Assembly (NCBI GenBank): GCA_963733445.1
Contig: CAVTDF010000003.1
Location: 470,592-534,591, forward strand
DNA length: 64,000 bases
Reading direction: 5' to 3'
DNA from: an uncultured Methanobacteriaceae archaeon
GTDB taxonomy: Archaea > Methanobacteriota > Methanobacteria > Methanobacteriales > Methanobacteriaceae
Positions 1-64,000 of this stretch are shown in pieces. The translations under genes and the position numbers were made by a program. The stretch's first letter is position 1. Every line of letters starts with the position of its first letter. The notes below the pieces were generated by a model. The model was not told the DNA's origin. It made no database searches and saw nothing but the letters and a program-made list of their open reading frames with translations.

Positions 1-917
1 CTGAAGAACCTGCAAAGGCAGAATCAGACAAAGAAGAACCATCAACTAAAAAATCATCTCCAGATGTAAAAGTTGAACCAAATCCTGATGCTGGAAAAAG
101 CTTTTCCGAACTACTTTCAAACAAAAAAGAACTTGAAAAGAGACTTAAAGTACTGACAAAAGAACGTGATGACTTAAATGAAGATGCGCGTGATTTCAAA
201 AAGGTAAGGGACGAGTTAAACGCCAGCATCAAAGAAAATCTGGACAAAGCTCTCAAGTACCGTGACGAACGTGACAAAATCAATAAAGAAGTTCGCAAGT
301 ACAAGAAACTGCGGGACGAAACAAATCAAGAACTTAAAAAAATGGAATATGCCTCTGGAAGAAGGGATATACTCAAAATTCAAGGCGAGATTGACAAAAT
401 AGAAAAAACAATTGAGACTAAAGTTCTCGACATGAGAAAAGAGAATGAATTAGTTAAAAAGGTTCAAGATCTCAGTAAAACTCTCTCAGAAATGAAGGAA
501 GATGAAAAGGTTCAAACTGAAGCAGTTGCACTTAAAGAAACTTCAGAAGCTCATCACGCTAAGGTTGTTGAATTTTCAGACCAAGCCCAAGAAACACATG
601 AGAAGATGCTCGAATACTTCAAGAACATTGATGAAGTAAGGGCAAAGGCAGATCTCGCTCACAACAAATTCATTGAAACCCGTGAAACAGCATCAGCCAA
701 GCATGAAGAAGTAAAAGCCGTTCTTAATGAAATTAGAAGAAAAAATAAGAGTCTTGACAAAGTTAAAGCTAAAGAACGGAATATGGAAAGCGAGAAAAGT
801 AAAAAGAAGAATATGGCTGAAAAGGAGATTGCTAGGGACATATACGAGAAGTTCAAAGAGGGTAAAAAACTCTCAACTGAAGAACTCAGGCTCCTACAGA
901 AGCACAACATTGTTTGA
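1..917 (+). CDS. Archaeal coiled-coil protein (COG1340-like), 5'-truncated by window edge
   Basis: Frame is open from base 3 (EEPAKAESDK...) through the listed 342..917 ORF; K/E-rich heptad pattern. Confidence 0.75.
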   Translation, partial: EEPAKAESDKEEPSTKKSSPDVKVEPNPDAGKSFSELLSNKKELEKRLKVLTKERDDLNEDARDFKKVRDELNASIKENLDKALKYRDERDKINKEVRKYKKLRDETNQELKKMEYASGRRDILKIQGEIDKIEKTIETKVLDMRKENELVKKVQDLSKTLSEMKEDEKVQTEAVALKETSEAHHAKVVEFSDQAQETHEKMLEYFKNIDEVRAKADLAHNKFIETRETASAKHEEVKAVLNEIRRKNKSLDKVKAKERNMESEKSKKKNMAEKEIARDIYEKFKEGKKLSTEELRLLQKHNIV

Positions 918-1112
918 TTTATGATCAAACACTTCTATTTTCTCTTTTATAGATTATTTTTTTTGGATTTTTTTTAATTTTTAAAGATTTTTTTTAAATT
1001 AAAACCTTATACTTTAATTGAAATAATTCAAACCCCGATCAAATCCAAGATTATTAATATTTAATGGTTTAAAATAAATTATGAAATATTAGTTGATTGG
1101 AGTTCATTTTCT

Positions 1113-2504
1113 ATGGAACCAAAACCTACGGACAGTTCAATAAGAATTGCAGCGTTATTAGTCGCAACTTTAGCCAATTTTTTAACACCCTTTATGAGTT
1201 CGTCGGTTAATATTGCATTGCCAGCAATAGGAGCAGAATTTGCTACAAGTGCCATCCTCCTAAGTTGGGTTCCAACATCGTTTTTACTTGCCGCAGCTAT
1301 GTTTGCTGTCCCATTCGGTAGAATATCAGATATTTATGGTATGAAAAAGATATTCAGCTATGGAGTAATCATATTCACTGTAGCATCGTTCCTGTCTGCA
1401 GTTGCACCCTCGGCAGAATCCCTTATTATATTCAGGATCATTCAGGGGATAGGAGGGGCCATGATATTCGTCACCGGTCTTGCAATCATAACTTCTGTAT
1501 ACCCACCGCGGGAAAGGGGTAAAGCCATAGGAATTAACATAGCTACAGTTTATATAGCTTTATCTCTAGGACCTGTTCTTGGAGGTATAATGACGCAGTA
1601 TTTAGGTTGGAGGAGTTTGTTCTATGCAATGATCCCTCTGGGCATTTTGATCCTTATACTGACATACTGGAAACTAAAGGATGAATGGGCAGAATGTAAA
1701 GGAGAAAAGTTCGATATTAAAGGTTCTGTATTTTACAGCGTAGTCCTTGTAATGGTAATGTACGGATTTTCAACACTTCCTAATATTACTGGAATTATAC
1801 TAGTAATAGCAGGAATCATTGGATTTTTAGGGTTCTTGATGTATGAGTTAAGGCTTGAAAGCCCAGTACTCAATGTAAAACTATTTAAAAATAGGACATT
1901 CGCATTTTCAAACCTCGCAGCCCTTATTAACTACAGTGCAACCTTTGCAGTTACATTTTTATTAAGCCTTTATCTACAGTACATCAAAGCTCTTGATCCT
2001 CTTTCAGCAGGTTTAATACTGGTTGCACAGCCAGTTATGATGGCAATATTCGCACCAATTGCAGGGAGACTTTCTGACAGGTTCGTACCCCAAAAATTAG
2101 CTGCTTTGGGAATGTCGTTATCAACTATTGGTCTTTTTTTATTCGCATTTATCAACGAAGAAACTAGTATAGCGTTTATTACACTTGGATTGTTAATTAT
2201 AGGAACAGGATTTGGCTTTTTTTCATCACCAAACACCAATGCTATTATGGGATCTGTTGAGAGGAGATTTTATGGTGTTGCTTCGGCTATGGTAAGTACA
2301 ATGCGTCTTTTAGGCCAGACGTTCAGTATGGGGCTTGCACTTTTAGTTTTTGCAATATTCATTGGAAATGTTCAGATAACCACACTTCAATATCCCGCAT
2401 TATTAAGTAGTATTCATATTGTTTTCCTTATCTGCACAGTTCTATGCTTTATCGGTATCTTCGCGGCATTAATGCGTACAAAAAATAGACCAGATAATGT
2501 TTAG
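1113..2504 (+). CDS. MFS drug/H+ antiporter (DHA2, EmrB/QacA-like)
   Basis: About 14 hydrophobic segments; motif A-like GRISDIYGMKK and GRLSDRF; SSVNIALP motif. Confidence 0.9.
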   Translation: MEPKPTDSSIRIAALLVATLANFLTPFMSSSVNIALPAIGAEFATSAILLSWVPTSFLLAAAMFAVPFGRISDIYGMKKIFSYGVIIFTVASFLSAVAPSAESLIIFRIIQGIGGAMIFVTGLAIITSVYPPRERGKAIGINIATVYIALSLGPVLGGIMTQYLGWRSLFYAMIPLGILILILTYWKLKDEWAECKGEKFDIKGSVFYSVVLVMVMYGFSTLPNITGIILVIAGIIGFLGFLMYELRLESPVLNVKLFKNRTFAFSNLAALINYSATFAVTFLLSLYLQYIKALDPLSAGLILVAQPVMMAIFAPIAGRLSDRFVPQKLAALGMSLSTIGLFLFAFINEETSIAFITLGLLIIGTGFGFFSSPNTNAIMGSVERRFYGVASAMVSTMRLLGQTFSMGLALLVFAIFIGNVQITTLQYPALLSSIHIVFLICTVLCFIGIFAALMRTKNRPDNV

Positions 2505-2522
2505 ATTATTTGAAATTTAAAG

Positions 2523-5211
2523 TTAGGAGTTTGAGATTATCGATTCTCCTTCTTCTTTTTTTACCCTATAAATATGGTCTGCAGCCTCTTCAAGGTCAGG
2601 GTCGTGTGTTACTATGATCATCTGAGGGATTATTGACATTCTTTTTAAAAGTTCGATGAGTTCTTGACGTCTGTATGCATCGAGGTGTATGGTTGGCTCG
2701 TCCAGCATTATAAGCTCTAGATTTCCACCAGACAGTGTCTGTGTAATTCCAAGTCTTAATGCTAGAGCAACAGCTATTTTTTCACCTCCACTTATCATGT
2801 CCAGATTACTCTCTCCTGCAGGCCCATATACAGTTATATCATAATCATCGTCTAATTTTATGTCTGTATATTCAAAATTGAACTTCTCAAAGAAGTCTCT
2901 GGTATTCTGTTCAATAAGGGGTCTTGAAATATTTCTAAGATCTTTTTGGACCCCATCTTTACCGTAAATATCCCTTATATGAGTAAGAAGTTTTAAAAAG
3001 TCCTTCAGATTTTTAACCTCTTTCTGGAAGGCTTTGTAAGATTTGAGTTTGATTTCAAGTTCTGCAATATAACTATCTAACCCACTTTCCTTCCCAATTA
3101 ATTCCTGTTTTTTTCCATTTAAATCAGAAAATTCCAGATTTTTTATTCCCAATTCTTTTTTGATTTTAAGATGGATTTGTTCGTTGTAGGCTATTCCATT
3201 GGCATAGTTAACGAGTTTTTCTATTTCCGAGTTTTCTTCCTCTAAGTTTTCGTTAATTTGTTTCATTCGACTCATGAACGATGACTTTTGAGCAACTGCT
3301 CCTGAAAGCTGTTGATACCTCTGACTTAATTCCTCAAAATATTTTATTTCACTTTCAAGGTTTTCTACACTGCCTCCAGTTACCTCAATCAATCGACTGA
3401 TATTTTCTTTATGGACATCTTCATCCACTTGTATCCTTTCAAGTTCTTTAAGGAGTTCATCAGGATTTCCAATTGAGTTAAGAGCACCCTCTGCAACTAA
3501 ATATTTCTGATAGTAAGGTTTAATATTCTTCAATAATTCTTTTTTTTCTTTTAACTCTCCATCTATCTGATCTAATGCTGAAACTTTGTCATTTAATTCA
3601 TTGATATTCCCTTTTAAGGCTATTAATTCCTTTTGACCTTCTTCTAAATTTTTAAGCTGTTCTTTCAGTAGTTCAATATTTACAGTTTGAATATCATTAA
3701 ACTGTGCATCTAAAACATTCTTGTCGGATTTATAACCTCTTAAATCGTTATCCAGCTGGATTATCCTATTTTCGTTTAGTTCAATCTGTGATGAATAGTC
3801 TTTTATTAGTTCCATCCTTTTATTAGAATTAATTTCAGATTTACATACAGGACATTTGTCTTTAACGTTTTCTAATTCACCAATGGGCTTAATTAATTCG
3901 TTGTTCTGCATCTTTAAATTTGAGAGCTCCTTTTCTGTAACAATAATCTTGTCATCAAGAGTTTCCATTTTCTGTGATAATTCTGGTTTAACTGATTTTA
4001 AGTAGGTTTCAAGTTCCTCAACTAAACTGAATTCAGTTCCAAGTGACTTGTTGTATTTTTTAATAACATTCACAAGTTTTTCGTGTGCTAGATTCATTTT
4101 ATTAAGGGTTTGTTCTCTCCTCGATTGGTTCTGTCTCATTAACTCTCTGGATCCTTCAAAAACTACCCTCTCTGTTTCTAAATCTGATATTTCACCCTCT
4201 AAATTCGAATAATTTTCAAATAAATTCCTATTCTCTTCTAAGATGCCTTCATACTCTTTAATTTTATCTAAAGAATCATTTATCCGTTTTTTATTGGTTT
4301 GAAGAGTCTTCAAACTATCAAGAAGTTCTTTGAGTTTCTTCAAAATTTCTAATTTGGATAAATTGGGTTTAATGAGTTCGATCTCATCTTCTTTAGTTCT
4401 TATTTCATTGATCTGATTAACCAGATGTTCATGATCAACCTTTAACTTTTTTAAAATCTGTTTTTTTGCTTCAATATGGTTTACCGTCTTTTCAAAAGCT
4501 GATTTAGCTTCTTCTAGTGAATTATTTTCTTTTGTGATTGCATCTAGTTCATATTTGATTTTTTTTGTCATGGAAGATATATCTTGAACCTTTTGATGAA
4601 TAACTTCTTTTTCTGCTTTTTTTGATCTTATTTCATCATTTAGACCGTCTAATGATTCCAATTTACCTTCTAACTTTACTTTTTGCATTTCATATTGATT
4701 GATTAATGGTAACATATTTTTCCATGCTTTCTCAAGGGATTCTATGCCTAAAAGTTTCCCTATAACCTGTTTTTTCTCAGCAGGAGTTTTATCCACCAGG
4801 TTAGCTATTTCTCCCTGTCTGACATAGACTGCATTTAAAAATAGGTCGCCGTCCATTTCAAGCAGTCCATGAACTTCATCAGTAACTTGTTTATCGCCCG
4901 ATGAAAGTGGTTGGAATGCCCCTCCCTCAAGTATCTCTATTTTGGCCTTTGATACATTTTTACTGCGTTGCCTTAATACCCTATACTTTCTTCCGTTTGA
5001 TACGAATTCGAGCTCTACAGACATTTTAGTTTTGCCTATGGTTATTAACTGCTCTATCTTTTTTCCAGAATGTTGCTTGAAAAGTGCAAAACTAACCGCT
5101 TCAAGGATACTTGACTTTCCTGCACCGTTACCTCCCATTATTATGGATATTCCTGTGTTAAATTCTATTTTAGAATTCTTGTGGGACTTGAAGTTTTTCA
5201 TTACCAAGCTT

Positions 5212-5222
<11 letters not shown>
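2523..5222 (-). CDS. rad50: DNA double-strand break repair ATPase Rad50
   Basis: Walker A GGNGAGKSS, zinc hook CPVC, signature SGGE, Walker B LDEPT, long coiled coil; true start MIIES at 5222 overlaps mre11 stop. Confidence 0.95.
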
Positions 5223-6347
<1,125 letters not shown>

Positions 6348-6351
<4 letters not shown>

Positions 6352-7895
6352 TAATCTCCCCCAAGTTCCTCATATTCTCTTTTCTGCTTTTTGAGAATTT
6401 CTTCCTCATTTTTAATTGATTTTGACCATTCTTCAACTATGTTGAGGTCTCCGCCAGATATTTTACCCTTGAACTCGTCTATCTTAACCAGAGTAGGTAT
6501 CCTTGTCATCAATCCAAGTACTATGGCCTCGCCTATATTAAGTGAAGGAAGCTGAGCAATCAGATCATCACTCAAGTTCTCACTGGCCCTTTGAACGTGA
6601 CTCTGGTCTGTGGGCTCAACGAGTCTGAGTATTATCATGTTATTTGCTTGAGACAAAGCATCTGAATCCAGGGATTTTGGGCTCTGACTTACCATACAGA
6701 GTCCCACAGAAAATTTACGACCTTCCCTTGCTATCCTGCTTATCCAAAGTTTAGATTCTGTCTTTCTGTTCTGAGGTGCCAGGATATGTGCCTCTTCTAG
6801 TATTAGGAATATTGGGAATTCAAGACCATCTCCACTTCTTATAAACTCTTTCCTGCTCTTTAATACTGTTCTTAGAATATGACTAACAACAACATCGGAG
6901 GCAAATTCATCAACAGAACCAAGGTCCAAGATGTTGGCTTTACCGACCTTGATGTTGTCAATAACATCCTTTGCTTCAAGAGATAGTATGTTGCCATACT
7001 TATCCTGCATGTGCTCTACTTTATTTAAAATATCGGTTATTGATTTTCTATCGGATGCTGTTGATGATTTACCTTCGGATTCTTCTGGTTCCTCTCTTAG
7101 CCATGATTCCAGCTTGTTAATTATAAGTCCAATAAAATCTTTTCCCCTTGTTGAACCCTTCTTCAGATCTTCTTGGGCCATATTGTAGGCCTTTCTAAAG
7201 TATCTCTCCTGTACGTATGCATTTGGAGGTATGTTTGAAAGTTTTTTTATCTCTCCGAATGACATGTATATCGGATTTATCAGTGGTTTTATTATGTTAA
7301 CCCTACCTTTACCAAATTCTGTATTCACATATTCTGAGTGCATGTCGAATATTAGAACACTACCGTTAACCTTTAAGAGACCATCGACAATGACTGATAT
7401 TGTGTTAGATTTACCAGCTCCTGTCATTGCCAGAACCGCCAGATGTCTAGAAACCATTTTGTTTATATCCACTTCAACTGAAACTTCCTCCTGTGTAATG
7501 AGGTTTCCTAACTTTAAACCATAGTTTCCTAACTGGAATATTCCACTAAGAACCTTGGAATCAGCCACTTTTATCTCTGTTCCTGGTGGTGCTGGTGTCC
7601 TTGGAATTTTTAGTTCATTGTCTACATCCCCAAGAATTCTGACTGTTCCCTTCACGTAATGATCGTCTCCCTCTATCATCCTGATTTTTTCTATGGTTTT
7701 TGGATCGTATATTTCACTGTTTATTGAAACACTTCCCCTTACAAGGGCTTCAATCATTCCAAGTACTTTTTTACCGTCGTATTCTAATGAAACATACTCC
7801 CCTACCTTTGGCATTTCCTTAGAGATGAAGCTCACATCAACCAGTGATGTTTCCCCTATACACCTTCCAATCACTCCGTTAGTATCATCGTTCAT
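6348..7895 (-). CDS. herA: HerA bipolar helicase/ATPase
   Basis: HAS barrel N-terminus, Walker A AMTGAGKS, Walker B LEEAH, REGRKF; 4-nt overlaps with both neighbours. Confidence 0.93.
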
Positions 7896-8965
7896 AACAT
7901 CTCCCTCCCACTCTTCTCCAGAAATCCAATTATTTTTGAAAGCCTGTCCAAATCAACTTTCCGTATAACAACATCATTATGGGCTTTTTTAAGTAGTAAA
8001 GGATACCCTTCGGCGCTTTTACTCTTAATAACACTTAAAATATGTCTTATTTGATCTTCGTTGGCTTCATAAGGCAGTTCAAACTTGAGAATATTTTTAT
8101 AATTCTCCATTCGTGCGTAGAAAATTGTGAACTTTAAACTTCTAAAGAATTCATTTCTAACTGGAAAATCTCTTTTAACCTCTTGTTTGGAAATGCTAAT
8201 ATATTGCGGGATTGAATATCCTTCCTTCCTGCTGTATCTATCAAATACTGCCATATCTGGGATTTCAGAACCGAAATATTCATGACTGGTTGATGTTTTT
8301 GATATTGCAACTACTGCGCCCTGATTTTTAAGTAGTTCGCTAATAACCATCAAATTTTCAAGACTTTCAAGGTATATCATTGCATCCGTTTTATTATCAA
8401 ACTCTTCTTCGATTTTTTCAAAAAATTTGGACGATGCTATTCGAACATTTGAATATTTTAACTCATCATTCAGAGTTATTTCAAGTTCAGGCACATATTT
8501 ATCTTTTATTCTGTCCTTTAAATCACTTTTAAGTTTACTTTCAAGAGGAGAAGGCCTTATTAGGTTTCCTAAAATGGAACCATCGAATAAAAAAACGTCG
8601 ATATCATGTTCTTCAAAGGCTTTCAGAGCATTTTTGATCTCAAATATCCCCATGTAACTTCTTAATCTATCCTCTACATGATCATGGTGAGTTATTATAT
8701 CTATTTCAGAACTTTCTATTACATTGAGCTCATCTTTGTATACTAAGCACTCAGCATCAATTGCATAAAATATAAAACTCATAAAATTCATTTTATTGAT
8801 ACTGCCATCACCTGCAGATATTGTTAAATCAAAATCTTCTTCAGCAATGGGATATTCCCGCCAGAACAAAGAGGGATCAACATCAATACTGTTAAAATCA
8901 TTATTTATTCGTTCATTTATGTTATCCTTCTTCAAAAGAGCTTTTTCATAGAGAGAATCCATCAT
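7892..8965 (-). CDS. nurA: NurA 5'-3' nuclease
   Basis: AGDGS and LFDGS acidic motifs, GYP.LL..AH C-terminal motif; position in herA-mre11-rad50 operon. Confidence 0.92.
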   Translation of the reverse strand: MMDSLYEKALLKKDNINERINNDFNSIDVDPSLFWREYPIAEEDFDLTISAGDGSINKMNFMSFIFYAIDAECLVYKDELNVIESSEIDIITHHDHVEDRLRSYMGIFEIKNALKAFEEHDIDVFLFDGSILGNLIRPSPLESKLKSDLKDRIKDKYVPELEITLNDELKYSNVRIASSKFFEKIEEEFDNKTDAMIYLESLENLMVISELLKNQGAVVAISKTSTSHEYFGSEIPDMAVFDRYSRKEGYSIPQYISISKQEVKRDFPVRNEFFRSLKFTIFYARMENYKNILKFELPYEANEDQIRHILSVIKSKSAEGYPLLLKKAHNDVVIRKVDLDRLSKIIGFLEKSGREML

Positions 8966-9282
8966 GGTGAAACTTCCAATCTTTTAATCTTTATGCATTT
9001 TTAAATAAATTAAATTTCTCAATCAATACTAGATCAGTTCTTTGTTTATTTATTATTTTCATCATTCTTTTACATCTAATAAAGATATAACCCTTTAAAG
9101 ATTTGTATAAAATGGATTAGGAAGAAATTCTTTATTAATTAGTTTCACTGCCTTCCATCGGTTTACATGGTTTCTTAATCGTTTCGAAAATCTTTGGTTG
9201 ATATTAAAATGAGTATAGTAACTATTTAATATCATGTGGACATACCTTTTTTATTATGCTTCACATAACCCGAAAGGAGAAT

Positions 9283-9720
9283 ATGGTCTTAAATCAAATT
9301 AAATACTTTCAGAATGAGTATAAGAACGGTGTTCCATACAGAATCCTTAAATTAGACCTTGATCTATCAGAAATGGATCTTAAAGACATCCTTAATACAC
9401 TGGATCAGAAGGGTATAGTTTCTTATCAAGATGGCTCGGTAACCCTACTTGAAACTGGTACCATAAACGTTTGGGAGTCAAAAGAAGACGTTAAAAAAGA
9501 AGAACTTAACGAAACAGAGGAAAAAGCCTTTGAAATCATAAAGAATGTTGCAGGAGAATCTGGACTGATTTCAAAAACACTTCTTGAGGGAAACATGCTC
9601 TACGGTGAACTGAGACTTACCAGTCTTAAAACTTATAGCATGATCATTGCCCTGGAAAATAAAGGTCTTATTAAGAAGATTCAGCGACCAGATGGTGAGT
9701 ATTATACTTTAAACTTTTAA
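9283..9720 (+). CDS. Hypothetical protein, probable tandem winged-helix
   Basis: AGGAG RBS at 9275-79 before ATG 9283; two segments ending L..KGIV/LENKGLI typical of wHTH wings. Confidence 0.6.
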   Translation: MVLNQIKYFQNEYKNGVPYRILKLDLDLSEMDLKDILNTLDQKGIVSYQDGSVTLLETGTINVWESKEDVKKEELNETEEKAFEIIKNVAGESGLISKTLLEGNMLYGELRLTSLKTYSMIIALENKGLIKKIQRPDGEYYTLNF

Positions 9721-10151
9721 ATTTATTTTAATTATTTATTCTTTTATTAATTATAATGTTTAATAGCCCGATTCAGGATTATATATAGTTGGTGAAATAA
9801 AGATGAATATAACTGTGATCATGTCTCCAATATTAATTTACAAGAATTAAATACCATTTGATCTGAACTTTAAGATGTTTGAAGGTTAATAATATTTTAT
9901 TATTTTCATAGAATTTGATTGTAATATAATTAGATAACTTTGATATAGGGTTTAGTAACATTAAACTCGGAGAACTTATAACTCATAGATGAAAGTTGTT
10001 TATCCTCTTTTTATGTGTGGTGTTTACAGTAAAGGTGTATGAATAATGAATGGTTATCAGCTTTAAAGTTGGGTGTAATTGAAAGTTATAATTTGAATTA
10101 AATAATTGAGATCAATCAATCAAAATTTAATAATTAATTATATCTGATACT

Positions 10152-10466
10152 TTATTTTGGAACACCGTCAATACAAAAGTATTCTATAGGTTCACCGTTC
10201 GCTAAATTATTATCTAACCACACAACACATTGTGTGCATTTACATAACTCCCTCTCTGAAAGGTCCGTACATGTGGCCTTTCCATTTGAACAGTATACCA
10301 GTGGAATTTCTTCAGGTTTAATAATTTTTTTAATATCCCCTTCTTCTTTTAGTTTTTTATTTATAATGTCTAGTTTATCCTTAGAACATTTGCTATCTGT
10401 TTGAACCGGACATATTTTACATAGACATTTGTTGATATTTTCCCTGTTTAACTCAACTTTTCCCAA
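10152..10466 (-). CDS. Cys-rich DUF2769-like protein
   Basis: C.C..CP and YC..GK..C...C.C..C pattern; TTG start after GGGGGATG. Confidence 0.7.
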   Translation of the reverse strand: MGKVELNRENINKCLCKICPVQTDSKCSKDKLDIINKKLKEEGDIKKIIKPEEIPLVYCSNGKATCTDLSERELCKCTQCVVWLDNNLANGEPIEYFCIDGVPK

Positions 10467-10749
10467 TTTTTCATCCCCCTTTACGTTGTATAAATATGTC
10501 CAAATTTATATATAAAATTATTGAAAGGGATACTATCACTTAAATACTTGATAAATCCTTAATTATCCCATAACAAATTTTATTACCTCTTATTAATATC
10601 CATATCATAATTTTAATCTGTTTAAGATGATTTCAGATGATTTGAAATTGAATAAATTTTGATAACTTACTTGAATTTGAATTACTAATAACTATTATAC
10701 GAGTTTAAATTATTTGAAATATTTTCAATTCAATTTACCGGTGTTATGA

Positions 10750-11658
10750 TTGATACTAAAAATATACCCAAAATCGCCTTTCAACTTTGAATTAAGTGCT
10801 AAAATTTTTTCCAGTGGAGATCCTCAAATTCAAAGGTATGAAAAAGGTTCTTACTGGCAGTTAATATGGTTAAACAATAAGTTGGTTCTCATTACTGTAA
10901 GATCATTAGGGTCTGTTGATAAACCAGAGTTATCTGTATCCATAAAACCGGATAATGAACTCAATAAAAAGGACAGTGAACTGGCAAGGAAGATTTTAAC
11001 CTTAATTTTTAACTTGGACTTTGATCTAAAATATTTTTATAACGATATGTTTGAAGATAGGATCATGTCGAAGCTGATACTAAAACTCTGTGGTCTCAAC
11101 AGTCCCACAACACCAACGTTTTTTGAGGCCATAGTTTCATCCATAATTGAACAGCAAATATCTCTTAAAGCTGCTAGGAGCATCGAAACTAAGATGATTA
11201 AAGAATTTGGTAACATGTTACAATTAGACGATGAAACTTATTATTCATTTCCAACTCCAGAAACCATTTCTAACTTAGAAAAAGAAGATCTACGAGGATC
11301 CGGTTTGAGTTTTAGAAAAGCTGAATATGTTATAGGTTTATCAAAGAAGATTGAAGAGAATAAACTCAATTTAAATGAATTAAAAAATAAAAATACCTCT
11401 GAAATTGTCAATGAACTGTTAAAAATACGTGGCATTGGTGTTTGGACAGCAGAACTTGCAGTTATTAGGGGACTTCACAGGTTTGTCGCCTTACCTGCAG
11501 ATGATATCGGTCTTAGAAGGGTTGTATCCCATTACTATAACGATGACAAACCTATTTCAGCAGATGAACTCAGAAGGATCGCCAAGGGTTGGGGAAAATG
11601 GAGTGGTTTGGTAGCTTTCTATTTGGTGGTTGCAGATATAATGTCGATAAAAATTTAA
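10750..11658 (+). CDS. alkA: DNA-3-methyladenine glycosylase II (AlkA, HhH-GPD)
   Basis: LLKIRGIGVWTAE HhH motif, PADD catalytic Asp, IIEQQIS. Confidence 0.88.
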   Translation: MILKIYPKSPFNFELSAKIFSSGDPQIQRYEKGSYWQLIWLNNKLVLITVRSLGSVDKPELSVSIKPDNELNKKDSELARKILTLIFNLDFDLKYFYNDMFEDRIMSKLILKLCGLNSPTTPTFFEAIVSSIIEQQISLKAARSIETKMIKEFGNMLQLDDETYYSFPTPETISNLEKEDLRGSGLSFRKAEYVIGLSKKIEENKLNLNELKNKNTSEIVNELLKIRGIGVWTAELAVIRGLHRFVALPADDIGLRRVVSHYYNDDKPISADELRRIAKGWGKWSGLVAFYLVVADIMSIKI

Positions 11659-11714
11659 TAAATCCTTAAGAGGATTTAGAAACCTTTTTTTATATGAATT
11701 ACATATTAACTTAC

Positions 11715-12689
11715 ATGATTCTAATTGTTGGTGGCGCTGGATATATTGGCGCGCATATTAACAAACAGCTTAACATTAACGGTTATGAAACAATTGTTTT
11801 CGATAATCTGAGTTATGGCCACGAAGATTTTGTTAAATGGGGAACCTTTGAACGTGGAGATCTCGGAAACATCAATGATATAAGGAATATATTCAAGAAG
11901 TATCCTGTAACTGCTGTTATGCATTTTGCAGCCTTCACCTATGTTGGTGAATCAGTTGAAGACCCTCAGAAGTACTACAAAAACAACGTCTGCAACACTA
12001 TTAACCTTCTTCAGGTGATGCTTGAATTTGAAGTTAAGAAGATGGTGTTTTCATCAACATGTGCAACCTACGGCGATCCAGTTGAAATCCCTATAACAGA
12101 ACAACATCCACAAAACCCCATAAGTCCCTATGGACGTGGAAAGTTGATGGTTGAAAACATACTATCAGATTACAGCAGAGCATACAACCTTCATTACGTA
12201 TCTTTAAGATATTTCAATGCTGCAGGTGCTGACCCGAACTCAGAGATTGGCGAACTTCACGACCCTGAAACACACCTGATACCGTTGATACTTGATACAG
12301 CATCGGGTAAAAGGGAGAGCATCAGAATATTTGGAACAGATTACAACACTCCTGATGGAACTTGTATCAGAGATTACATACATGTGACAGATCTGGCTGA
12401 TGCCCACTTAAAAGCGCTTCAATATCTTGAAAACGGTGGCAAAAGTGATTATTTCAATCTTGGAAATGGTAATGGATTTTCTGTGAAGGAAGTGATAGAA
12501 AAATCCAGGGAAATTACAGGAAAAGAAATAAAAGCAGTTGAAGATAAAAGACGCCTGGGAGATCCTCCTGTTCTGGTTGGAAGCTCGGATAAGATCCGCA
12601 AGATATTGAGATGGGAGCCGAAATATGATGATCTGTCGTTGATTATTCAAACTGCATGGAAATGGCATGAAAAAAGAGAAATTGATTAA
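11715..12689 (+). CDS. galE: UDP-glucose 4-epimerase
   Basis: GGAGYIG, FSSTCATYG, YGRGK, RDYIHV. Confidence 0.93.
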   Translation: MILIVGGAGYIGAHINKQLNINGYETIVFDNLSYGHEDFVKWGTFERGDLGNINDIRNIFKKYPVTAVMHFAAFTYVGESVEDPQKYYKNNVCNTINLLQVMLEFEVKKMVFSSTCATYGDPVEIPITEQHPQNPISPYGRGKLMVENILSDYSRAYNLHYVSLRYFNAAGADPNSEIGELHDPETHLIPLILDTASGKRESIRIFGTDYNTPDGTCIRDYIHVTDLADAHLKALQYLENGGKSDYFNLGNGNGFSVKEVIEKSREITGKEIKAVEDKRRLGDPPVLVGSSDKIRKILRWEPKYDDLSLIIQTAWKWHEKREID

Positions 12690-12773
12690 AATTAGTAAAC
12701 TTATTTTTATTTTTTTTGATTTTTATTATAAGATTTAAAATCCCTGTAATATTTGGCTTCGTAATTAACATTT

Positions 12774-13619
12774 TTATTTAACGATTTCAGCCATGTAACT
12801 CCTTAAATCTTCTCCAACCTCTGGGTCTTCCAGTGCTATTTCAATTGAACTTTTTAGCCATTCCACTGTGTTTCCTATGTCATATATTTTCCCTTCGAAT
12901 ACATGCCCATATATCTTTTCAAGCGATTTCATGGCATCTGTAAGCTGAATTTCACCCCCAACACCCGGAGTCAGGTTATCTATGTGATCGAATATTTCAG
13001 GTGTTAGAATGTACCTACCTGTAATTGCCAGATTTGATGGTGCATCGTGGAGTTTTGGTTTTTCAACAAGATCTTCAATTTCATAAAGATTATTAGAAAC
13101 TTTATTCCCCTTTATAATTCCATATCTCTCTACTTTTTCATCTGAAACCTTTTCTATGGCTATTGTAGATGATTCATACTTTTTATAAATGTCAATAAGC
13201 TGTTGTGTACAGGGTACATTTGACTTGGCTATGGTGTCACCTAAAAGAACTGCAAAAGCATCCCCATCAACATGCTTTTTAGCGCATGATATTGCATCCC
13301 CCAAACCTCTCTGTTTCTTCTGTCTTACGTAATAAATATCTGCCATTTCAGATATAGCCTCGATTTCATGGAGATTTTCCGTTTTTCCACAATTTCTAAG
13401 GAAGTACTCAAGTTCAAATGACTTGTCAAAGTGATCTTCTATTGATCTCTTTCCTTTACCTGTTACTATAAGAATATCATCAATTCCAGATGAAACTGCC
13501 TCTTCAACCACATACTGGATGGTTGGTTTGTTGAACACAGGTAACATCTCCTTTGGTTGTGCTTTAGTAGCTGGTAAAAATCTTGTACCAAGTCCTGCAG
13601 CAGGTATAACACCTTTCAT
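12774..13619 (-). CDS. galU: UTP-glucose-1-phosphate uridylyltransferase
   Basis: PAAGLGTRFLPATKAQPKEML, VEKP. Confidence 0.95.
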   Translation of the reverse strand: MKGVIPAAGLGTRFLPATKAQPKEMLPVFNKPTIQYVVEEAVSSGIDDILIVTGKGKRSIEDHFDKSFELEYFLRNCGKTENLHEIEAISEMADIYYVRQKKQRGLGDAISCAKKHVDGDAFAVLLGDTIAKSNVPCTQQLIDIYKKYESSTIAIEKVSDEKVERYGIIKGNKVSNNLYEIEDLVEKPKLHDAPSNLAITGRYILTPEIFDHIDNLTPGVGGEIQLTDAMKSLEKIYGHVFEGKIYDIGNTVEWLKSSIEIALEDPEVGEDLRSYMAEIVK

Positions 13620-13776
13620 ATTAAATCACCTACATAATCTGATTATATTTGAATATATAAATTCATTTAAGATTGTACTTATCTGTATTTGTGATTGTAA
13701 TTAAATTAAACATATTTAGGTAATTGTTTAATAGGAATGGAATATATAAATTTCTGAGAAATCTATGGTGTTGTAA

Positions 13777-14241
13777 ATGATAGAAGGTGTGAAGACTAAA
13801 AATCTTAAGGTGATCCCAGACGAAAGGGGTTGGCTAATGGAAATATTGAGGTGCGATGACGAATTGTATGAAAAATTTGGACAATTATACTTTACAACCG
13901 CCTATCCTGGAGTAGTTAAAGCCTGGCATTTGCACCTAAAACAGAGGGATAACTTCACATGCGTATATGGAATGGTCAAAGTTGCACTGTACGATGTGAG
14001 AAAGAACTCTGGAAGCTACGGTGAATTGAACGAATTTTTTATTGGAGAGAAAAATCCAATGATTATAAGCATTCCAACCTTTGTTTATCACGGGTTTAAA
14101 GCCATAGGAGATAATACTGCATTTTGTATTAATGTACCAAATAATCCTTACAACTACATTGAACCGGATGAATTTAGGTTAGCACCGGATACAAATGAAA
14201 TACCTTACGATTGGATTCTTGAAGGGAAGAAACACGGATAA
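13777..14241 (+). CDS. rfbC: dTDP-4-dehydrorhamnose 3,5-epimerase family
   Basis: PDERGW, KAWHLH, YHGF cupin motifs; upstream of rfbB. Confidence 0.85.
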   Translation: MIEGVKTKNLKVIPDERGWLMEILRCDDELYEKFGQLYFTTAYPGVVKAWHLHLKQRDNFTCVYGMVKVALYDVRKNSGSYGELNEFFIGEKNPMIISIPTFVYHGFKAIGDNTAFCINVPNNPYNYIEPDEFRLAPDTNEIPYDWILEGKKHG

Positions 14242-14285
14242 ATATAAAATCCTAAAAAATTATATTGAATTGAAAATTATAATAA

Positions 14286-15236
14286 ATGGTGAAAAAAATG
14301 AAAATGCTTATTACAGGAGGAGCAGGATTTATTGGCTGTAACTTTGTCCATCAGATGATTAAAAAATTCGATCATGATCTAGTTATCTTTGACAAGCTTA
14401 CATACGCTGCTAATCCAGAGTACCTGAATGATGTGAGAGATAAAATTGAATTTGTTAAGGGTGATATTGGCGACTTTGAGGCAGTAGATAAAATTATGAA
14501 GGACTGTGACATGGTAGTGAATTTTGCTGCTGAAACGCATGTTGATAGGTCAATTGAAGATCCTGGAGTATTTGTTAAAACAGATGTTATTGGAACTTAC
14601 AATCTTCTTGAATGTGTTAGAAAATACGATATCGAGAGATATCTCCAGATATCAACCGACGAAGTTTATGGAAGCATAGATAATGGTTCTTTCAGTGAAA
14701 AAAGTAATATTGATCCTTCAAGTCCCTACTCTGCAAGCAAAGCTGGTGCTGATGTGCTTGTTAGTGCGTATTATAGAACATATGGGGCCCCTGTGCTGAT
14801 AACACGTAGCAGTAACAATTTTGGACCTTATCAGTTCCCTGAAAAACTGATACCACTCTTCATATTAAACGCAATGCATGATAAACAGCTTCCAGTCTAT
14901 GGTGATGGTAAAAACATTCGCGATTGGATATATGCACCTGACAATTGTTCAGGAATTTACACTGCACTTACAAAAGGAAAACTTGGAGAAGTTTACAACA
15001 TTGGTGGTGGAAATGAAAAAAACAATCTGGAGATAACCAACTTGATACTTAAAATCCTTGGAAAACCAGAGAGTCTTATAACCTTTGTTGAAGACCGTCT
15101 AGGACATGATAGAAGGTACTCTTTAGATTCATCAAAGATAATGAAACTTGGATGGAAACCTGAATGTAATTTTGAAGATGCGCTTTTTAAAACCATTAAA
15201 TGGTACAAAGAGAATCTATCCCTTTTTATTGGGTAG
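14286..15236 (+). CDS. rfbB: dTDP-glucose 4,6-dehydratase
   Basis: TGGAGFIG, FAAETHVDRSI, STDEVYG, YSASK, DRLGHDRRY. Confidence 0.95.
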   Translation: MVKKMKMLITGGAGFIGCNFVHQMIKKFDHDLVIFDKLTYAANPEYLNDVRDKIEFVKGDIGDFEAVDKIMKDCDMVVNFAAETHVDRSIEDPGVFVKTDVIGTYNLLECVRKYDIERYLQISTDEVYGSIDNGSFSEKSNIDPSSPYSASKAGADVLVSAYYRTYGAPVLITRSSNNFGPYQFPEKLIPLFILNAMHDKQLPVYGDGKNIRDWIYAPDNCSGIYTALTKGKLGEVYNIGGGNEKNNLEITNLILKILGKPESLITFVEDRLGHDRRYSLDSSKIMKLGWKPECNFEDALFKTIKWYKENLSLFIG

Positions 15237-15255
15237 ATTATCCCATTTTATTTTA

Positions 15256-15549
15256 TTAATTAAAATAAGGTTTCAAAATCTTTAACAGATCAGTTTCTGA
15301 TATACCGTAAATTTTCAGGATTTTATGATGACTTTTATGTCCTGATATGATTTCTACAGGAGTTTTAGTAATTTTAGAAAATTCGTCTACTATTTCCTTG
15401 TTTGCCCGGCCTTTCTGTGGATATGCTTTTATTCTAACTTCAACTGCTTCTCTCCACTCATTGTAACCAGATATTCCAAATTTGTCAGATCTAGGCGACA
15501 CTTCTATGTTGAGAAGTATCCCATCCTTGGTCCGTGTTATAGCATTCAT
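15256..15549 (-). CDS. DUF167/YggU family protein
   Basis: V.P.S...P.KGRAN.E and G.KS..K pattern. Confidence 0.85.
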   Translation of the reverse strand: MNAITRTKDGILLNIEVSPRSDKFGISGYNEWREAVEVRIKAYPQKGRANKEIVDEFSKITKTPVEIISGHKSHHKILKIYGISETDLLKILKPYFN

Positions 15550-15740
15550 AAAATCATTCCATTATTCATCCTTAATTCAAGTTTTTTTTGTATAATATAT
15601 GTTATATGGTTCCTATTTTGTATCCCATCTTTATTAAGTTAATATTTGGGTTTTTAGAGTCCAACCGAATCAAGGAAAACATTTAAATAGTGAGACGTAA
15701 AGAAGTTGGTATGTTCAAATAGCTATATTATTTATTTGAT

Positions 15741-15827
<87 letters not shown>

Positions 15828-15938
15828 CTTATGATTTAAATATAAGAAAAATGTATTCATCTTTTTATATTTCAAATATGTAATAAATGTAAATTCATAT
15901 CTTTTTTTTTATTAACCACGAATAATTAGTGAATTGAA

Positions 15939-16352
15939 TTATTCAATTATTATGGTTACCTTTAAAGGTTTAGAGTTTTTTAAATCCTTGATCAGTTCCT
16001 CTTTAAGGTCACATGCTGCTTTATCCGCATCTATCATGAGGGTTCTGCTGCATTTGAAATCACTTTTCCTTAAAACCATGTCTGTGGGGTGATCAAGAGT
16101 TAGTTCAGGATGTCCATTACCCTTTATCTCATCTACAGCATTTTCAGTTTCTAGTCTAATTGTTATACGTGTATTATCATCCTTGATGGCGTTGGATATC
16201 TCTTCTGGAATATTATCCATTGACACAGGAGATTTAACCCCTATTATGCAGTCTGCTCTTTTACTTATATGGGGATCCTTAGTTAATTCCAGGGTTGTTT
16301 TATGTTCTGATGTTATATTTGGGTGGCCCATTACTAAAAAAGTATACTCCAT
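15939..16352 (-). CDS. DUF371 family protein
   Basis: GHPNI...H.TTLE.TKD and DCIIGV, RKSDF motifs; probable start MEYTF at 16352. Confidence 0.85.
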   Translation of the reverse strand: MEYTFLVMGHPNITSEHKTTLELTKDPHISKRADCIIGVKSPVSMDNIPEEISNAIKDDNTRITIRLETENAVDEIKGNGHPELTLDHPTDMVLRKSDFKCSRTLMIDADKAACDLKEELIKDLKNSKPLKVTIIIE

Positions 16353-16538
16353 GTTTTTAAACCTTCCAATTGACATTTGATCTTAAAATTTTTTTTTAAA
16401 ATGGATTATGTTTACTTAACAAATTCAACAAATTGTTAAATAATAATTATTAATTGAAATTTTAAACATTATAATTATCTTTAAATCCGATATAAATTTT
16501 ACATTGAAATTATAACTAATAGTTAGAGGTTGACAATC

Positions 16539-17399
16539 ATGAAAATATCTTGTGTTATAGAAAATACTGCAAAATTTTCATCAGAATTTTACGCCGAGCA
16601 CGGGCTTTCTATTTTAATCGAATATAAGAGTGATAAAGTTTTATTTGATACTGGTAAGACTCCCGAAGTTTTAAAAAAGAATCTTACACTTCTAAATGGA
16701 TTAGAAGGTCTTAAATCTGTTGTTTTAAGCCACGGACACAAGGACCATACAGGAGGGCTATCTTACTTAATGAATAATAGCTCTGCAGATATTTTTATGC
16801 ACGAAAAAGCCATTTTACCCAAATATGTTTTGAGAAATGATAAAATGGAGTTTATTGGAACAAGTGAAGTTTTAAAAACTAAAGATAACAACGTTTTGAA
16901 AGAAGATCAAAAAAATAAATCTGAAACAAAGGTTGAATTAATTTCAAAAACTACTGAAATAGCCACCAATATCTTTATATTCTCTGAGATTTCATTAGAT
17001 AATGACTTTGAAGAGATAGACCCATCATTTTATATTAAAGATCATGGAAAGTTTTTTAAAGACAATTTTGAAGATGAAGTTGTGTTAGTAATTAAAACGG
17101 ATCAAGGACTCATGATCTTATCAGGATGTGCACACAGAGGTATTGTAAATACTGTTTCATCTGTGGTTAAATTTTTCAACAACGATGATGTTTACGCTGT
17201 GATTGGTGGTACGCATCTTGTATCGGCCAGTGAAGATATTATTAAGAAAACAATTAAAGAACTGAAAAAATATGATCCAAAATATCTGATCCTCGGACAT
17301 TGCAATGGCTTAGATGCTATGTGCATATTTAAAAATGTATTTGAGAGTAAATTTGAAACACTTGAATCTGGTAAAGAAATAATTATAAGTATGGAATAA
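16539..17399 (+). CDS. MBL-fold metallohydrolase (COG1237 type)
   Basis: EHGLS, FDTG, SHGHKDHTGG, GCAH, GGTH, GHC. Confidence 0.85.
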   Translation: MKISCVIENTAKFSSEFYAEHGLSILIEYKSDKVLFDTGKTPEVLKKNLTLLNGLEGLKSVVLSHGHKDHTGGLSYLMNNSSADIFMHEKAILPKYVLRNDKMEFIGTSEVLKTKDNNVLKEDQKNKSETKVELISKTTEIATNIFIFSEISLDNDFEEIDPSFYIKDHGKFFKDNFEDEVVLVIKTDQGLMILSGCAHRGIVNTVSSVVKFFNNDDVYAVIGGTHLVSASEDIIKKTIKELKKYDPKYLILGHCNGLDAMCIFKNVFESKFETLESGKEIIISME

Positions 17400-17415
17400 A
17401 TTTATAAAGGTTTAA

Positions 17416-17895
17416 ATGACAAAAAAAGTAATATTAAAGGGTACTTATTGTCTTATAATATATTTAAGAAAAGATAAAGCTATTGAAATTGGTAAACGTG
17501 GTTCTACTAATTTCAGAAGGGGTTATTATGTTTACGTTGGTTCTGCACTTAACTCTCTGGAAAGTCGTTTAAAAAGGCATTTAAGCACTAATAAAAAACT
17601 TTTCTGGCATGTTGATTACCTCTTAAACGATTATAATGCAGAAATAGAGGAGATCGTGTTTGCAGTTGATGAAGGTAAATGGGAATGTGTCCTGGCAGCT
17701 GAGGTATCCAAAGAAGGAGTTGAAGTTAGGGGTTTCGGTTGCTCGGACTGTAATTGTAGTTCCCACCTGTTCTACTTTGATGAGTTAGAGGAAACCACTT
17801 TAGTCTGTATTAATTCATTTAAAAGGATATCGTTGGAACCTAATAAATTTGATGATTTAAAAGAAATTAAATCCCTTGAAAATAAATTAAAATGA
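17416..17895 (+). CDS. GIY-YIG/Uri-type endonuclease (DUF123)
   Basis: GTYCL..YVYVGSA, RLKRH, WHVDYLL, FGCSDC.C.SHL. Confidence 0.85.
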   Translation: MTKKVILKGTYCLIIYLRKDKAIEIGKRGSTNFRRGYYVYVGSALNSLESRLKRHLSTNKKLFWHVDYLLNDYNAEIEEIVFAVDEGKWECVLAAEVSKEGVEVRGFGCSDCNCSSHLFYFDELEETTLVCINSFKRISLEPNKFDDLKEIKSLENKLK

Positions 17896-17937
17896 GAATT
17901 ATAAAGATTCTAAATATCTATTATTTTTATATTATGG

Positions 17938-18735
17938 TTACTGATACTTCCTGAAAAATTCATCGAACTCATCTATATTCATTGGTTCAGGAATTACAAA
18001 TTTTTGATTTTCGTATATGGCTTTGGCAAGTTCTCTGTAAACTTCTGCCTGTTTTGAATCTGGAAATTTTTCTAAAACTGTTTTAGCATCGATTTCACTC
18101 TTCTGAACCATCTCATTTCGGGGTATGACCCCTATGATCCTGCTGTTGACCCTACCAGCAAACTCCTGAACAATTTCAAGCTCATTTTCAATTCCCCTGC
18201 AGTTGCAGATGATACCGCCAAAACTGCCTTTAAGTTTTTTTATTCCCTTACATATGTTGTTGGCTGCATATAGGGCCATATACTCGCCTGATGTGACTAT
18301 GTAAACTTCGTCTGCAAAGTTTTCACGAAGTGGTACAGCAAATCCACCGCAGACAACATCTCCGAGCACATCGTAGATTATCAGATCTAGATCATTTGAA
18401 AAAACACCGAGTCGTTCCAGGAGATTCATGGCTACAATTACTCCCCTTCCTGCGCATCCAACTCCAGGTTCAGGACCTCCAGATTCAACACATCTCACTT
18501 CACCGTATCCTCTAAACAAAATATCATCTATGGATACATCCTTCCTATCTTTTAAAATATCTAGTACTGTTGGTATTCTTTCACCCACCAATGTACGGGT
18601 TGTGTCTGCCTTAGGATCACAGCCTATTACAAGCACATTTTTATCTTGAGAATGGGCTGCTGCAATGTTTGATACTATGGTGGATTTTCCAATTCCGCCC
18701 TTTCCATAGATGGCAATTTTTTTGGTTTTACTCAT
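17938..18735 (-). CDS. cfbC: NifH-like Ni-sirohydrochlorin a,c-diamide reductive cyclase reductase subunit (F430 biosynthesis)
   Basis: YGKGGIGKST, GCDPKAD, ESGGPEPGVGCAGRG, DVVCGGF; no nifDK nearby. Confidence 0.8.
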   Translation of the reverse strand: MSKTKKIAIYGKGGIGKSTIVSNIAAAHSQDKNVLVIGCDPKADTTRTLVGERIPTVLDILKDRKDVSIDDILFRGYGEVRCVESGGPEPGVGCAGRGVIVAMNLLERLGVFSNDLDLIIYDVLGDVVCGGFAVPLRENFADEVYIVTSGEYMALYAANNICKGIKKLKGSFGGIICNCRGIENELEIVQEFAGRVNSRIIGVIPRNEMVQKSEIDAKTVLEKFPDSKQAEVYRELAKAIYENQKFVIPEPMNIDEFDEFFRKYQ

Positions 18736-19210
18736 CCCCTCTCACCATTGCACCTATGATATCCCCCCTGGTAACTATTCCTATTAATTTACCCTCTTTA
18801 TTAACTACAGGAAGTCTCTTCACTTTGTGTGAATCCATTAATTCTGCTGCGTCTGATATTGAAGCATCAGGACCTATTTTAACCACTTTTTTGGTCATTA
18901 TTTGGTCTATTACAGTTGATCCTGCCCTTTGCATGTCTTCTGCAATTTCATCGAGTTCGTATTTCATTCTCAATGGAAGTTCAATCAAGTCTAGTGGTGC
19001 TGGAAGTATGAGGTTTATTTTTGGTGAATGTACTTCAAGGAGTCTCATTATATCTCCTTCACTGATCACTCCCACAACCTTGTTATTTTCATCTACAACA
19101 GGAGCTCCGCTTATTTTATTGTCCCTGAAACTCTGTGCTACATCAACTATTTTATCCAGTTCATTAAATTTTATGACATCCTTCTTCATAGCATCTTCAA
19201 TTTTCATCAA
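18728..19210 (-). CDS. CBS-pair domain protein
   Basis: ISGAPVVD..VVGVISEGD and VKRLPVV..LIGIVTRGD; overlaps cfbC start. Confidence 0.9.
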   Translation of the reverse strand: MMKIEDAMKKDVIKFNELDKIVDVAQSFRDNKISGAPVVDENNKVVGVISEGDIMRLLEVHSPKINLILPAPLDLIELPLRMKYELDEIAEDMQRAGSTVIDQIMTKKVVKIGPDASISDAAELMDSHKVKRLPVVNKEGKLIGIVTRGDIIGAMVRGDE

Positions 19211-19366
19211 ATCGACTCCATATTACTGATTCTTTAACCATTTCAAATGTCTTATAAAAGATATCTTGTGGTAAGTGAAATTTTACATTATCTTTGATTT
19301 TTCTACTACATTTGTTTTGTTATAAGTTGTATCTACATTTGCAACGTTTATTAAAAAATAATTATT

Positions 19367-20653
19367 CTAACAATATTCTTTCTTTTTAATTCTTTTGTAT
19401 ACTGCATCGTTGGGTCTTACCTTTTCTTCGACATGAATTGCTACATTTTGACCCTTGGAAATTTTTTCTATATTTTTTCCATCTACTTGCATTGATACTA
19501 TTTCAATTAATATCGATCCTGTTGTTTTACCCTGTATAATTATTTCATCACCTATTTCAAGATTCTCCCAAAGCCTTATTTCAGCTGCACAGACCTTATG
19601 GTAGTAATTCACCACCACGCCAACATCTTTTTTGACATGTGTTGCTTGGTTGGAGGTGCTGGTTTCATGTGGTGTTCTAAAGAAAAATCCCGTATCAAAT
19701 CCTCTGTTAAACACTTTGGCAAGTTCTGTCTTCCATTTTCTGATATTCTGCTGGTGGTCCGGTGAATTCCATTTACCCTCCTCGTAAATGTTAATAGCTT
19801 CCCTGTAGATCCTTGTTACTGTAGCTACATAATCTGCAGGTTTGGCTCTTCCCTCTATTTTAAACACATTTATTCCGGCTTCTATCAATTCAGGTACATA
19901 TTCTAGCATGCAGAGATCCTTTGGACTGAATATATGTGATTTATCAGATTTTGAATCTAAAAATACAGTAATATCTTCATGAACATTTGAATCATCTAAA
20001 GATTCAACCCCACCACTCATTACCAGTTCATCGTCATCTTCTGATATCATTTTCCATTCTTTTCTACATGGTTGAAGGCATTCCCCACAGTTTGCGCTTT
20101 TATTGTACAAATAAGAACTTAGAAAACATCTCCCTGAAATTGCAACACACATTGCACCGTGTACAAATACTTCAATCTCCATTTTCGTGTTTTTCGCAAT
20201 TTCTTCAATTTCTTTAAGTGAGTTTTCCCTTGAAAGTACAGCTCGTGAAACACCCAGTTCTTTAAGAACCTTCAAAGCCTCGCTGTTTGATAAATTGGCC
20301 TGTACACTCATGTGAACTGGAAGATCATTTTCACGGACTATATTAAGTGCTCCTAGATCTGATACAATGACTGCATTTGCACCCGATGATTTGATTAAGG
20401 GCATTAAATTTCTTAATTCAACTAAATCACTTTCTTTAACCACTGTATTAATACATACGTAAAGTTGAACATCTGAATCCTGGCAGATTTTTACTACACC
20501 TTCAAGATCATCAATTGAAAAATTGGCCACATTAGCTCTCATATTGTATTTCTGTAAACCTATGTAAATTGAGTCTGCTCCGTTATTGATTGCAGAGTAC
20601 AATGATGCCATGTCCCTTGCAGGTGAAAGAAGTTCAACGATTTTAATCACCAA
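19367..20653 (-). CDS. Peptidase U32 family protein (tRNA hydroxylation-type); start uncertain
   Basis: ELLSPA, FVHGAMCVAISGRC, CLQPCR, SPKDL, KIEGR. Confidence 0.88.
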   Translation of the reverse strand: MVIKIVELLSPARDMASLYSAINNGADSIYIGLQKYNMRANVANFSIDDLEGVVKICQDSDVQLYVCINTVVKESDLVELRNLMPLIKSSGANAVIVSDLGALNIVRENDLPVHMSVQANLSNSEALKVLKELGVSRAVLSRENSLKEIEEIAKNTKMEIEVFVHGAMCVAISGRCFLSSYLYNKSANCGECLQPCRKEWKMISEDDDELVMSGGVESLDDSNVHEDITVFLDSKSDKSHIFSPKDLCMLEYVPELIEAGINVFKIEGRAKPADYVATVTRIYREAINIYEEGKWNSPDHQQNIRKWKTELAKVFNRGFDTGFFFRTPHETSTSNQATHVKKDVGVVVNYYHKVCAAEIRLWENLEIGDEIIIQGKTTGSILIEIVSMQVDGKNIEKISKGQNVAIHVEEKVRPNDAVYKRIKKKEYC

Positions 20654-20702
20654 GATTGTTAATTAACTTAAAAATAATATTTATATCGGATATAATTTGA
20701 CT

Positions 20703-22103
20703 TTAACAACGATTTGCCTCGTATTCTTCAATATTATCTGGTAATGCAGTTGGATATTCTCCAGTGAGGCATCCTACACATAAATTCCCGTTTTTAATCC
20801 CAATACACTCAATAAGAGATTCTAAACTTAAGTAGCCTAATGAGTCTACTCCTAATGTTTTTCTTATTTCTTCAACTTCTTTATCTGAAGCTATAAGCTC
20901 TTTTTTTGTTGCCATTGCTATTCCATAATAACATGGAGAGATTATAGGCGGACAACCTACACGTAAATGTATTTCTCGAGCACCTGCTTCCCTTAATACT
21001 TTCACAAGGGATCTTGATGTTGTTCCTCTGACTATACTGTCGTCAACAAGTACTATTCTTTTACCTTCAAGTTCTGATTTTATTGGGTTCATCTTAAGTC
21101 TTACAGATGTTTCACGTTCTTTTTGAGTGGGCATAATAAATGTCCTACCCACATAACGGTTTTTAATGAGTCCCTCACCGTATCCTAGTCCAGATTCCCG
21201 AGAGTAACCTATAGCAGCTGTAATTGCAGAATCGGGTACAGGCATGACAACATCAGCATCCGCTGGGAACTCTCTTGAAAGGGCCTTCCCAATGTTCAGT
21301 CTAACATTGTAAACGGATTTTCCATCTAATATACTGTCAGGACGTGCAAAATAAACATATTCAAACATGCAGTGTGCTCTTCTAGGTTTTTCTTCATCAG
21401 GAATTTTATAACTTTTAATTTTTCCGTTTATATGAAGTATTTCACCGGGTTCAACATCGCGAACGTAATTGGCACCTACAACATCAAAAGCTACAGTTTC
21501 TGAAGCTACCAATATTAAATCATCCATTTTACCCATTGAGAGTGGTTTTATACCACTTGGATCTCTGACAACAAAAAGATCATCATTTACAAGTATTACA
21601 AGAGAATAAGAACCTTTAAGCATTTTTGTGACGTTTCGAATCACATCAACCATTTCTTTTGTTTTTGAGTGTTCTCTTGTTAGGAGGTGACATATTACTT
21701 CAGAGTCTGTTGTTGATTTGAATTTGTATCCTAAAAGTTCTAGTTCACATCGGAGTTCCATTGAGTTAATTATATCTCCATTGTGAGCTATTGCAATGGT
21801 TCCTGAGTCAAATTCACTGAAAAATGGTTGAGAATTTTCTATTTTTGATTTACCTGTGGTTGAATATCTAACATGTCCTATGCCTACATGTCCATCCATT
21901 CCTTCCATGTTTCCATTGTTGAAAACATCACAAACAAGACCCATACCACGGAAGGTCGATATTTCGCCACCGTTGTAAGCAGATATACCCGCAGATTCCT
22001 GTCCTCTGTGCTGCAGAGCATACAAACCATAGTATATCTGGCGAGAAATATTAATGGACTTATTACGAGAATATGCACCTACAATACCACATTTATCCCT
22101 CAA
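20703..22103 (-). CDS. purF: Amidophosphoribosyltransferase
   Basis: Propeptide then [23 protein letters not shown] motif [10 protein letters not shown], Fe-S cysteines. Confidence 0.97.
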
Positions 22104-22220
22104 TTGAAAATCTCCCTGATATTATAAGACAATAAATTCAAATAGATTATCTTAAATAGATCATTTATCTTTTTTAAGTTGAAAATTAGATTTCTAGACA
22201 TTTCTTTAGTGATACTTGTA

Positions 22221-23111
22221 TTATTCCTTTAGTAGGTTTGGGTTAAATTTTTCATCTGTAAACTCTTCTTTAAGATCCTCAATCTTGGAATCATAAAAAA
22301 TTAGAACCGCCCTTATTATCTTTAACCATTCTTTAGCAACATCTTTTGAAGCTGCTGCAATATATCCTTGACCTACAATAATTTCATCAGGTTTAAATTC
22401 GTTAGATATAAAATAGATTTGTTCTTCTTCATCTAATTCTTCATCAAATGATTCTTTCCATAGTTTTTTAAGTGAAAATCGTTCGAAAAGCTGTTTGGAT
22501 TTTATGAATTGATATTTGTTTTTAATATCGACATGCTTCTGTTTGGCATTCCTGAATTCATCTTCAACTGTCTTAAGCTTATCAACTAGATTATCATTTG
22601 AACCTGATAATTTTTTATTTACAGAGTAGAGATTCTGGTTTTCAATCTCCAGATCCTTTTTCTCCTTGGCCAGAACTATTAAATTCTCCCTTGATTCTAT
22701 TAGTTGATCATCAAGTTCCCGGAATTTGTGTATGTTGGCTATTGATGTGAGACCTGTCCTGATAATGGCATTTTTAATCTCCTTCCTAATAATGGATGGA
22801 TCCATGTATTCCACATCATGACCAAATGGGAATTTCATACGCTCAACATGTCCAACTTCATTTTTTAGACATTTTTTGAACTTCTCTGCAAGTTCCCTGC
22901 CTGGTGCATCAACATCAGTTGCAATTAATACTATATCTGCACCCTGAACAGCCTTTTTAGCAATCTCAGGGTTAGTTGTTGGAATTATAGACGAAATGGT
23001 GATGTGGTATTCAGCACCAAGGGCTATGTTCTGCATTGCCCTGGACACTATTTCCACGTCAGAAGCACCTTCCACAATTATTCTAACATCTATGGGATTA
23101 ATCGCATCCAT
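22221..23111 (-). CDS. TOPRIM-domain protein with coiled coil
   Basis: IVEGASD and ATDVD..G TOPRIM motifs. Confidence 0.8.
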
Positions 23112-23294
23112 TTACTTCAACCTGTAACCATTAAGCTTCTTATTCTGCCAGCTGTAAGTTCTGATCTTACTTGATCTTCCGAATCCACATGCTGCACAGT
23201 ATTTTTTACGTGCGTTGTATGAGTTTTTACCACAACGTCTACAGCGTATATGCGTTTTTTTGTTACGTTTACCAAACGATGGTGTTCCTTTCAT
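23112..23294 (-). CDS. rpl37e: 50S ribosomal protein L37e
   Basis: [15 protein letters not shown]...CAACGF zinc finger. Confidence 0.97.
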
Positions 23295-23358
23295 TTTATT
23301 GTATCCTCCGTGATCTTAAAAATTATTTTAGTCGAGTTGTAGTAGGATTAGTTTTGAT

Positions 23359-23622
<264 letters not shown>

Positions 23623-23741
23623 TCATTGTTGGTTCGATTTATATTTAAATGTATCCGTTACCAAATAATATAATATTAATATTCCAATTAATGTTTGAAT
23701 TTAAGATTAGAAAAAGATTACATAGACTAAGGTGTTGTAAA

Positions 23742-24218
23742 TTGAAGATACGGAAAAGATATCATCTTAAAAAAAAAATGCTTAAAGAAGTGGAAAAGAA
23801 ACTTGGGGATTACTCAACCATACTGAAACCTAAAAGCAAAATTGAAATCATTGAAACAGACTTGGATGATATCATATTAATTGACGGGACACCTATGATC
23901 ATGTGGATAGATGGAGAACCCTTCCCAACTCTCAAAGGTGCCTTGGAACTGGATATCCAGTCAAGATATGTTGTTGTGGATATGGGCGCTGTAAAATTCG
24001 TTATTAAGGGCGCTGATATAATGTCCCCCGGCATCACAGATGCAGATCCAAATATAAAAAAGGGAGATCTTGTGATAATTGTTGACGAAACCCATAGAAA
24101 ACCTCTTGCAACTGGTAGAAGTTTAATATCAGGAAATGATATGGTTGAAAACCGTGAAGGAAAGGCTGTAAAAACCATTCACCACATCGGTGATAAATTG
24201 TGGGATTTAACAGTTTAA
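23742..24218 (+). CDS. PUA-domain RNA-binding protein
   Basis: [19 protein letters not shown] motif; TTG 23742 follows a GGTG RBS. Confidence 0.9.
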
Positions 24219-24276
24219 ACATTCCATTCCTATTTAAATCGTATGAAAATTCTAATAATATTTGAGGTGTTTAAAA

Positions 24277-24969
24277 ATGGCAGAACTGAGGTATGATTCA
24301 GGAAATGTAATATCTCCAAATGTTCACAGAATAGGTATTCTGGCAATAGGATCCAACCTTGAAAATCATGGAGCAGCCCTCCCAATAGATACTGACTCAA
24401 AAATAGCTGCATACATTGGACTTCAAGCATCTTTAATTACTGGTGCAAAGTTTCTCGGCATTCTTTACGCCGCTACCGAGTATCCTCATATAGATCACGG
24501 TGTGCATCTTAAACCAAAGAACTTAATTGAAAATCAACTGATACCTACTCTCAAATCCGCAAAAAAATGTTTGGATCTGGACAAGGTTGTTCTTGTAAAC
24601 GGCCATGGAGGTAATTTACTCATTAAAAATTACATTGAGGATATTCAGAAACAAACAGGACTTAAAATTGTTTTCAACAACAAGATCGTAGAAATAGAAG
24701 GACCACACGCAGGAACAGGTGAAATATCAATAGGAGCCCTTCTAGGATTTCTGGATGTATCAAAAGTCGAAGAACACTGTAATTTTGATAAGTACCCTGA
24801 AGTGGGAATGGTTGGTCTTAAAAAAGCAAGGGAAATGGATGAAGAAATTGACAAGGGTGCAATGGAAGTTGAACAACTGGGGGTATGTGTGGATATGAAC
24901 CTTGGTGAATCACTCCTCGAAAATGCAATAGTGGATGTCATTAAGAATATTAAAGAAATTGTAAAATAA
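24277..24969 (+). CDS. arfB: Creatininase-family deformylase ArfB (archaeal riboflavin/F420 pathway)
   Basis: [27 protein letters not shown]. Confidence 0.85.
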
Positions 24970-24973
24970 AATA

Positions 24974-27478
24974 TTAATTTTCTATCTTTTTAATTAACTG
25001 AGTGCATTCATCAACTATTTTAACTTTATTAAAAGAATCTGCAATCCTTCTTATAGCTTCTAATGCTCTTATTAATGAATCTAACCATGAGAATATATCG
25101 CCAGCATAAGCATGTATTCCATAATCCTTTAAGAGCTTTTTACTGATATCTGCAGGATCATACTTTAACATTCTATACTTCAACATTTTCAAGGACAGCT
25201 CCTCCTGGAAACAGTCACAAAATGGTCTGTCCTTGCATCTGCAGGATAAAAATTCCATCTGTAGGTTGATGAGTAGTTCTTGAAACTTAGGTTCCAGCTT
25301 TGAAATTGCATCAGCAGAACTTAATATATCAAGGGTTGAGTCTGCAAAAAGCCTAGATGATATATTAGCCTTTAACGCCCTTGCTAGTTTCTGACTTATA
25401 AGAGATGATAAATAGGCATTTTCAAATGGTTTTAAACCTGTTGCTATGTCAAGTGGTTTTAATGACTTTTCAGATGTTATACTAATTTTAATATGATCGG
25501 CATCCTCATAATTTAAAAATGACATTGAAACCGCACGCCCATAACGTGTTGGTAATATTGAACCCTTCCGCTCAACTGCAAATCCAAAATCCAAAATCAG
25601 GTTACATGCCATATCAATACTTATTGGAATATCTTCTTTACTGTAGGTAATTTTAAGTTCGCTAATGTTGTGGGCTGTTCCTGCACATATATCTGAAAGC
25701 ATTTGCTCGACAACAGCTTCTTCTGTGTAGTGTACATTTATAGGTTCAACATCGCTTTCTAAAAGTGCAACAGCACGCATGTCCTCTGTTTCATCATCGT
25801 ACTTTAATCCTATTTCGGGAATTAAATACACCTTGCCCAAATCATGGTATGACGGTCTTCCAGCCCTACCAAGCATCTGTGAAAACTCATTAGGTGTTAA
25901 CCATTTATTACCCATCGTTAATGTTTCAAATATAACCTGTGAAGCTGGGAAATCCACTCCTGCTGCAAGTGCAGCAGTTGTTACAACTGTTGATATTTTT
26001 TGCTTTAAGAAATCCTTTTCTATTTTTGTTTTCTTAGAATAAGAAAGTCCTGCATGATAAGCTGCAGCATTAACTCCCCTTTTAACCAAATAATCTGATA
26101 TAGAATGGGTTTTTCTCCGGGAGTTAGTGAATATGATGGTCTGACCCTTAAACCCCTTAACCGATATATTCTTGTATTCCTGCCTTGCAAGTTTTTGCAT
26201 GATGTCCTCCTTATCATGCTCAGATCTAGCAAAAATCAAATGTCTCTCCAATGGAACTGGACGTTTGTCATATTCAACTAGTTTCATTTTGAACTCTTCG
26301 GCTATTTCAAGGGGATTTTTAACTGTTGCGGACAAGCCTATGATTTGAAGATCAGGAAAAAGAGTCTGTAATCTTCTTATTAACCCTTTGAGACGAGGAC
26401 CCCTTTCCTCATCATCTAACATATGTATCTCGTCCACAACTACAGTGCCGAGTTTTCCAAGTTCAGATGCCTTTCCTGATCTTAAAAGAAAATCAAGTCC
26501 CTCATAAGTACCTACTACAATTTCTGCATCTTTAACACGTTCATCGTGTATTGAAAGTTCCTCTTTAGCATTTATCCTACTCATTCCAACTCTTATCGAC
26601 ACATTAAGACCGAGTTTTTTGTATTTCTTTTTAAAATCCCTGTATTTCTGGTTTGCAAGCGCCACTAGAGGAGTTAGGAATATGAATTTTTCACCTTTCA
26701 TTGCACCTGGTACTCCTGCAAGTTCGCCTATAAGAGTTTTTCCGCTAGCAGTTGCAGAGACCACCAGAATGTTTTCACCTTCAAGGATCCCATTATCCAA
26801 TGTAAGTGCTTGTACAGGTAGTAAATGCTCACCATGACCTTTTAATATATTTTTAAGTTCCAAAGGGATATTAAGGTCGTCCATTCTCACCTTAACATCC
26901 TGTTCACTTCCTGTGCTTATCTTATCGTAAAGAGTTAGTTTAGGGTTTTTCACAGGGTTAAACCTTGGATCGAACATACTTAAAACAAGTTTTAAATCGC
27001 CGGTTTTGTCGAGTATTCTTTTGAAATTCTCAAATGTACTCATGTCAAATGATCGGGCTTTTAATTCCCTTTTTATCTCTTCTTCTGCACATTTTCTGCA
27101 GATATACTCATTATGGTAAAGATAAGAAGAATCCCTCCGTATTAAAGTAATAAAACCTTCAAAAGTGCAGTGTCTACACATAAGTGTTCTTCTAAATGGT
27201 ATATCCAAAGATTTTAACATTTCTTCGGTTTCAGGGTCTTCTCCTATAAGATAAACATTCTGTTTTCTTAAAATTTTAATAGCTTCACTAGGAGGTAAGA
27301 GAGTCTCATTTTCAGAATCCTTTTTTACTATGAACTTGTAAGGTCTTACTTTATCCTCTGTCCTTTTGAGCTTGAGAAAACCATAAAATAAGGGCTGTCT
27401 TCTTGTATTAACAGCACCTTTGGCACTGCCTATTGGGAACATCTCCAATATCTTCTTGTTTTTCCTTAGAATTATCAT
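24974..27478 (-). CDS. Ski2-like DEAD/DEAH helicase with N-terminal accessory (DUF5814-like) domain
   Basis: SATASGKT, DEIH, LSAT, QMLGRAGR; C..C and C.C....C.C zinc motifs. Confidence 0.9.
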   Translation of the reverse strand: MIILRKNKKILEMFPIGSAKGAVNTRRQPLFYGFLKLKRTEDKVRPYKFIVKKDSENETLLPPSEAIKILRKQNVYLIGEDPETEEMLKSLDIPFRRTLMCRHCTFEGFITLIRRDSSYLYHNEYICRKCAEEEIKRELKARSFDMSTFENFKRILDKTGDLKLVLSMFDPRFNPVKNPKLTLYDKISTGSEQDVKVRMDDLNIPLELKNILKGHGEHLLPVQALTLDNGILEGENILVVSATASGKTLIGELAGVPGAMKGEKFIFLTPLVALANQKYRDFKKKYKKLGLNVSIRVGMSRINAKEELSIHDERVKDAEIVVGTYEGLDFLLRSGKASELGKLGTVVVDEIHMLDDEERGPRLKGLIRRLQTLFPDLQIIGLSATVKNPLEIAEEFKMKLVEYDKRPVPLERHLIFARSEHDKEDIMQKLARQEYKNISVKGFKGQTIIFTNSRRKTHSISDYLVKRGVNAAAYHAGLSYSKKTKIEKDFLKQKISTVVTTAALAAGVDFPASQVIFETLTMGNKWLTPNEFSQMLGRAGRPSYHDLGKVYLIPEIGLKYDDETEDMRAVALLESDVEPINVHYTEEAVVEQMLSDICAGTAHNISELKITYSKEDIPISIDMACNLILDFGFAVERKGSILPTRYGRAVSMSFLNYEDADHIKISITSEKSLKPLDIATGLKPFENAYLSSLISQKLARALKANISSRLFADSTLDILSSADAISKLEPKFQELLINLQMEFLSCRCKDRPFCDCFQEELSLKMLKYRMLKYDPADISKKLLKDYGIHAYAGDIFSWLDSLIRALEAIRRIADSFNKVKIVDECTQLIKKIEN

Positions 27479-27612
27479 AATTTTTATATAGTATTTAGTA
27501 CTGTCTAGAAGGTGAATTTAATGTTCATATATAATATGATCAACAAAATAGAAGTTTTTACACTTAAAAAGTCAAGAATCGGGTAATTTTTTTACCCAAT
27601 CTAAAAATACAA

Positions 27613-29277
27613 TTAATTTAAATCTTCTTCTTGTTCGTCACTAATCTTTAAAAGTTCAATAGCCTGCTCTCTAAGTTTAAATTTCATAATTTTACCGCTT
27701 GCAGTTAAAGGAAAGCCATCAACAAAGAAGACGTGCTTAGGCACCTTATAACGAGCAATTTTTTTAAATGAATAGTCTCTAATATCCTCTTCCTCAAGTG
27801 TAATGTTATCTTCAAGTATAACAAATGCTCCAACAATCTCACCGTACTTATCATCTGGAATACCTACAACCTGCACATCTTTAATTCCAGGCATTGTATA
27901 AAAAAATTCCTCTATTTCACGTGGATAAATGTTTTCTCCACCTCGAATTATCATATCTTTAATACGGCCCACGATGGTATAATTACCATCTTCATCTACT
28001 GTAGCTAGATCTCCGCTGTGAAGCCATCCTTCTTCATCAATTGCCTCGGCTGTTTTATCGGGCATTTTATAATAACCCTTCATAACGTTGTAACCTCTAC
28101 TGCAAATCTCACCAGGTTTTTCTCCAGGTCCAATATCTTCTCCAGTTTCTGGATCAACTAATTTAACCTCACATTCTGGCAGTTTTCTCCCTACCGTTTC
28201 AACTTTTATTTCAACAGGATCATTTACACTAGTCTGTGTAAATCCAGGAGAACCTTCAGTTAGACCATAGACAATTGTTACATCTTTCATGTACATGTCC
28301 TTCATTACTTTCTTCATGGCCTCTACAGGACATGTTGAACCTGCCATTATCCCGGTTCTAAGTGATGAAAGATCAAACAGGTCAAACATTGGATGTGAAA
28401 ATTCAGCAATGAACATGGTTGGAACACCGTAGAGTGATGTGCATTTTTCTTTTTGAACAGCTGCTAGAACCATTAAAGGATCGAACTGTTCAAGCATTAC
28501 ATGAGATGCACCATGAGTCAATATGGCCATAACACCAAGTGTTATTCCAAAACAGTGAAATAATGGTACTGGGAGACATACTCTGTCCTCATCAGTATAT
28601 TTCATTCTTTCTCCAATGTAATATCCATTATTAATAATATTTCTGTGTGTTAACATCACACCTTTTGGAAAACCGGTAGTTCCTGATGTATACTGCATAC
28701 ATACTACATCTTCATTATTAAAAGTTTTTTTAGCATCTAAAAGCACCTTGTTGTCGGTGTGCTTGCCTAGAAGCAATAATTCATTGGTATTATAAAGTCC
28801 ACGATGCTTCTCCTGACCAACATAAATTACATTTTTAAGATATGGATATTCATTGCTATTCAAATTGCCCCTATTGCTTGTTTTAAGCTCTGGAACGAGT
28901 TCATATAATATATCTAAGTAATTCACATCCCTAAATCCATCTGTTATAGCAATGGCTTTCATATCCGATTGTTTTAAAACATAATCAATTTCGTGACTTT
29001 TATAAGAAGTGTTCACAGTTACAAGGACTGCACCAATCTTTGCAGTCGCAAAAAAGAATGTCAGCCAGTCGGGAACATTGAGAGCCCACATTCCAACATG
29101 GTCTCCCTTTCCAATGCCAATGGAAAGTAATCCCTTTGCTAGCATATTAACACGTTCATCAAACTCCTTGTAAGTAAATCTAAGGTTCCTATCAGGGTAA
29201 ATCATAAAATCCTTTTCATGATTCGTTTTAACCTGTTTTTCAAGGAAGTTTCCAATGGTCTCTTCGGTAAAAAGCAT
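27613..29277 (-). CDS. AMP-binding acyl-CoA synthetase
   Basis: [31 protein letters not shown]. Confidence 0.92.
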
Positions 29278-29340
29278 TTTCCCACCCCAAATTCATTTTA
29301 GTTATTATTACTGAAATATTCAGATGTAATCCTTATATTA

Positions 29341-29754
29341 TTAGTTATCTGATCCATCGGGCATCAGATGTTCGGTTAACTGTATTTTTATTGAGTCAGG
29401 TATTGGTAAACTCTTTTTTTCGATAAAATCAAAGTGCACAATAACTGCTTTTCCCCTGACCTTAAGTTTTCCATTCTGCCATGCCTCATGGCCCATTGTA
29501 AATGAGCTGTTTCCTATTTTTATTATAAATGTTCTGATCTCTACGTCTTCTCCATAGTACATTTCACATAGAAAGTCGAATTCTGTTCTTACCATTATGA
29601 GTTTCCAGTTTTCATAGCTAAGATCCAGATCAGGGGTGAACATTCTGAATATCGGATTTCTAGCTTGTTCAAACCATACAGCAAGTACTGTATTATTGAC
29701 ATGACGAAGTCCATCAATATCACCAAATCTTGGAGTTACAACTGTTTTATACAT
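29341..29754 (-). CDS. Hotdog-fold acyl-CoA thioesterase (4HBT-like)
   Basis: FGDIDGLRHVNN..W.EQAR. Confidence 0.88.
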   Translation of the reverse strand: MYKTVVTPRFGDIDGLRHVNNTVLAVWFEQARNPIFRMFTPDLDLSYENWKLIMVRTEFDFLCEMYYGEDVEIRTFIIKIGNSSFTMGHEAWQNGKLKVRGKAVIVHFDFIEKKSLPIPDSIKIQLTEHLMPDGSDN

Positions 29755-29809
29755 TTAATTCCTCTTGTTTGATCAAAAAATTATTGATTTAGATGTATTT
29801 GTTTGATAG

Positions 29810-30382
29810 TTAAATCGGTGTGTAGACCACTGCCAGTATTTTGGCATCACCATCATGGGCGTGAAGGTCATGGGGGACAACTGAATCGTAGTAAATACTA
29901 TCACCTTCAGAGACTAGATAAGTTTCTTTACCATAAAGAACTTCTATTTCACCATCCATGACAAAAATGAATTCTTCTCCCTCATGGGATGATAGTTGGT
30001 AATCATTTGTTTCGGGTGGATGTACATCTATTAAGAATGGTTCCATGTGCCTGTCTGTCTTGCCCGATGCAAGGGAATAGAAATCTAATGTACTGTCCTT
30101 TAGATTACTATTTTCACCAGAAAATCGCATCACATTCTCTGATTTGCCTGATTTAATTACAACAGGGCCTGTTTGCGGTGCATCATCTAAGAAAGTCCCA
30201 AGCCTCACGTTTAGGGCCTTTGCAATTTTTAACAATGGGGATAATGAAGGTATGAGTGCTCCACTTTCAAGTCTTTCAACCAGTTCGATACTGATCTGAC
30301 TTTCTCTTGCAAGTTCTTCTATTGAAATATTTTTACTCTCTCTTAATTGTCGTATTTTTTCTCCAACTCGGTTTTCTGGCAT
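29810..30382 (-). CDS. XRE-family regulator with C-terminal cupin
   Basis: N-terminal HTH_3 (IRQLRE..ISIEELA..LESG), [15 protein letters not shown]. Confidence 0.9.
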
Positions 30383-30559
30383 CTAATCACCTTTAAACAT
30401 CCTCATATGATATAAGTTATTAGTTTAACTATAATTAAATTGTTAAAATATTATGTTTTACAACTAATCTAATAATTTTATTTACTGATTTACCTATAAA
30501 TTTATAAATTATGATTCCATTTCTAAAAAAAATATGACTAGTATCTGTTATTCTGGATA

Positions 30560-30853
30560 TTATTTATTACTAGAATTTGTAGATTTATTGGAGTTTGTTG
30601 TGTTGTTTGCTGGTATTAAAGTGGTGGTGTTAGTCACATTCAAGACAATTCGTTTTGTAATATATACTGGTTGATAGTTAGGGTCTCCAATTGTAGTTAT
30701 CTGTTCTTGGTTGTTCAGATTTAAATTTGGCAAGGTTAAACCTTTGAGTTGATCATTTCCTATGTTGGCTACGTTTGCTGCAGATGCAACACCAAATGCA
30801 ATTAATGCAATCATTAAAACTATGAACACAGTTCCAGATTTCTTTGGATTCAT
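30560..30853 (-). CDS. Small secreted Asn/Thr-rich protein
   Basis: Signal peptide MNPKK-hydrophobic-ASA; low-complexity N/T/S tail. Confidence 0.6.
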   Translation of the reverse strand: MNPKKSGTVFIVLMIALIAFGVASAANVANIGNDQLKGLTLPNLNLNNQEQITTIGDPNYQPVYITKRIVLNVTNTTTLIPANNTTNSNKSTNSSNK

Positions 30854-31132
30854 TATTATCTACCCATATTTTTTATATATAAGAATTAAACTGTTATAAT
30901 TTTATAATTATTATTTAGTATATTTATTTGGTTAAATATCGATGGAATTTGTACTTTTTTGTTCAAATCCATTTATTTCTATTACTTTGCTATATTACTC
31001 TAATGATTTATATGCTACCACTGGATTTCAATAAATAAAATAAGTAACATGTATTAAAATCATATTTAATGATAGAATTGAATCTAATACGAAAATATGT
31101 CATGGATTCCTGCATTTTAATATTTCAGGAGT

Positions 31133-32908
31133 TTATTCTACAGTAACACATTTAGCAAGGTTTTTAGGTTTATCCGGATCAATTCCTCTCTCAATACTGA
31201 TGTAATAGGATAGAAGTTGTAATGGTACTACGTAGGTTATAGGAGATAACATTTCAGTTATTTCCTCTTTCAGTCCAATAATGTCATCAGCTTCTGATCT
31301 TAAAGCTTCATCTTCGGATGATCCGACTGCAATTATTCTTGCACCTCTAGCCTTAACCTCTTCAATGTTACTTAAAGTCTTATCATGACTGTCTCCAGGA
31401 GGCACAACTGCCAAAACAGGGACATCGTCATCAATAAGTGCTAATGGACCATGTTTTAGTTCTCCTGCAGCATAGCCTTCCCCATGTATGTAGGTTATTT
31501 CTTTAAGTTTCAAGGCACCTTCCAATGCAGTAGGATACGAAAATCCACGTCCGATAAAGAAGAAATCATATGAATCTTTGTATTTCTTTGCTATTCGAAT
31601 TATTTCGTCCTCCATTCCTAGCGCATCTTTCACATAGCTTGGAACTAATTGAAGGGTTTCCAAAAGTTTGTTATCCCCGTCCATTGCAATAGCAAGCATA
31701 TAAATACTAATTAATTGACTTATATAGGTTTTTGTAGCTGCAACACCTATCTCCGGTCCAGCCCTAGTATATATAACATGATCAGCAACTCTTGTAGCTG
31801 TACTTCCTAAAACATTAACTATTACAAGTGTTTCTGACTTTTTATTTGCTATCTTCAGGGCTTTAAGGGTGTCTGCTGTTTCTCCAGACTGACTTATTAA
31901 TATGACAAGTGTTTCTGCATCAAGTGCTCCTTCAGAGAATTTGAATTCAGAGGCCAGTACTAAATCTGTTGGGATTCCTAAAAGAGTTTCAAATAAATAT
32001 TTCCCAACAAAAGATGCATGATAAGATGTTCCACATGCAACAAAACAAATTCTTTTGAATTTAGGAAACTTTGTTACTACCTTTTCAATTTCTGAGAATT
32101 CCATAAGTGTATTTTTTATTACTTCAGGTTGTTCATGAATTTCCTTTAACATAAAGTGTTTGTAACCACCCTTTTCTGCCATATCCGAAGTCCATTCAAT
32201 AATATGTACTTTTTTATCTAGAACATTTCCATCCATATCTTTTATTAAAACCCCATTAGGGTTTAAAATAACCATCTCATTATCATTGAGGTAGATAACC
32301 TTCTTGGTGTGTTTTAATATTGCTGGAACGTCCGATGCAATAAATGACTCAGTTTCTCCAACACCCACTATTAACGGGCTCTCCTTTCTAACACCTATTA
32401 TTTTATTTGGTTCATCAGCAGAAATGGCAGCTATTGCATAGGATCCTTGAATATCCTTTGTTGCCAACCTAGTAGCTGCTTCTAAACCATTTCCCATTTC
32501 CATATACTTCTCAATTAAGTGAGCTACAACTTCGGTATCTGTTTCTGAAGTAAATATATGGCCTTCATCCTGAAGTGTATCCTTTAATTCCTTGTAATTC
32601 TCAATTATTCCATTATGAACAACTGCGATCCTCTTTTTACAGTCTGTATGAGGATGGGCATTATTTCCAGTTGGAAGTCCATGAGTTGCCCATCTAACAT
32701 GTGCTATTCCCATATTACCTGGAATATTAGTTAAATCCAACCTTTTCTGGACATCATCTATTTTTCCTTCATCTTTCTTTATATATATGTCCCCAGAAAG
32801 TGTTGCTATTCCAACAGAGTCATATCCTCTGTATTCCAACCTTCGAACGCACTCTAAAAGTACAGGTGCTGCTTTATCGTTAAGTAAACAAGCTACAATT
32901 CCACACAT
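31133..32908 (-). CDS. glmS: Glutamine-fructose-6-phosphate aminotransferase
   Basis: [47 protein letters not shown]. Confidence 0.97.
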
Positions 32909-33291
32909 GATTTCACCAGAAAGTCATAGATGATTCTTTGATCTTTTTTTAAATAAGCAATCAAATATTTTTAAATCAACAAAATTTGAGATATCTTGAA
33001 AAAAACTCATATATCAAATATGAATCTTTGCATTTATTCTTATTTATTATTTTATGACTACCAATATCATATAAATTATCATGGTTTTACAATGATTCAA
33101 ATGTGAATACTGTAAAAAACTAGCAGATCATAACGTTTAATAAAAAATTATTGTTTATTCACTGTTTTATCTATCCAAAAAAAATTTGGATTTATATTAA
33201 AAACTAAGATTTCAATCCAAAAAAAATATTCTTGATCATAATTTATTGACGATTTTTTTTATTTTTAATAACTTAATTATCAAATTGTTTT

Positions 33292-34545
33292 CTACTTGGA
33301 TATGGTTAAAATATCCATATTTACTTCTTTAAGGTTATCACATCCAGTAAGAAACATGGCTTTCTTAAGATCATCTTTAACATACTTGTAATACATCTTA
33401 ACTGCTACTTCTCCTCCCGATATGGACATTCTTGCTAGAGGTCTGCCTATCAGTGCTATATCAGCACCTAAAGCAAGTACTTTTAACACATCAAATCCTG
33501 TTCTAACAGCACCGTCTGCCATAATCGGAATTTTTCCAGATATCTCATTTGCAATTTCTGGAAGTACTTCTGCCATTCCCTGACCACCATCAAGGACCCT
33601 ACCACCATGATTAGATACATAACACCCACTAGCACCCGAATCTAATACTTTAATCGCATCTTCGATGCACATGATCCCTTTAAAGATTACTGGTTTCTCT
33701 GTGGAGTCAACCAGTTCGGTTATGTCTTTTTCACTTTTTCTATAGACTGGTTTATTAGAAGCATTCCAATAGGTAGACCCAGCCCCATCCAGATCAACAC
33801 CAACTGCGATTGTGTTCATTTCATCTGCCAGACTTATCAACTGTAAAAGTCGCTCTTGTGACTGTGGTTTGAATATTGGTATGCCCCACCCATTGTTTTC
33901 GCCTACAATGTTAACTCCCAGATCATCAGGGCTCCCTGGAGTATTTCCTACCAATCCTATTGAACCCGATGACATTGCCCCCTTTAAAAGGCCCCTGTAT
34001 AATGCATCTTCAGGTATAACATCATTCATACTGGTTTTAACACCTGAAACACTGGCACCCATGAACGGTACGGCAATTTTCTTATCAAATATTGAAGTAG
34101 ACATTTTTGGTGTATTATGAGGCTTGATTACCCGCATCTTCAGTTTGTATCTTTGCAAAGAATTGTAATTAGCCTCAAAAGTTTTTCCCTGTCCTGCACC
34201 ACCAAACCCTATTGGTGCGCCAAACTTTTGACCAGTACACGTTCTGTCAGGTTGACCATCACAAACTGAAAACTCTCCACAGATACCAACAAGCATCTTC
34301 CGGGCTATTGAACGATAGTAATTCAAATCTTTAGTATCATGCTGTGTTTCAGTGTATGCTGTCATTTTAAGGGAAAAAATATCATCACGAACCTCTTGAA
34401 GATACTCTTTAGGCATTCCACAAACAGGACAAAGCCATGAATCTGGAAAATCCTCAATCTTTGTTCCAGGTTCTAGTTTAGTGTCCGAATCTCCCTTTTC
34501 ATCATCATATGCATAAATATTGCAGTAAGTGCAGATGTATTTCAT
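33292..34545 (-). CDS. Rubredoxin-fused FMN-dependent alpha-hydroxy-acid oxidase family protein
   Basis: N-terminal CTYC...WLCPVCG rubredoxin; IFKG, SNHGGRVLD, DGAVRTG, LIGRP FMN-oxidase motifs. Confidence 0.85.
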   Translation of the reverse strand: MKYICTYCNIYAYDDEKGDSDTKLEPGTKIEDFPDSWLCPVCGMPKEYLQEVRDDIFSLKMTAYTETQHDTKDLNYYRSIARKMLVGICGEFSVCDGQPDRTCTGQKFGAPIGFGGAGQGKTFEANYNSLQRYKLKMRVIKPHNTPKMSTSIFDKKIAVPFMGASVSGVKTSMNDVIPEDALYRGLLKGAMSSGSIGLVGNTPGSPDDLGVNIVGENNGWGIPIFKPQSQERLLQLISLADEMNTIAVGVDLDGAGSTYWNASNKPVYRKSEKDITELVDSTEKPVIFKGIMCIEDAIKVLDSGASGCYVSNHGGRVLDGGQGMAEVLPEIANEISGKIPIMADGAVRTGFDVLKVLALGADIALIGRPLARMSISGGEVAVKMYYKYVKDDLKKAMFLTGCDNLKEVNMDILTISK

Positions 34546-34581
34546 TTAATTCACCGCCTCATCTTAAATAAGGTCCCGTTC

Positions 34582-35985
34582 CTATTTTATTTCAGAGTAA
34601 CAATTTTTTGATATTATTTTTAAATCAAACAACTTGTCTGCTTCATCGGCCGAAAGAATTCCCCTTTCCACAACCAAATCCCGGATCGATTCCTTCTTTT
34701 CCAAAGCTTCCTTGGCAATTTCAGCTGCTTTCAAGTAGCCTATCTTGGGAGAAAGAAGTGTTACAAGACTTGGATTCATTCCAGCAATATTTCTTAATTT
34801 TTCCTCATCTATCCTGATGCCTTCTATAGAATTTGACTGGAAGACAGGAAGATAATTATTCATTAATTTAAGTGATTCGAGAATATTAGAAGTCATAATA
34901 GGAGTCATTACATTCAATTCAAGCTGTCCAGCTTGAGCAGCAATGGATACAGTTGTATCATTTCCTATGATCTGAAATGAAACCATGTTTAAACATTCTG
35001 CCATAACAGGATTAACTTTTCCAGGCATAATAGATGATCCAGGTTGAACAGGAGGTAAAATTATCTCACCAAGTCCCGCTGTTGGACCTGATCCCATAAG
35101 ACGTAGATCGTTTGCTATTCTTACCAATTCGATTGCAAATTCCCTGAGCGCCCCTGAAAATGCAGCCATCTGTGACCTGCTCTGTAATGATTCATGACTG
35201 TTGATTGCAGGAACGAGATCAAGGGATGTAAGTTCTACAAGATTTTTAATAACCTTATCCCGATATGATGGTGGTGTGTTAACTCCTGTTCCAGTAGCAG
35301 TGCCACCGATAGCTATTTCTAAAAGATCGTTCCTACGTTCATGAATTCTCCTTCCTGCTCGGGTTATTGCACTGCTGTATGCAAGGAATTCATCACCAAT
35401 GGTCACAGGCATTGCATCCATCAAATGCGTACGCCCAGATTTTGGTATTGAAATCATCTCCTCACCTTTACGTTTGAATGAAAGACTTAAATCTTTAATA
35501 ACATTTTGGAGGGTATCTGATTCCAAAATAATAGCAATATGTGATGCTGTGGGAAAGGTGTCATTGCTGGACTGTGACTTGTTTACATGATCATTGGGGC
35601 TTAAATACTTATAATCACCCTTTTCTCTACCTATAATCTCAAGTGCGCGATTTGCAATCACTTCGTTGATATTCATGTTAAACGAAGTGCCTGCCCCTGC
35701 CTGAAATAAATCAACTGGAAATTGATCTGCCAACTTTCCAACTAAAATCTCATCTGCAGCTTTTAAAATAGCCTCACCCCTTAGATTATCGAGAGAATTT
35801 AACTCCATATTGGTAAGTGCAGCTGCTTTTTTTACAATCACATAAGCCCTTATAAGTTCAGAGCTTTCACCTCGACCGCTAACTGGGAAATTCTCTACTG
35901 CACGTAGGGTTTGGATGCCATAGTATGTCGTGGCAGGTATCTCTTTCTTGCCTAATGAATCCTTTTCCATCCGGGTTTTCATCAT
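34582..35985 (-). CDS. aspA: Aspartate ammonia-lyase / class II fumarase superfamily (AspA-like)
   Basis: GSSIMPGKVNP, GRTHLMDA; QAGAGTS.NMN resembles AspA more than FumC (QTGSGT). Confidence 0.75.
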   Translation of the reverse strand: MMKTRMEKDSLGKKEIPATTYYGIQTLRAVENFPVSGRGESSELIRAYVIVKKAAALTNMELNSLDNLRGEAILKAADEILVGKLADQFPVDLFQAGAGTSFNMNINEVIANRALEIIGREKGDYKYLSPNDHVNKSQSSNDTFPTASHIAIILESDTLQNVIKDLSLSFKRKGEEMISIPKSGRTHLMDAMPVTIGDEFLAYSSAITRAGRRIHERRNDLLEIAIGGTATGTGVNTPPSYRDKVIKNLVELTSLDLVPAINSHESLQSRSQMAAFSGALREFAIELVRIANDLRLMGSGPTAGLGEIILPPVQPGSSIMPGKVNPVMAECLNMVSFQIIGNDTTVSIAAQAGQLELNVMTPIMTSNILESLKLMNNYLPVFQSNSIEGIRIDEEKLRNIAGMNPSLVTLLSPKIGYLKAAEIAKEALEKKESIRDLVVERGILSADEADKLFDLKIISKNCYSEIK

Positions 35986-36755
35986 TTATCTCCTATATTC
36001 TCTCTTTTTTGATTCAGTTGCTCCCTGGCTTTAGCAATTGCAATTAGGGGAGGAACACCCTTCGGACACACACGTCGACAATTCCCATGAAATTCACAAT
36101 CCCACCATCCACGAGGAATATCAGCAATTTTAAGGCGCTCTATTCCATTTGCCTCTCTTGGATCGATGTAGAATCTGTATAGTTTGGCAAGAGCTGCAGG
36201 ACCAAGATATTCTGGATCGCTACCATCAACTGGACAAGACCCAAAGCATGCTCCACAGAGGATACAGTTAGTATAGAGTTCTAATTCAGGTATTTTCGCA
36301 GGATCCATATGCCTCTCCTTTTCAGGAGTAGGATCTCCTGGTTTAAATACAGGTTCTACATATTTGTAAAAATCGAAAAATTTGCTCATATCTACTATGA
36401 GATCTCTAATTACTGGAAGGTGTGGTAAAGGCTCAACCAAAATCTCCTCTTCAGGATTCCATTCTACAGTCTCTTCAAGAGCAGGATATGGTGATAGGGG
36501 AATTTTAAGTTCTCCTTTTAAAAGAGATTTTATCTGTGTTCTGCAGGCTAGTCTTGGGACTTTGTTAATCAGCATTGCACATGTACCACACACAGCACCC
36601 CTGCATGAGTAGTGAAATGCAATAGAATCATCAAATTTTTGTTGAAACTGGAATAAAGCACCCAGTACTGTCATGCCCTGAGTCGGCTCCAGTTTAAATG
36701 TATCATAACGAGGTTTCTCTATTCCATCATAATATCGGTACACCTTCAATTTCAT
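35982..36755 (-). CDS. sdhB: Succinate dehydrogenase/fumarate reductase Fe-S subunit
   Basis: CRGAVCGTC..C (2Fe-2S), CILCGACFGSCP, CEFHGNCRRVCP; 257 aa, no CCG domain. Confidence 0.9.
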   Translation of the reverse strand: MKLKVYRYYDGIEKPRYDTFKLEPTQGMTVLGALFQFQQKFDDSIAFHYSCRGAVCGTCAMLINKVPRLACRTQIKSLLKGELKIPLSPYPALEETVEWNPEEEILVEPLPHLPVIRDLIVDMSKFFDFYKYVEPVFKPGDPTPEKERHMDPAKIPELELYTNCILCGACFGSCPVDGSDPEYLGPAALAKLYRFYIDPREANGIERLKIADIPRGWWDCEFHGNCRRVCPKGVPPLIAIAKAREQLNQKRENIGDK

Positions 36756-38509
36756 TAGTATACACGCTCCTTTGGTTGAAACATTCCCAAAGTAACAGAT
36801 TTATAACTTAATTCAATGCTTCCATCCTTTAAAATTGCTAATGTATGTTTAAGATAGTTATCATCATCACGGTCCGGATAATCTATCCTTGTATGCGAAC
36901 CTCGGCTCTCTTCTCTTTTAATAGCCCCGTATGCTACCACTTCAGCAATTTTAAGCATTCCTTCCAACTCTAAAAGCTGTATAAGTGTTTGATTTAGTGT
37001 TAAATCCTTATTATTGGGAGTGAGGTGAGATAACTTTCCTTGCATATTTTTAATTTCCTTTAGTCCTTCTTCCATTATTTGACCATCACGAAATATTCCG
37101 AATTTATGGAACATAGTTTTTGCCATATTTTCTTTAACCTTAAAAATGCTTGCGCCCTCCCTTCGTCCCATTATTTCTTCAATTTTAGATTCAACTGCCT
37201 TTACTGCAGATTTCATGTGTAGTGAATCAGGTTCGGATAGTTCTTTTATATCTTTAATAATTCTATCAGCCACCAATCGACCGTATACTACTGTTTCAAG
37301 GAGAGAATTTCCACCTAATCTATTCGCACCATGTACACTAATACATGCACATTCTCCAGCAGCATACAATCCTGGAAGTATTGTAACCCCGTTGGTATCC
37401 ACGTCGATTCCGCCCATGGAGTAGTGCTGGCCCGGTTGAACTGGAACCTGATCGTTAATAGGATCAACATCAGCAAAATCCATTGCTATCTGTCTTATTC
37501 CGGGTAATCGTTCTTTGATACGATCAGCACCCAGATGGGTTAGATCGAGATGTACATAACCACCTTCGTAACCTCTTCCTTCTCTGATTTCCTGTTCAAT
37601 TGATCTAGCAACAACATCGCGAGGAGCTAGATCCATAGAGTTGGGAGCATAACTTTTCATGAAACGTTCCCCACGACTATTAATCAGAATACCTCCTTCA
37701 CCCCTGGCTCCTTCGCTCATCAAAATATTTGTACCGTATAAAGTGGTAGGATGAAACTGTACAAACTCCATATCCTTCAATGGCACACCTACATCGAGTG
37801 CAAGTGCCTGACCATCACCTGTGTTGATGAGAGCATTTGTTGATCTGTTGAATATCCTACCAAATCCACCAGTAGCCATTAAAACAACTTTTGAAATAAA
37901 GCCATGAATTTTACCAGTCATGATCTCAATGGCTGTACATCCAATGCATCTTCCACTGTCCTTTACAAGTGATGTTACAAAAAATTCCTCATAAACAGGA
38001 ATATTTTTATTTAATACTTGTTCATAGAGGGTATGGAGCGCATTGTGCCCGGTTCGATCTGCAGCATAACATGTTCTCGGAAATCCTGCACCTCCAAAGG
38101 GGCGCTGGGCAATCTTACCATTTTCCAGCCTAGACCAGACAGTTCCCATATGTTCCAGTTCGTAAACAGTTGCTGTTGCCTCACGACACATACGCTCTAC
38201 AGCATCTTGATCAGCAAGGTAATCAGATCCTTTAACAGTATCATAGGCATGCATTTCCCAGCTATCAGAAGTATCATCGTCACCTGGAACGTTGCCTAAT
38301 GATGCATTCATTCCTCCCTGAGCTGCAACCGAATGAGATCTAAGTGGATGAACCTTTGAAACTACAGCACCATTGATGCCAGAATCTGAGACCTGGAGAG
38401 CTGCCCGGAGTCCTGTAAGCCCACCTCCAATAATGATCACATCATGGTAATGAATCGATGTACTTGCAACACCATCTTCTTCCTCAGCTTTAAAATATTT
38501 AAGTACAAT
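36755..38509 (-). CDS. sdhA: Succinate dehydrogenase/fumarate reductase flavoprotein; 5' end uncertain (GTG 38440 or non-canonical ATT 38509)
   Basis: [52 protein letters not shown]. Confidence 0.9.
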
Positions 38510-38942
38510 AACTTATCCCTCCTATTACTATCAGTTATCTGGAAAAAAATCCCAGAAATAGGTGAATTAAGTGTTTAGTCTGATTTTCTTAATTTATTTA
38601 GGTAAATCTAGACATCCAAAGGTATTTATATCTAATCTAATTTTAAATAGATTTTTCACAAATAATGTACTAATTCACTCGATGTTTCAGTGTTTAATTT
38701 ATAATTTAAAGAATTAATATTTTTTGAATTTAGGTAAAACCTCTAATAACTAATGAATGCAAATGTACTACTAGATACTAATCATTAAATAAATAAAATC
38801 AACTATTACAACTTGGTAATATTTAATAAAAGCAGCAAGCCCAAAAATATATTTAAAATGTAAACAATTTTTCATTAACTGTTTAAAGAAATTTTATATA
38901 TATAATTTATAAAAATTTCATAGAATTAAGTTAATAAATTCA

Positions 38943-39704
38943 ATGGTGAAGTTTAAAATGAATCCAAAAATTGGAAATCTCCTATATGCAGGAAAAGCAA
39001 AGGATGTATATGAAACAGACGACCCTGAAAGAGTTATTGTTAAATTCAGAGACGATATAACGGCTGGCGATGGGGTTAAATCTGAAAAACTGGTTAAAAA
39101 AGGTTTTTTCAATTCTGTGATTTCTTCAAAGTTCTTTGAAGTTCTTGAAAATGCCGGAATTAAAACTCAGTATATTGGATTAATTGAACCGGGTTACATG
39201 CTTTGTAAGAAGTTAGATATGTTACCATTGGAAGTTATAACCAGGAATATAGCAGCAGGAAGTCTTTTAAAAAAATTTCCTTTCAAAACTAGACAGGAAT
39301 TAAATCCACCTGTAATTCAGATGGATTATAAAAATGATGAATATCATGACCCAATGTTGAACGATTCCATTACCATTGCCCTGGGTCTTGCTAATCAAGA
39401 ACAACTCGATATGATAAGGGATATTACCCTCAACATCAATAGTATATTAAAGGATTTCCTTTTGAGTAAAGATATTCTATTTCCTGATTTTAAGATAGAA
39501 TACGGATTTGATTCCTCTGGTAATATTGTACTTGGTGATGAGATAAGCCCTGACACATGCAGATTTTGGGACTCAAAAACTTGTGAAGTTTTAGATAAGG
39601 ATCTGTTCAGAAAAGGGGATTCCGGTGTTATGGATGCCTATGTGAAGGTTGCATCCCTTATACTATCAGAAAAAGATATTAAAAAATGGAAAATTGAACT
39701 TTAA
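38943..39704 (+). CDS. purC: SAICAR synthase
   Basis: [38 protein letters not shown]. Confidence 0.96.
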
Positions 39705-39810
39705 CTCAGATTATAAAAAATTGGTAAAAAAAAATTAACCAACAAAGATCATATTAAAAAATAAATGGAATATAAACTTAATATCCAAAAAAGAGGATTG
39801 GTGAATTACA

Positions 39811-40065
39811 ATGAAGTATGACGCAGAGGTTAAAATAAGTCTGAAAAAAGGTATGTTAAATCCTGAAGCTGCAACAATACAGAGGGCTTTAGCTTTACTT
39901 GACTACCAAGTTGAAAATACATCGACAGTTGATGTGATCAAGTTCTCAATTGAAGGGCAAAACACAGGACTTGTAAAGAAGGAAGTGGATGAAATGTGCC
40001 AGAGACTACTTTGCAACCCAGTGATTCACGATTACCAAATAAAAATATCTCCAAAAGAGGAATAA
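39811..40065 (+). CDS. purS: FGAM synthase subunit PurS
   Basis: [20 protein letters not shown]. Confidence 0.95.
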
Positions 40066-40068
40066 AAT

Positions 40069-40722
40069 ATGAAAGTTGGGATAATACGATTCCCTGGATC
40101 CAATTGCGACAGGGATGTTTTCCATGCGCTCGAACTGGCTGGGGCTGACCCAGATTACGTTTGGTGGAGTAGAAGGGATCTCTCCGATTTTGAAGCAATA
40201 GTAATTCCTGGAGGTTTCTCCTATGGAGATTATTTAAGAGCAGGAGCTATAGCAGCAATCACACCTGTTATAAATGGAATTAAAGACTGTGTAAAGGAAG
40301 GTAAACCTGTTCTTGGAATATGTAACGGGGCACAAATACTTGCCGAGGTCGGACTGGTACCAGGCGTATTCACAGAAAATCAAAACGCTAAATTCATATG
40401 CAAATGGACAGAACTGAAGGTTAATAGTAGTAGAACACCATTCACAAGCATGTATGAAAAAAATGAAATAATTAGAATGCCAATAGCCCATGCAGAAGGC
40501 CGTTACTATACAGAAGACCTTAACCGACTGCGTGAAAATGATCAGATTGTACTATCATTTGAATCAGAGAATCCAAACGGATCAATGGAAGCCATAACCG
40601 GTGTATGCGACGAAGAAGGATTGGTATGTGCAGTTATGCCCCATCCTGAAAGGGCTTCAGAAACTATTTTAGGATCTAATGATGGTTTGAAATTTTTTAA
40701 AGGAATGGTTAATAAGATTTAA
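40069..40722 (+). CDS. purQ: FGAM synthase glutaminase subunit
   Basis: [30 protein letters not shown]. Confidence 0.97.
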
Positions 40723-40877
40723 CCTGAACTCCAATGAGAAGAAAAAAAAATCTCAAATCGATTTCTAAGAATTATGATAGGGATTAAAACCTTAATAAAT
40801 ACTTTTGTCGTTCTAATTGGATTTGGATTTATTTATATTTAATATTACGAAGATTAAAAAGAAGTCAAGGTGAAACA

Positions 40878-41603
40878 ATGGTAGTATATTTAGTAGGTGC
40901 GGGACCCGGAGATCCTGATCTCATTACAGTTAAAGCTATTAAAGCCCTGAAAAAAGCCGATGTAGTTATATACGACAGACTCGCAAATGATGAAATACTG
41001 GACTATACAAAGAATGCAGAGCTTATTTACGTTGGAAAAAAAGCAGGAGAACATTACAAAAAACAGGATGAAATAAATCAGATCCTTGTTGATCAAGCGA
41101 AAACTCACGATGTTGTTGTAAGATTAAAGGGAGGAGACCCATTTGTATTCGGTCGAGGTGGAGAAGAAATGCTTACCCTTTTAGAAAATGGTATAGATGT
41201 AGAATTTATACCAGGAGTAACATCTGCCATCGGGGTTCCGACATCAGCGGGACTCCCTGTAACACATAGAGGAGTTGCAACTTCATTAACAGTAGTCACA
41301 GGACATGAAGATCCCACTAAACCAGATAAACAAGTTAAATGGAATTTTAATTCAGATACCATTGTGATTCTCATGGGTGTTGGTTTATTAAAAGAAAATA
41401 TCGAGGAGATAATGAAACACAAAGATCCCCAAACCCCTGTTTGTGTTATTGAAAATGGAACATTGCCTAATCAAAAGATAATAACTGGAACACTCGAAGA
41501 CATAACAAACAATGATATAAACACCCCAGCCATTGTAATTGTGGGACAAGTAGTGGATGTTTTAAAGGAAGCTTTGCTTAAGAAGGCTAAAATCAATGGA
41601 TGA
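40878..41603 (+). CDS. cobA: Uroporphyrinogen-III C-methyltransferase
   Basis: [32 protein letters not shown]. Confidence 0.95.
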
Positions 41604-42418
41604 AAAAAATGAAGGGTAATGAATTTGATGGAAAAATAATTGGCATAACACGACCAGCTGAACGAGTTGATGAAGCAGTTAAAATTGTTAAACAACACGG
41701 TGGAATTGCACTGGTAGCACCAACACTGGAACTTCAAGTTTCCAATACTCAATCACTTCTAGACTTATGTGAAATGGCAGGAGAACTTGATTGGTTAATA
41801 TTAACATCACCTACAGGAATAATATCAATATTCAAACATTGCCAAGATCTTAAGGACAGGTTAAATCCAAATTGTCAAATAGCTGTAATAGGACCCCGAA
41901 CTGAAAAGTTCCTAGAAGAATATGGAATCAAAGCAGATATTGTTGCGAAAGATTACACAGCAGAAGGGCTTCTTGAAATTTTTAAAGGATTAAAACTTAA
42001 TAATAAAAAAATCGGACTTCCCAGAACTATAGCCGCCAGAGATGTGCTTCCAGATGGTCTGAAAAAAATGGGCGCAAATGTAATTGTTGCCGAGGCATAC
42101 AGATCCGGACTTCCTGAAAATAAAGATAAAGTCCAAACACTGATAACTAGTATAATCAAAAAAAAAGTAGATGCTGTTACATTTACAAGCACATTAACAG
42201 TTCAAAACCTGTTTAAAATGGTTAAACATGATAAAAAAGAAGAATTATTCAAAGTTCTCAGAAATGGAGATGTTATTGTGGCTGCAATTGGTCCTGTAAC
42301 TGCTAAACCCCTTAAAGAACATTGTATCCCCGTTTTAATACCTGAACAATATACTGTTAAAGCTATGCTAGAAATTTTAATGATAAAATTTAAAGAATTG
42401 AAAATTAATAGTAGATAA
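41600..42418 (+). CDS. hemD: Uroporphyrinogen-III synthase
   Basis: ITRP, LTSPTG, VIGPRT, FTS, AIGPVTA; ATGA overlap with cobA. Confidence 0.92.
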
Positions 42419-42452
42419 ACCAAATAAATTAGTATTTCAGGGTGAGAGGAAT

Positions 42453-42728
42453 ATGAAAGCAATAATATGGCCGGTTTATATAGATTCAAAAAAAAGCAAA
42501 CATGAAGGAAGAAAAATTCCCATGGATGATGCTGTGGATTCACCGAAACTGAGGGAAATTTCCAAAGCAGCAAATAAACTCGGTTTAAATCCGGAAGTAG
42601 AAAAAAATAAATCATATTCCAGATCCTGGTGGGAAATTTCTGGCAGGGTAAGCATTGATAAAACCATGCCCAAGAGGGAGATATTGATTAAAATAAGCAA
42701 GCTGATCAATGGTGCCAGAAACAAATAG
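42453..42728 (+). CDS. srp19: Signal recognition particle protein SRP19
   Basis: [15 protein letters not shown]...AV..P, GRV. Confidence 0.93.
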
Positions 42729-42767
42729 ATTATATTAATATTTTTTTATATATTCAAAGGAGTTAAA

Positions 42768-44168
42768 ATGCTTAGATCTCATAATTCAATGAACTTGTCA
42801 TTTAAAAAGGCACAAGAACTGGTTAATCAGTCTGAAGACATTAAAATTTATACCCATATAGATTGTGATGGAGTAACAGCCGGTGCTATTCTTTCTTCAA
42901 TGCTCGACAGGCTTGAAAAGGATCACGAAATAGAATTTATAAGTCTAGATAAAATAGAAGACCTAGAATCTGAAAATGAACTAACCATATTCTCTGATCT
43001 TGGCTCAGGACAGGATATGAATAAATTCTGTACATCAACTTCAAAGACCCTGATATTAGATCATCATCCACCAGTTAGGAAAATAGGACAATCGGTTAAC
43101 GGAAAACTTGTTGAGTTAAACCCTCATTTCCATAATATAGATGGTTCATACGAAATTTCAGGGGGGGGAATGACATACCTCCTGGCAAGAACATTCGAAT
43201 ATCATGACCTAAGCTGGATGGGAGTTTTGAGTGCTGTTGGAGATATGCAGAACAGTTTTTCAGGGAAGATGGTGGGTTTGAACAATGGAATCCTGAGCGA
43301 AAGCATTCAGAACAAATTGGTTGAATCTAAATACGACCTAGCAATCTATGGTAGACAGACACGACCAATTTTTGTTGCATTATCATATTTTGGAGATGTA
43401 AATCTTCCAATAACAAATAACAAAACCGAATGCCTTTTACTTTTAAACAAACTTGATATTCCCTCTAAAAATGGGAAGAAACATAGATCACTATGTGATT
43501 TGAGTATAGAAGAGAAAAGTAGATTATTTTCTGAACTGGTTAGAATGTTGAGCCGTGAAGTTCCATCCCGATACGTTAAATATGTACCAAAACTTATTTC
43601 AGGGGATTCTTACGAGTTTTTAATGGAAGAAAAGTACTCACCACTCAGGGACGCAAGCGAATTCTCAACAGCTGTAAATGCCTGTGGCAGACACAACCAC
43701 CATAAAGTTGCCTTAAATGTATTGAAAGGAGATAGGGGGGCCGGACTTGATGCAATGGAACATTTAGCACTTGAACATCGACGTTACCTTGCTAAGAAAA
43801 TGGAATGGATTAGAGGAGACGACAGGATCATTCCGCTTAACAACTTACAATACTTTGAAGGTTCTGAAATAAAGAGTGAAGTAATAGGAACCATTGCTGG
43901 GATGATATTGAGTTATGGAGATTGGAAAAAACCAATAATAGGTTTTACACCAATAGGAGATAACAAAGAAGGAATAAAGGTATCATTACGATGTTCACGG
44001 CTACTTGCCTACGATGGTATTCACTTCGGAAATTTAATCAGAAAGGTAGCTGAGAAAGTTGGTGGAAGTGGAGGAGGACATTCTGTTGCTTGCGGAGCAT
44101 ACATCCCGGAAGGCAGTACTAGTAAATTCTTAACCCTATTTGATGAAAGTTTAAAGGGGTTAATTTGA
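42768..44168 (+). CDS. RecJ-like DHH phosphoesterase (GAN/Cdc45-like)
   Basis: HIDCDG, SDLGS, LDHH, GGGH..A.GA. Confidence 0.9.
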
Positions 44169-44193
44169 TTAAAATTATTAACGGGGACTGCTT

Positions 44194-44988
44194 ATGAAGG
44201 TTTTCAAGAAAAAAGGTGAACTCACAAGATTTCAGATTCTTGCAGAGATAGCAAAGGAACAACCCCATCTCAGACAGAAGGATATTGCTAAAAAACTAGA
44301 TATAACTGTTCAGGCTGTTTCTGAGAATATAAAAAGTCTAGTTGATGACGGTTTTGTTGAAACTGGTATGGGTAATGCAAGATATAAAATTACCAAACGA
44401 GGCATTGAAAAGGTGAAGACTGAAGCCCTGAACCTCAGAAAATATGCCGACAATGTTCTTGATACCATGAACACCTACAAATCAGTTTGGCCTGCCATAG
44501 CCAGGGAGAATATAATATCTGGCGAAACTGTATGGCTTGAAATGGAAAACGGTACACTCTACGCAGGTAAAGAAGAAAAATCTGCCTATGCAAAGGTCTT
44601 AAAAACAGCCAATGCTGGAGAAGATGTGGCATTGGTAAAACTCGGGGGTACAATACAACTAAAACCAGGACACGTTGTTCTAATACAGGTTCCAACTATT
44701 AATGAGGGTGGATCAAAGGCTTGTGATACCCAAAGGATCATGGAAATATACAATAGAGGATTTGACAGAATAGGAATAATGGGCACTGTTTCAAGAGCAG
44801 TTACAACTAAATTGGGAATAAAAACAGATTTTGAATTCGCCACTCCAGATGCATGTGTAGCTGCTGCTAAAAGAGGTCTTAATGTACTTGTATTTGCTGT
44901 TGGGAAAATGACTAAGAGTCTAATAAGGAAACTGGATCATGACGGATTGAAATATACTGTAGAAGATGTTTCATTAGAGAAATACTAA
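44194..44988 (+). CDS. Winged-helix transcriptional regulator (conserved archaeal type)
   Basis: [24 protein letters not shown] followed by wing Y.ITKRG. Confidence 0.8.
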
Positions 44989-45066
44989 TTATTTTTTTAA
45001 ATTTAATGTTAATTTAATACTCTCAGAAATTAGTTCGATCTAATATTAGCGATTATTTGGGTATTA

Positions 45067-45960
45067 TTATAGAAATCTGCAGCCAATAGAATCAATCCGA
45101 GAAATTATTACTTCTTCTATTGTAGTATCGGGAGTTTTAGACAATGCAAATGCAGTATTTCCAAGCATTGCCATTGATGCACCGATAGTTTCATCTTCTA
45201 GGATATTAATTATGTCTAGAACATCATTGCTCAAAAATCCTGTTTCCAATGAAAATCTTTTTGATAGTTTCATGAATGTTTCTGGATCAGGTTTCTTCAA
45301 AAGTTCATTTAACATGTTTTTTCCTGTACTGTTGATTCTTTTTTTATGGATAGGGTCTCCGATTATTTCTGATGTTTCGATTCCACCAAGACTTTTGGAA
45401 ATCACGAAAAGATCTTCGTCTAGGATTATTTTATCGGTAACAGCTATGCCGGGAGCCCCTTCCTTAAGTCTTAATGTTATACCACCATTAACCTCCGCAA
45501 TCACATCTCCAAGTCCACTTTTCATCTCAATCTCAGCAAGATGAGCCATGGCTGCAGCTGCATTAAAAGTTATATCTAATTCAAGGATCTTGGCGATTGC
45601 CAAGGCAGTTCCAAGAGCACAAGCTGCTGAAATACCATATCCTGCACCAATTGGCACTTCTACTTCATGATCAACTATTAGTGTCTTGTACTCCAGAAGT
45701 TTGCTGATTGCAAATTCCCTTTCCATCAACTCAAGGGTTTTAAATGTTATTGAAGAATTTTTTGCATCTTCATCACCATTAATTTTTACATCTATTAACG
45801 GATTAATATTAGAATCTTTATCAACAATCTGGAGGTGAGTGATTACTCCTTTATCCATTGCTACACCTGCACCACATGATCCTCTCCTTAAAGGTTCTTG
45901 ATGGTCGATAATTTCAAAAAATCCTGTAATATGTGATGGTGCGAAAACGGAACATTTCAT
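45067..45960 (-). CDS. pok: Pantoate kinase (GHMP family)
   Basis: FAPSHITGFF, PIGAGYGISAA, GLGDV, MLGNT; start likely ATG 45960. Confidence 0.88.
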   Translation of the reverse strand: MKCSVFAPSHITGFFEIIDHQEPLRRGSCGAGVAMDKGVITHLQIVDKDSNINPLIDVKINGDEDAKNSSITFKTLELMEREFAISKLLEYKTLIVDHEVEVPIGAGYGISAACALGTALAIAKILELDITFNAAAAMAHLAEIEMKSGLGDVIAEVNGGITLRLKEGAPGIAVTDKIILDEDLFVISKSLGGIETSEIIGDPIHKKRINSTGKNMLNELLKKPDPETFMKLSKRFSLETGFLSNDVLDIINILEDETIGASMAMLGNTAFALSKTPDTTIEEVIISRIDSIGCRFL

Positions 45961-46027
45961 TTTTATCACTATATTTAATATGAAGGGTTACCATAAATAA
46001 TCTACCAAAGGGAATGGGTGATTACAT

Positions 46028-46696
46028 ATTAAAAAAAGAATAGATCTCCATACACACACTATATTCAGTGATGGTGAACTTTTACCATCAGAAATAGCAA
46101 GACGTGCTCAGGTATTAAATCACAGTGCCGTTGCAATAACCGACCATGTAGATGCATCGAATATTGAATGTGTAGGTAAAGTAATAAATGCTGTTATAGA
46201 CATAAGAGACAATTGGGATATAGAAATTATCCCTGGGGCTGAAATAACTCACGCTCCTGCTGAAATAATCGATAAACTAGCCCATAAGGCCAGAAAATTC
46301 GGGGCAGAAATTGTTGTTGTTCATGGAGAAACAATAGTGGAACCAGTGATTGAAGGTACTAACTGGAGTGCTGTTAACTGTCCAGAAGTTGATATTTTAG
46401 CACATCCCGGACTTATTACGGTTGAAGAAGTTGAAGTAGCAAAGGAAAATGGTATAACCCTAGAGATAAGCTCTAGGAGAGGACATTGTCTTGGAAATGG
46501 ACACGTTGCTAAACTGGCAATTGAAATTGGAGCTGATTTGGTTGTTAACACAGATACACATATGCCGGGAGATCTAATATCTTATGAAATGGCTTATAAA
46601 GTGGCATTAGGAGCAGGATTAAAGGATAAGGAAATAAAAAAGGCTTTAACAGATACTCCTCAAAGGATACTTAGAAATAAAGGTTTGATGAAGTAA
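46028..46696 (+). CDS. PHP-domain (histidinol-phosphatase family) protein; inferred ATT start
   Basis: Open frame 46022-46696: [35 protein letters not shown]; ORF track shows only the C-terminal 119 aa. Confidence 0.88.
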
Positions 46697-46727
46697 AAAT
46701 TGTTAAATAATTAACGAGGTCAGTATT

Positions 46728-46883
46728 ATGAATAATACTATAGTTGGAATATGTTACATCATTGTTGCACTCTTAATAGTAGTAGTTAAATATGCAATAC
46801 CACAGTTTTTCGATATTTTAATCTGGTTGATTGCTATTGGCTTAGCAGCTACTGGTGTTTACTTTATAATGAAAAAACCGTGA
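46728..46883 (+). CDS. Small two-helix membrane protein (51 aa)
   Basis: GAGGT RBS; MNNTIVGICYIIVALLIVVVKYAIPQFFDILIWLIAIGLAATGVYFIMKKP*; below ORF-track cutoff. Confidence 0.65.
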   Translation: MNNTIVGICYIIVALLIVVVKYAIPQFFDILIWLIAIGLAATGVYFIMKKP

Positions 46884-47097
46884 AAAATTATTTACTTTGT
46901 ACATCTGATTTATAATTTCATTTATTTTTTTTTAATATTCTCAAATTGATCTTTAGATTGCGAATCATACTAAGAATATCATTTATATCTGTATTGAGAA
47001 ATTCTATTAAAAGGTTAAAATTAAAATATAACGGGTTTATTATTAAGTTCAATCAATGTTAACAATAGGATAAAATATTACAACAAAAGGTGATAAT

Positions 47098-47361
47098 ATG
47101 AGTATGAAGCTCTATAATTTTGTGGACATAGTAGCTGAAATAAAAAATCCCACTATTTATGTTGAAAATTACACGTGCGAACAAAATTCTGAAGATAATG
47201 AAATTCACAGTGTTGAAATAAATGTTGAAGATACAGACACTGAAAATATTGAGGCTACATATATAATTGAAGCAGAATCTAAAAAAGCTCTAGATCAACA
47301 AGTTAAATTCACAATTGGAGGATATTTCAATAAAATTGATATAGTAAATAAATTGTATTAA
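47098..47361 (+). CDS. Acidic hypothetical protein
   Basis: AGGTGA RBS before ATG; 87 aa, D/E rich. Confidence 0.55.
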   Translation: MSMKLYNFVDIVAEIKNPTIYVENYTCEQNSEDNEIHSVEINVEDTDTENIEATYIIEAESKKALDQQVKFTIGGYFNKIDIVNKLY

Positions 47362-47488
47362 ATAATTTTTTTTTATTGTTTTCATCAATTTTTAATCTTT
47401 TTAAATAATTTGATAAAATTTTACTTATAATTAGTCAAGAAATGGTATAAAATTAGAAAATCAATGATTTAATATTAAAAGCTTCGAA

Positions 47489-48157
47489 TTAATCAAGTAC
47501 CTCATATTCTACTATAAGATCTTCTCCTATCATATAACTTTTTTTTAGTCTTAGCTTAACAGCATCCTTCATGTTGTCAATTCCTTCACCGTCTGCGAGT
47601 GTTTTAGCCTCCCTTCCCCCAACTATCATAGGAGCTATACAAATACGCATTTCAGATACCAGACCGTCAATTAACATAGAGTAGTTCAATGTTGAACCGC
47701 CTTCGAGCATCAGGGTTTTAACCCCTTTTGAAGCTAGTTTTTCCATCAAAGCTTTAAGATCTACACGCTCTTTACCACATATCAATACTTCTGCTCTTTC
47801 ATTTAAATCTTTGATTCTTGCAGAACTGGCATGCTCAGCAACAACAATCAATGTAGGGGCATCAGAATTTAAAATACGTGAAGAAGTAGGTGTTCTTGCT
47901 CTGCTGTCTACTACTATCCTTAATGGATTATCTTGATTGTCAGCAGGAATTTTATGTACGGTAAGTTTGGGATCATCGCTTATAACAGTGTTAATCCCGA
48001 CCATTATTGCATCTACATCCCTTCGAAGTTCATGAACCCTCAAAAGGTCTTCTTTACCAGAAATTTTAGAACTACCAGTCTTAGTGGCAATTTTTCCATC
48101 AAGGGTCATTGCAGAGTTCAATATCACATATGGTCTTCTATTATTGCTTGATAACAT
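47489..48157 (-). CDS. arfC: 2,5-diamino-6-ribosylamino-pyrimidinone 5'-phosphate reductase (RibD C-terminal family)
   Basis: AMTLDGKIA, DAIMVG.NTV..DDP.LT, LEGG.TLN. Confidence 0.9.
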   Translation of the reverse strand: MLSSNNRRPYVILNSAMTLDGKIATKTGSSKISGKEDLLRVHELRRDVDAIMVGINTVISDDPKLTVHKIPADNQDNPLRIVVDSRARTPTSSRILNSDAPTLIVVAEHASSARIKDLNERAEVLICGKERVDLKALMEKLASKGVKTLMLEGGSTLNYSMLIDGLVSEMRICIAPMIVGGREAKTLADGEGIDNMKDAVKLRLKKSYMIGEDLIVEYEVLD

Positions 48158-48540
48158 TTGATCACAAACTATGTTTATCTAAATATTGAGTTTATATCAA
48201 AAATTCAAACTTTCATCAAGAATTTTTAAATATATATTTTAATATTCTTATTTAAGTGAATGGTGATGTATTTATTAATATAATATTACTATTTCGAGTT
48301 ATATCTTATCATTGTTGCTCAAATTCACAAAAAAAAATTAAAATTTTAATTATATGTGATATTTTACATTAATACAGAAAAAAATAAATTAATTTCAATT
48401 TTATAACGCATTGATTACTTTGGGTTGAAGTTGAAGTATGAAATTACATAGATAAAATTATAAAAGTTATTAAAGGAACCGATTGGAAGCAATGAATCGG
48501 AAAAAACTTCATAGCTAAACCAAAAGGATGTGTAAGAACG

Positions 48541-48930
48541 ATAAACTCAAACATTTTAATTGTAGAAGATGAAATCATAATTGCCATTGATTTAAAAATA
48601 CGATTGGAAAATTTGGGATACTACGTACTTGGTATTGCAGTTAATGGTAAAGATGCAATAAAAAAAACTGGAGAAAAAAATCCTGATCTGGTTTTAATGG
48701 ATATACTCCTAAATGGAGAGATTGATGGAATCGAAACAGCTCAACAAATACGTAAACTCTATGATATCCCATTCATATATCTAACAGGTAGCTATGACAA
48801 CTCAATCTTAGAACGGGCAAAAATAACAGATCCATCTGGTTTCATAACAAAACCATTTGATAACAATGAAATACAAAATGCCATTGAAATGGTAAACATT
48901 ACAAAAACAAAAACAAAAAATTTTGGTTGA
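48541..48930 (+). CDS. Stand-alone response regulator receiver protein; start non-canonical or lost
   Basis: ILIVEDE (48553-), LMDI phospho-Asp, YLT, TKPF; first TTG lies 17 codons downstream of the ILIVEDE start. Confidence 0.75.
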   Translation: MNSNILIVEDEIIIAIDLKIRLENLGYYVLGIAVNGKDAIKKTGEKNPDLVLMDILLNGEIDGIETAQQIRKLYDIPFIYLTGSYDNSILERAKITDPSGFITKPFDNNEIQNAIEMVNITKTKTKNFG

Positions 48931-49527
48931 TCCTAATATTAAGTTTCATCATCCTAAGTTTTTAGGTATAAACCTATAGAATCTGGTTTCTATAGGTAAT
49001 ATTACTTCAATGAGAATGATCTTTTTATGAACATTTTTATTAATAGTTACCCGTATTTAAATACTCTTTTTTGAGATAATTGAAATTAAGTATGTATTTA
49101 AACTGATTCTGATGATTATCATTAAAAAATACTATTTCTTTATTTATTGTTGATCTTAGAGCTAAAATAATGTAATTTAGCTAAAATTCATCGCTGATAT
49201 ATATTTATCCAAAATAATAATTTTATAATGGCAAACACCAACAATTATGTATATACCGCTTATCGGTGTTCGCGATCTAATTACAATCAGTTTTATTAAT
49301 ATTTTAAGAAATGGATTATTTATTAACCACAAATCTGAAAAATTATTATAATTTAAAGGTTATAACAGCGAAATTCTGTCTAAAATTTAATATATATAAG
49401 TAAATAATTGGATTAAACTTATTTTTATTCAATTATCAGAAAATCTCATAAATATATTAGAAAATAAAAATATGGGTATTTAAGATGTTAAATAAGAAAA
49501 ATCTCAAATTAGATTATGGAGGAAAAT

Positions 49528-49563
49528 ATGCCACTTGTTAAGATAGATTACATAAATTATTAA
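49528..49563 (+). pseudogene. 11-codon relic of a tautomerase gene (MPLVKIDYINY*)
   Basis: GGAGG RBS 49518-22; ATGCCACTTGTTAAGATAGA nearly matches ATGCCAATTGTTAAGATAGA at 62159. Confidence 0.55.
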
Positions 49564-49601
49564 TCTTAAGGCCGATTTTTGCTCATAACGTAACATATTT
49601 T
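49540..49601 (+). repeat. Dispersed repeat D, copy 1 (partner 60756-60820)
   Basis: 32 nt identical (AAGATAGATTACATAAATTATTAATCTTAAGG) then about 30 nt degenerate match. Confidence 0.9.
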
Positions 49602-49638
49602 AATTATAAAATATTATTCAAATATTAGTTGAGTTTGA

Positions 49639-49690
49639 AGGCAAAATACTATTTCAAAGTCAATAGTATTCGGTCACAAACTTTTCTATT
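49639..49690 (+). repeat. Dispersed repeat A, copy 1 (partner 57649-57723), with palindrome AATACTATT-N8-AATAGTATT
   Basis: AGGCAAAATACTATTTCAAAGTCAATAGTATTC vs AGGCAAATACTATTTCAAGTCAATAGTTTTC, plus second block GGTCA..AACT.TTCTATT. Confidence 0.8.
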
Positions 49691-49894
49691 AAAACTAATA
49701 TGGGGTTCAATTTTGCTTTTGTTTTAGACATCCATAACTATCAATTATTTTTATTTGAGTTTAGTATTGTATTCAAGAACCCCAGAGAAGAAATTCAATA
49801 TTTGTAAATAATATTTAAAATATAGAATAATACAAAAAGGTTAAAATAGGTGCATTAAGTGTTAGTAATACATTATTAATGTATGGAGGTTTTA

Positions 49895-50566
49895 ATGTCT
49901 AATGGAAATCAGCCCAATATAGGAGAGGATTATATCCGTTTTCACAAAGTTATGACCCGTGGTCTTGCTGTGTCCCTTCAGAATATTAATGAGTTTTTGC
50001 AGATTGGAGCTCTAGAAAAATTAAATCGCGAAGGTTTCCTTAAATATGTTCAGAGTTTTTCATCAGTCTTACATGGACATCATCAGGCTGAAGATGAGAA
50101 GATATTTCCTTACTTCAAAGACAAATTACCTGAAGTACCATATGAACGATTAATATCAGAACACGAAATATTTAATGACGGATTGCAGGAAATAAACACT
50201 GGAATTGACCATTTAAAGTGTGAAAACGACGAATTGGACTCATTAAAACTACTAAAATCAGGTTTCGATAAGATAGATCAGATATGGTATCCCCATATAC
50301 AGATTGAGAATACCCAATTATATGAAAGAATACTAAGTTTGAACATTGATTTGGAAGAGATGATCAGATTACAAACAGAGGATAAAAAGTTCTTTCAAGA
50401 ACACACTGGTCCCGCGTACTTGGTGATGCCCTTCGTATTATATAACTTATCTCCCGAAGATCGAGCAATATTAACTCAAGGATCTCCTGAGATTGTAGCA
50501 AAACAACTCTTATCTATTGATTGGAAAGATAAATGGACACCAATGCGACCATTCTTACTTAAATAA
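49895..50566 (+). CDS. Hemerythrin/HHE cation-binding domain protein
   Basis: FH, HGHHQAED, SEHE, PHI..EN; GGAGG RBS favours ATG 49895. Confidence 0.8.
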   Translation: MSNGNQPNIGEDYIRFHKVMTRGLAVSLQNINEFLQIGALEKLNREGFLKYVQSFSSVLHGHHQAEDEKIFPYFKDKLPEVPYERLISEHEIFNDGLQEINTGIDHLKCENDELDSLKLLKSGFDKIDQIWYPHIQIENTQLYERILSLNIDLEEMIRLQTEDKKFFQEHTGPAYLVMPFVLYNLSPEDRAILTQGSPEIVAKQLLSIDWKDKWTPMRPFLLK

Positions 50567-50659
50567 TACAAATGAAATATATCACTTCTAAATTTTGGAT
50601 ATTCTAAATTTTTTATAAGCATATAATCATTTAAGAAGTAAAAAAGATGGGAGTTTATA

Positions 50660-50935
50660 ATGAGAAAACTGCTTTGGTGGATATTTGCAGGTACTGCTGG
50701 AGGACCCAATCGTGCGAGGATTATCATGGCATTGAAAAAAAGACCATATAATGCCAATCAACTAGCTGTAAAACTTGAACTTAATTATAAAACAGTACGA
50801 CACCATCTTAAAATATTAACAGAAAACAACATGATTACTTCAATTGGGAAAAATAAGTATGGAGAATCATATTCTCTTTCAATTAAAATGGAAGAAAATT
50901 ACGATATTTTCAAAGAAATATGGAAAGAATTGTGA
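50660..50935 (+). CDS. ArsR-like winged-helix regulator (archaeal type)
   Basis: [35 protein letters not shown]. Confidence 0.88.
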
Positions 50936-50939
50936 AATA

Positions 50940-50959
50940 ATTTAGTATTTATACTAAAT
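50940..50959. promoter_or_regulatory. Palindrome ATTTAGTAT-TT-ATACTAAAT, candidate operator
   Basis: Perfect 9-bp arms directly after the regulator stop codon. Confidence 0.4.
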
Positions 50960-50991
50960 ATTGATATCTAAATTGTAGAGGGGATAAAAAA

Positions 50992-51333
50992 ATGGTAGCA
51001 GAACAGGTAGGGATAATAATAATGATATTTATTTTTGTTGCAATTGCAGTTGGTATAGCAAATGTTAGTTTGTTATTGGGATTGCTTCATATCTACTGGA
51101 AAACCTATAAAGAAGTAAAATCACAATTCACGATAGGTCTTTTGTATTTTGCATCGATTCTTCTTATCCAAAACATCTTAGTTACAATAGCCCTAGCAAT
51201 CCCTTTAATAATCCCTGTAATACCTTTCCCCATACCTCAATCTGATTTTACTAGGCCTCATTTTCAATTGTTTTTTATTAACATAATTCAGTTAGTAGCA
51301 CTTACAATTCTCTACAAGATCACCAGGGAATAA
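50992..51333 (+). CDS. Membrane protein (3 TM)
   Basis: Three hydrophobic segments; ..QFTIGLL.F motif; between wHTH and ABC genes. Confidence 0.75.
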   Translation: MVAEQVGIIIMIFIFVAIAVGIANVSLLLGLLHIYWKTYKEVKSQFTIGLLYFASILLIQNILVTIALAIPLIIPVIPFPIPQSDFTRPHFQLFFINIIQLVALTILYKITRE

Positions 51334-51415
51334 AGATACGATTGAGAGATTTGGGTCTAATTTGTGTGTAAATTGTGCATAATGATTATAGTAGCTTCTG
51401 AAAGAAAAAGTTACT

Positions 51416-52576
51416 ATGTCATTTTTATCATTGGTAGTGAAAAATCCATTCAGAAACAAAACTAGAAGCTCCCTCGCAATTGTAGGAATAGCAATAGGGA
51501 TAATGGTCATTGTAGCATTGGGAATGGTAACAGGGGGCCTTAAGAACTCAACGCAGAGTACACTTAAGGCAGGTGCAGCTGAAGTAACAGTTATTCAAGC
51601 AGGTTCAAACGGTTTCGGATCAAGTGGAAGTATAAACGATTCTTATGTGGCAGATTTACTCAATATAAGTGGTGTGAAAGATACTGCAGGCACATTGAGG
51701 GCTAGTAACACATCAACAGGTATTACTAGTTCCAACAGTTCTCAAGCCGGTTTTGGAGGTGAAGGCATTACAATAACTGGTATTGACTCAAATAAATTGA
51801 GTCTAGCAGGTGTTGACAGTGTCAACGGAACAGCTTTTACAAACAGCAGCACAAATGAAGTTATTATAGGAAAAACTGAAGCTCAAAGTCTTAACAAAAC
51901 AGTTGGAGATACAATTAATCTATATGGTAAAGATTTCAAAATCACAGGGACTTTTGAAACAGGCAATTTCATGACAGACAATGGAATAATGATGCCACTT
52001 TCAACATTACAAAATCTCACTAGCAATGATGGAAAGGTAAGTGACATACTTGTGAAAGTTACTGATAATGCAAACGTAACATCAGTTAGCCAATCTATAG
52101 AAAATGCTTATCCTAACCAGCTTTCTACAACTACTGCTGCCTCATCAGCAGATAGAATAAACCAAGGGTTAAGTTTTATAGACACAGCGAGTTGGGCAAT
52201 TTCTCTTTTGGCAATATTCATTGGAGCGGTTGGAGTTATAAACACAATGATAATGACTGTTTATGAAAGAACAAGGGAAATAGGAGTTCTTAAAGCTGTT
52301 GGATGGAAAGACAGAAGAATACTCGGAATGATACTCGGAGAATCAATTGTACTCACACTCATAGCATTTGTAGTTGGTACAGTGATAGCCATAGTAGGAG
52401 TGGAAGTTCTTTTAACCCTAGTACCCTCTGTTGGTGGAATTATAAAACCTTCCTTTGCAATCGACATATTCCTAAGGGCATTTGCAGTTGCATTCATAGT
52501 AGGGGTTATAGGTGGTTTGTATCCAGCATACAGAGCAAGTAGACTATCACCAACGGAGGCATTACGCTATGAATAA
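51416..52576 (+). CDS. ABC permease, MacB/FtsX family
   Basis: RNKTRS.L...GIAIG, periplasmic domain, ERTREIGVLKAVGW, PAYRASRL.P.EALRYE. Confidence 0.92.
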   Translation: MSFLSLVVKNPFRNKTRSSLAIVGIAIGIMVIVALGMVTGGLKNSTQSTLKAGAAEVTVIQAGSNGFGSSGSINDSYVADLLNISGVKDTAGTLRASNTSTGITSSNSSQAGFGGEGITITGIDSNKLSLAGVDSVNGTAFTNSSTNEVIIGKTEAQSLNKTVGDTINLYGKDFKITGTFETGNFMTDNGIMMPLSTLQNLTSNDGKVSDILVKVTDNANVTSVSQSIENAYPNQLSTTTAASSADRINQGLSFIDTASWAISLLAIFIGAVGVINTMIMTVYERTREIGVLKAVGWKDRRILGMILGESIVLTLIAFVVGTVIAIVGVEVLLTLVPSVGGIIKPSFAIDIFLRAFAVAFIVGVIGGLYPAYRASRLSPTEALRYE

Positions 52577-53255
52577 ACAGGAAAACATCATTGAGATCAA
52601 AGGACTAAAAAAAAGCTATGATAATGGGAAAATAAAAGCTCTAAACGGCATGGACCTAAAAGTGAAAAAGGGAGAATTCATATCCATAATGGGACCTTCA
52701 GGATCTGGAAAATCAACACTACTCAACATGATAGGTGCACTTGACACAGCAGATGAAGGTACCATAGAAGTGGCAGATATCGACTTGATGAAGACCAAAA
52801 ATCTCAACGAATTTCGGTCTAAGGAGATCGGATTTGTTTTCCAGATGCACAACTTAATACCTAATCTTAACGTACTAGAAAACGTTCAGATACCCATGTT
52901 CGAAACCAAAGCATCTTCAAATGAAATGAATGAAAGAGCCTTGGAACTTTTAAAATCTGTTAATATGGAGGACAAGATTAACCAGAAACCAACAAAACTA
53001 TCCGGAGGGGAAAGACAAAGAGTGGCAATTGCCAGAGCACTGGTAAACCATCCATCCATCATATTAGCAGACGAACCCACTGGAGCTTTAGATTCTAAAA
53101 CAGGAGAGGTCATACTTAATCTTTTGAAGGATTTGCATAGTCAAGAGAACGTTACATTGGTTATGGTTACACATGAACCCTACGTAGGAAACATGGCAGA
53201 AAGAATCGTAACAGTACTCGATGGTAAATGTCAAATAGAAACCGATATGAAGTGA
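52569..53255 (+). CDS. ABC ATP-binding protein (LolD/MacB-like)
   Basis: GPSGSGKST, LSGGERQRV, LADEPT, VTHE; start ATG 52569 overlaps permease end. Confidence 0.93.
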   Translation: MNKQENIIEIKGLKKSYDNGKIKALNGMDLKVKKGEFISIMGPSGSGKSTLLNMIGALDTADEGTIEVADIDLMKTKNLNEFRSKEIGFVFQMHNLIPNLNVLENVQIPMFETKASSNEMNERALELLKSVNMEDKINQKPTKLSGGERQRVAIARALVNHPSIILADEPTGALDSKTGEVILNLLKDLHSQENVTLVMVTHEPYVGNMAERIVTVLDGKCQIETDMK

Positions 53256-53410
53256 AATCTATAGCCACAGATACGCATAAGCAGTATATTGTTATCAATA
53301 ATTTCAAATATGGAAGTATGGCGAAGTAGCATGTAATAGATATGTTTATTTATAACTACGATGAAAAAAGATTATATAATATATTCTATATAGATATCTG
53401 ATGGGGTATT

Positions 53411-53578
53411 ATGATTACTAATGAATCTAAGATAAAGCAATTGAACTTAAAGCTTACAGAAAACCAACTCGATCAATTGGAACAGCTCTCAAATGCAATG
53501 GGTAATGTTAGTAAATCCAACCTGATTAGAATAGCAATAACTGAATATATTATGAAGTATAAAGACTTGTTGGAATGA
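53411..53578 (+). CDS. CopG/ribbon-helix-helix protein (55 aa)
   Basis: MITNESKIKQLNLKLTENQLDQLEQLSNAMGNVSKSNLIRIAITEYIMKYKDLLE*: beta strand, helix A, SKS.LIR.AI helix B; not in ORF track. Confidence 0.8.
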   Translation: MITNESKIKQLNLKLTENQLDQLEQLSNAMGNVSKSNLIRIAITEYIMKYKDLLE

Positions 53579-53655
53579 GAATTAAACTATCCAGCTTTTA
53601 TTGGATATTTTTATATATTAATCGTTTTTATTAGATTAAAATTGGTGTGTGATTT

Positions 53656-54441
53656 ATGGATTTATGGAGGATAATAGAGGATGCTGTGAGATATCCATTT
53701 TCTGATTGGAAAAAAATTTTGATATTAGGAATTCTCGCTATGATTAGTAGCTTAGGCATTGCTATGTTATTCATTGGTACGTTATTAGGTATTAAAAATG
53801 TAGTAGTAATTATTCTCCTGTTCATTATTGGATATTTTATATTTGGTTTTCTGATGGATGGTTATAATTTTAGAATTATAAAAACGTCCTTATCTGGTGT
53901 GGCAGAACTTCCGGAGTTTAACCATTGGATTGGAATGTTTATAGATGGTATCAAAGTATCCATAGTGTTTATTGTTTATATAATCCCTGCTATTGTGATT
54001 ATAGCTTTTGCGGGCTTATCTGTATTATCTACATTAGGAAGTTTAGGATCAAATCCCTCGGCCATCAATTTCTATGTAATTTTAAGTGTTTTAAGTGCCA
54101 CACTTTTGGTTCTTATTGCAATTTTATACATAATCATAATTCTCCCAATAAATTATATGGCAATAGCACATATGGCAAACAATAACAGCAAATTTAGTGC
54201 AGCTTTCAGATTTCATGACATAGTCGATAAAATAGGGAGAATCGGATGGGGAAATCTCATAATATGGTACATAGTAACTGGAACCATCTATATTATAATA
54301 ACAGCTATAGGATCAATAATAACAGCTATCTTCTCAATATTAAACCCTATTGTAGGAATAGTCTTAAGTTCATTAATTGTATCCCCATATCTCTACATGT
54401 ACATTAATAGATCAATAGCATTATTTTACCTGTCAGAATAA
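53656..54441 (+). CDS. DUF4013-like membrane protein
   Basis: II.DA.RYP.SDW, GY..RII, LPEF..W..MFIDG pattern; multiple TM. Confidence 0.8.
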   Translation: MDLWRIIEDAVRYPFSDWKKILILGILAMISSLGIAMLFIGTLLGIKNVVVIILLFIIGYFIFGFLMDGYNFRIIKTSLSGVAELPEFNHWIGMFIDGIKVSIVFIVYIIPAIVIIAFAGLSVLSTLGSLGSNPSAINFYVILSVLSATLLVLIAILYIIIILPINYMAIAHMANNNSKFSAAFRFHDIVDKIGRIGWGNLIIWYIVTGTIYIIITAIGSIITAIFSILNPIVGIVLSSLIVSPYLYMYINRSIALFYLSE

Positions 54442-54468
54442 AAAAAATTCATTTATAACTAATATTCT

Positions 54469-54605
54469 TTACTTTTCATGCTTTTTAGCATTCTTAGGAG
54501 CTGTAGGTTTCTCATTCATCCAGCTGGTTCCTTCATCTCATAAGCACCCGATTCAATACGTCTAAACTGCTCCCTAGGACTTACTTTCTTAGTTTCTTTG
54601 ACCAT
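54469..54605 (-). pseudogene. Small basic protein, probably frameshifted (29 aa as read; 45 aa if one base restored)
   Basis: AGGTGTGAT RBS; MVKETKKVSPREQFRRIESGAYEMKE then shifted frame SWMNEKPTAPKNAKKHEK*. Confidence 0.4.
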
Positions 54606-54669
54606 TATATCACACCTGTTTCATGATATGCTAGAAGACTGAATTATATTTTATAACCAATAACAATTA

Positions 54670-55266
54670 CTAACACCACAAATAATATAAAGGCAAATAA
54701 TATCCACTTGCTGCCCTAAATCCACTATTTAATAGGTTTTGAAAGAAATTCTTAAATGAAGCATCATAATAAGAAATAATGTTGTTTACAGCTGAGTTTA
54801 CTGAAGAAAGCACATTATTTGCCCAAGATGTATTTTGTTTTGATAAATTGTTTTGAGTATCGGGAGAAAACAGTGCAATAACGCTAAAAATTATTATTAG
54901 CCCAATACAACAAACACTTATAATGCTCAATGCTTTAACACCATTGGATTGTTCATTCCATTTTTCAAAGATTCCGCCTGTAGATTTTTGTTTATTATTA
55001 TTTTTAGATGGTTTATTCCATTCTATTTCTGTCAAAAGTCTTTTACAGGATTTACATAATTTGGCATCTTTTGGATTTTCTGTACCACAATGTGGACATG
55101 ATGTAGTTACTGAAATTTTTTCTATGTTCTTATCAGAGCTTTCAAGGGTTTTCAAATACTTTAATTTTCCACCACATTCACATTTGTTTATAAAATCTTT
55201 TGGTAATTCTCCTAGTTGTAATTCATAATATCCGCCGCATTCCTCACAAACTAGATATCCTCCCAT
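54670..55266 (-). CDS. Zinc-ribbon membrane protein; C-terminus possibly frameshifted
   Basis: CEECGGYY..CECGG and CPHCG..CKSC ribbons, one TM; alternate frame gives a second TM ending at 54644. Confidence 0.7.
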   Translation of the reverse strand: MGGYLVCEECGGYYELQLGELPKDFINKCECGGKLKYLKTLESSDKNIEKISVTTSCPHCGTENPKDAKLCKSCKRLLTEIEWNKPSKNNNKQKSTGGIFEKWNEQSNGVKALSIISVCCIGLIIIFSVIALFSPDTQNNLSKQNTSWANNVLSSVNSAVNNIISYYDASFKNFFQNLLNSGFRAASGYYLPLYYLWC

Positions 55267-55620
55267 TTAAACATCCCCTAATTATAAACAAATATAGAGG
55301 GGAGACCAGTTTACAATAAAAAAAAGACATGGACAAGTCATATTGAATTGTTAATTGGGTAGAAGCAAAAACTCCCCTCCAATTTGTGGTATTATCATTA
55401 ATTTAAATAAATATGATCATTTAGTTTTTGGAATCTAAAGAAAATCTTGATGTATTCATACACATTATTTAGATTTAACATCATTTTCACGAACAACCCT
55501 TAATCTCTAGGCTGATTTTTACTATATTTTAATTATAAAGTATTATTCTTATAAGTATATGACTACAACTTGTTGCGAATTGTAGATGAGGTTTAGAATT
55601 AATTTCAGATAATGGGGATG

Positions 55621-55653
55621 TTTCAGAGACACCTTAATGATTTGCTTAGTATC
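55621..55653 (+). repeat. Direct repeat C, copy 1 (partner 57562-57593)
   Basis: TTTCAGAGACACCTTAATGATTTGCTTAGTATC vs TTTCAGAGACACCTTTATGATCTGCTAGTATC. Confidence 0.85.
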
Positions 55654-55696
55654 CAACTTAAATTAGATTTATTGATTTAATTATTCTACGATTTTT

Positions 55697-55903
55697 TTAT
55701 CCGCCATGAATCATGTTTAATATTTTTATTTTGTCTTGACTGGTGAGTAATTCATTTTCCCTTACTATTTCATTGTTTTTCATGATCATGGCTTCGAATA
55801 CTGAGATATCAAGTTTTTCTAATAATTCTTTTCCAGTAATTTTTTCTACATTAATCTCTTTTTCTTCATCATTACCCATTCCATCTGTAACTATTATTTT
55901 CAT
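55697..55903 (-). CDS. MoaD/ThiS-like sulfur carrier (ubiquitin-like)
   Basis: 68 aa beta-grasp size, C-terminal IHGG. Confidence 0.85.
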   Translation of the reverse strand: MKIIVTDGMGNDEEKEINVEKITGKELLEKLDISVFEAMIMKNNEIVRENELLTSQDKIKILNMIHGG

Positions 55904-55966
55904 ACTACCACATTTGCAATTTTAAGTAACAATTGTTATAATTCCAAATAGAAAAGATGGCCAAGT

Positions 55967-56206
55967 TTACAAACCTGCCCTATCCACTATAACGTCTGCC
56001 ACTTCTTTGGCTGATTTAAATGGGAAATCATCTGCAGTTAAAACTTTTCCTGCATCTCCTGCTTTTAATTCCACATCTCCAGATTTACATGTAGTTTCTG
56101 CACCATCAGGAAATGCAGCAAGAAGTGCTTCAGGGGTTTCTATTGGGAACTTGGCTCCTGCAAGTGCTCCGACTATTTCTGCATGTATTTCTTCTTTTAC
56201 ACTCAT
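55967..56206 (-). CDS. MTH865-family protein
   Basis: MSVKEEI..A.FPI.TPE.L..AFP.G..T.C..DFP pattern; true start ATG 56206. Confidence 0.85.
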   Translation of the reverse strand: MSVKEEIHAEIVGALAGAKFPIETPEALLAAFPDGAETTCKSGDVELKAGDAGKVLTADDFPFKSAKEVADVIVDRAGL

Positions 56207-56247
56207 TTTATCTACTCTATTTATATAAATATTCAATCCCCTACATT

Positions 56248-56646
56248 CTATCCTATTTTTTTGCCGGCATCTGGTCCTGGTTGTACTGAGTAAATTTCGT
56301 CTACTTTTAGTAAAACTGCACCTTTTGGGTTGAGCTGAGCCATTACACTTTTTGCCCACTCTACAGCATCATCAAAGTATTTACCTGATTCATGTATCTC
56401 TACTTTACCTTTGAATTGGTATGGACATTTTGTTACGTCTGCTACTACTATTGCTGCTTTAGGATTTTCTTTGAGATTTTCATATGTTTTATTCATGAAA
56501 TTAGCAACTAATAAAACAGTTTCATCATCTAATGGTCTTGCAAGCCCTATTGGCACCACATTAGGATAATCTTCTTTGTTTGCAGTCGCTAAAAATACTA
56601 TATTGCTTTTTTCAATACCATCCATCATTTCTGTATTCATTACCAA
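56248..56646 (-). CDS. Pyridoxamine 5'-phosphate oxidase-like FMN-binding protein
   Basis: FLATA...PNVVP, FMNKT..NL.ENP, YQFKG, IYS..PG; TTG start after AGGTGA. Confidence 0.85.
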   Translation of the reverse strand: MVMNTEMMDGIEKSNIVFLATANKEDYPNVVPIGLARPLDDETVLLVANFMNKTYENLKENPKAAIVVADVTKCPYQFKGKVEIHESGKYFDDAVEWAKSVMAQLNPKGAVLLKVDEIYSVQPGPDAGKKIG

Positions 56647-56804
56647 TACAATCACCTACCTTTTTTTAATCTAAATAATAATTGGCGAGAGATAATAATA
56701 TACTTGATGGTTTGTAAAATATACTAAATACATTATAATTACTAAAATGACCTTTATGGTCTTAATAGAAACCTTTATTATTTATTAAATGGGAATATTA
56801 TTCT

Positions 56805-57560
56805 ATGGAGAAGGTAGAAGAAATCTACAAGGAAAAAATGGTGGACATTGACACCAAATTAGACTCAATACACCAAGATATTAAACGTTTAATGGAAAGA
56901 TCCAATAAAGAATATCTTGATCTAATGCTAGCCAATTTAAAAAAGGATTTTTTAAATTCCATCACATCATATGTATCTAATGATAGGGAAAATAGGTTGG
57001 AAAGGGATATGGTTTATCCTTGCGAGATGAGAGAAACATGTAAATCTAGATTCAGTGATTTTTTGGCAAACAATGAAGATCTTATCAGGCGAGATGATGT
57101 TTCGGAAGAAGTTATCAATGAAAAAAGAGCAGAATTGGGTGAAATCCGAAAAGGAGCACCGTTTGATAAATGTGATATTTGTTTTTCTGAAGTGAACTCA
57201 CTTTTTGAAAAACAATTGGACCTCATTAGTTCACTTCAAATCTACAGCACTAATAAAGAAAAAAGGTCTGAAATTTCTGCTATTCCAGAAGAAAATATTG
57301 TTAAAAATGTACTCGAACCATTATCCAATAAACAGAGGCTGCAGATACTCAAATCAATGGCCTCCGAGACAAGAACTTTTTCTGTTCTATCTGAATTGAC
57401 AGGGCTACGTGGTGGTAATTTACTTTTCCACATACAAAAACTGCTTGAAACAGATCTTATCTTACAACGGCATGAAAGAGGTGATTATATGATCACCAAA
57501 AAAGGATTTAATCTAATTATGATGCTGGCTGATTTTCAAAAATTATTAGACAATGAATAA
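56805..57560 (+). CDS. ArsR-family regulator with Cys-containing N-terminal domain
   Basis: C-terminal wHTH (PLSN..RL.IL..FS.LSELTGLRGGNL.FH..KL); CxxxxxC and CxxC in N-terminal half. Confidence 0.85.
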   Translation: MEKVEEIYKEKMVDIDTKLDSIHQDIKRLMERSNKEYLDLMLANLKKDFLNSITSYVSNDRENRLERDMVYPCEMRETCKSRFSDFLANNEDLIRRDDVSEEVINEKRAELGEIRKGAPFDKCDICFSEVNSLFEKQLDLISSLQIYSTNKEKRSEISAIPEENIVKNVLEPLSNKQRLQILKSMASETRTFSVLSELTGLRGGNLLFHIQKLLETDLILQRHERGDYMITKKGFNLIMMLADFQKLLDNE

Positions 57561-57561
57561 T

Positions 57562-57593
57562 TTTCAGAGACACCTTTATGATCTGCTAGTATC
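57562..57593 (+). repeat. Direct repeat C, copy 2
   Basis: 2 substitutions and 1 indel relative to 55621-55653. Confidence 0.85.
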
Positions 57594-57648
57594 TAATGAA
57601 AATTTTTATGAAGAAATCTTTTTGTTAAAAATTTATATTTAAGTATTC

Positions 57649-57723
57649 AGGCAAATACTATTTCAAGTCAATAGTTTTCATAATATTCAAGTAACTGTAG
57701 ATTTGGTCATCAACTATTCTATT
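57649..57723 (+). repeat. Dispersed repeat A, copy 2 (with 25-nt insert)
   Basis: Matches 49639-49690 in two blocks. Confidence 0.75.
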
Positions 57724-57872
57724 TAATCATTGAAAATAGTATAATAATAGGATATCTAATTTATACTAATTAAATTTCTGTTGTTTAGAATTCTAGTAAT
57801 ATATTCACTTGCTTTACTCTAAAAGAAAAGAAATTCTTTTTTTATCATTTTGATAAAAAATTAAATAGAAAG

Positions 57873-57910
57873 TTATATATCTTATGACTATTTTATTATG
57901 AACAGTCATA
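57873..57910 (+). promoter_or_regulatory. TATA box and TetR-type operator TATGACT-N14-AGTCATA
   Basis: TTATATAT at 57873-80 preceded by purine-rich BRE; perfect 7-bp inverted repeat 57883-57910 upstream of the TetR gene. Confidence 0.65.
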
Positions 57911-57926
57911 CAGTACAAAGGAGATC

Positions 57927-58541
57927 TTGATTTATATGCCTAAAGCTTGGAGTGAACGAGAAAAAGAACTTATCAAAAAAACCCTGTTGAGTGAGGGGAA
58001 AAAACTTTTCGAAAAATATGGACTTCAGAAAACAACTGTGGACGAAATTGTCAATGCTGCACAGATATCCAAGGGTTCTTTTTACATATTTTATCAATCC
58101 AAGGAAGAATTGTATTTTGATGTTTTAGACAGTGCCGAGCGTGAATTAAGAGAAAAAATATTTGAAAATGTTTTTAAACCCGGAATAAATAGACGAGATA
58201 GTTTTATATCGTTCCTTAGTCAAATGGTCGAAGTATTGACCACCATGCCCCTATATGAGCAAATGAACGCAGCAAATTATGAATTACTCCTACGGAAACT
58301 CCCAGAAGAAACTTTACAAAAACACATGGATAGAGACCAAGAAAATGTCGCGAAATATTTTATTGACTGGATGGATAATGGTTGGATGAGGAAAGTTGAC
58401 CTTGAAGCTCTGAATGGTCTGTTATTAGCTTTGATTCAATTTGTTATGCACCGAGAAGAGTTTGGTGAGAATTTTGAAGCTACCAAAGACCTGTGGATTG
58501 ATGCTATATCTTCTTACCTCATAAATGAAGACAAAGAATGA
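57927..58541 (+). CDS. TetR/AcrR family regulator (start TTG 57927 or ATG 57936)
   Basis: LF..YG..KTTVDEI...A.ISKGSFY.FY.SKEELY. Confidence 0.92.
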   Translation: MIYMPKAWSEREKELIKKTLLSEGKKLFEKYGLQKTTVDEIVNAAQISKGSFYIFYQSKEELYFDVLDSAERELREKIFENVFKPGINRRDSFISFLSQMVEVLTTMPLYEQMNAANYELLLRKLPEETLQKHMDRDQENVAKYFIDWMDNGWMRKVDLEALNGLLLALIQFVMHREEFGENFEATKDLWIDAISSYLINEDKE

Positions 58542-59481
58542 AAAAAATGGTACAATTATGAATGAAATCATACGAACCGAAAATCTATCAAAACACTTTG
58601 GCCGTGTGAAAGCTGCTGACAACATATCCCTGAGTGTAAGTAAAGGGGAAATATACGGCTTTTTAGGCTTGAATGGTGCTGGAAAAACAACCACTATTCG
58701 AATGCTACTTGGAATGATCAAACCTACATCTGGTGAATCATACTTGAAAGGTGAAAAGGTCACTGCAAATAGCCATAAACTCTGGAATAGCATAGGTTAC
58801 CTAGTAGAAATACCCTACTCATACCCTGAACTGACTGTACGAGAAAACTTGGAGATTGTCTGCCGATTACGTCTTCTAGATGATTCCAGTCCATTAGATC
58901 TAGTCATTGAACAGCTTCATCTTGGCAGATATCAGAATAGAAAGGCAAAAAATCTATCTTTAGGGAATGCACAGCGATTAGGGTTGGCAAAAGCCATCAT
59001 ACATAAGCCAGATATACTTATTTTAGATGAACCTGCCAACGGACTTGACCCTGCAGGTATTGTTGAAATAAGAGAATTATTACATGACCTTGCATTTAAT
59101 AAGGGTGTTACTGTATTCATCTCCAGTCATATATTGGGTGAAATCTCAAAGATTGCAACCCGTATTGGCATTATCCATGAGGGTAAACTTATTCAGGAAA
59201 TGGACATTGATCAATTACATAAACTACGAAAACGAAGTCTATTAATTAATGTTGAGGATAAAAATGGTGCAATATCAATTCTGACAAAGGAAGGTTTTAA
59301 TCCATCTATTACAGAAGATGGTTTTCTAAAAATTACTAGCGCAAATGCAATACTCCATCCTGAAAATGTGAATTCGCTGATGGTACATGCAGGATATGTG
59401 CCTAATTTGTTGAAAGTTGAAGAAGAGGATCTTGAGTCGTATTTCTTAAGAATTATTGGAGAAATGGATGTGATTAAATGA
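58525..59481 (+). CDS. ABC ATP-binding protein, BcrA/lantibiotic-resistance type
   Basis: GLNGAGKTT, LSLGNAQRL, LDEPANGLDP, SSHIL. Confidence 0.9.
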   Translation: MKTKNEKNGTIMNEIIRTENLSKHFGRVKAADNISLSVSKGEIYGFLGLNGAGKTTTIRMLLGMIKPTSGESYLKGEKVTANSHKLWNSIGYLVEIPYSYPELTVRENLEIVCRLRLLDDSSPLDLVIEQLHLGRYQNRKAKNLSLGNAQRLGLAKAIIHKPDILILDEPANGLDPAGIVEIRELLHDLAFNKGVTVFISSHILGEISKIATRIGIIHEGKLIQEMDIDQLHKLRKRSLLINVEDKNGAISILTKEGFNPSITEDGFLKITSANAILHPENVNSLMVHAGYVPNLLKVEEEDLESYFLRIIGEMDVIK

Positions 59482-60269
59482 GGGGGTTATATGCATCTTT
59501 ATGGGCTGAAAGTCTTAAAGTTAGAAAGTCGCAAATCTTTTGGATTACTCTATCGGCTTTCTCATTTGTTGGTATCATGATGGGTTTGATGGTATTGGTT
59601 GTCAAATATCCTGCGCTTGTGGGTCAATCTACATTGATTAGTGCCAAATCATCTTCTTCTCTTTTTATGGATAACTGGCATTCCTATTTTGAACTATTAA
59701 TTCAGCTGGTTCTAGGCTTTGGACTTTTGGGCTTTGGAATTGTTTCAGCTTGGGTTTTTGGTCGAGAGTATGTCGATCGTGTAGTTACGGACCTTTTAGC
59801 ACTACCTATCCATCGTTCCACAATTGTTATGTCAAAATTTATCATAGTTATTATCTGGAGTTTCTTACTCTCGTTAACCATCTTTTTATTTGGGCTCCTT
59901 ACTGGTTTAGCGGTAAATATTGTCGGTTGGTCTATTGGAATCACCTCCCAGTACTTTATCATCTTTTTAGGAGCTTCTATTCTTACAATACTGCTTTGTA
60001 CTCCTGTTGCGTTTATTGCCAGTTTCACCCGTGGATATCTTGCCCCTGTAGGTTTTGTCATTGCTACTTTATTCATAACCAACATACTTCCAATTGGGGT
60101 TCCCAACATTATACCTTACGTTCCCTGGGCAATTCCCGCACTTTCTACAGGACTTTTAGGGCCAAATTTCCCATATCCTGGTATAGCCAGTTATATCATA
60201 TTATTCTCTTACATTATCTTGGGGGTAATAGCTACACTGATCTGGTGGCGTTTTGCTGATCAAACTTAA
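59478..60269 (+). CDS. ABC-2 permease (BcrB-like)
   Basis: AE.LK.RKS, FGREY.D....LL..P, 6 TM; ATGA overlap. Confidence 0.85.
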   Translation: MRGLYASLWAESLKVRKSQIFWITLSAFSFVGIMMGLMVLVVKYPALVGQSTLISAKSSSSLFMDNWHSYFELLIQLVLGFGLLGFGIVSAWVFGREYVDRVVTDLLALPIHRSTIVMSKFIIVIIWSFLLSLTIFLFGLLTGLAVNIVGWSIGITSQYFIIFLGASILTILLCTPVAFIASFTRGYLAPVGFVIATLFITNILPIGVPNIIPYVPWAIPALSTGLLGPNFPYPGIASYIILFSYIILGVIATLIWWRFADQT

Positions 60270-60345
60270 CAATAAACAGCAATTAAATATCAAGTGAATT
60301 AATCAACAAACATTTCTTAACATTCCCTAATACATTTTATGTAAC

Positions 60346-60498
60346 TTATATATCAAAACCCTTGGATAAGATGATATAACAACGATTTCCATCCATTCCG
60401 AAGGTTTCAAGGTGGATATACCATCCATTGATCTGGTATTTATTTAGTTCTTCATAAAATTTTTCTTTATCTGTTGTTTCTAATATTTTCCATTGCAT
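60346..60498 (-). CDS. Small hypothetical protein (50 aa)
   Basis: GAGG RBS before ATG 60498: MQWKILETTDKEKFYEELNKYQINGWYIHLETF... Confidence 0.5.
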   Translation of the reverse strand: MQWKILETTDKEKFYEELNKYQINGWYIHLETFGMDGNRCYIILSKGFDI

Positions 60499-60755
60499 AA
60501 ATTTTCCTCGATTCAATTTTTTATATAATTTATCATTTTTTTTAATTGAACTCAAACTTTAACACAATTATTATTCATTGCCCGACATAATAACATAATA
60601 ACAAAGAATCCAATACTCATAATATTCTATATTAACCAGACCTCACTCACACCCTGCATACTATCCCATAAAACATGCTCCTCAAAGTAGAGGTTTAATT
60701 AAAACTCATCAGTGAACCTAGGAATAATGGATATATTCTTTGAAATTAATTTAAG

Positions 60756-60820
60756 AAGATAGATTACATAAATTATTAATCTTAAGGTCTATTTTTTGCT
60801 TATAATGTAATATATTTTTA
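60756..60820 (+). repeat. Dispersed repeat D, copy 2
   Basis: 32-nt identity with 49540-49571 plus degenerate extension. Confidence 0.9.
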
Positions 60821-61010
60821 GTTTAAAGTAATCAGACTAATCTGATAATTTTAATATTAATCTAATGATATGACACATTATTATCTAAAAAAAATTATAG
60901 TTAAAATAATAAAAAAGTATTGGAATAAATTTTGTAAAGACGAGTTAAAGGAATTCATAAACGAAATGTTTTTTGAAATAATTACAAATTAACCTTAAAG
61001 AAAGGATAAA

Positions 61011-62038
61011 ATGAATAATTCAAAAAAACCGTATCGTGTCGATGTTCATCATCGTGCTATACCTAAAGAAGTAATTGATTCTTTTAATCAAATTGGCATT
61101 ACTGAAATAGGTGGAATTCCGTTTTCATTGTTTAACGAGGAAAAAACATTAGCATTTATGGATAGAGGATTAATTAAATACTGCCATAGTATCTTTATCT
61201 GATGTAGGTAATGCTTTTTTAAAAGAGGAAAATGCTATAAATATAGCACGATGTTCTAATGAGTTTTATGCCAAGTTAAAAGAAAATCATGATCGTTTCG
61301 GTGCCTTTGCTACTTTGCCCTTGCCTCATGTCAAAGCATCGATAGATGAAATAAATTTTGCATTTGATACTTTAAATCTTGATGGTGTAATGATGTTTTC
61401 TAATGCAGATGGCGTTTATCTTGGAGATCCTAAGCTTAATGATGTAATGAATGAGTTAAATAGATATAAAGCTGTGGTATATGTGCATCCTTCAGAAGCA
61501 CCAGGAGTTAAACAACTTGAATCCCTAAAATATCCAGGATTTTTGTTAAATTTTGTTTTTGATACTACAAGATGCATTACTAATATGTTATTTAACAAAA
61601 CTGTGCAGAAATACTCAAACATAAAGTTCATATTTGCCCATATGGGAGGTACAGCACCATATTTAACAGAAAGGATCGCATTAGGGCTTTTAGAGCGTCG
61701 ACGTCATAGTAAATTGCCATTAGAGAAAATTGTATCTGATATTAGTCAAGTAATATCTCCTGAAACACTAGTAGAATATTTAACTCATGTAAAAGAAATT
61801 TTAGGTAGTTTTTATTACGATACTGCGTTGTCGTCTTCACCTGCAACAATATCTGCCGTACAAAAATTAGCAGGGACTGAACATATTTTGTATGGGAGTG
61901 ATTTTGAGTACGCATCGGAGTTTGTTGAAAGGTTTTCGACACAATTATTTGATTGAAAATAAAGATCTTACTGAGGAAGATAAAAGACTTATTGAGTATG
62001 ATAATGCATTAAAACTTTTTCCTAAATTTAATAAATAA
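61011..62038 (+). pseudogene. Amidohydrolase-2 (ACMSD/aromatic-acid decarboxylase-like) with two +1 frameshifts
   Basis: DVHHR N-terminus; shift near 61176; body FGAFATLPLP..VHP..HMGG..YDTA..YGSD; second shift near 61930-45; tail ..DNALKLFP to TAA 62038. Confidence 0.85.
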
Positions 62039-62158
62039 TCAATCAATAACTTACACACCACAGTGATTGTTCGAATTAAAAATTGAATTTCTATAGTTTA
62101 ATGAATGATAGTGTAAATACAATTTATTGGACTAATATAAGATATTAGAGGTTTAAAT

Positions 62159-62548
62159 ATGCCAATTGTTAAGATAGAAATCAGAAAAGGAAAAACCAAA
62201 GAGCATAAGAAAGCAATATTAACCGGGGTGCATGATGCTTTAGTTGAATCAGTTAAAATACCTGATCATGACAGATTGCAAAGGATCTACGAACTTGATG
62301 ACGATAATTTTGAATCAAATGTAAAAACTGATAATATCACTATAATCGAGATAATTTTGTACAAAGGGAGATCAAATGAAGCTAAAAAAGCACTTTACAA
62401 GGCAATAAATGATAATTTAGCTTTAGATCCAGGTATCGATGGTAATGATATTATTATAGTCCTAATCGAACCTCCTCTAGAAAATTGGGGAATTAGAGGT
62501 GGAAAACCAGCTAGTGAAATTGATCTTGGATTTAATATTAGAGTTTAA
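62159..62548 (+). CDS. Tautomerase superfamily protein (Pro-1)
   Basis: MPIVKIE, GRS...K..LY, ENWGIRGG. Confidence 0.9.
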   Translation: MPIVKIEIRKGKTKEHKKAILTGVHDALVESVKIPDHDRLQRIYELDDDNFESNVKTDNITIIEIILYKGRSNEAKKALYKAINDNLALDPGIDGNDIIIVLIEPPLENWGIRGGKPASEIDLGFNIRV

Positions 62549-62614
62549 CAGATTATTTATGAATAATAATCTGATAGAAGTAAAACATATGTAAAAAGAT
62601 GAGGAGGTTCCAAT

Positions 62615-62995
62615 TTGGAAGATAGGTACAGTAACGGTTTAAAAAATCTTGAAAAAATCCATCCAGAGGCGAGTAAAGCGTTGATAGAAAGTTTAAAGAA
62701 TATCGCACCTGATCTTGGTCGTTTTGTAGTAGAATTTGCTTACGGTGATGTATACGGACGCGAAGGCCTTGACCTCAAATCACGGCAAATTGCAACTTTA
62801 GCAGCACTCATTGCCCTAGGGGATACTAAGCCCGAACTTAAAGACCATATCAAAGGTGCTTTAAATGTTGGGTGTAATCGGCAGGAAATAATCGAAGTCA
62901 TTATTCAAATGGCAGTTTATGCCGGATTTCCCAGAGCCATAAATGGAATAAGCACCGCAAAAGAAGTATTTGAAGAAATAGATAAAGAGAAATAG
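62615..62995 (+). CDS. Carboxymuconolactone decarboxylase family protein
   Basis: FAYGDVY.R.GLD.K.R, H..GALNVG, YAGFP.A. Confidence 0.9.
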
Positions 62996-63020
62996 GATTT
63001 AAACGCAATATTTTAATAAA

Positions 63021-63779
63021 TCATATTTTAAATATTTTCTTTGCATTTTTTTCTGTTTTTCTATCAACTTCATTAATATGAATTGATTTTTTATCTGCTA
63101 TTACTTTAACAGCTTCCTCAACAAACGCAGGTTCATTTCTAACTCCTTTAAATGGAGAAAGGTATGGACTGTCGGTTTCTGTTAATAAATTTGTTATTGG
63201 AATTTCTTCCGCAAGTTTTTGATGGTGTTCAGAAAAGCAAACGATTGTTGAAAGTGATATGTAGTATCCTTCCTCAACAATAAGCTGTGCTGTTTTAATA
63301 TCCCCACCGAAACAATGAAAGACAATATTATCAATTGAAGATTCCTTTTTCACCATCGTAAGCGCTTTTTCTTCAGCGTCCCGTGCATGTATGATAAGTG
63401 GTAGTCCATATTCTTTTGATAGTTCAATAAAGATCTTAAATAGGTTTGCTTGCCTTTTTCTCGCATTTGTATTGGTTATTTCATGAAAATCAAGACCAGT
63501 TTCCCCTATACCTACTGCTAGATCTATATTGTTATTTATCTCATCTAATGCTTGTTTTATTATTGATGAATCTGCTTTCGATGCATTCGAAGGATGAAAT
63601 CCCAGTGTTGAATATAAAAATCCATTATATTCCTCTTGAAGATTTAGAGTTCTTCTATTACCACCCAAACTAGCCCCTGAATTAATTATAGCACTTAATT
63701 TATCCTTAGCTCTCCCCATTACTTCGTCTCTATTCTTATTGTATTCTTTGAAATCAATGTGGCAGTGTGTATCGATCAT
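63021..63779 (-). CDS. tatD: TatD family hydrolase
   Basis: IDTHCH, GETGLD, IHAR, FHCF, ETDSP. Confidence 0.95.
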
Positions 63780-63795
63780 AAATTCACCAGTAATT

Positions 63796-64000
63796 TTAAA
63801 TTCCGAAACGTCTTTCTCTCTGTTGATAACTTCTCAATGCCCTTAAAAAGTCTACTTTTCGTAATTCGGGCCATAAACTATCACAAAAGTAAAGTTCGGA
63901 ATATGATGACTGCCATAATAGGAATCCGCTCAATCTTTCTTCACCACTTGTACGTATTATTAAGTTTGGATCTTCAAGTCCGGCTGTGTAAAGATTTTCA
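63796..64000 (-). CDS. uppS: Polyprenyl (undecaprenyl-type) diphosphate synthase, 3' part only
   Basis: Manual translation: [38 protein letters not shown]...WP...RRFG*. Confidence 0.93.

Follow-up and report, generated by a model that had tools for sequence, protein, structure and literature searches.

Gene organisation and expression of the locus

Four co-oriented open reading frames were found on the minus strand at positions 33292-38509 of the window, the whole 64-kb stretch of DNA that was analysed. From the ORF list and domain searches these were assigned as sdhA, sdhB, a lyase gene and a gene for a rubredoxin-FMN_dh fusion (Rd-FMN) protein. The list and direct reading of the junctions agreed with the original prediction of four co-oriented genes, the first three overlapping. 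The sdhA stop and sdhB start have 1 nt in common (TAATG), sdhB runs 4 nt into the lyase gene (ATGA), and a 36-nt gap holding the Shine-Dalgarno-like sequence GAGGCGGTGA separates the lyase and FMN genes. The module is flanked, as had been claimed, by glmS (31133-32908) and purC (38943-39704). Two oligo-T tracts were read 3′ of the FMN gene (33177..33226, minus strand) and are likely an archaeal terminator region; an AT-rich spacer of about 380 nt lies between this end of the FMN gene and glmS. In other Methanobacterium lineages (L033-L040), the module occupies a different neighbourhood.

Metatranscriptome contigs of close relatives, from peat and wetland, covered all four genes and spanned the sdhA/sdhB and sdhB/lyase junctions. 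No RNA contig among them bridged the lyase/FMN junction. Judged from these contigs, the module is transcribed in situ.

The module had also been described as GC-rich and as an acquired insertion. Total GC content was indeed raised (0.39-0.41 vs 0.358 ± 0.025), but GC3 was not (z = -0.1 to 0.5), being equal to the window mean. As GC3 was normal and identity over the full length stayed at or below 50% for every relative from beyond the module's own cluster, leaving no close donor, a recent acquisition was unsupported.

SdhA and SdhB of the complex II family

The first gene (sdhA, 36755..38509, minus strand) encodes an FAD flavoprotein of the succinate dehydrogenase/fumarate reductase family, as determined from TIGR01812, Pfam and alignment with E. 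coli SdhA. The first canonical start is a GTG at 38440, and the gene as called from it spans 36755-38440. The originally predicted end at 38509 was upheld in that the frame is open to 38512, but it needs a non-canonical ATT start. A Shine-Dalgarno-like AGGAGGG (38517..38523, minus strand) was read 7 nt 5′ of the ATT at 38509, and relatives begin with ATG, GTG or TTG at the homologous codon of a conserved N-terminal extension or at its neighbour. The ATT at 38509 is thus the probable start.

Both flavoprotein domains of complex II were present, PF00890 (FAD_binding_2) at 371 bits and PF02910 (Succ_DH_flav_C) at 129 bits, and the family model TIGR01812 scored 774 bits, above its cut-off of 567. 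The best PDB match was E. coli SdhA (1NEK_A, 517 bits). The histidine for covalent FAD attachment (RSHS), which the original prediction had pointed out, was confirmed by the motif and by this alignment. The catalytic motifs HPT, RD, HY.MGG and HGANRLG were present, and the dicarboxylate site was intact, with the catalytic His/Arg/His/Arg aligned with those of E. coli SdhA. Covalent-FAD and catalytic motifs were kept in 48-52 of the 53 module SdhAs found in related loci, while the hinge Thr was replaced by Ser in 29 of the 53.

The second gene (sdhB, 35982..36755, minus strand) encodes the iron-sulfur subunit, identified using Pfam/NCBIfam and alignment to E. coli FrdB/SdhB, with a TIGR00384 score of 198 bits (cut-off 88). 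Cysteine motifs for the [2Fe-2S], [4Fe-4S] and [3Fe-4S] clusters were found (CRGAVCGTC...C; CILCGACFGSCP; CEFHGNCRRVCP, respectively). Its 257 aa had been taken as short; this is in fact a normal SdhB length, plus an insertion of 24 residues (about aa 81-104) that E. coli FrdB and SdhB do not have. The alignment also showed that the protein lacks the FWW/His residues found at the quinone site in E. coli SdhB, and a Pfam search of SdhB did not find a CCG domain (PF02754). Bathyarchaeial SdhB belongs to another subtype, which has an Asp ligand and no insertion.

The pair was also compared with thiol:fumarate reductase, which the original prediction had set aside. The TfrA model NF004900 scored 456 bits against a cut-off of 718 and the TfrB model NF004898 scored 126 against 385, so that with the CCG domain missing that judgement held. 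In a neighbour-joining tree, SdhA from the window was placed apart from the Tfr-type protein of MSBL1.

An aspartase-like lyase as an accessory member

The third gene (34582..35985, minus strand) encodes a 467-aa lyase of the class II fumarase/aspartase superfamily with Lyase_1/FumaraseC_C domains. Its motifs were mixed: GSSIMPGKVNPVMAE and GAGTSFNMN are those of the aspartase clade, but SQSSND is as in fumarases, where aspartases carry SQSTND. The subfamily model NF008909 was passed (610 bits, cut-off 510), whereas scores fell below the cut-offs of both equivalog models, TIGR00839 (aspA; 541 vs 681) and fumC_II (485 vs 665). The best PDB match was full-length, to the aspartase AspB of Bacillus sp. 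YM55-1 (1J3U, 454 bits), which shares the aspartase-type SS-loop GSSIMPGKVNPVM. These data place the lyase in the aspartase clade, with a predicted aspartase-like activity.

The original prediction had made aspA part of the module core, and this did not hold across related loci. The gene was missing from L022, L026, L036 and L039, and in sister modules the lyase slot held a true FumC or was empty. Where a lyase was present it was always of a fumarate-forming type, aspartase-like or FumC. On this sequence pattern, the lyase is best described as an accessory member of the module that would supply fumarate.

The Rd-FMN protein

The fourth gene (33292..34545, minus strand) encodes a 417-aa protein that was analysed using Pfam, HMM alignment and AF2/Foldseek. 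Residues 1-54 (34384..34545, minus strand) form a rubredoxin domain (PF00301, 54.9 bits) with Cys 5, 8, 39 and 42 in place, matched by PDB rubredoxins at E about 1e-13. Across the family these cysteines were conserved wherever the domain was present, and gaps were confined to Rd-less copies. Residues of about 119-417 (33295..34191, minus strand) form an FMN-dependent alpha-hydroxy-acid dehydrogenase TIM barrel, with a PF01070 score of 183 bits (cut-off 24.9). The AF2 model had a pLDDT of 83, and its top 50 Foldseek matches were all members of the alpha-hydroxy-acid oxidase/dehydrogenase family. The closest of these (glycolate, mandelate and lactate oxidases, and flavocytochrome b2) gave TM-scores of 0.72-0.81.

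Four further cysteines were present in 64-67 of 67 family members. Three make up a CX5CX7C motif (C89, C95 and C103; 34237..34281, minus strand) and the fourth is C402 (33340-33342, minus strand). They probably form an Fe-S or metal site adjoining the flavin barrel. Loop 93-117 is the sole long low-confidence stretch of the AF2 model.

Seven signature residues were scored in glycolate oxidase (GOX) numbering: Tyr24, Tyr129, Asp157, Arg164, Lys230, His254 and Arg257. In the family alignment K289, H313, R316 and D251 of the barrel were invariant. The position of Tyr24, which canonically binds substrate, corresponds to an invariant Gly113 in the HMM alignment, and Tyr129 and Arg164 fall in a stretch that did not align; the roles of these two may be taken by the invariant K226 and Y268-R269-K270. 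The term oxidase, by which the protein had originally been called, is unproven.

Linkage of the Rd-FMN gene to sdhAB across archaea

In all, 73 archaeal loci with an Rd-FMN protein were collected, and adjacency was counted over 72. SdhA adjoined the Rd-FMN gene in 53 of the 72 and SdhB in 48. The loci came from three archaeal phyla (Methanobacteriaceae, Methanomicrobia, Bathyarchaeia and one Thorarchaeote), and gene orders varied (A-B-[lyase]-R, FumC-A-B-R, R-A-B and R-korAB-fumC-A-B, where R denotes the Rd-FMN gene). Gene content, domains and conserved residues, and the linkage across phyla, were all directly observed. The proposed co-occurrence of the FMN gene with sdhAB therefore extended across phyla and gene orders; since this set was seen again in about 50 independent loci, the four-gene arrangement is far beyond chance. 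The linkage did not depend on the lyase, as the Rd-FMN gene also adjoined sdhAB in the four lyase-less loci named above and in most Bathyarchaeia. The latter carry a tight R-A-B set, with a 4-nt overlap of the R stop and A start in L071.

About a quarter of Rd-FMN genes stood alone, and in Asgard loci the gene was found behind an MFS transporter, which indicates that the enzyme can work without SdhAB. Some lineages in which the gene is linked to SdhAB (L061-63, L066 and L076/78) had a decayed rubredoxin domain or none. Neighbours in Bathyarchaeia and Thorarchaeota were TCA genes (citrate synthase, PrpD and korAB). Rd-pyruvate-oxidase-like and Rd-GltS-like proteins adjoin the module in L004, L042, L043, L048 and L069.

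Absence and probable replacement of the membrane anchor

Pfam searches of 30 more ORFs (150 aa or longer), covering most of those left in the window, found no SdhC/D, CCG or TfrB-like ORF, and no plausible small ORF was seen in the intergenic regions flanking the module. Synteny annotation covered the 25-45 kb range of the window. Among the window ORFs scanned, neither an anchor nor SdhE/F was encoded with sdhAB, so that the predicted lack of an SdhC/D or CCG partner was confirmed within the 64 kb. In 52 of 53 related module loci, no co-oriented ORF with three or more TM segments occurred within 3 kb.

Module SdhAs split into two separate clades in the neighbour-joining tree. For each clade the single nearest outside relative examined (L082 and L083) had sdhC or sdhCD directly upstream of sdhA. 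With two clades, each having an anchored nearest outside relative (one examined each), replacement of the membrane anchor probably took place on at least two occasions. The earlier suggestion that the FMN enzyme substitutes for the anchor fits this pattern, as the enzyme occurs where the examined outside relatives carry sdhC/D.

These observations could also arise if the module were an ordinary complex II or Tfr-like enzyme with its third subunit (SdhC/D, an SdhE-type CCG protein or an HdrD-like protein) encoded elsewhere, and the Rd-FMN protein were mechanistically unrelated. Anchor absence was read from 64 kb of this genome and, in relatives, from flanking stretches of 8-10 kb, which leaves room for such a subunit, and quinones are possible in Bathyarchaeia, where cytochrome b and Rieske genes occur nearby on the contigs. 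However, the Rd-FMN gene has stayed linked in both SdhAB lineages and over three phyla, and translational overlap is seen. The examined outside relatives have sdhC/D in the operon itself, as 52 of the 53 module loci do not, and SdhB lacks the E. coli quinone-site residues. To our knowledge, Methanobacteriales have no respiratory quinones. A distant third subunit would thus seem improbable.

Proposed function

We suggest, with a probability of roughly 0.45, that the module is a soluble 2-hydroxy-acid:fumarate oxidoreductase that needs no quinone and obtains its fumarate through the lyase. SdhA (FAD) and SdhB (three Fe-S clusters) would act as a fumarate reductase, and their redox partner would be the co-encoded rubredoxin-[Cys4 site]-FMN dehydrogenase, not a membrane anchor. 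By analogy with flavocytochrome b2, the FMN barrel would oxidise an (S)-2-hydroxy acid, with L-malate or L-lactate as candidates. Electrons would leave FMN singly, via the Cys4 site and/or rubredoxin, to the exposed distal cluster of SdhB, and from there pass to FAD and fumarate. The fumarate/succinate couple is at +30 mV and 2-hydroxy-acid couples are at about -170 to -190 mV; reported potentials of rubredoxins (about -60 to +30 mV) fall between the two, and the proposed path would be thermodynamically downhill. Fumarate would derive from aspartate via the lyase in this Methanobacterium lineage, and from malate via FumC in others. Points that weigh against the scheme are the stand-alone Rd-FMN genes, the decay or loss of rubredoxin in some linked lineages, the Gly at the Tyr24 position, the covalent-FAD His of SdhA, the TCA neighbours in Bathyarchaeia and Thorarchaeota and the unbridged lyase/FMN junction. 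Docking of the Rd-FMN protein on SdhB, the direction of electron flow and the identity of the substrate are what we infer in this scheme.

The same components could run oxidatively, with SdhAB oxidising succinate, the FMN enzyme a hydroxy acid, and rubredoxin feeding O2- or ROS-detoxifying enzymes. A covalent-FAD His, as retained in SdhA, is usually associated with succinate oxidation, and Bathyarchaeial SdhA passed the 'sdhA_forward' equivalog model. In anaerobes, rubrerythrin, superoxide reductase and ROO-type enzymes usually receive their electrons from rubredoxin, and the module loci came from peat, fen and rhizosphere, habitats with O2 pulses. Nevertheless, no Rd-dependent detoxification gene was conserved beside the module, and the rubredoxin is fused rather than free and has been lost in some SdhAB-linked lineages. 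A fumarate-producing lyase in the operon also fits fumarate consumption better than production, and we consider the oxidative direction to have little likelihood.

Alternatively, the Rd-FMN protein may be an acceptor-linked dehydrogenase of L-malate or another TCA hydroxy acid that exchanges no electrons with SdhAB. The genes would then be grouped as consecutive steps from succinate through fumarate and malate to oxaloacetate, each enzyme having its own redox partner. This would explain the TCA neighbours of Bathyarchaeia and Thorarchaeota, 2-oxoacid:ferredoxin oxidoreductase and FumC included, just as well, and agrees with the stand-alone Rd-FMN copies and with FumC in the module in several lineages. 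It is unlikely, though less so than the oxidative direction: the Rd-FMN gene adjoins sdhAB even without a lyase and takes the place of anchor genes seen in the examined outside relatives, the aspartase-like lyase of the Methanobacterium lineage breaks the linear path, and the anchor-less SdhAB would be left without any partner.

The 2-hydroxy-acid:fumarate oxidoreductase can be extended to a broader proposal, which we regard as rather doubtful. The module would represent a new class of complex II relative, a soluble 2-hydroxy-acid:fumarate oxidoreductase in which SdhB physically binds an FMN-[Fe-S]-rubredoxin dehydrogenase instead of an anchor. This class would have arisen, probably at least twice, from anchored succinate dehydrogenases.

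Relation to known systems

The classification of complex II enzymes rests on their membrane anchors. The module shares with E. coli SdhAB (1NEK) and FrdAB (1KF6) the SdhA domains, the covalent-FAD His, the dicarboxylate site and the three SdhB cluster motifs. It differs in having no SdhC/D or SdhE/F in the window and 52 of 53 related loci; its conserved third gene instead encodes a soluble rubredoxin-FMN dehydrogenase, and its SdhB lacks the quinone-site Trp and His and carries the 24-aa insertion. If the proposal is true, exchange of the anchor for a soluble rubredoxin-flavoenzyme would be a new electron-input solution in the complex II family.

Fumarate reduction in methanogens is attributed to the thiol-dependent TfrAB. 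This thiol:fumarate reductase was reportedly described in Methanothermobacter by Heim et al. in 1998. TfrAB and the MSBL1 Tfr-type cluster (L081) are soluble, quinone-independent fumarate reductases of methanogen-related archaea with SdhA-like and SdhB-like subunits, as is proposed for the module, and are likewise clustered with fumarate-forming enzymes. TfrB, however, which is 510 aa long in L081, ends in an HdrD-like CCG domain that is absent from the 257-aa module SdhB.

Yeast flavocytochrome b2 (L-lactate:cytochrome c oxidoreductase, 1FCB) has the same FMN_dh barrel with catalytic Lys/His/Arg/Asp, and a small N-terminal one-electron carrier domain that hands electrons on to an outside acceptor (Foldseek TM-score about 0.7). 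Its carrier is a heme b5 domain, whereas the Rd-FMN protein has rubredoxin, four extra invariant Cys, and Gly in place of Tyr143, the Tyr24 equivalent. Shewanella flavocytochrome c3 and the Klebsiella and trypanosome NADH:fumarate reductases are soluble single-chain enzymes in which the domain for electron input is built in. They share the concept of a fumarate reductase in the cytoplasm or periplasm that draws on a soluble donor module and not on the quinone pool, but these enzymes have no SdhB and carry heme or FMN/NADH domains fused to the flavoprotein. The module keeps the full SdhAB pair, with a separate protein as the proposed donor.

We found no paper describing the module. The comparative pairing of SdhAB with the Rd-FMN protein points to an undescribed soluble electron feed to fumarate in strict anaerobes. 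If true, this would show how quinone-less strict anaerobes drive or exploit the high-potential fumarate/succinate couple, and would give a role to the widespread, uncharacterised 'alpha-hydroxy-acid oxidizing protein' family. Under the broader, rather doubtful proposal, the set of Rd-fused enzymes and the module could in some lineages oxidise lactate to acyl phosphate with fumarate as the sink, which, if true, would be a non-methanogenic redox and energy path for hydrogenotrophic methanogens and Bathyarchaeia. Methanobacterium lacus, whose genome has been sequenced, is a named species that carries the module, and the FMN protein occurs in M. paludis.

Operon organization and transcription

The four co-oriented genes originally noticed are all present, on the minus strand: sdhA (36755-38440 when its first canonical start codon is used), sdhB (35982-36755, 257 aa), a gene with Lyase_1 and FumaraseC_C domains (34582-35985), and a gene encoding a rubredoxin-FMN_dh fusion (Rd-FMN, 33292-34545). 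As read from the sequence, sdhA and sdhB have one base in common (TAATG), sdhB and the lyase gene overlap by ATGA, and a gap of 36 nt with a Shine-Dalgarno-like site separates the lyase and Rd-FMN genes. Downstream of the Rd-FMN gene, oligo-T tracts are followed by an AT-rich spacer of ~380 nt up to glmS; from its sequence, this region is most likely where the operon ends.

The coordinate originally given for the start of sdhA, 38509, implies an ATT start. It was accepted as the probable, non-canonical start because the frame is open to 38512, an AGGAGGG lies 7 nt upstream of the ATT (site and codon span 38507-38523), and a 25-residue N-terminal extension of SdhA is kept in relatives, where it is begun at that point by ATG, GTG or TTG. 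Several close relatives (L019, L020) likewise have none of these codons at the homologous position, while other relatives do.

In three peat/wetland metatranscriptomes, contigs 88-97% alike covered all four genes, with DNA carry-over possible. Some contigs bridged the sdhA/sdhB and sdhB/lyase junctions. None crossed the 36-nt lyase/Rd-FMN gap, which carries little weight, as contigs there were only ~150-330 nt long.

A Pfam sweep of 30 further window ORFs (150 aa or longer, the majority of those left) gave no match of the Sdh_cyt, CCG or TfrB type, and no credible small ORF occurred in the intergenic regions flanking the operon. The lack of an SdhC/D or CCG partner noted at first was borne out for the window ORFs scanned. 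Synteny annotation covered the 25-45 kb region.

Assignment of SdhA, SdhB and the lyase

By every sequence test, SdhA and SdhB are members of their families. SdhA scored 774 bits against TIGR01812 (cut-off 567), as a standard complex II flavoprotein, and its alignment to Escherichia coli SdhA runs end to end. The predicted covalent-FAD His is present, together with the HPT / R / H / R dicarboxylate site. Identity with NadB, L-aspartate oxidase, was rejected, since scores against nadB models were too low to pass and the protein is accompanied by an SdhB. SdhB has three canonical cluster motifs; from the quinone site of E. coli SdhB, FWW and the His are missing. Its length of 257 aa was as first reported but is not unusually short, corresponding to a typical SdhB with 24 extra residues inserted.

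The proposed separation from thiol:fumarate reductase (TfrAB) was upheld: scores were 456 against the TfrA model (cut-off 718) and 126 against the TfrB model (cut-off 385), and SdhB has no CCG domain. The locus also differs from complex II types A-F, in which an operon-encoded anchor is a defining feature of the holoenzyme.

On profile and structure-database scores, the lyase is a member of the aspartase clade. It scored 610 against NF008909 (cut-off 510), and its best PDB match was AspB (1J3U, 454 bits), with fumarases at 394 or less. Scores were below cut-off for both the aspA and fumC equivalogs. Its motifs are mixed, NPVMAE and GAGTS being aspartase-like and SQSSND fumarase-like.

The Rd-FMN protein

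The Rd-FMN protein consists of an N-terminal rubredoxin domain (residues 1-54) and a full α-hydroxy-acid oxidase TIM barrel (AF2 model, pLDDT 83). Each of the top 50 Foldseek matches was either flavocytochrome b2 or an oxidase of glycolate, mandelate, long-chain hydroxy acids or lactate; among the closest, TM-scores were 0.72-0.81. A flavin barrel with an N-terminal one-electron carrier is also the design of flavocytochrome b2. An exact-sequence look-up of the window protein gave no match.

The protein belongs to the α-hydroxy-acid oxidase fold family, though its catalytic signature is incomplete. Across 67 Rd-FMN sequences from three phyla, the family Lys, His, Arg and Asp (K289, H313, R316 and D251) were invariant. 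The canonical Tyr24 (glycolate oxidase numbering) aligns to an invariant Gly113, and the region expected to carry Tyr129 and Arg164 does not align. For these reasons the substrate may be a non-classical one. Four additional cysteines, in 64-67 of the 67 sequences, form a C89-X5-C95-X7-C103 motif just before the barrel, plus C402. They probably hold an extra Fe-S or metal centre; the loop with three of the four is the sole long low-confidence part of the AF2 model, as expected of a cofactor-dependent site.

In two independent Methanomicrobia MAGs (L076:7700-8000 and L078:6650-7160), the same in-frame stop occurs in a decayed rubredoxin domain, and the ORF restarts downstream with the CX5CX7C motif retained. 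The domain is absent in loci L061-63 and L066. These cases indicate that the rubredoxin domain is dispensable in some SdhAB-linked lineages, where two or all three motif cysteines are retained.

Distribution of the module in archaea

Closest homologues, with identities of 95-70%, were from M. lacus, M. paludis and Methanobacterium MAGs recovered from fen, bog, palsa and soil. Rd-FMN relatives were scanned in one genome per species, giving 73 loci, in which SdhA, SdhB, the lyase, PurC and GlmS were placed by tblastn and ORF clustering. Of 72 loci, 53 had SdhA and 48 had SdhB adjoining the Rd-FMN gene. Roughly one in four Rd-FMN genes occurs on its own, both in Asgard loci (behind an MFS transporter) and in a derived Methanobacteriaceae paralogue clade. 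It is considered unlikely that the Rd-FMN gene is an unrelated neighbour and that the true partner, an anchor or CCG protein, has its gene in another part of the genome.

In the Methanobacterium clade of the window (~25 loci, 73-96% identity), sdhA-sdhB-lyase-Rd-FMN is always flanked by purC and glmS. Another Methanobacterium clade (L033-L040, one complete genome included) has the same four genes in a different setting, which implies at least one relocation of the module within Methanobacterium. There, a gene for a glucose/sorbosone-dehydrogenase-like β-propeller with a C-terminal Cys-rich DUF2769 domain is directly upstream of, and co-oriented with, sdhA (L034:2292-3641; also L033, L035, L037 and L040).

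The lyase gene has been lost in several Methanobacteriaceae: it is cleanly missing in L022, L026, L036 and L039, and only a 91-aa remnant is left at L018:7569-7841. In MAGs of Methanomicrobia and of other Euryarchaeota (L045, L048, L066, L076, L078) the order is fumC-sdhA-sdhB-Rd-FMN. The fumC_II equivalog model was passed by the L066 lyase, the representative tested, and by the FumC of L042, which is placed further away. Bathyarchaeia have Rd-FMN-sdhA-sdhB, with an overlap of 4 nt between the Rd-FMN stop and the sdhA start in L071, and one Thorarchaeote (L073) has Rd-FMN-korA-korB-fumC-sdhA-sdhB. The linkage of the module genes might reflect clustering of TCA pathway genes only, in which case the FMN enzyme would be a malate dehydrogenase linked to an acceptor, a reading that we regard as improbable but the strongest of the alternatives. 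Taken together, the arrangements point to a conserved core of SdhA, SdhB and Rd-FMN. The lyase, originally counted as an integral aspA, is accessory and always of a fumarate-forming type.

Around the Bathyarchaeial module (L067-L074) are citrate synthase, PrpD/MmgE, a ComA-like (phosphosulfolactate synthase family) gene, a GlcD-like FAD oxidase, a cytochrome b and a cyt-b5/Rieske fusion. A CoM/sulfolactate role, raised by the ComA-like gene, was set aside, as this neighbour is divergently oriented and found in one phylum only. Bacterial bin labels (Limnocylindrales and Moraniibacteriota) are attached to two of these contigs; L067, at least, has the same gene order as the archaeal contigs and was probably binned wrongly. 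Rubredoxin-fused neighbours recur beside the module (L004:2604-4091 and 12705-14324; also L042, L043, L048 and L069), one with a pyruvate-oxidase-like TPP enzyme (NF006377, 507 bits, below the cut-off of 742) and the other with a glutamate-synthase-type FMN/Fe-S domain, often near a small Cys-rich DUF2769 protein. Together, they possibly form an island of rubredoxin-fused redox enzymes.

Origin of the module SdhAB

Total GC of the four genes was above that of other ORFs (0.39-0.41 versus 0.358 ± 0.025), as had been noticed, but GC3 was not (0.28-0.30 versus 0.284 ± 0.042; z from -0.1 to 0.5). The excess thus reflects amino-acid composition, without foreign codon usage. Among 1.84 billion cluster representatives, no SdhA outside the module's own cluster exceeded ~50% identity over full length, leaving no close donor lineage. 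On these two results recent horizontal transfer was rejected, and the acquired insertion first proposed was not supported.

In a rough neighbour-joining tree, without support values, euryarchaeal and Thorarchaeotal module SdhAs formed one clade and Bathyarchaeial ones another. The Bathyarchaeial SdhB is a separate subtype: it lacks the insertion, and its 2Fe-2S motif includes an Asp ligand. The best-scoring SdhA representative, an MSBL1 'fumarate reductase' (48% identity), fell elsewhere in the tree. Its locus (L081:5173-11232) is Tfr-type, with malic enzyme, fumA and fumB (class I fumarase α and β) and sdhA followed by an SdhB of 510 aa fused to CCG domains, unlike the 257-aa SdhB of the window. 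With this TfrB-like protein as query, the top 120 matches were other CCG proteins.

In the nearest outside relatives, one examined per module clade, anchor genes lie immediately 5′ of sdhA (sdhC-A-B in L082 and sdhC-D-A-B in L083). At 52 of 53 module loci, no co-oriented ORF with at least three TM segments was found within 3 kb. The simplest reading of these sequences is that an anchored succinate dehydrogenase lost its anchor and became linked to an Rd-FMN gene at least twice. This comparison gives the strongest support to the predicted role of the FMN protein in place of the anchor.

Proposed function

We suggest, with a probability of about 45%, that the module is a soluble 2-hydroxy-acid:fumarate oxidoreductase. 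The data show linkage, domains, residues, transcription and the anchored nearest outside relatives (one examined per clade), whereas docking, direction and substrate are inferred. An (S)-2-hydroxy acid would be oxidized by the FMN barrel, and electrons would pass via the Cys4 site, rubredoxin or both to SdhB, entering at its distal cluster, the one that faces SdhC/D in anchored enzymes, and from there to FAD and fumarate. Potentials are about -170 to -190 mV for hydroxy-acid couples, -60 to +30 mV for rubredoxin and +30 mV for fumarate/succinate, so that this chain would run downhill. Oxidative operation, with the module feeding rubredoxin-dependent O2/ROS defence, seems rather remote. The readings named here do not take up all of the probability. 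In the fumarate-reducing direction, the lyase would supply fumarate from aspartate in the window and from malate where it is a FumC. If malate is the electron donor in the latter case, the outcome would be disproportionation of fumarate or malate into oxaloacetate and succinate.

The genes stand in public genomes under generic names, and no description of the module was found in the literature searched. The case for it comes, so far, from comparative genomics, and it would be unexpected to experts on complex II and on the bioenergetics of methanogens.

Other genes in the window

A complete archaeal DNA end-resection operon, comprising NurA, HerA, an Mre11-like phosphoesterase and Rad50 with a zinc hook, occupies 2523-8965 on the minus strand. 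At 17938-18735 (minus strand) is a NifH/frxC-family protein without nifDK nearby; in methanogens, such a protein is usually the CfbC component of coenzyme F430 synthesis. Downstream of glmS, a block at 27613-30853 (minus strand) is kept in ~25 relatives and encodes an AMP-forming acyl-CoA ligase, a 4HBT thioesterase, an HTH-cupin regulator and a 97-aa Asn/Thr-rich protein with a signal or TM segment.
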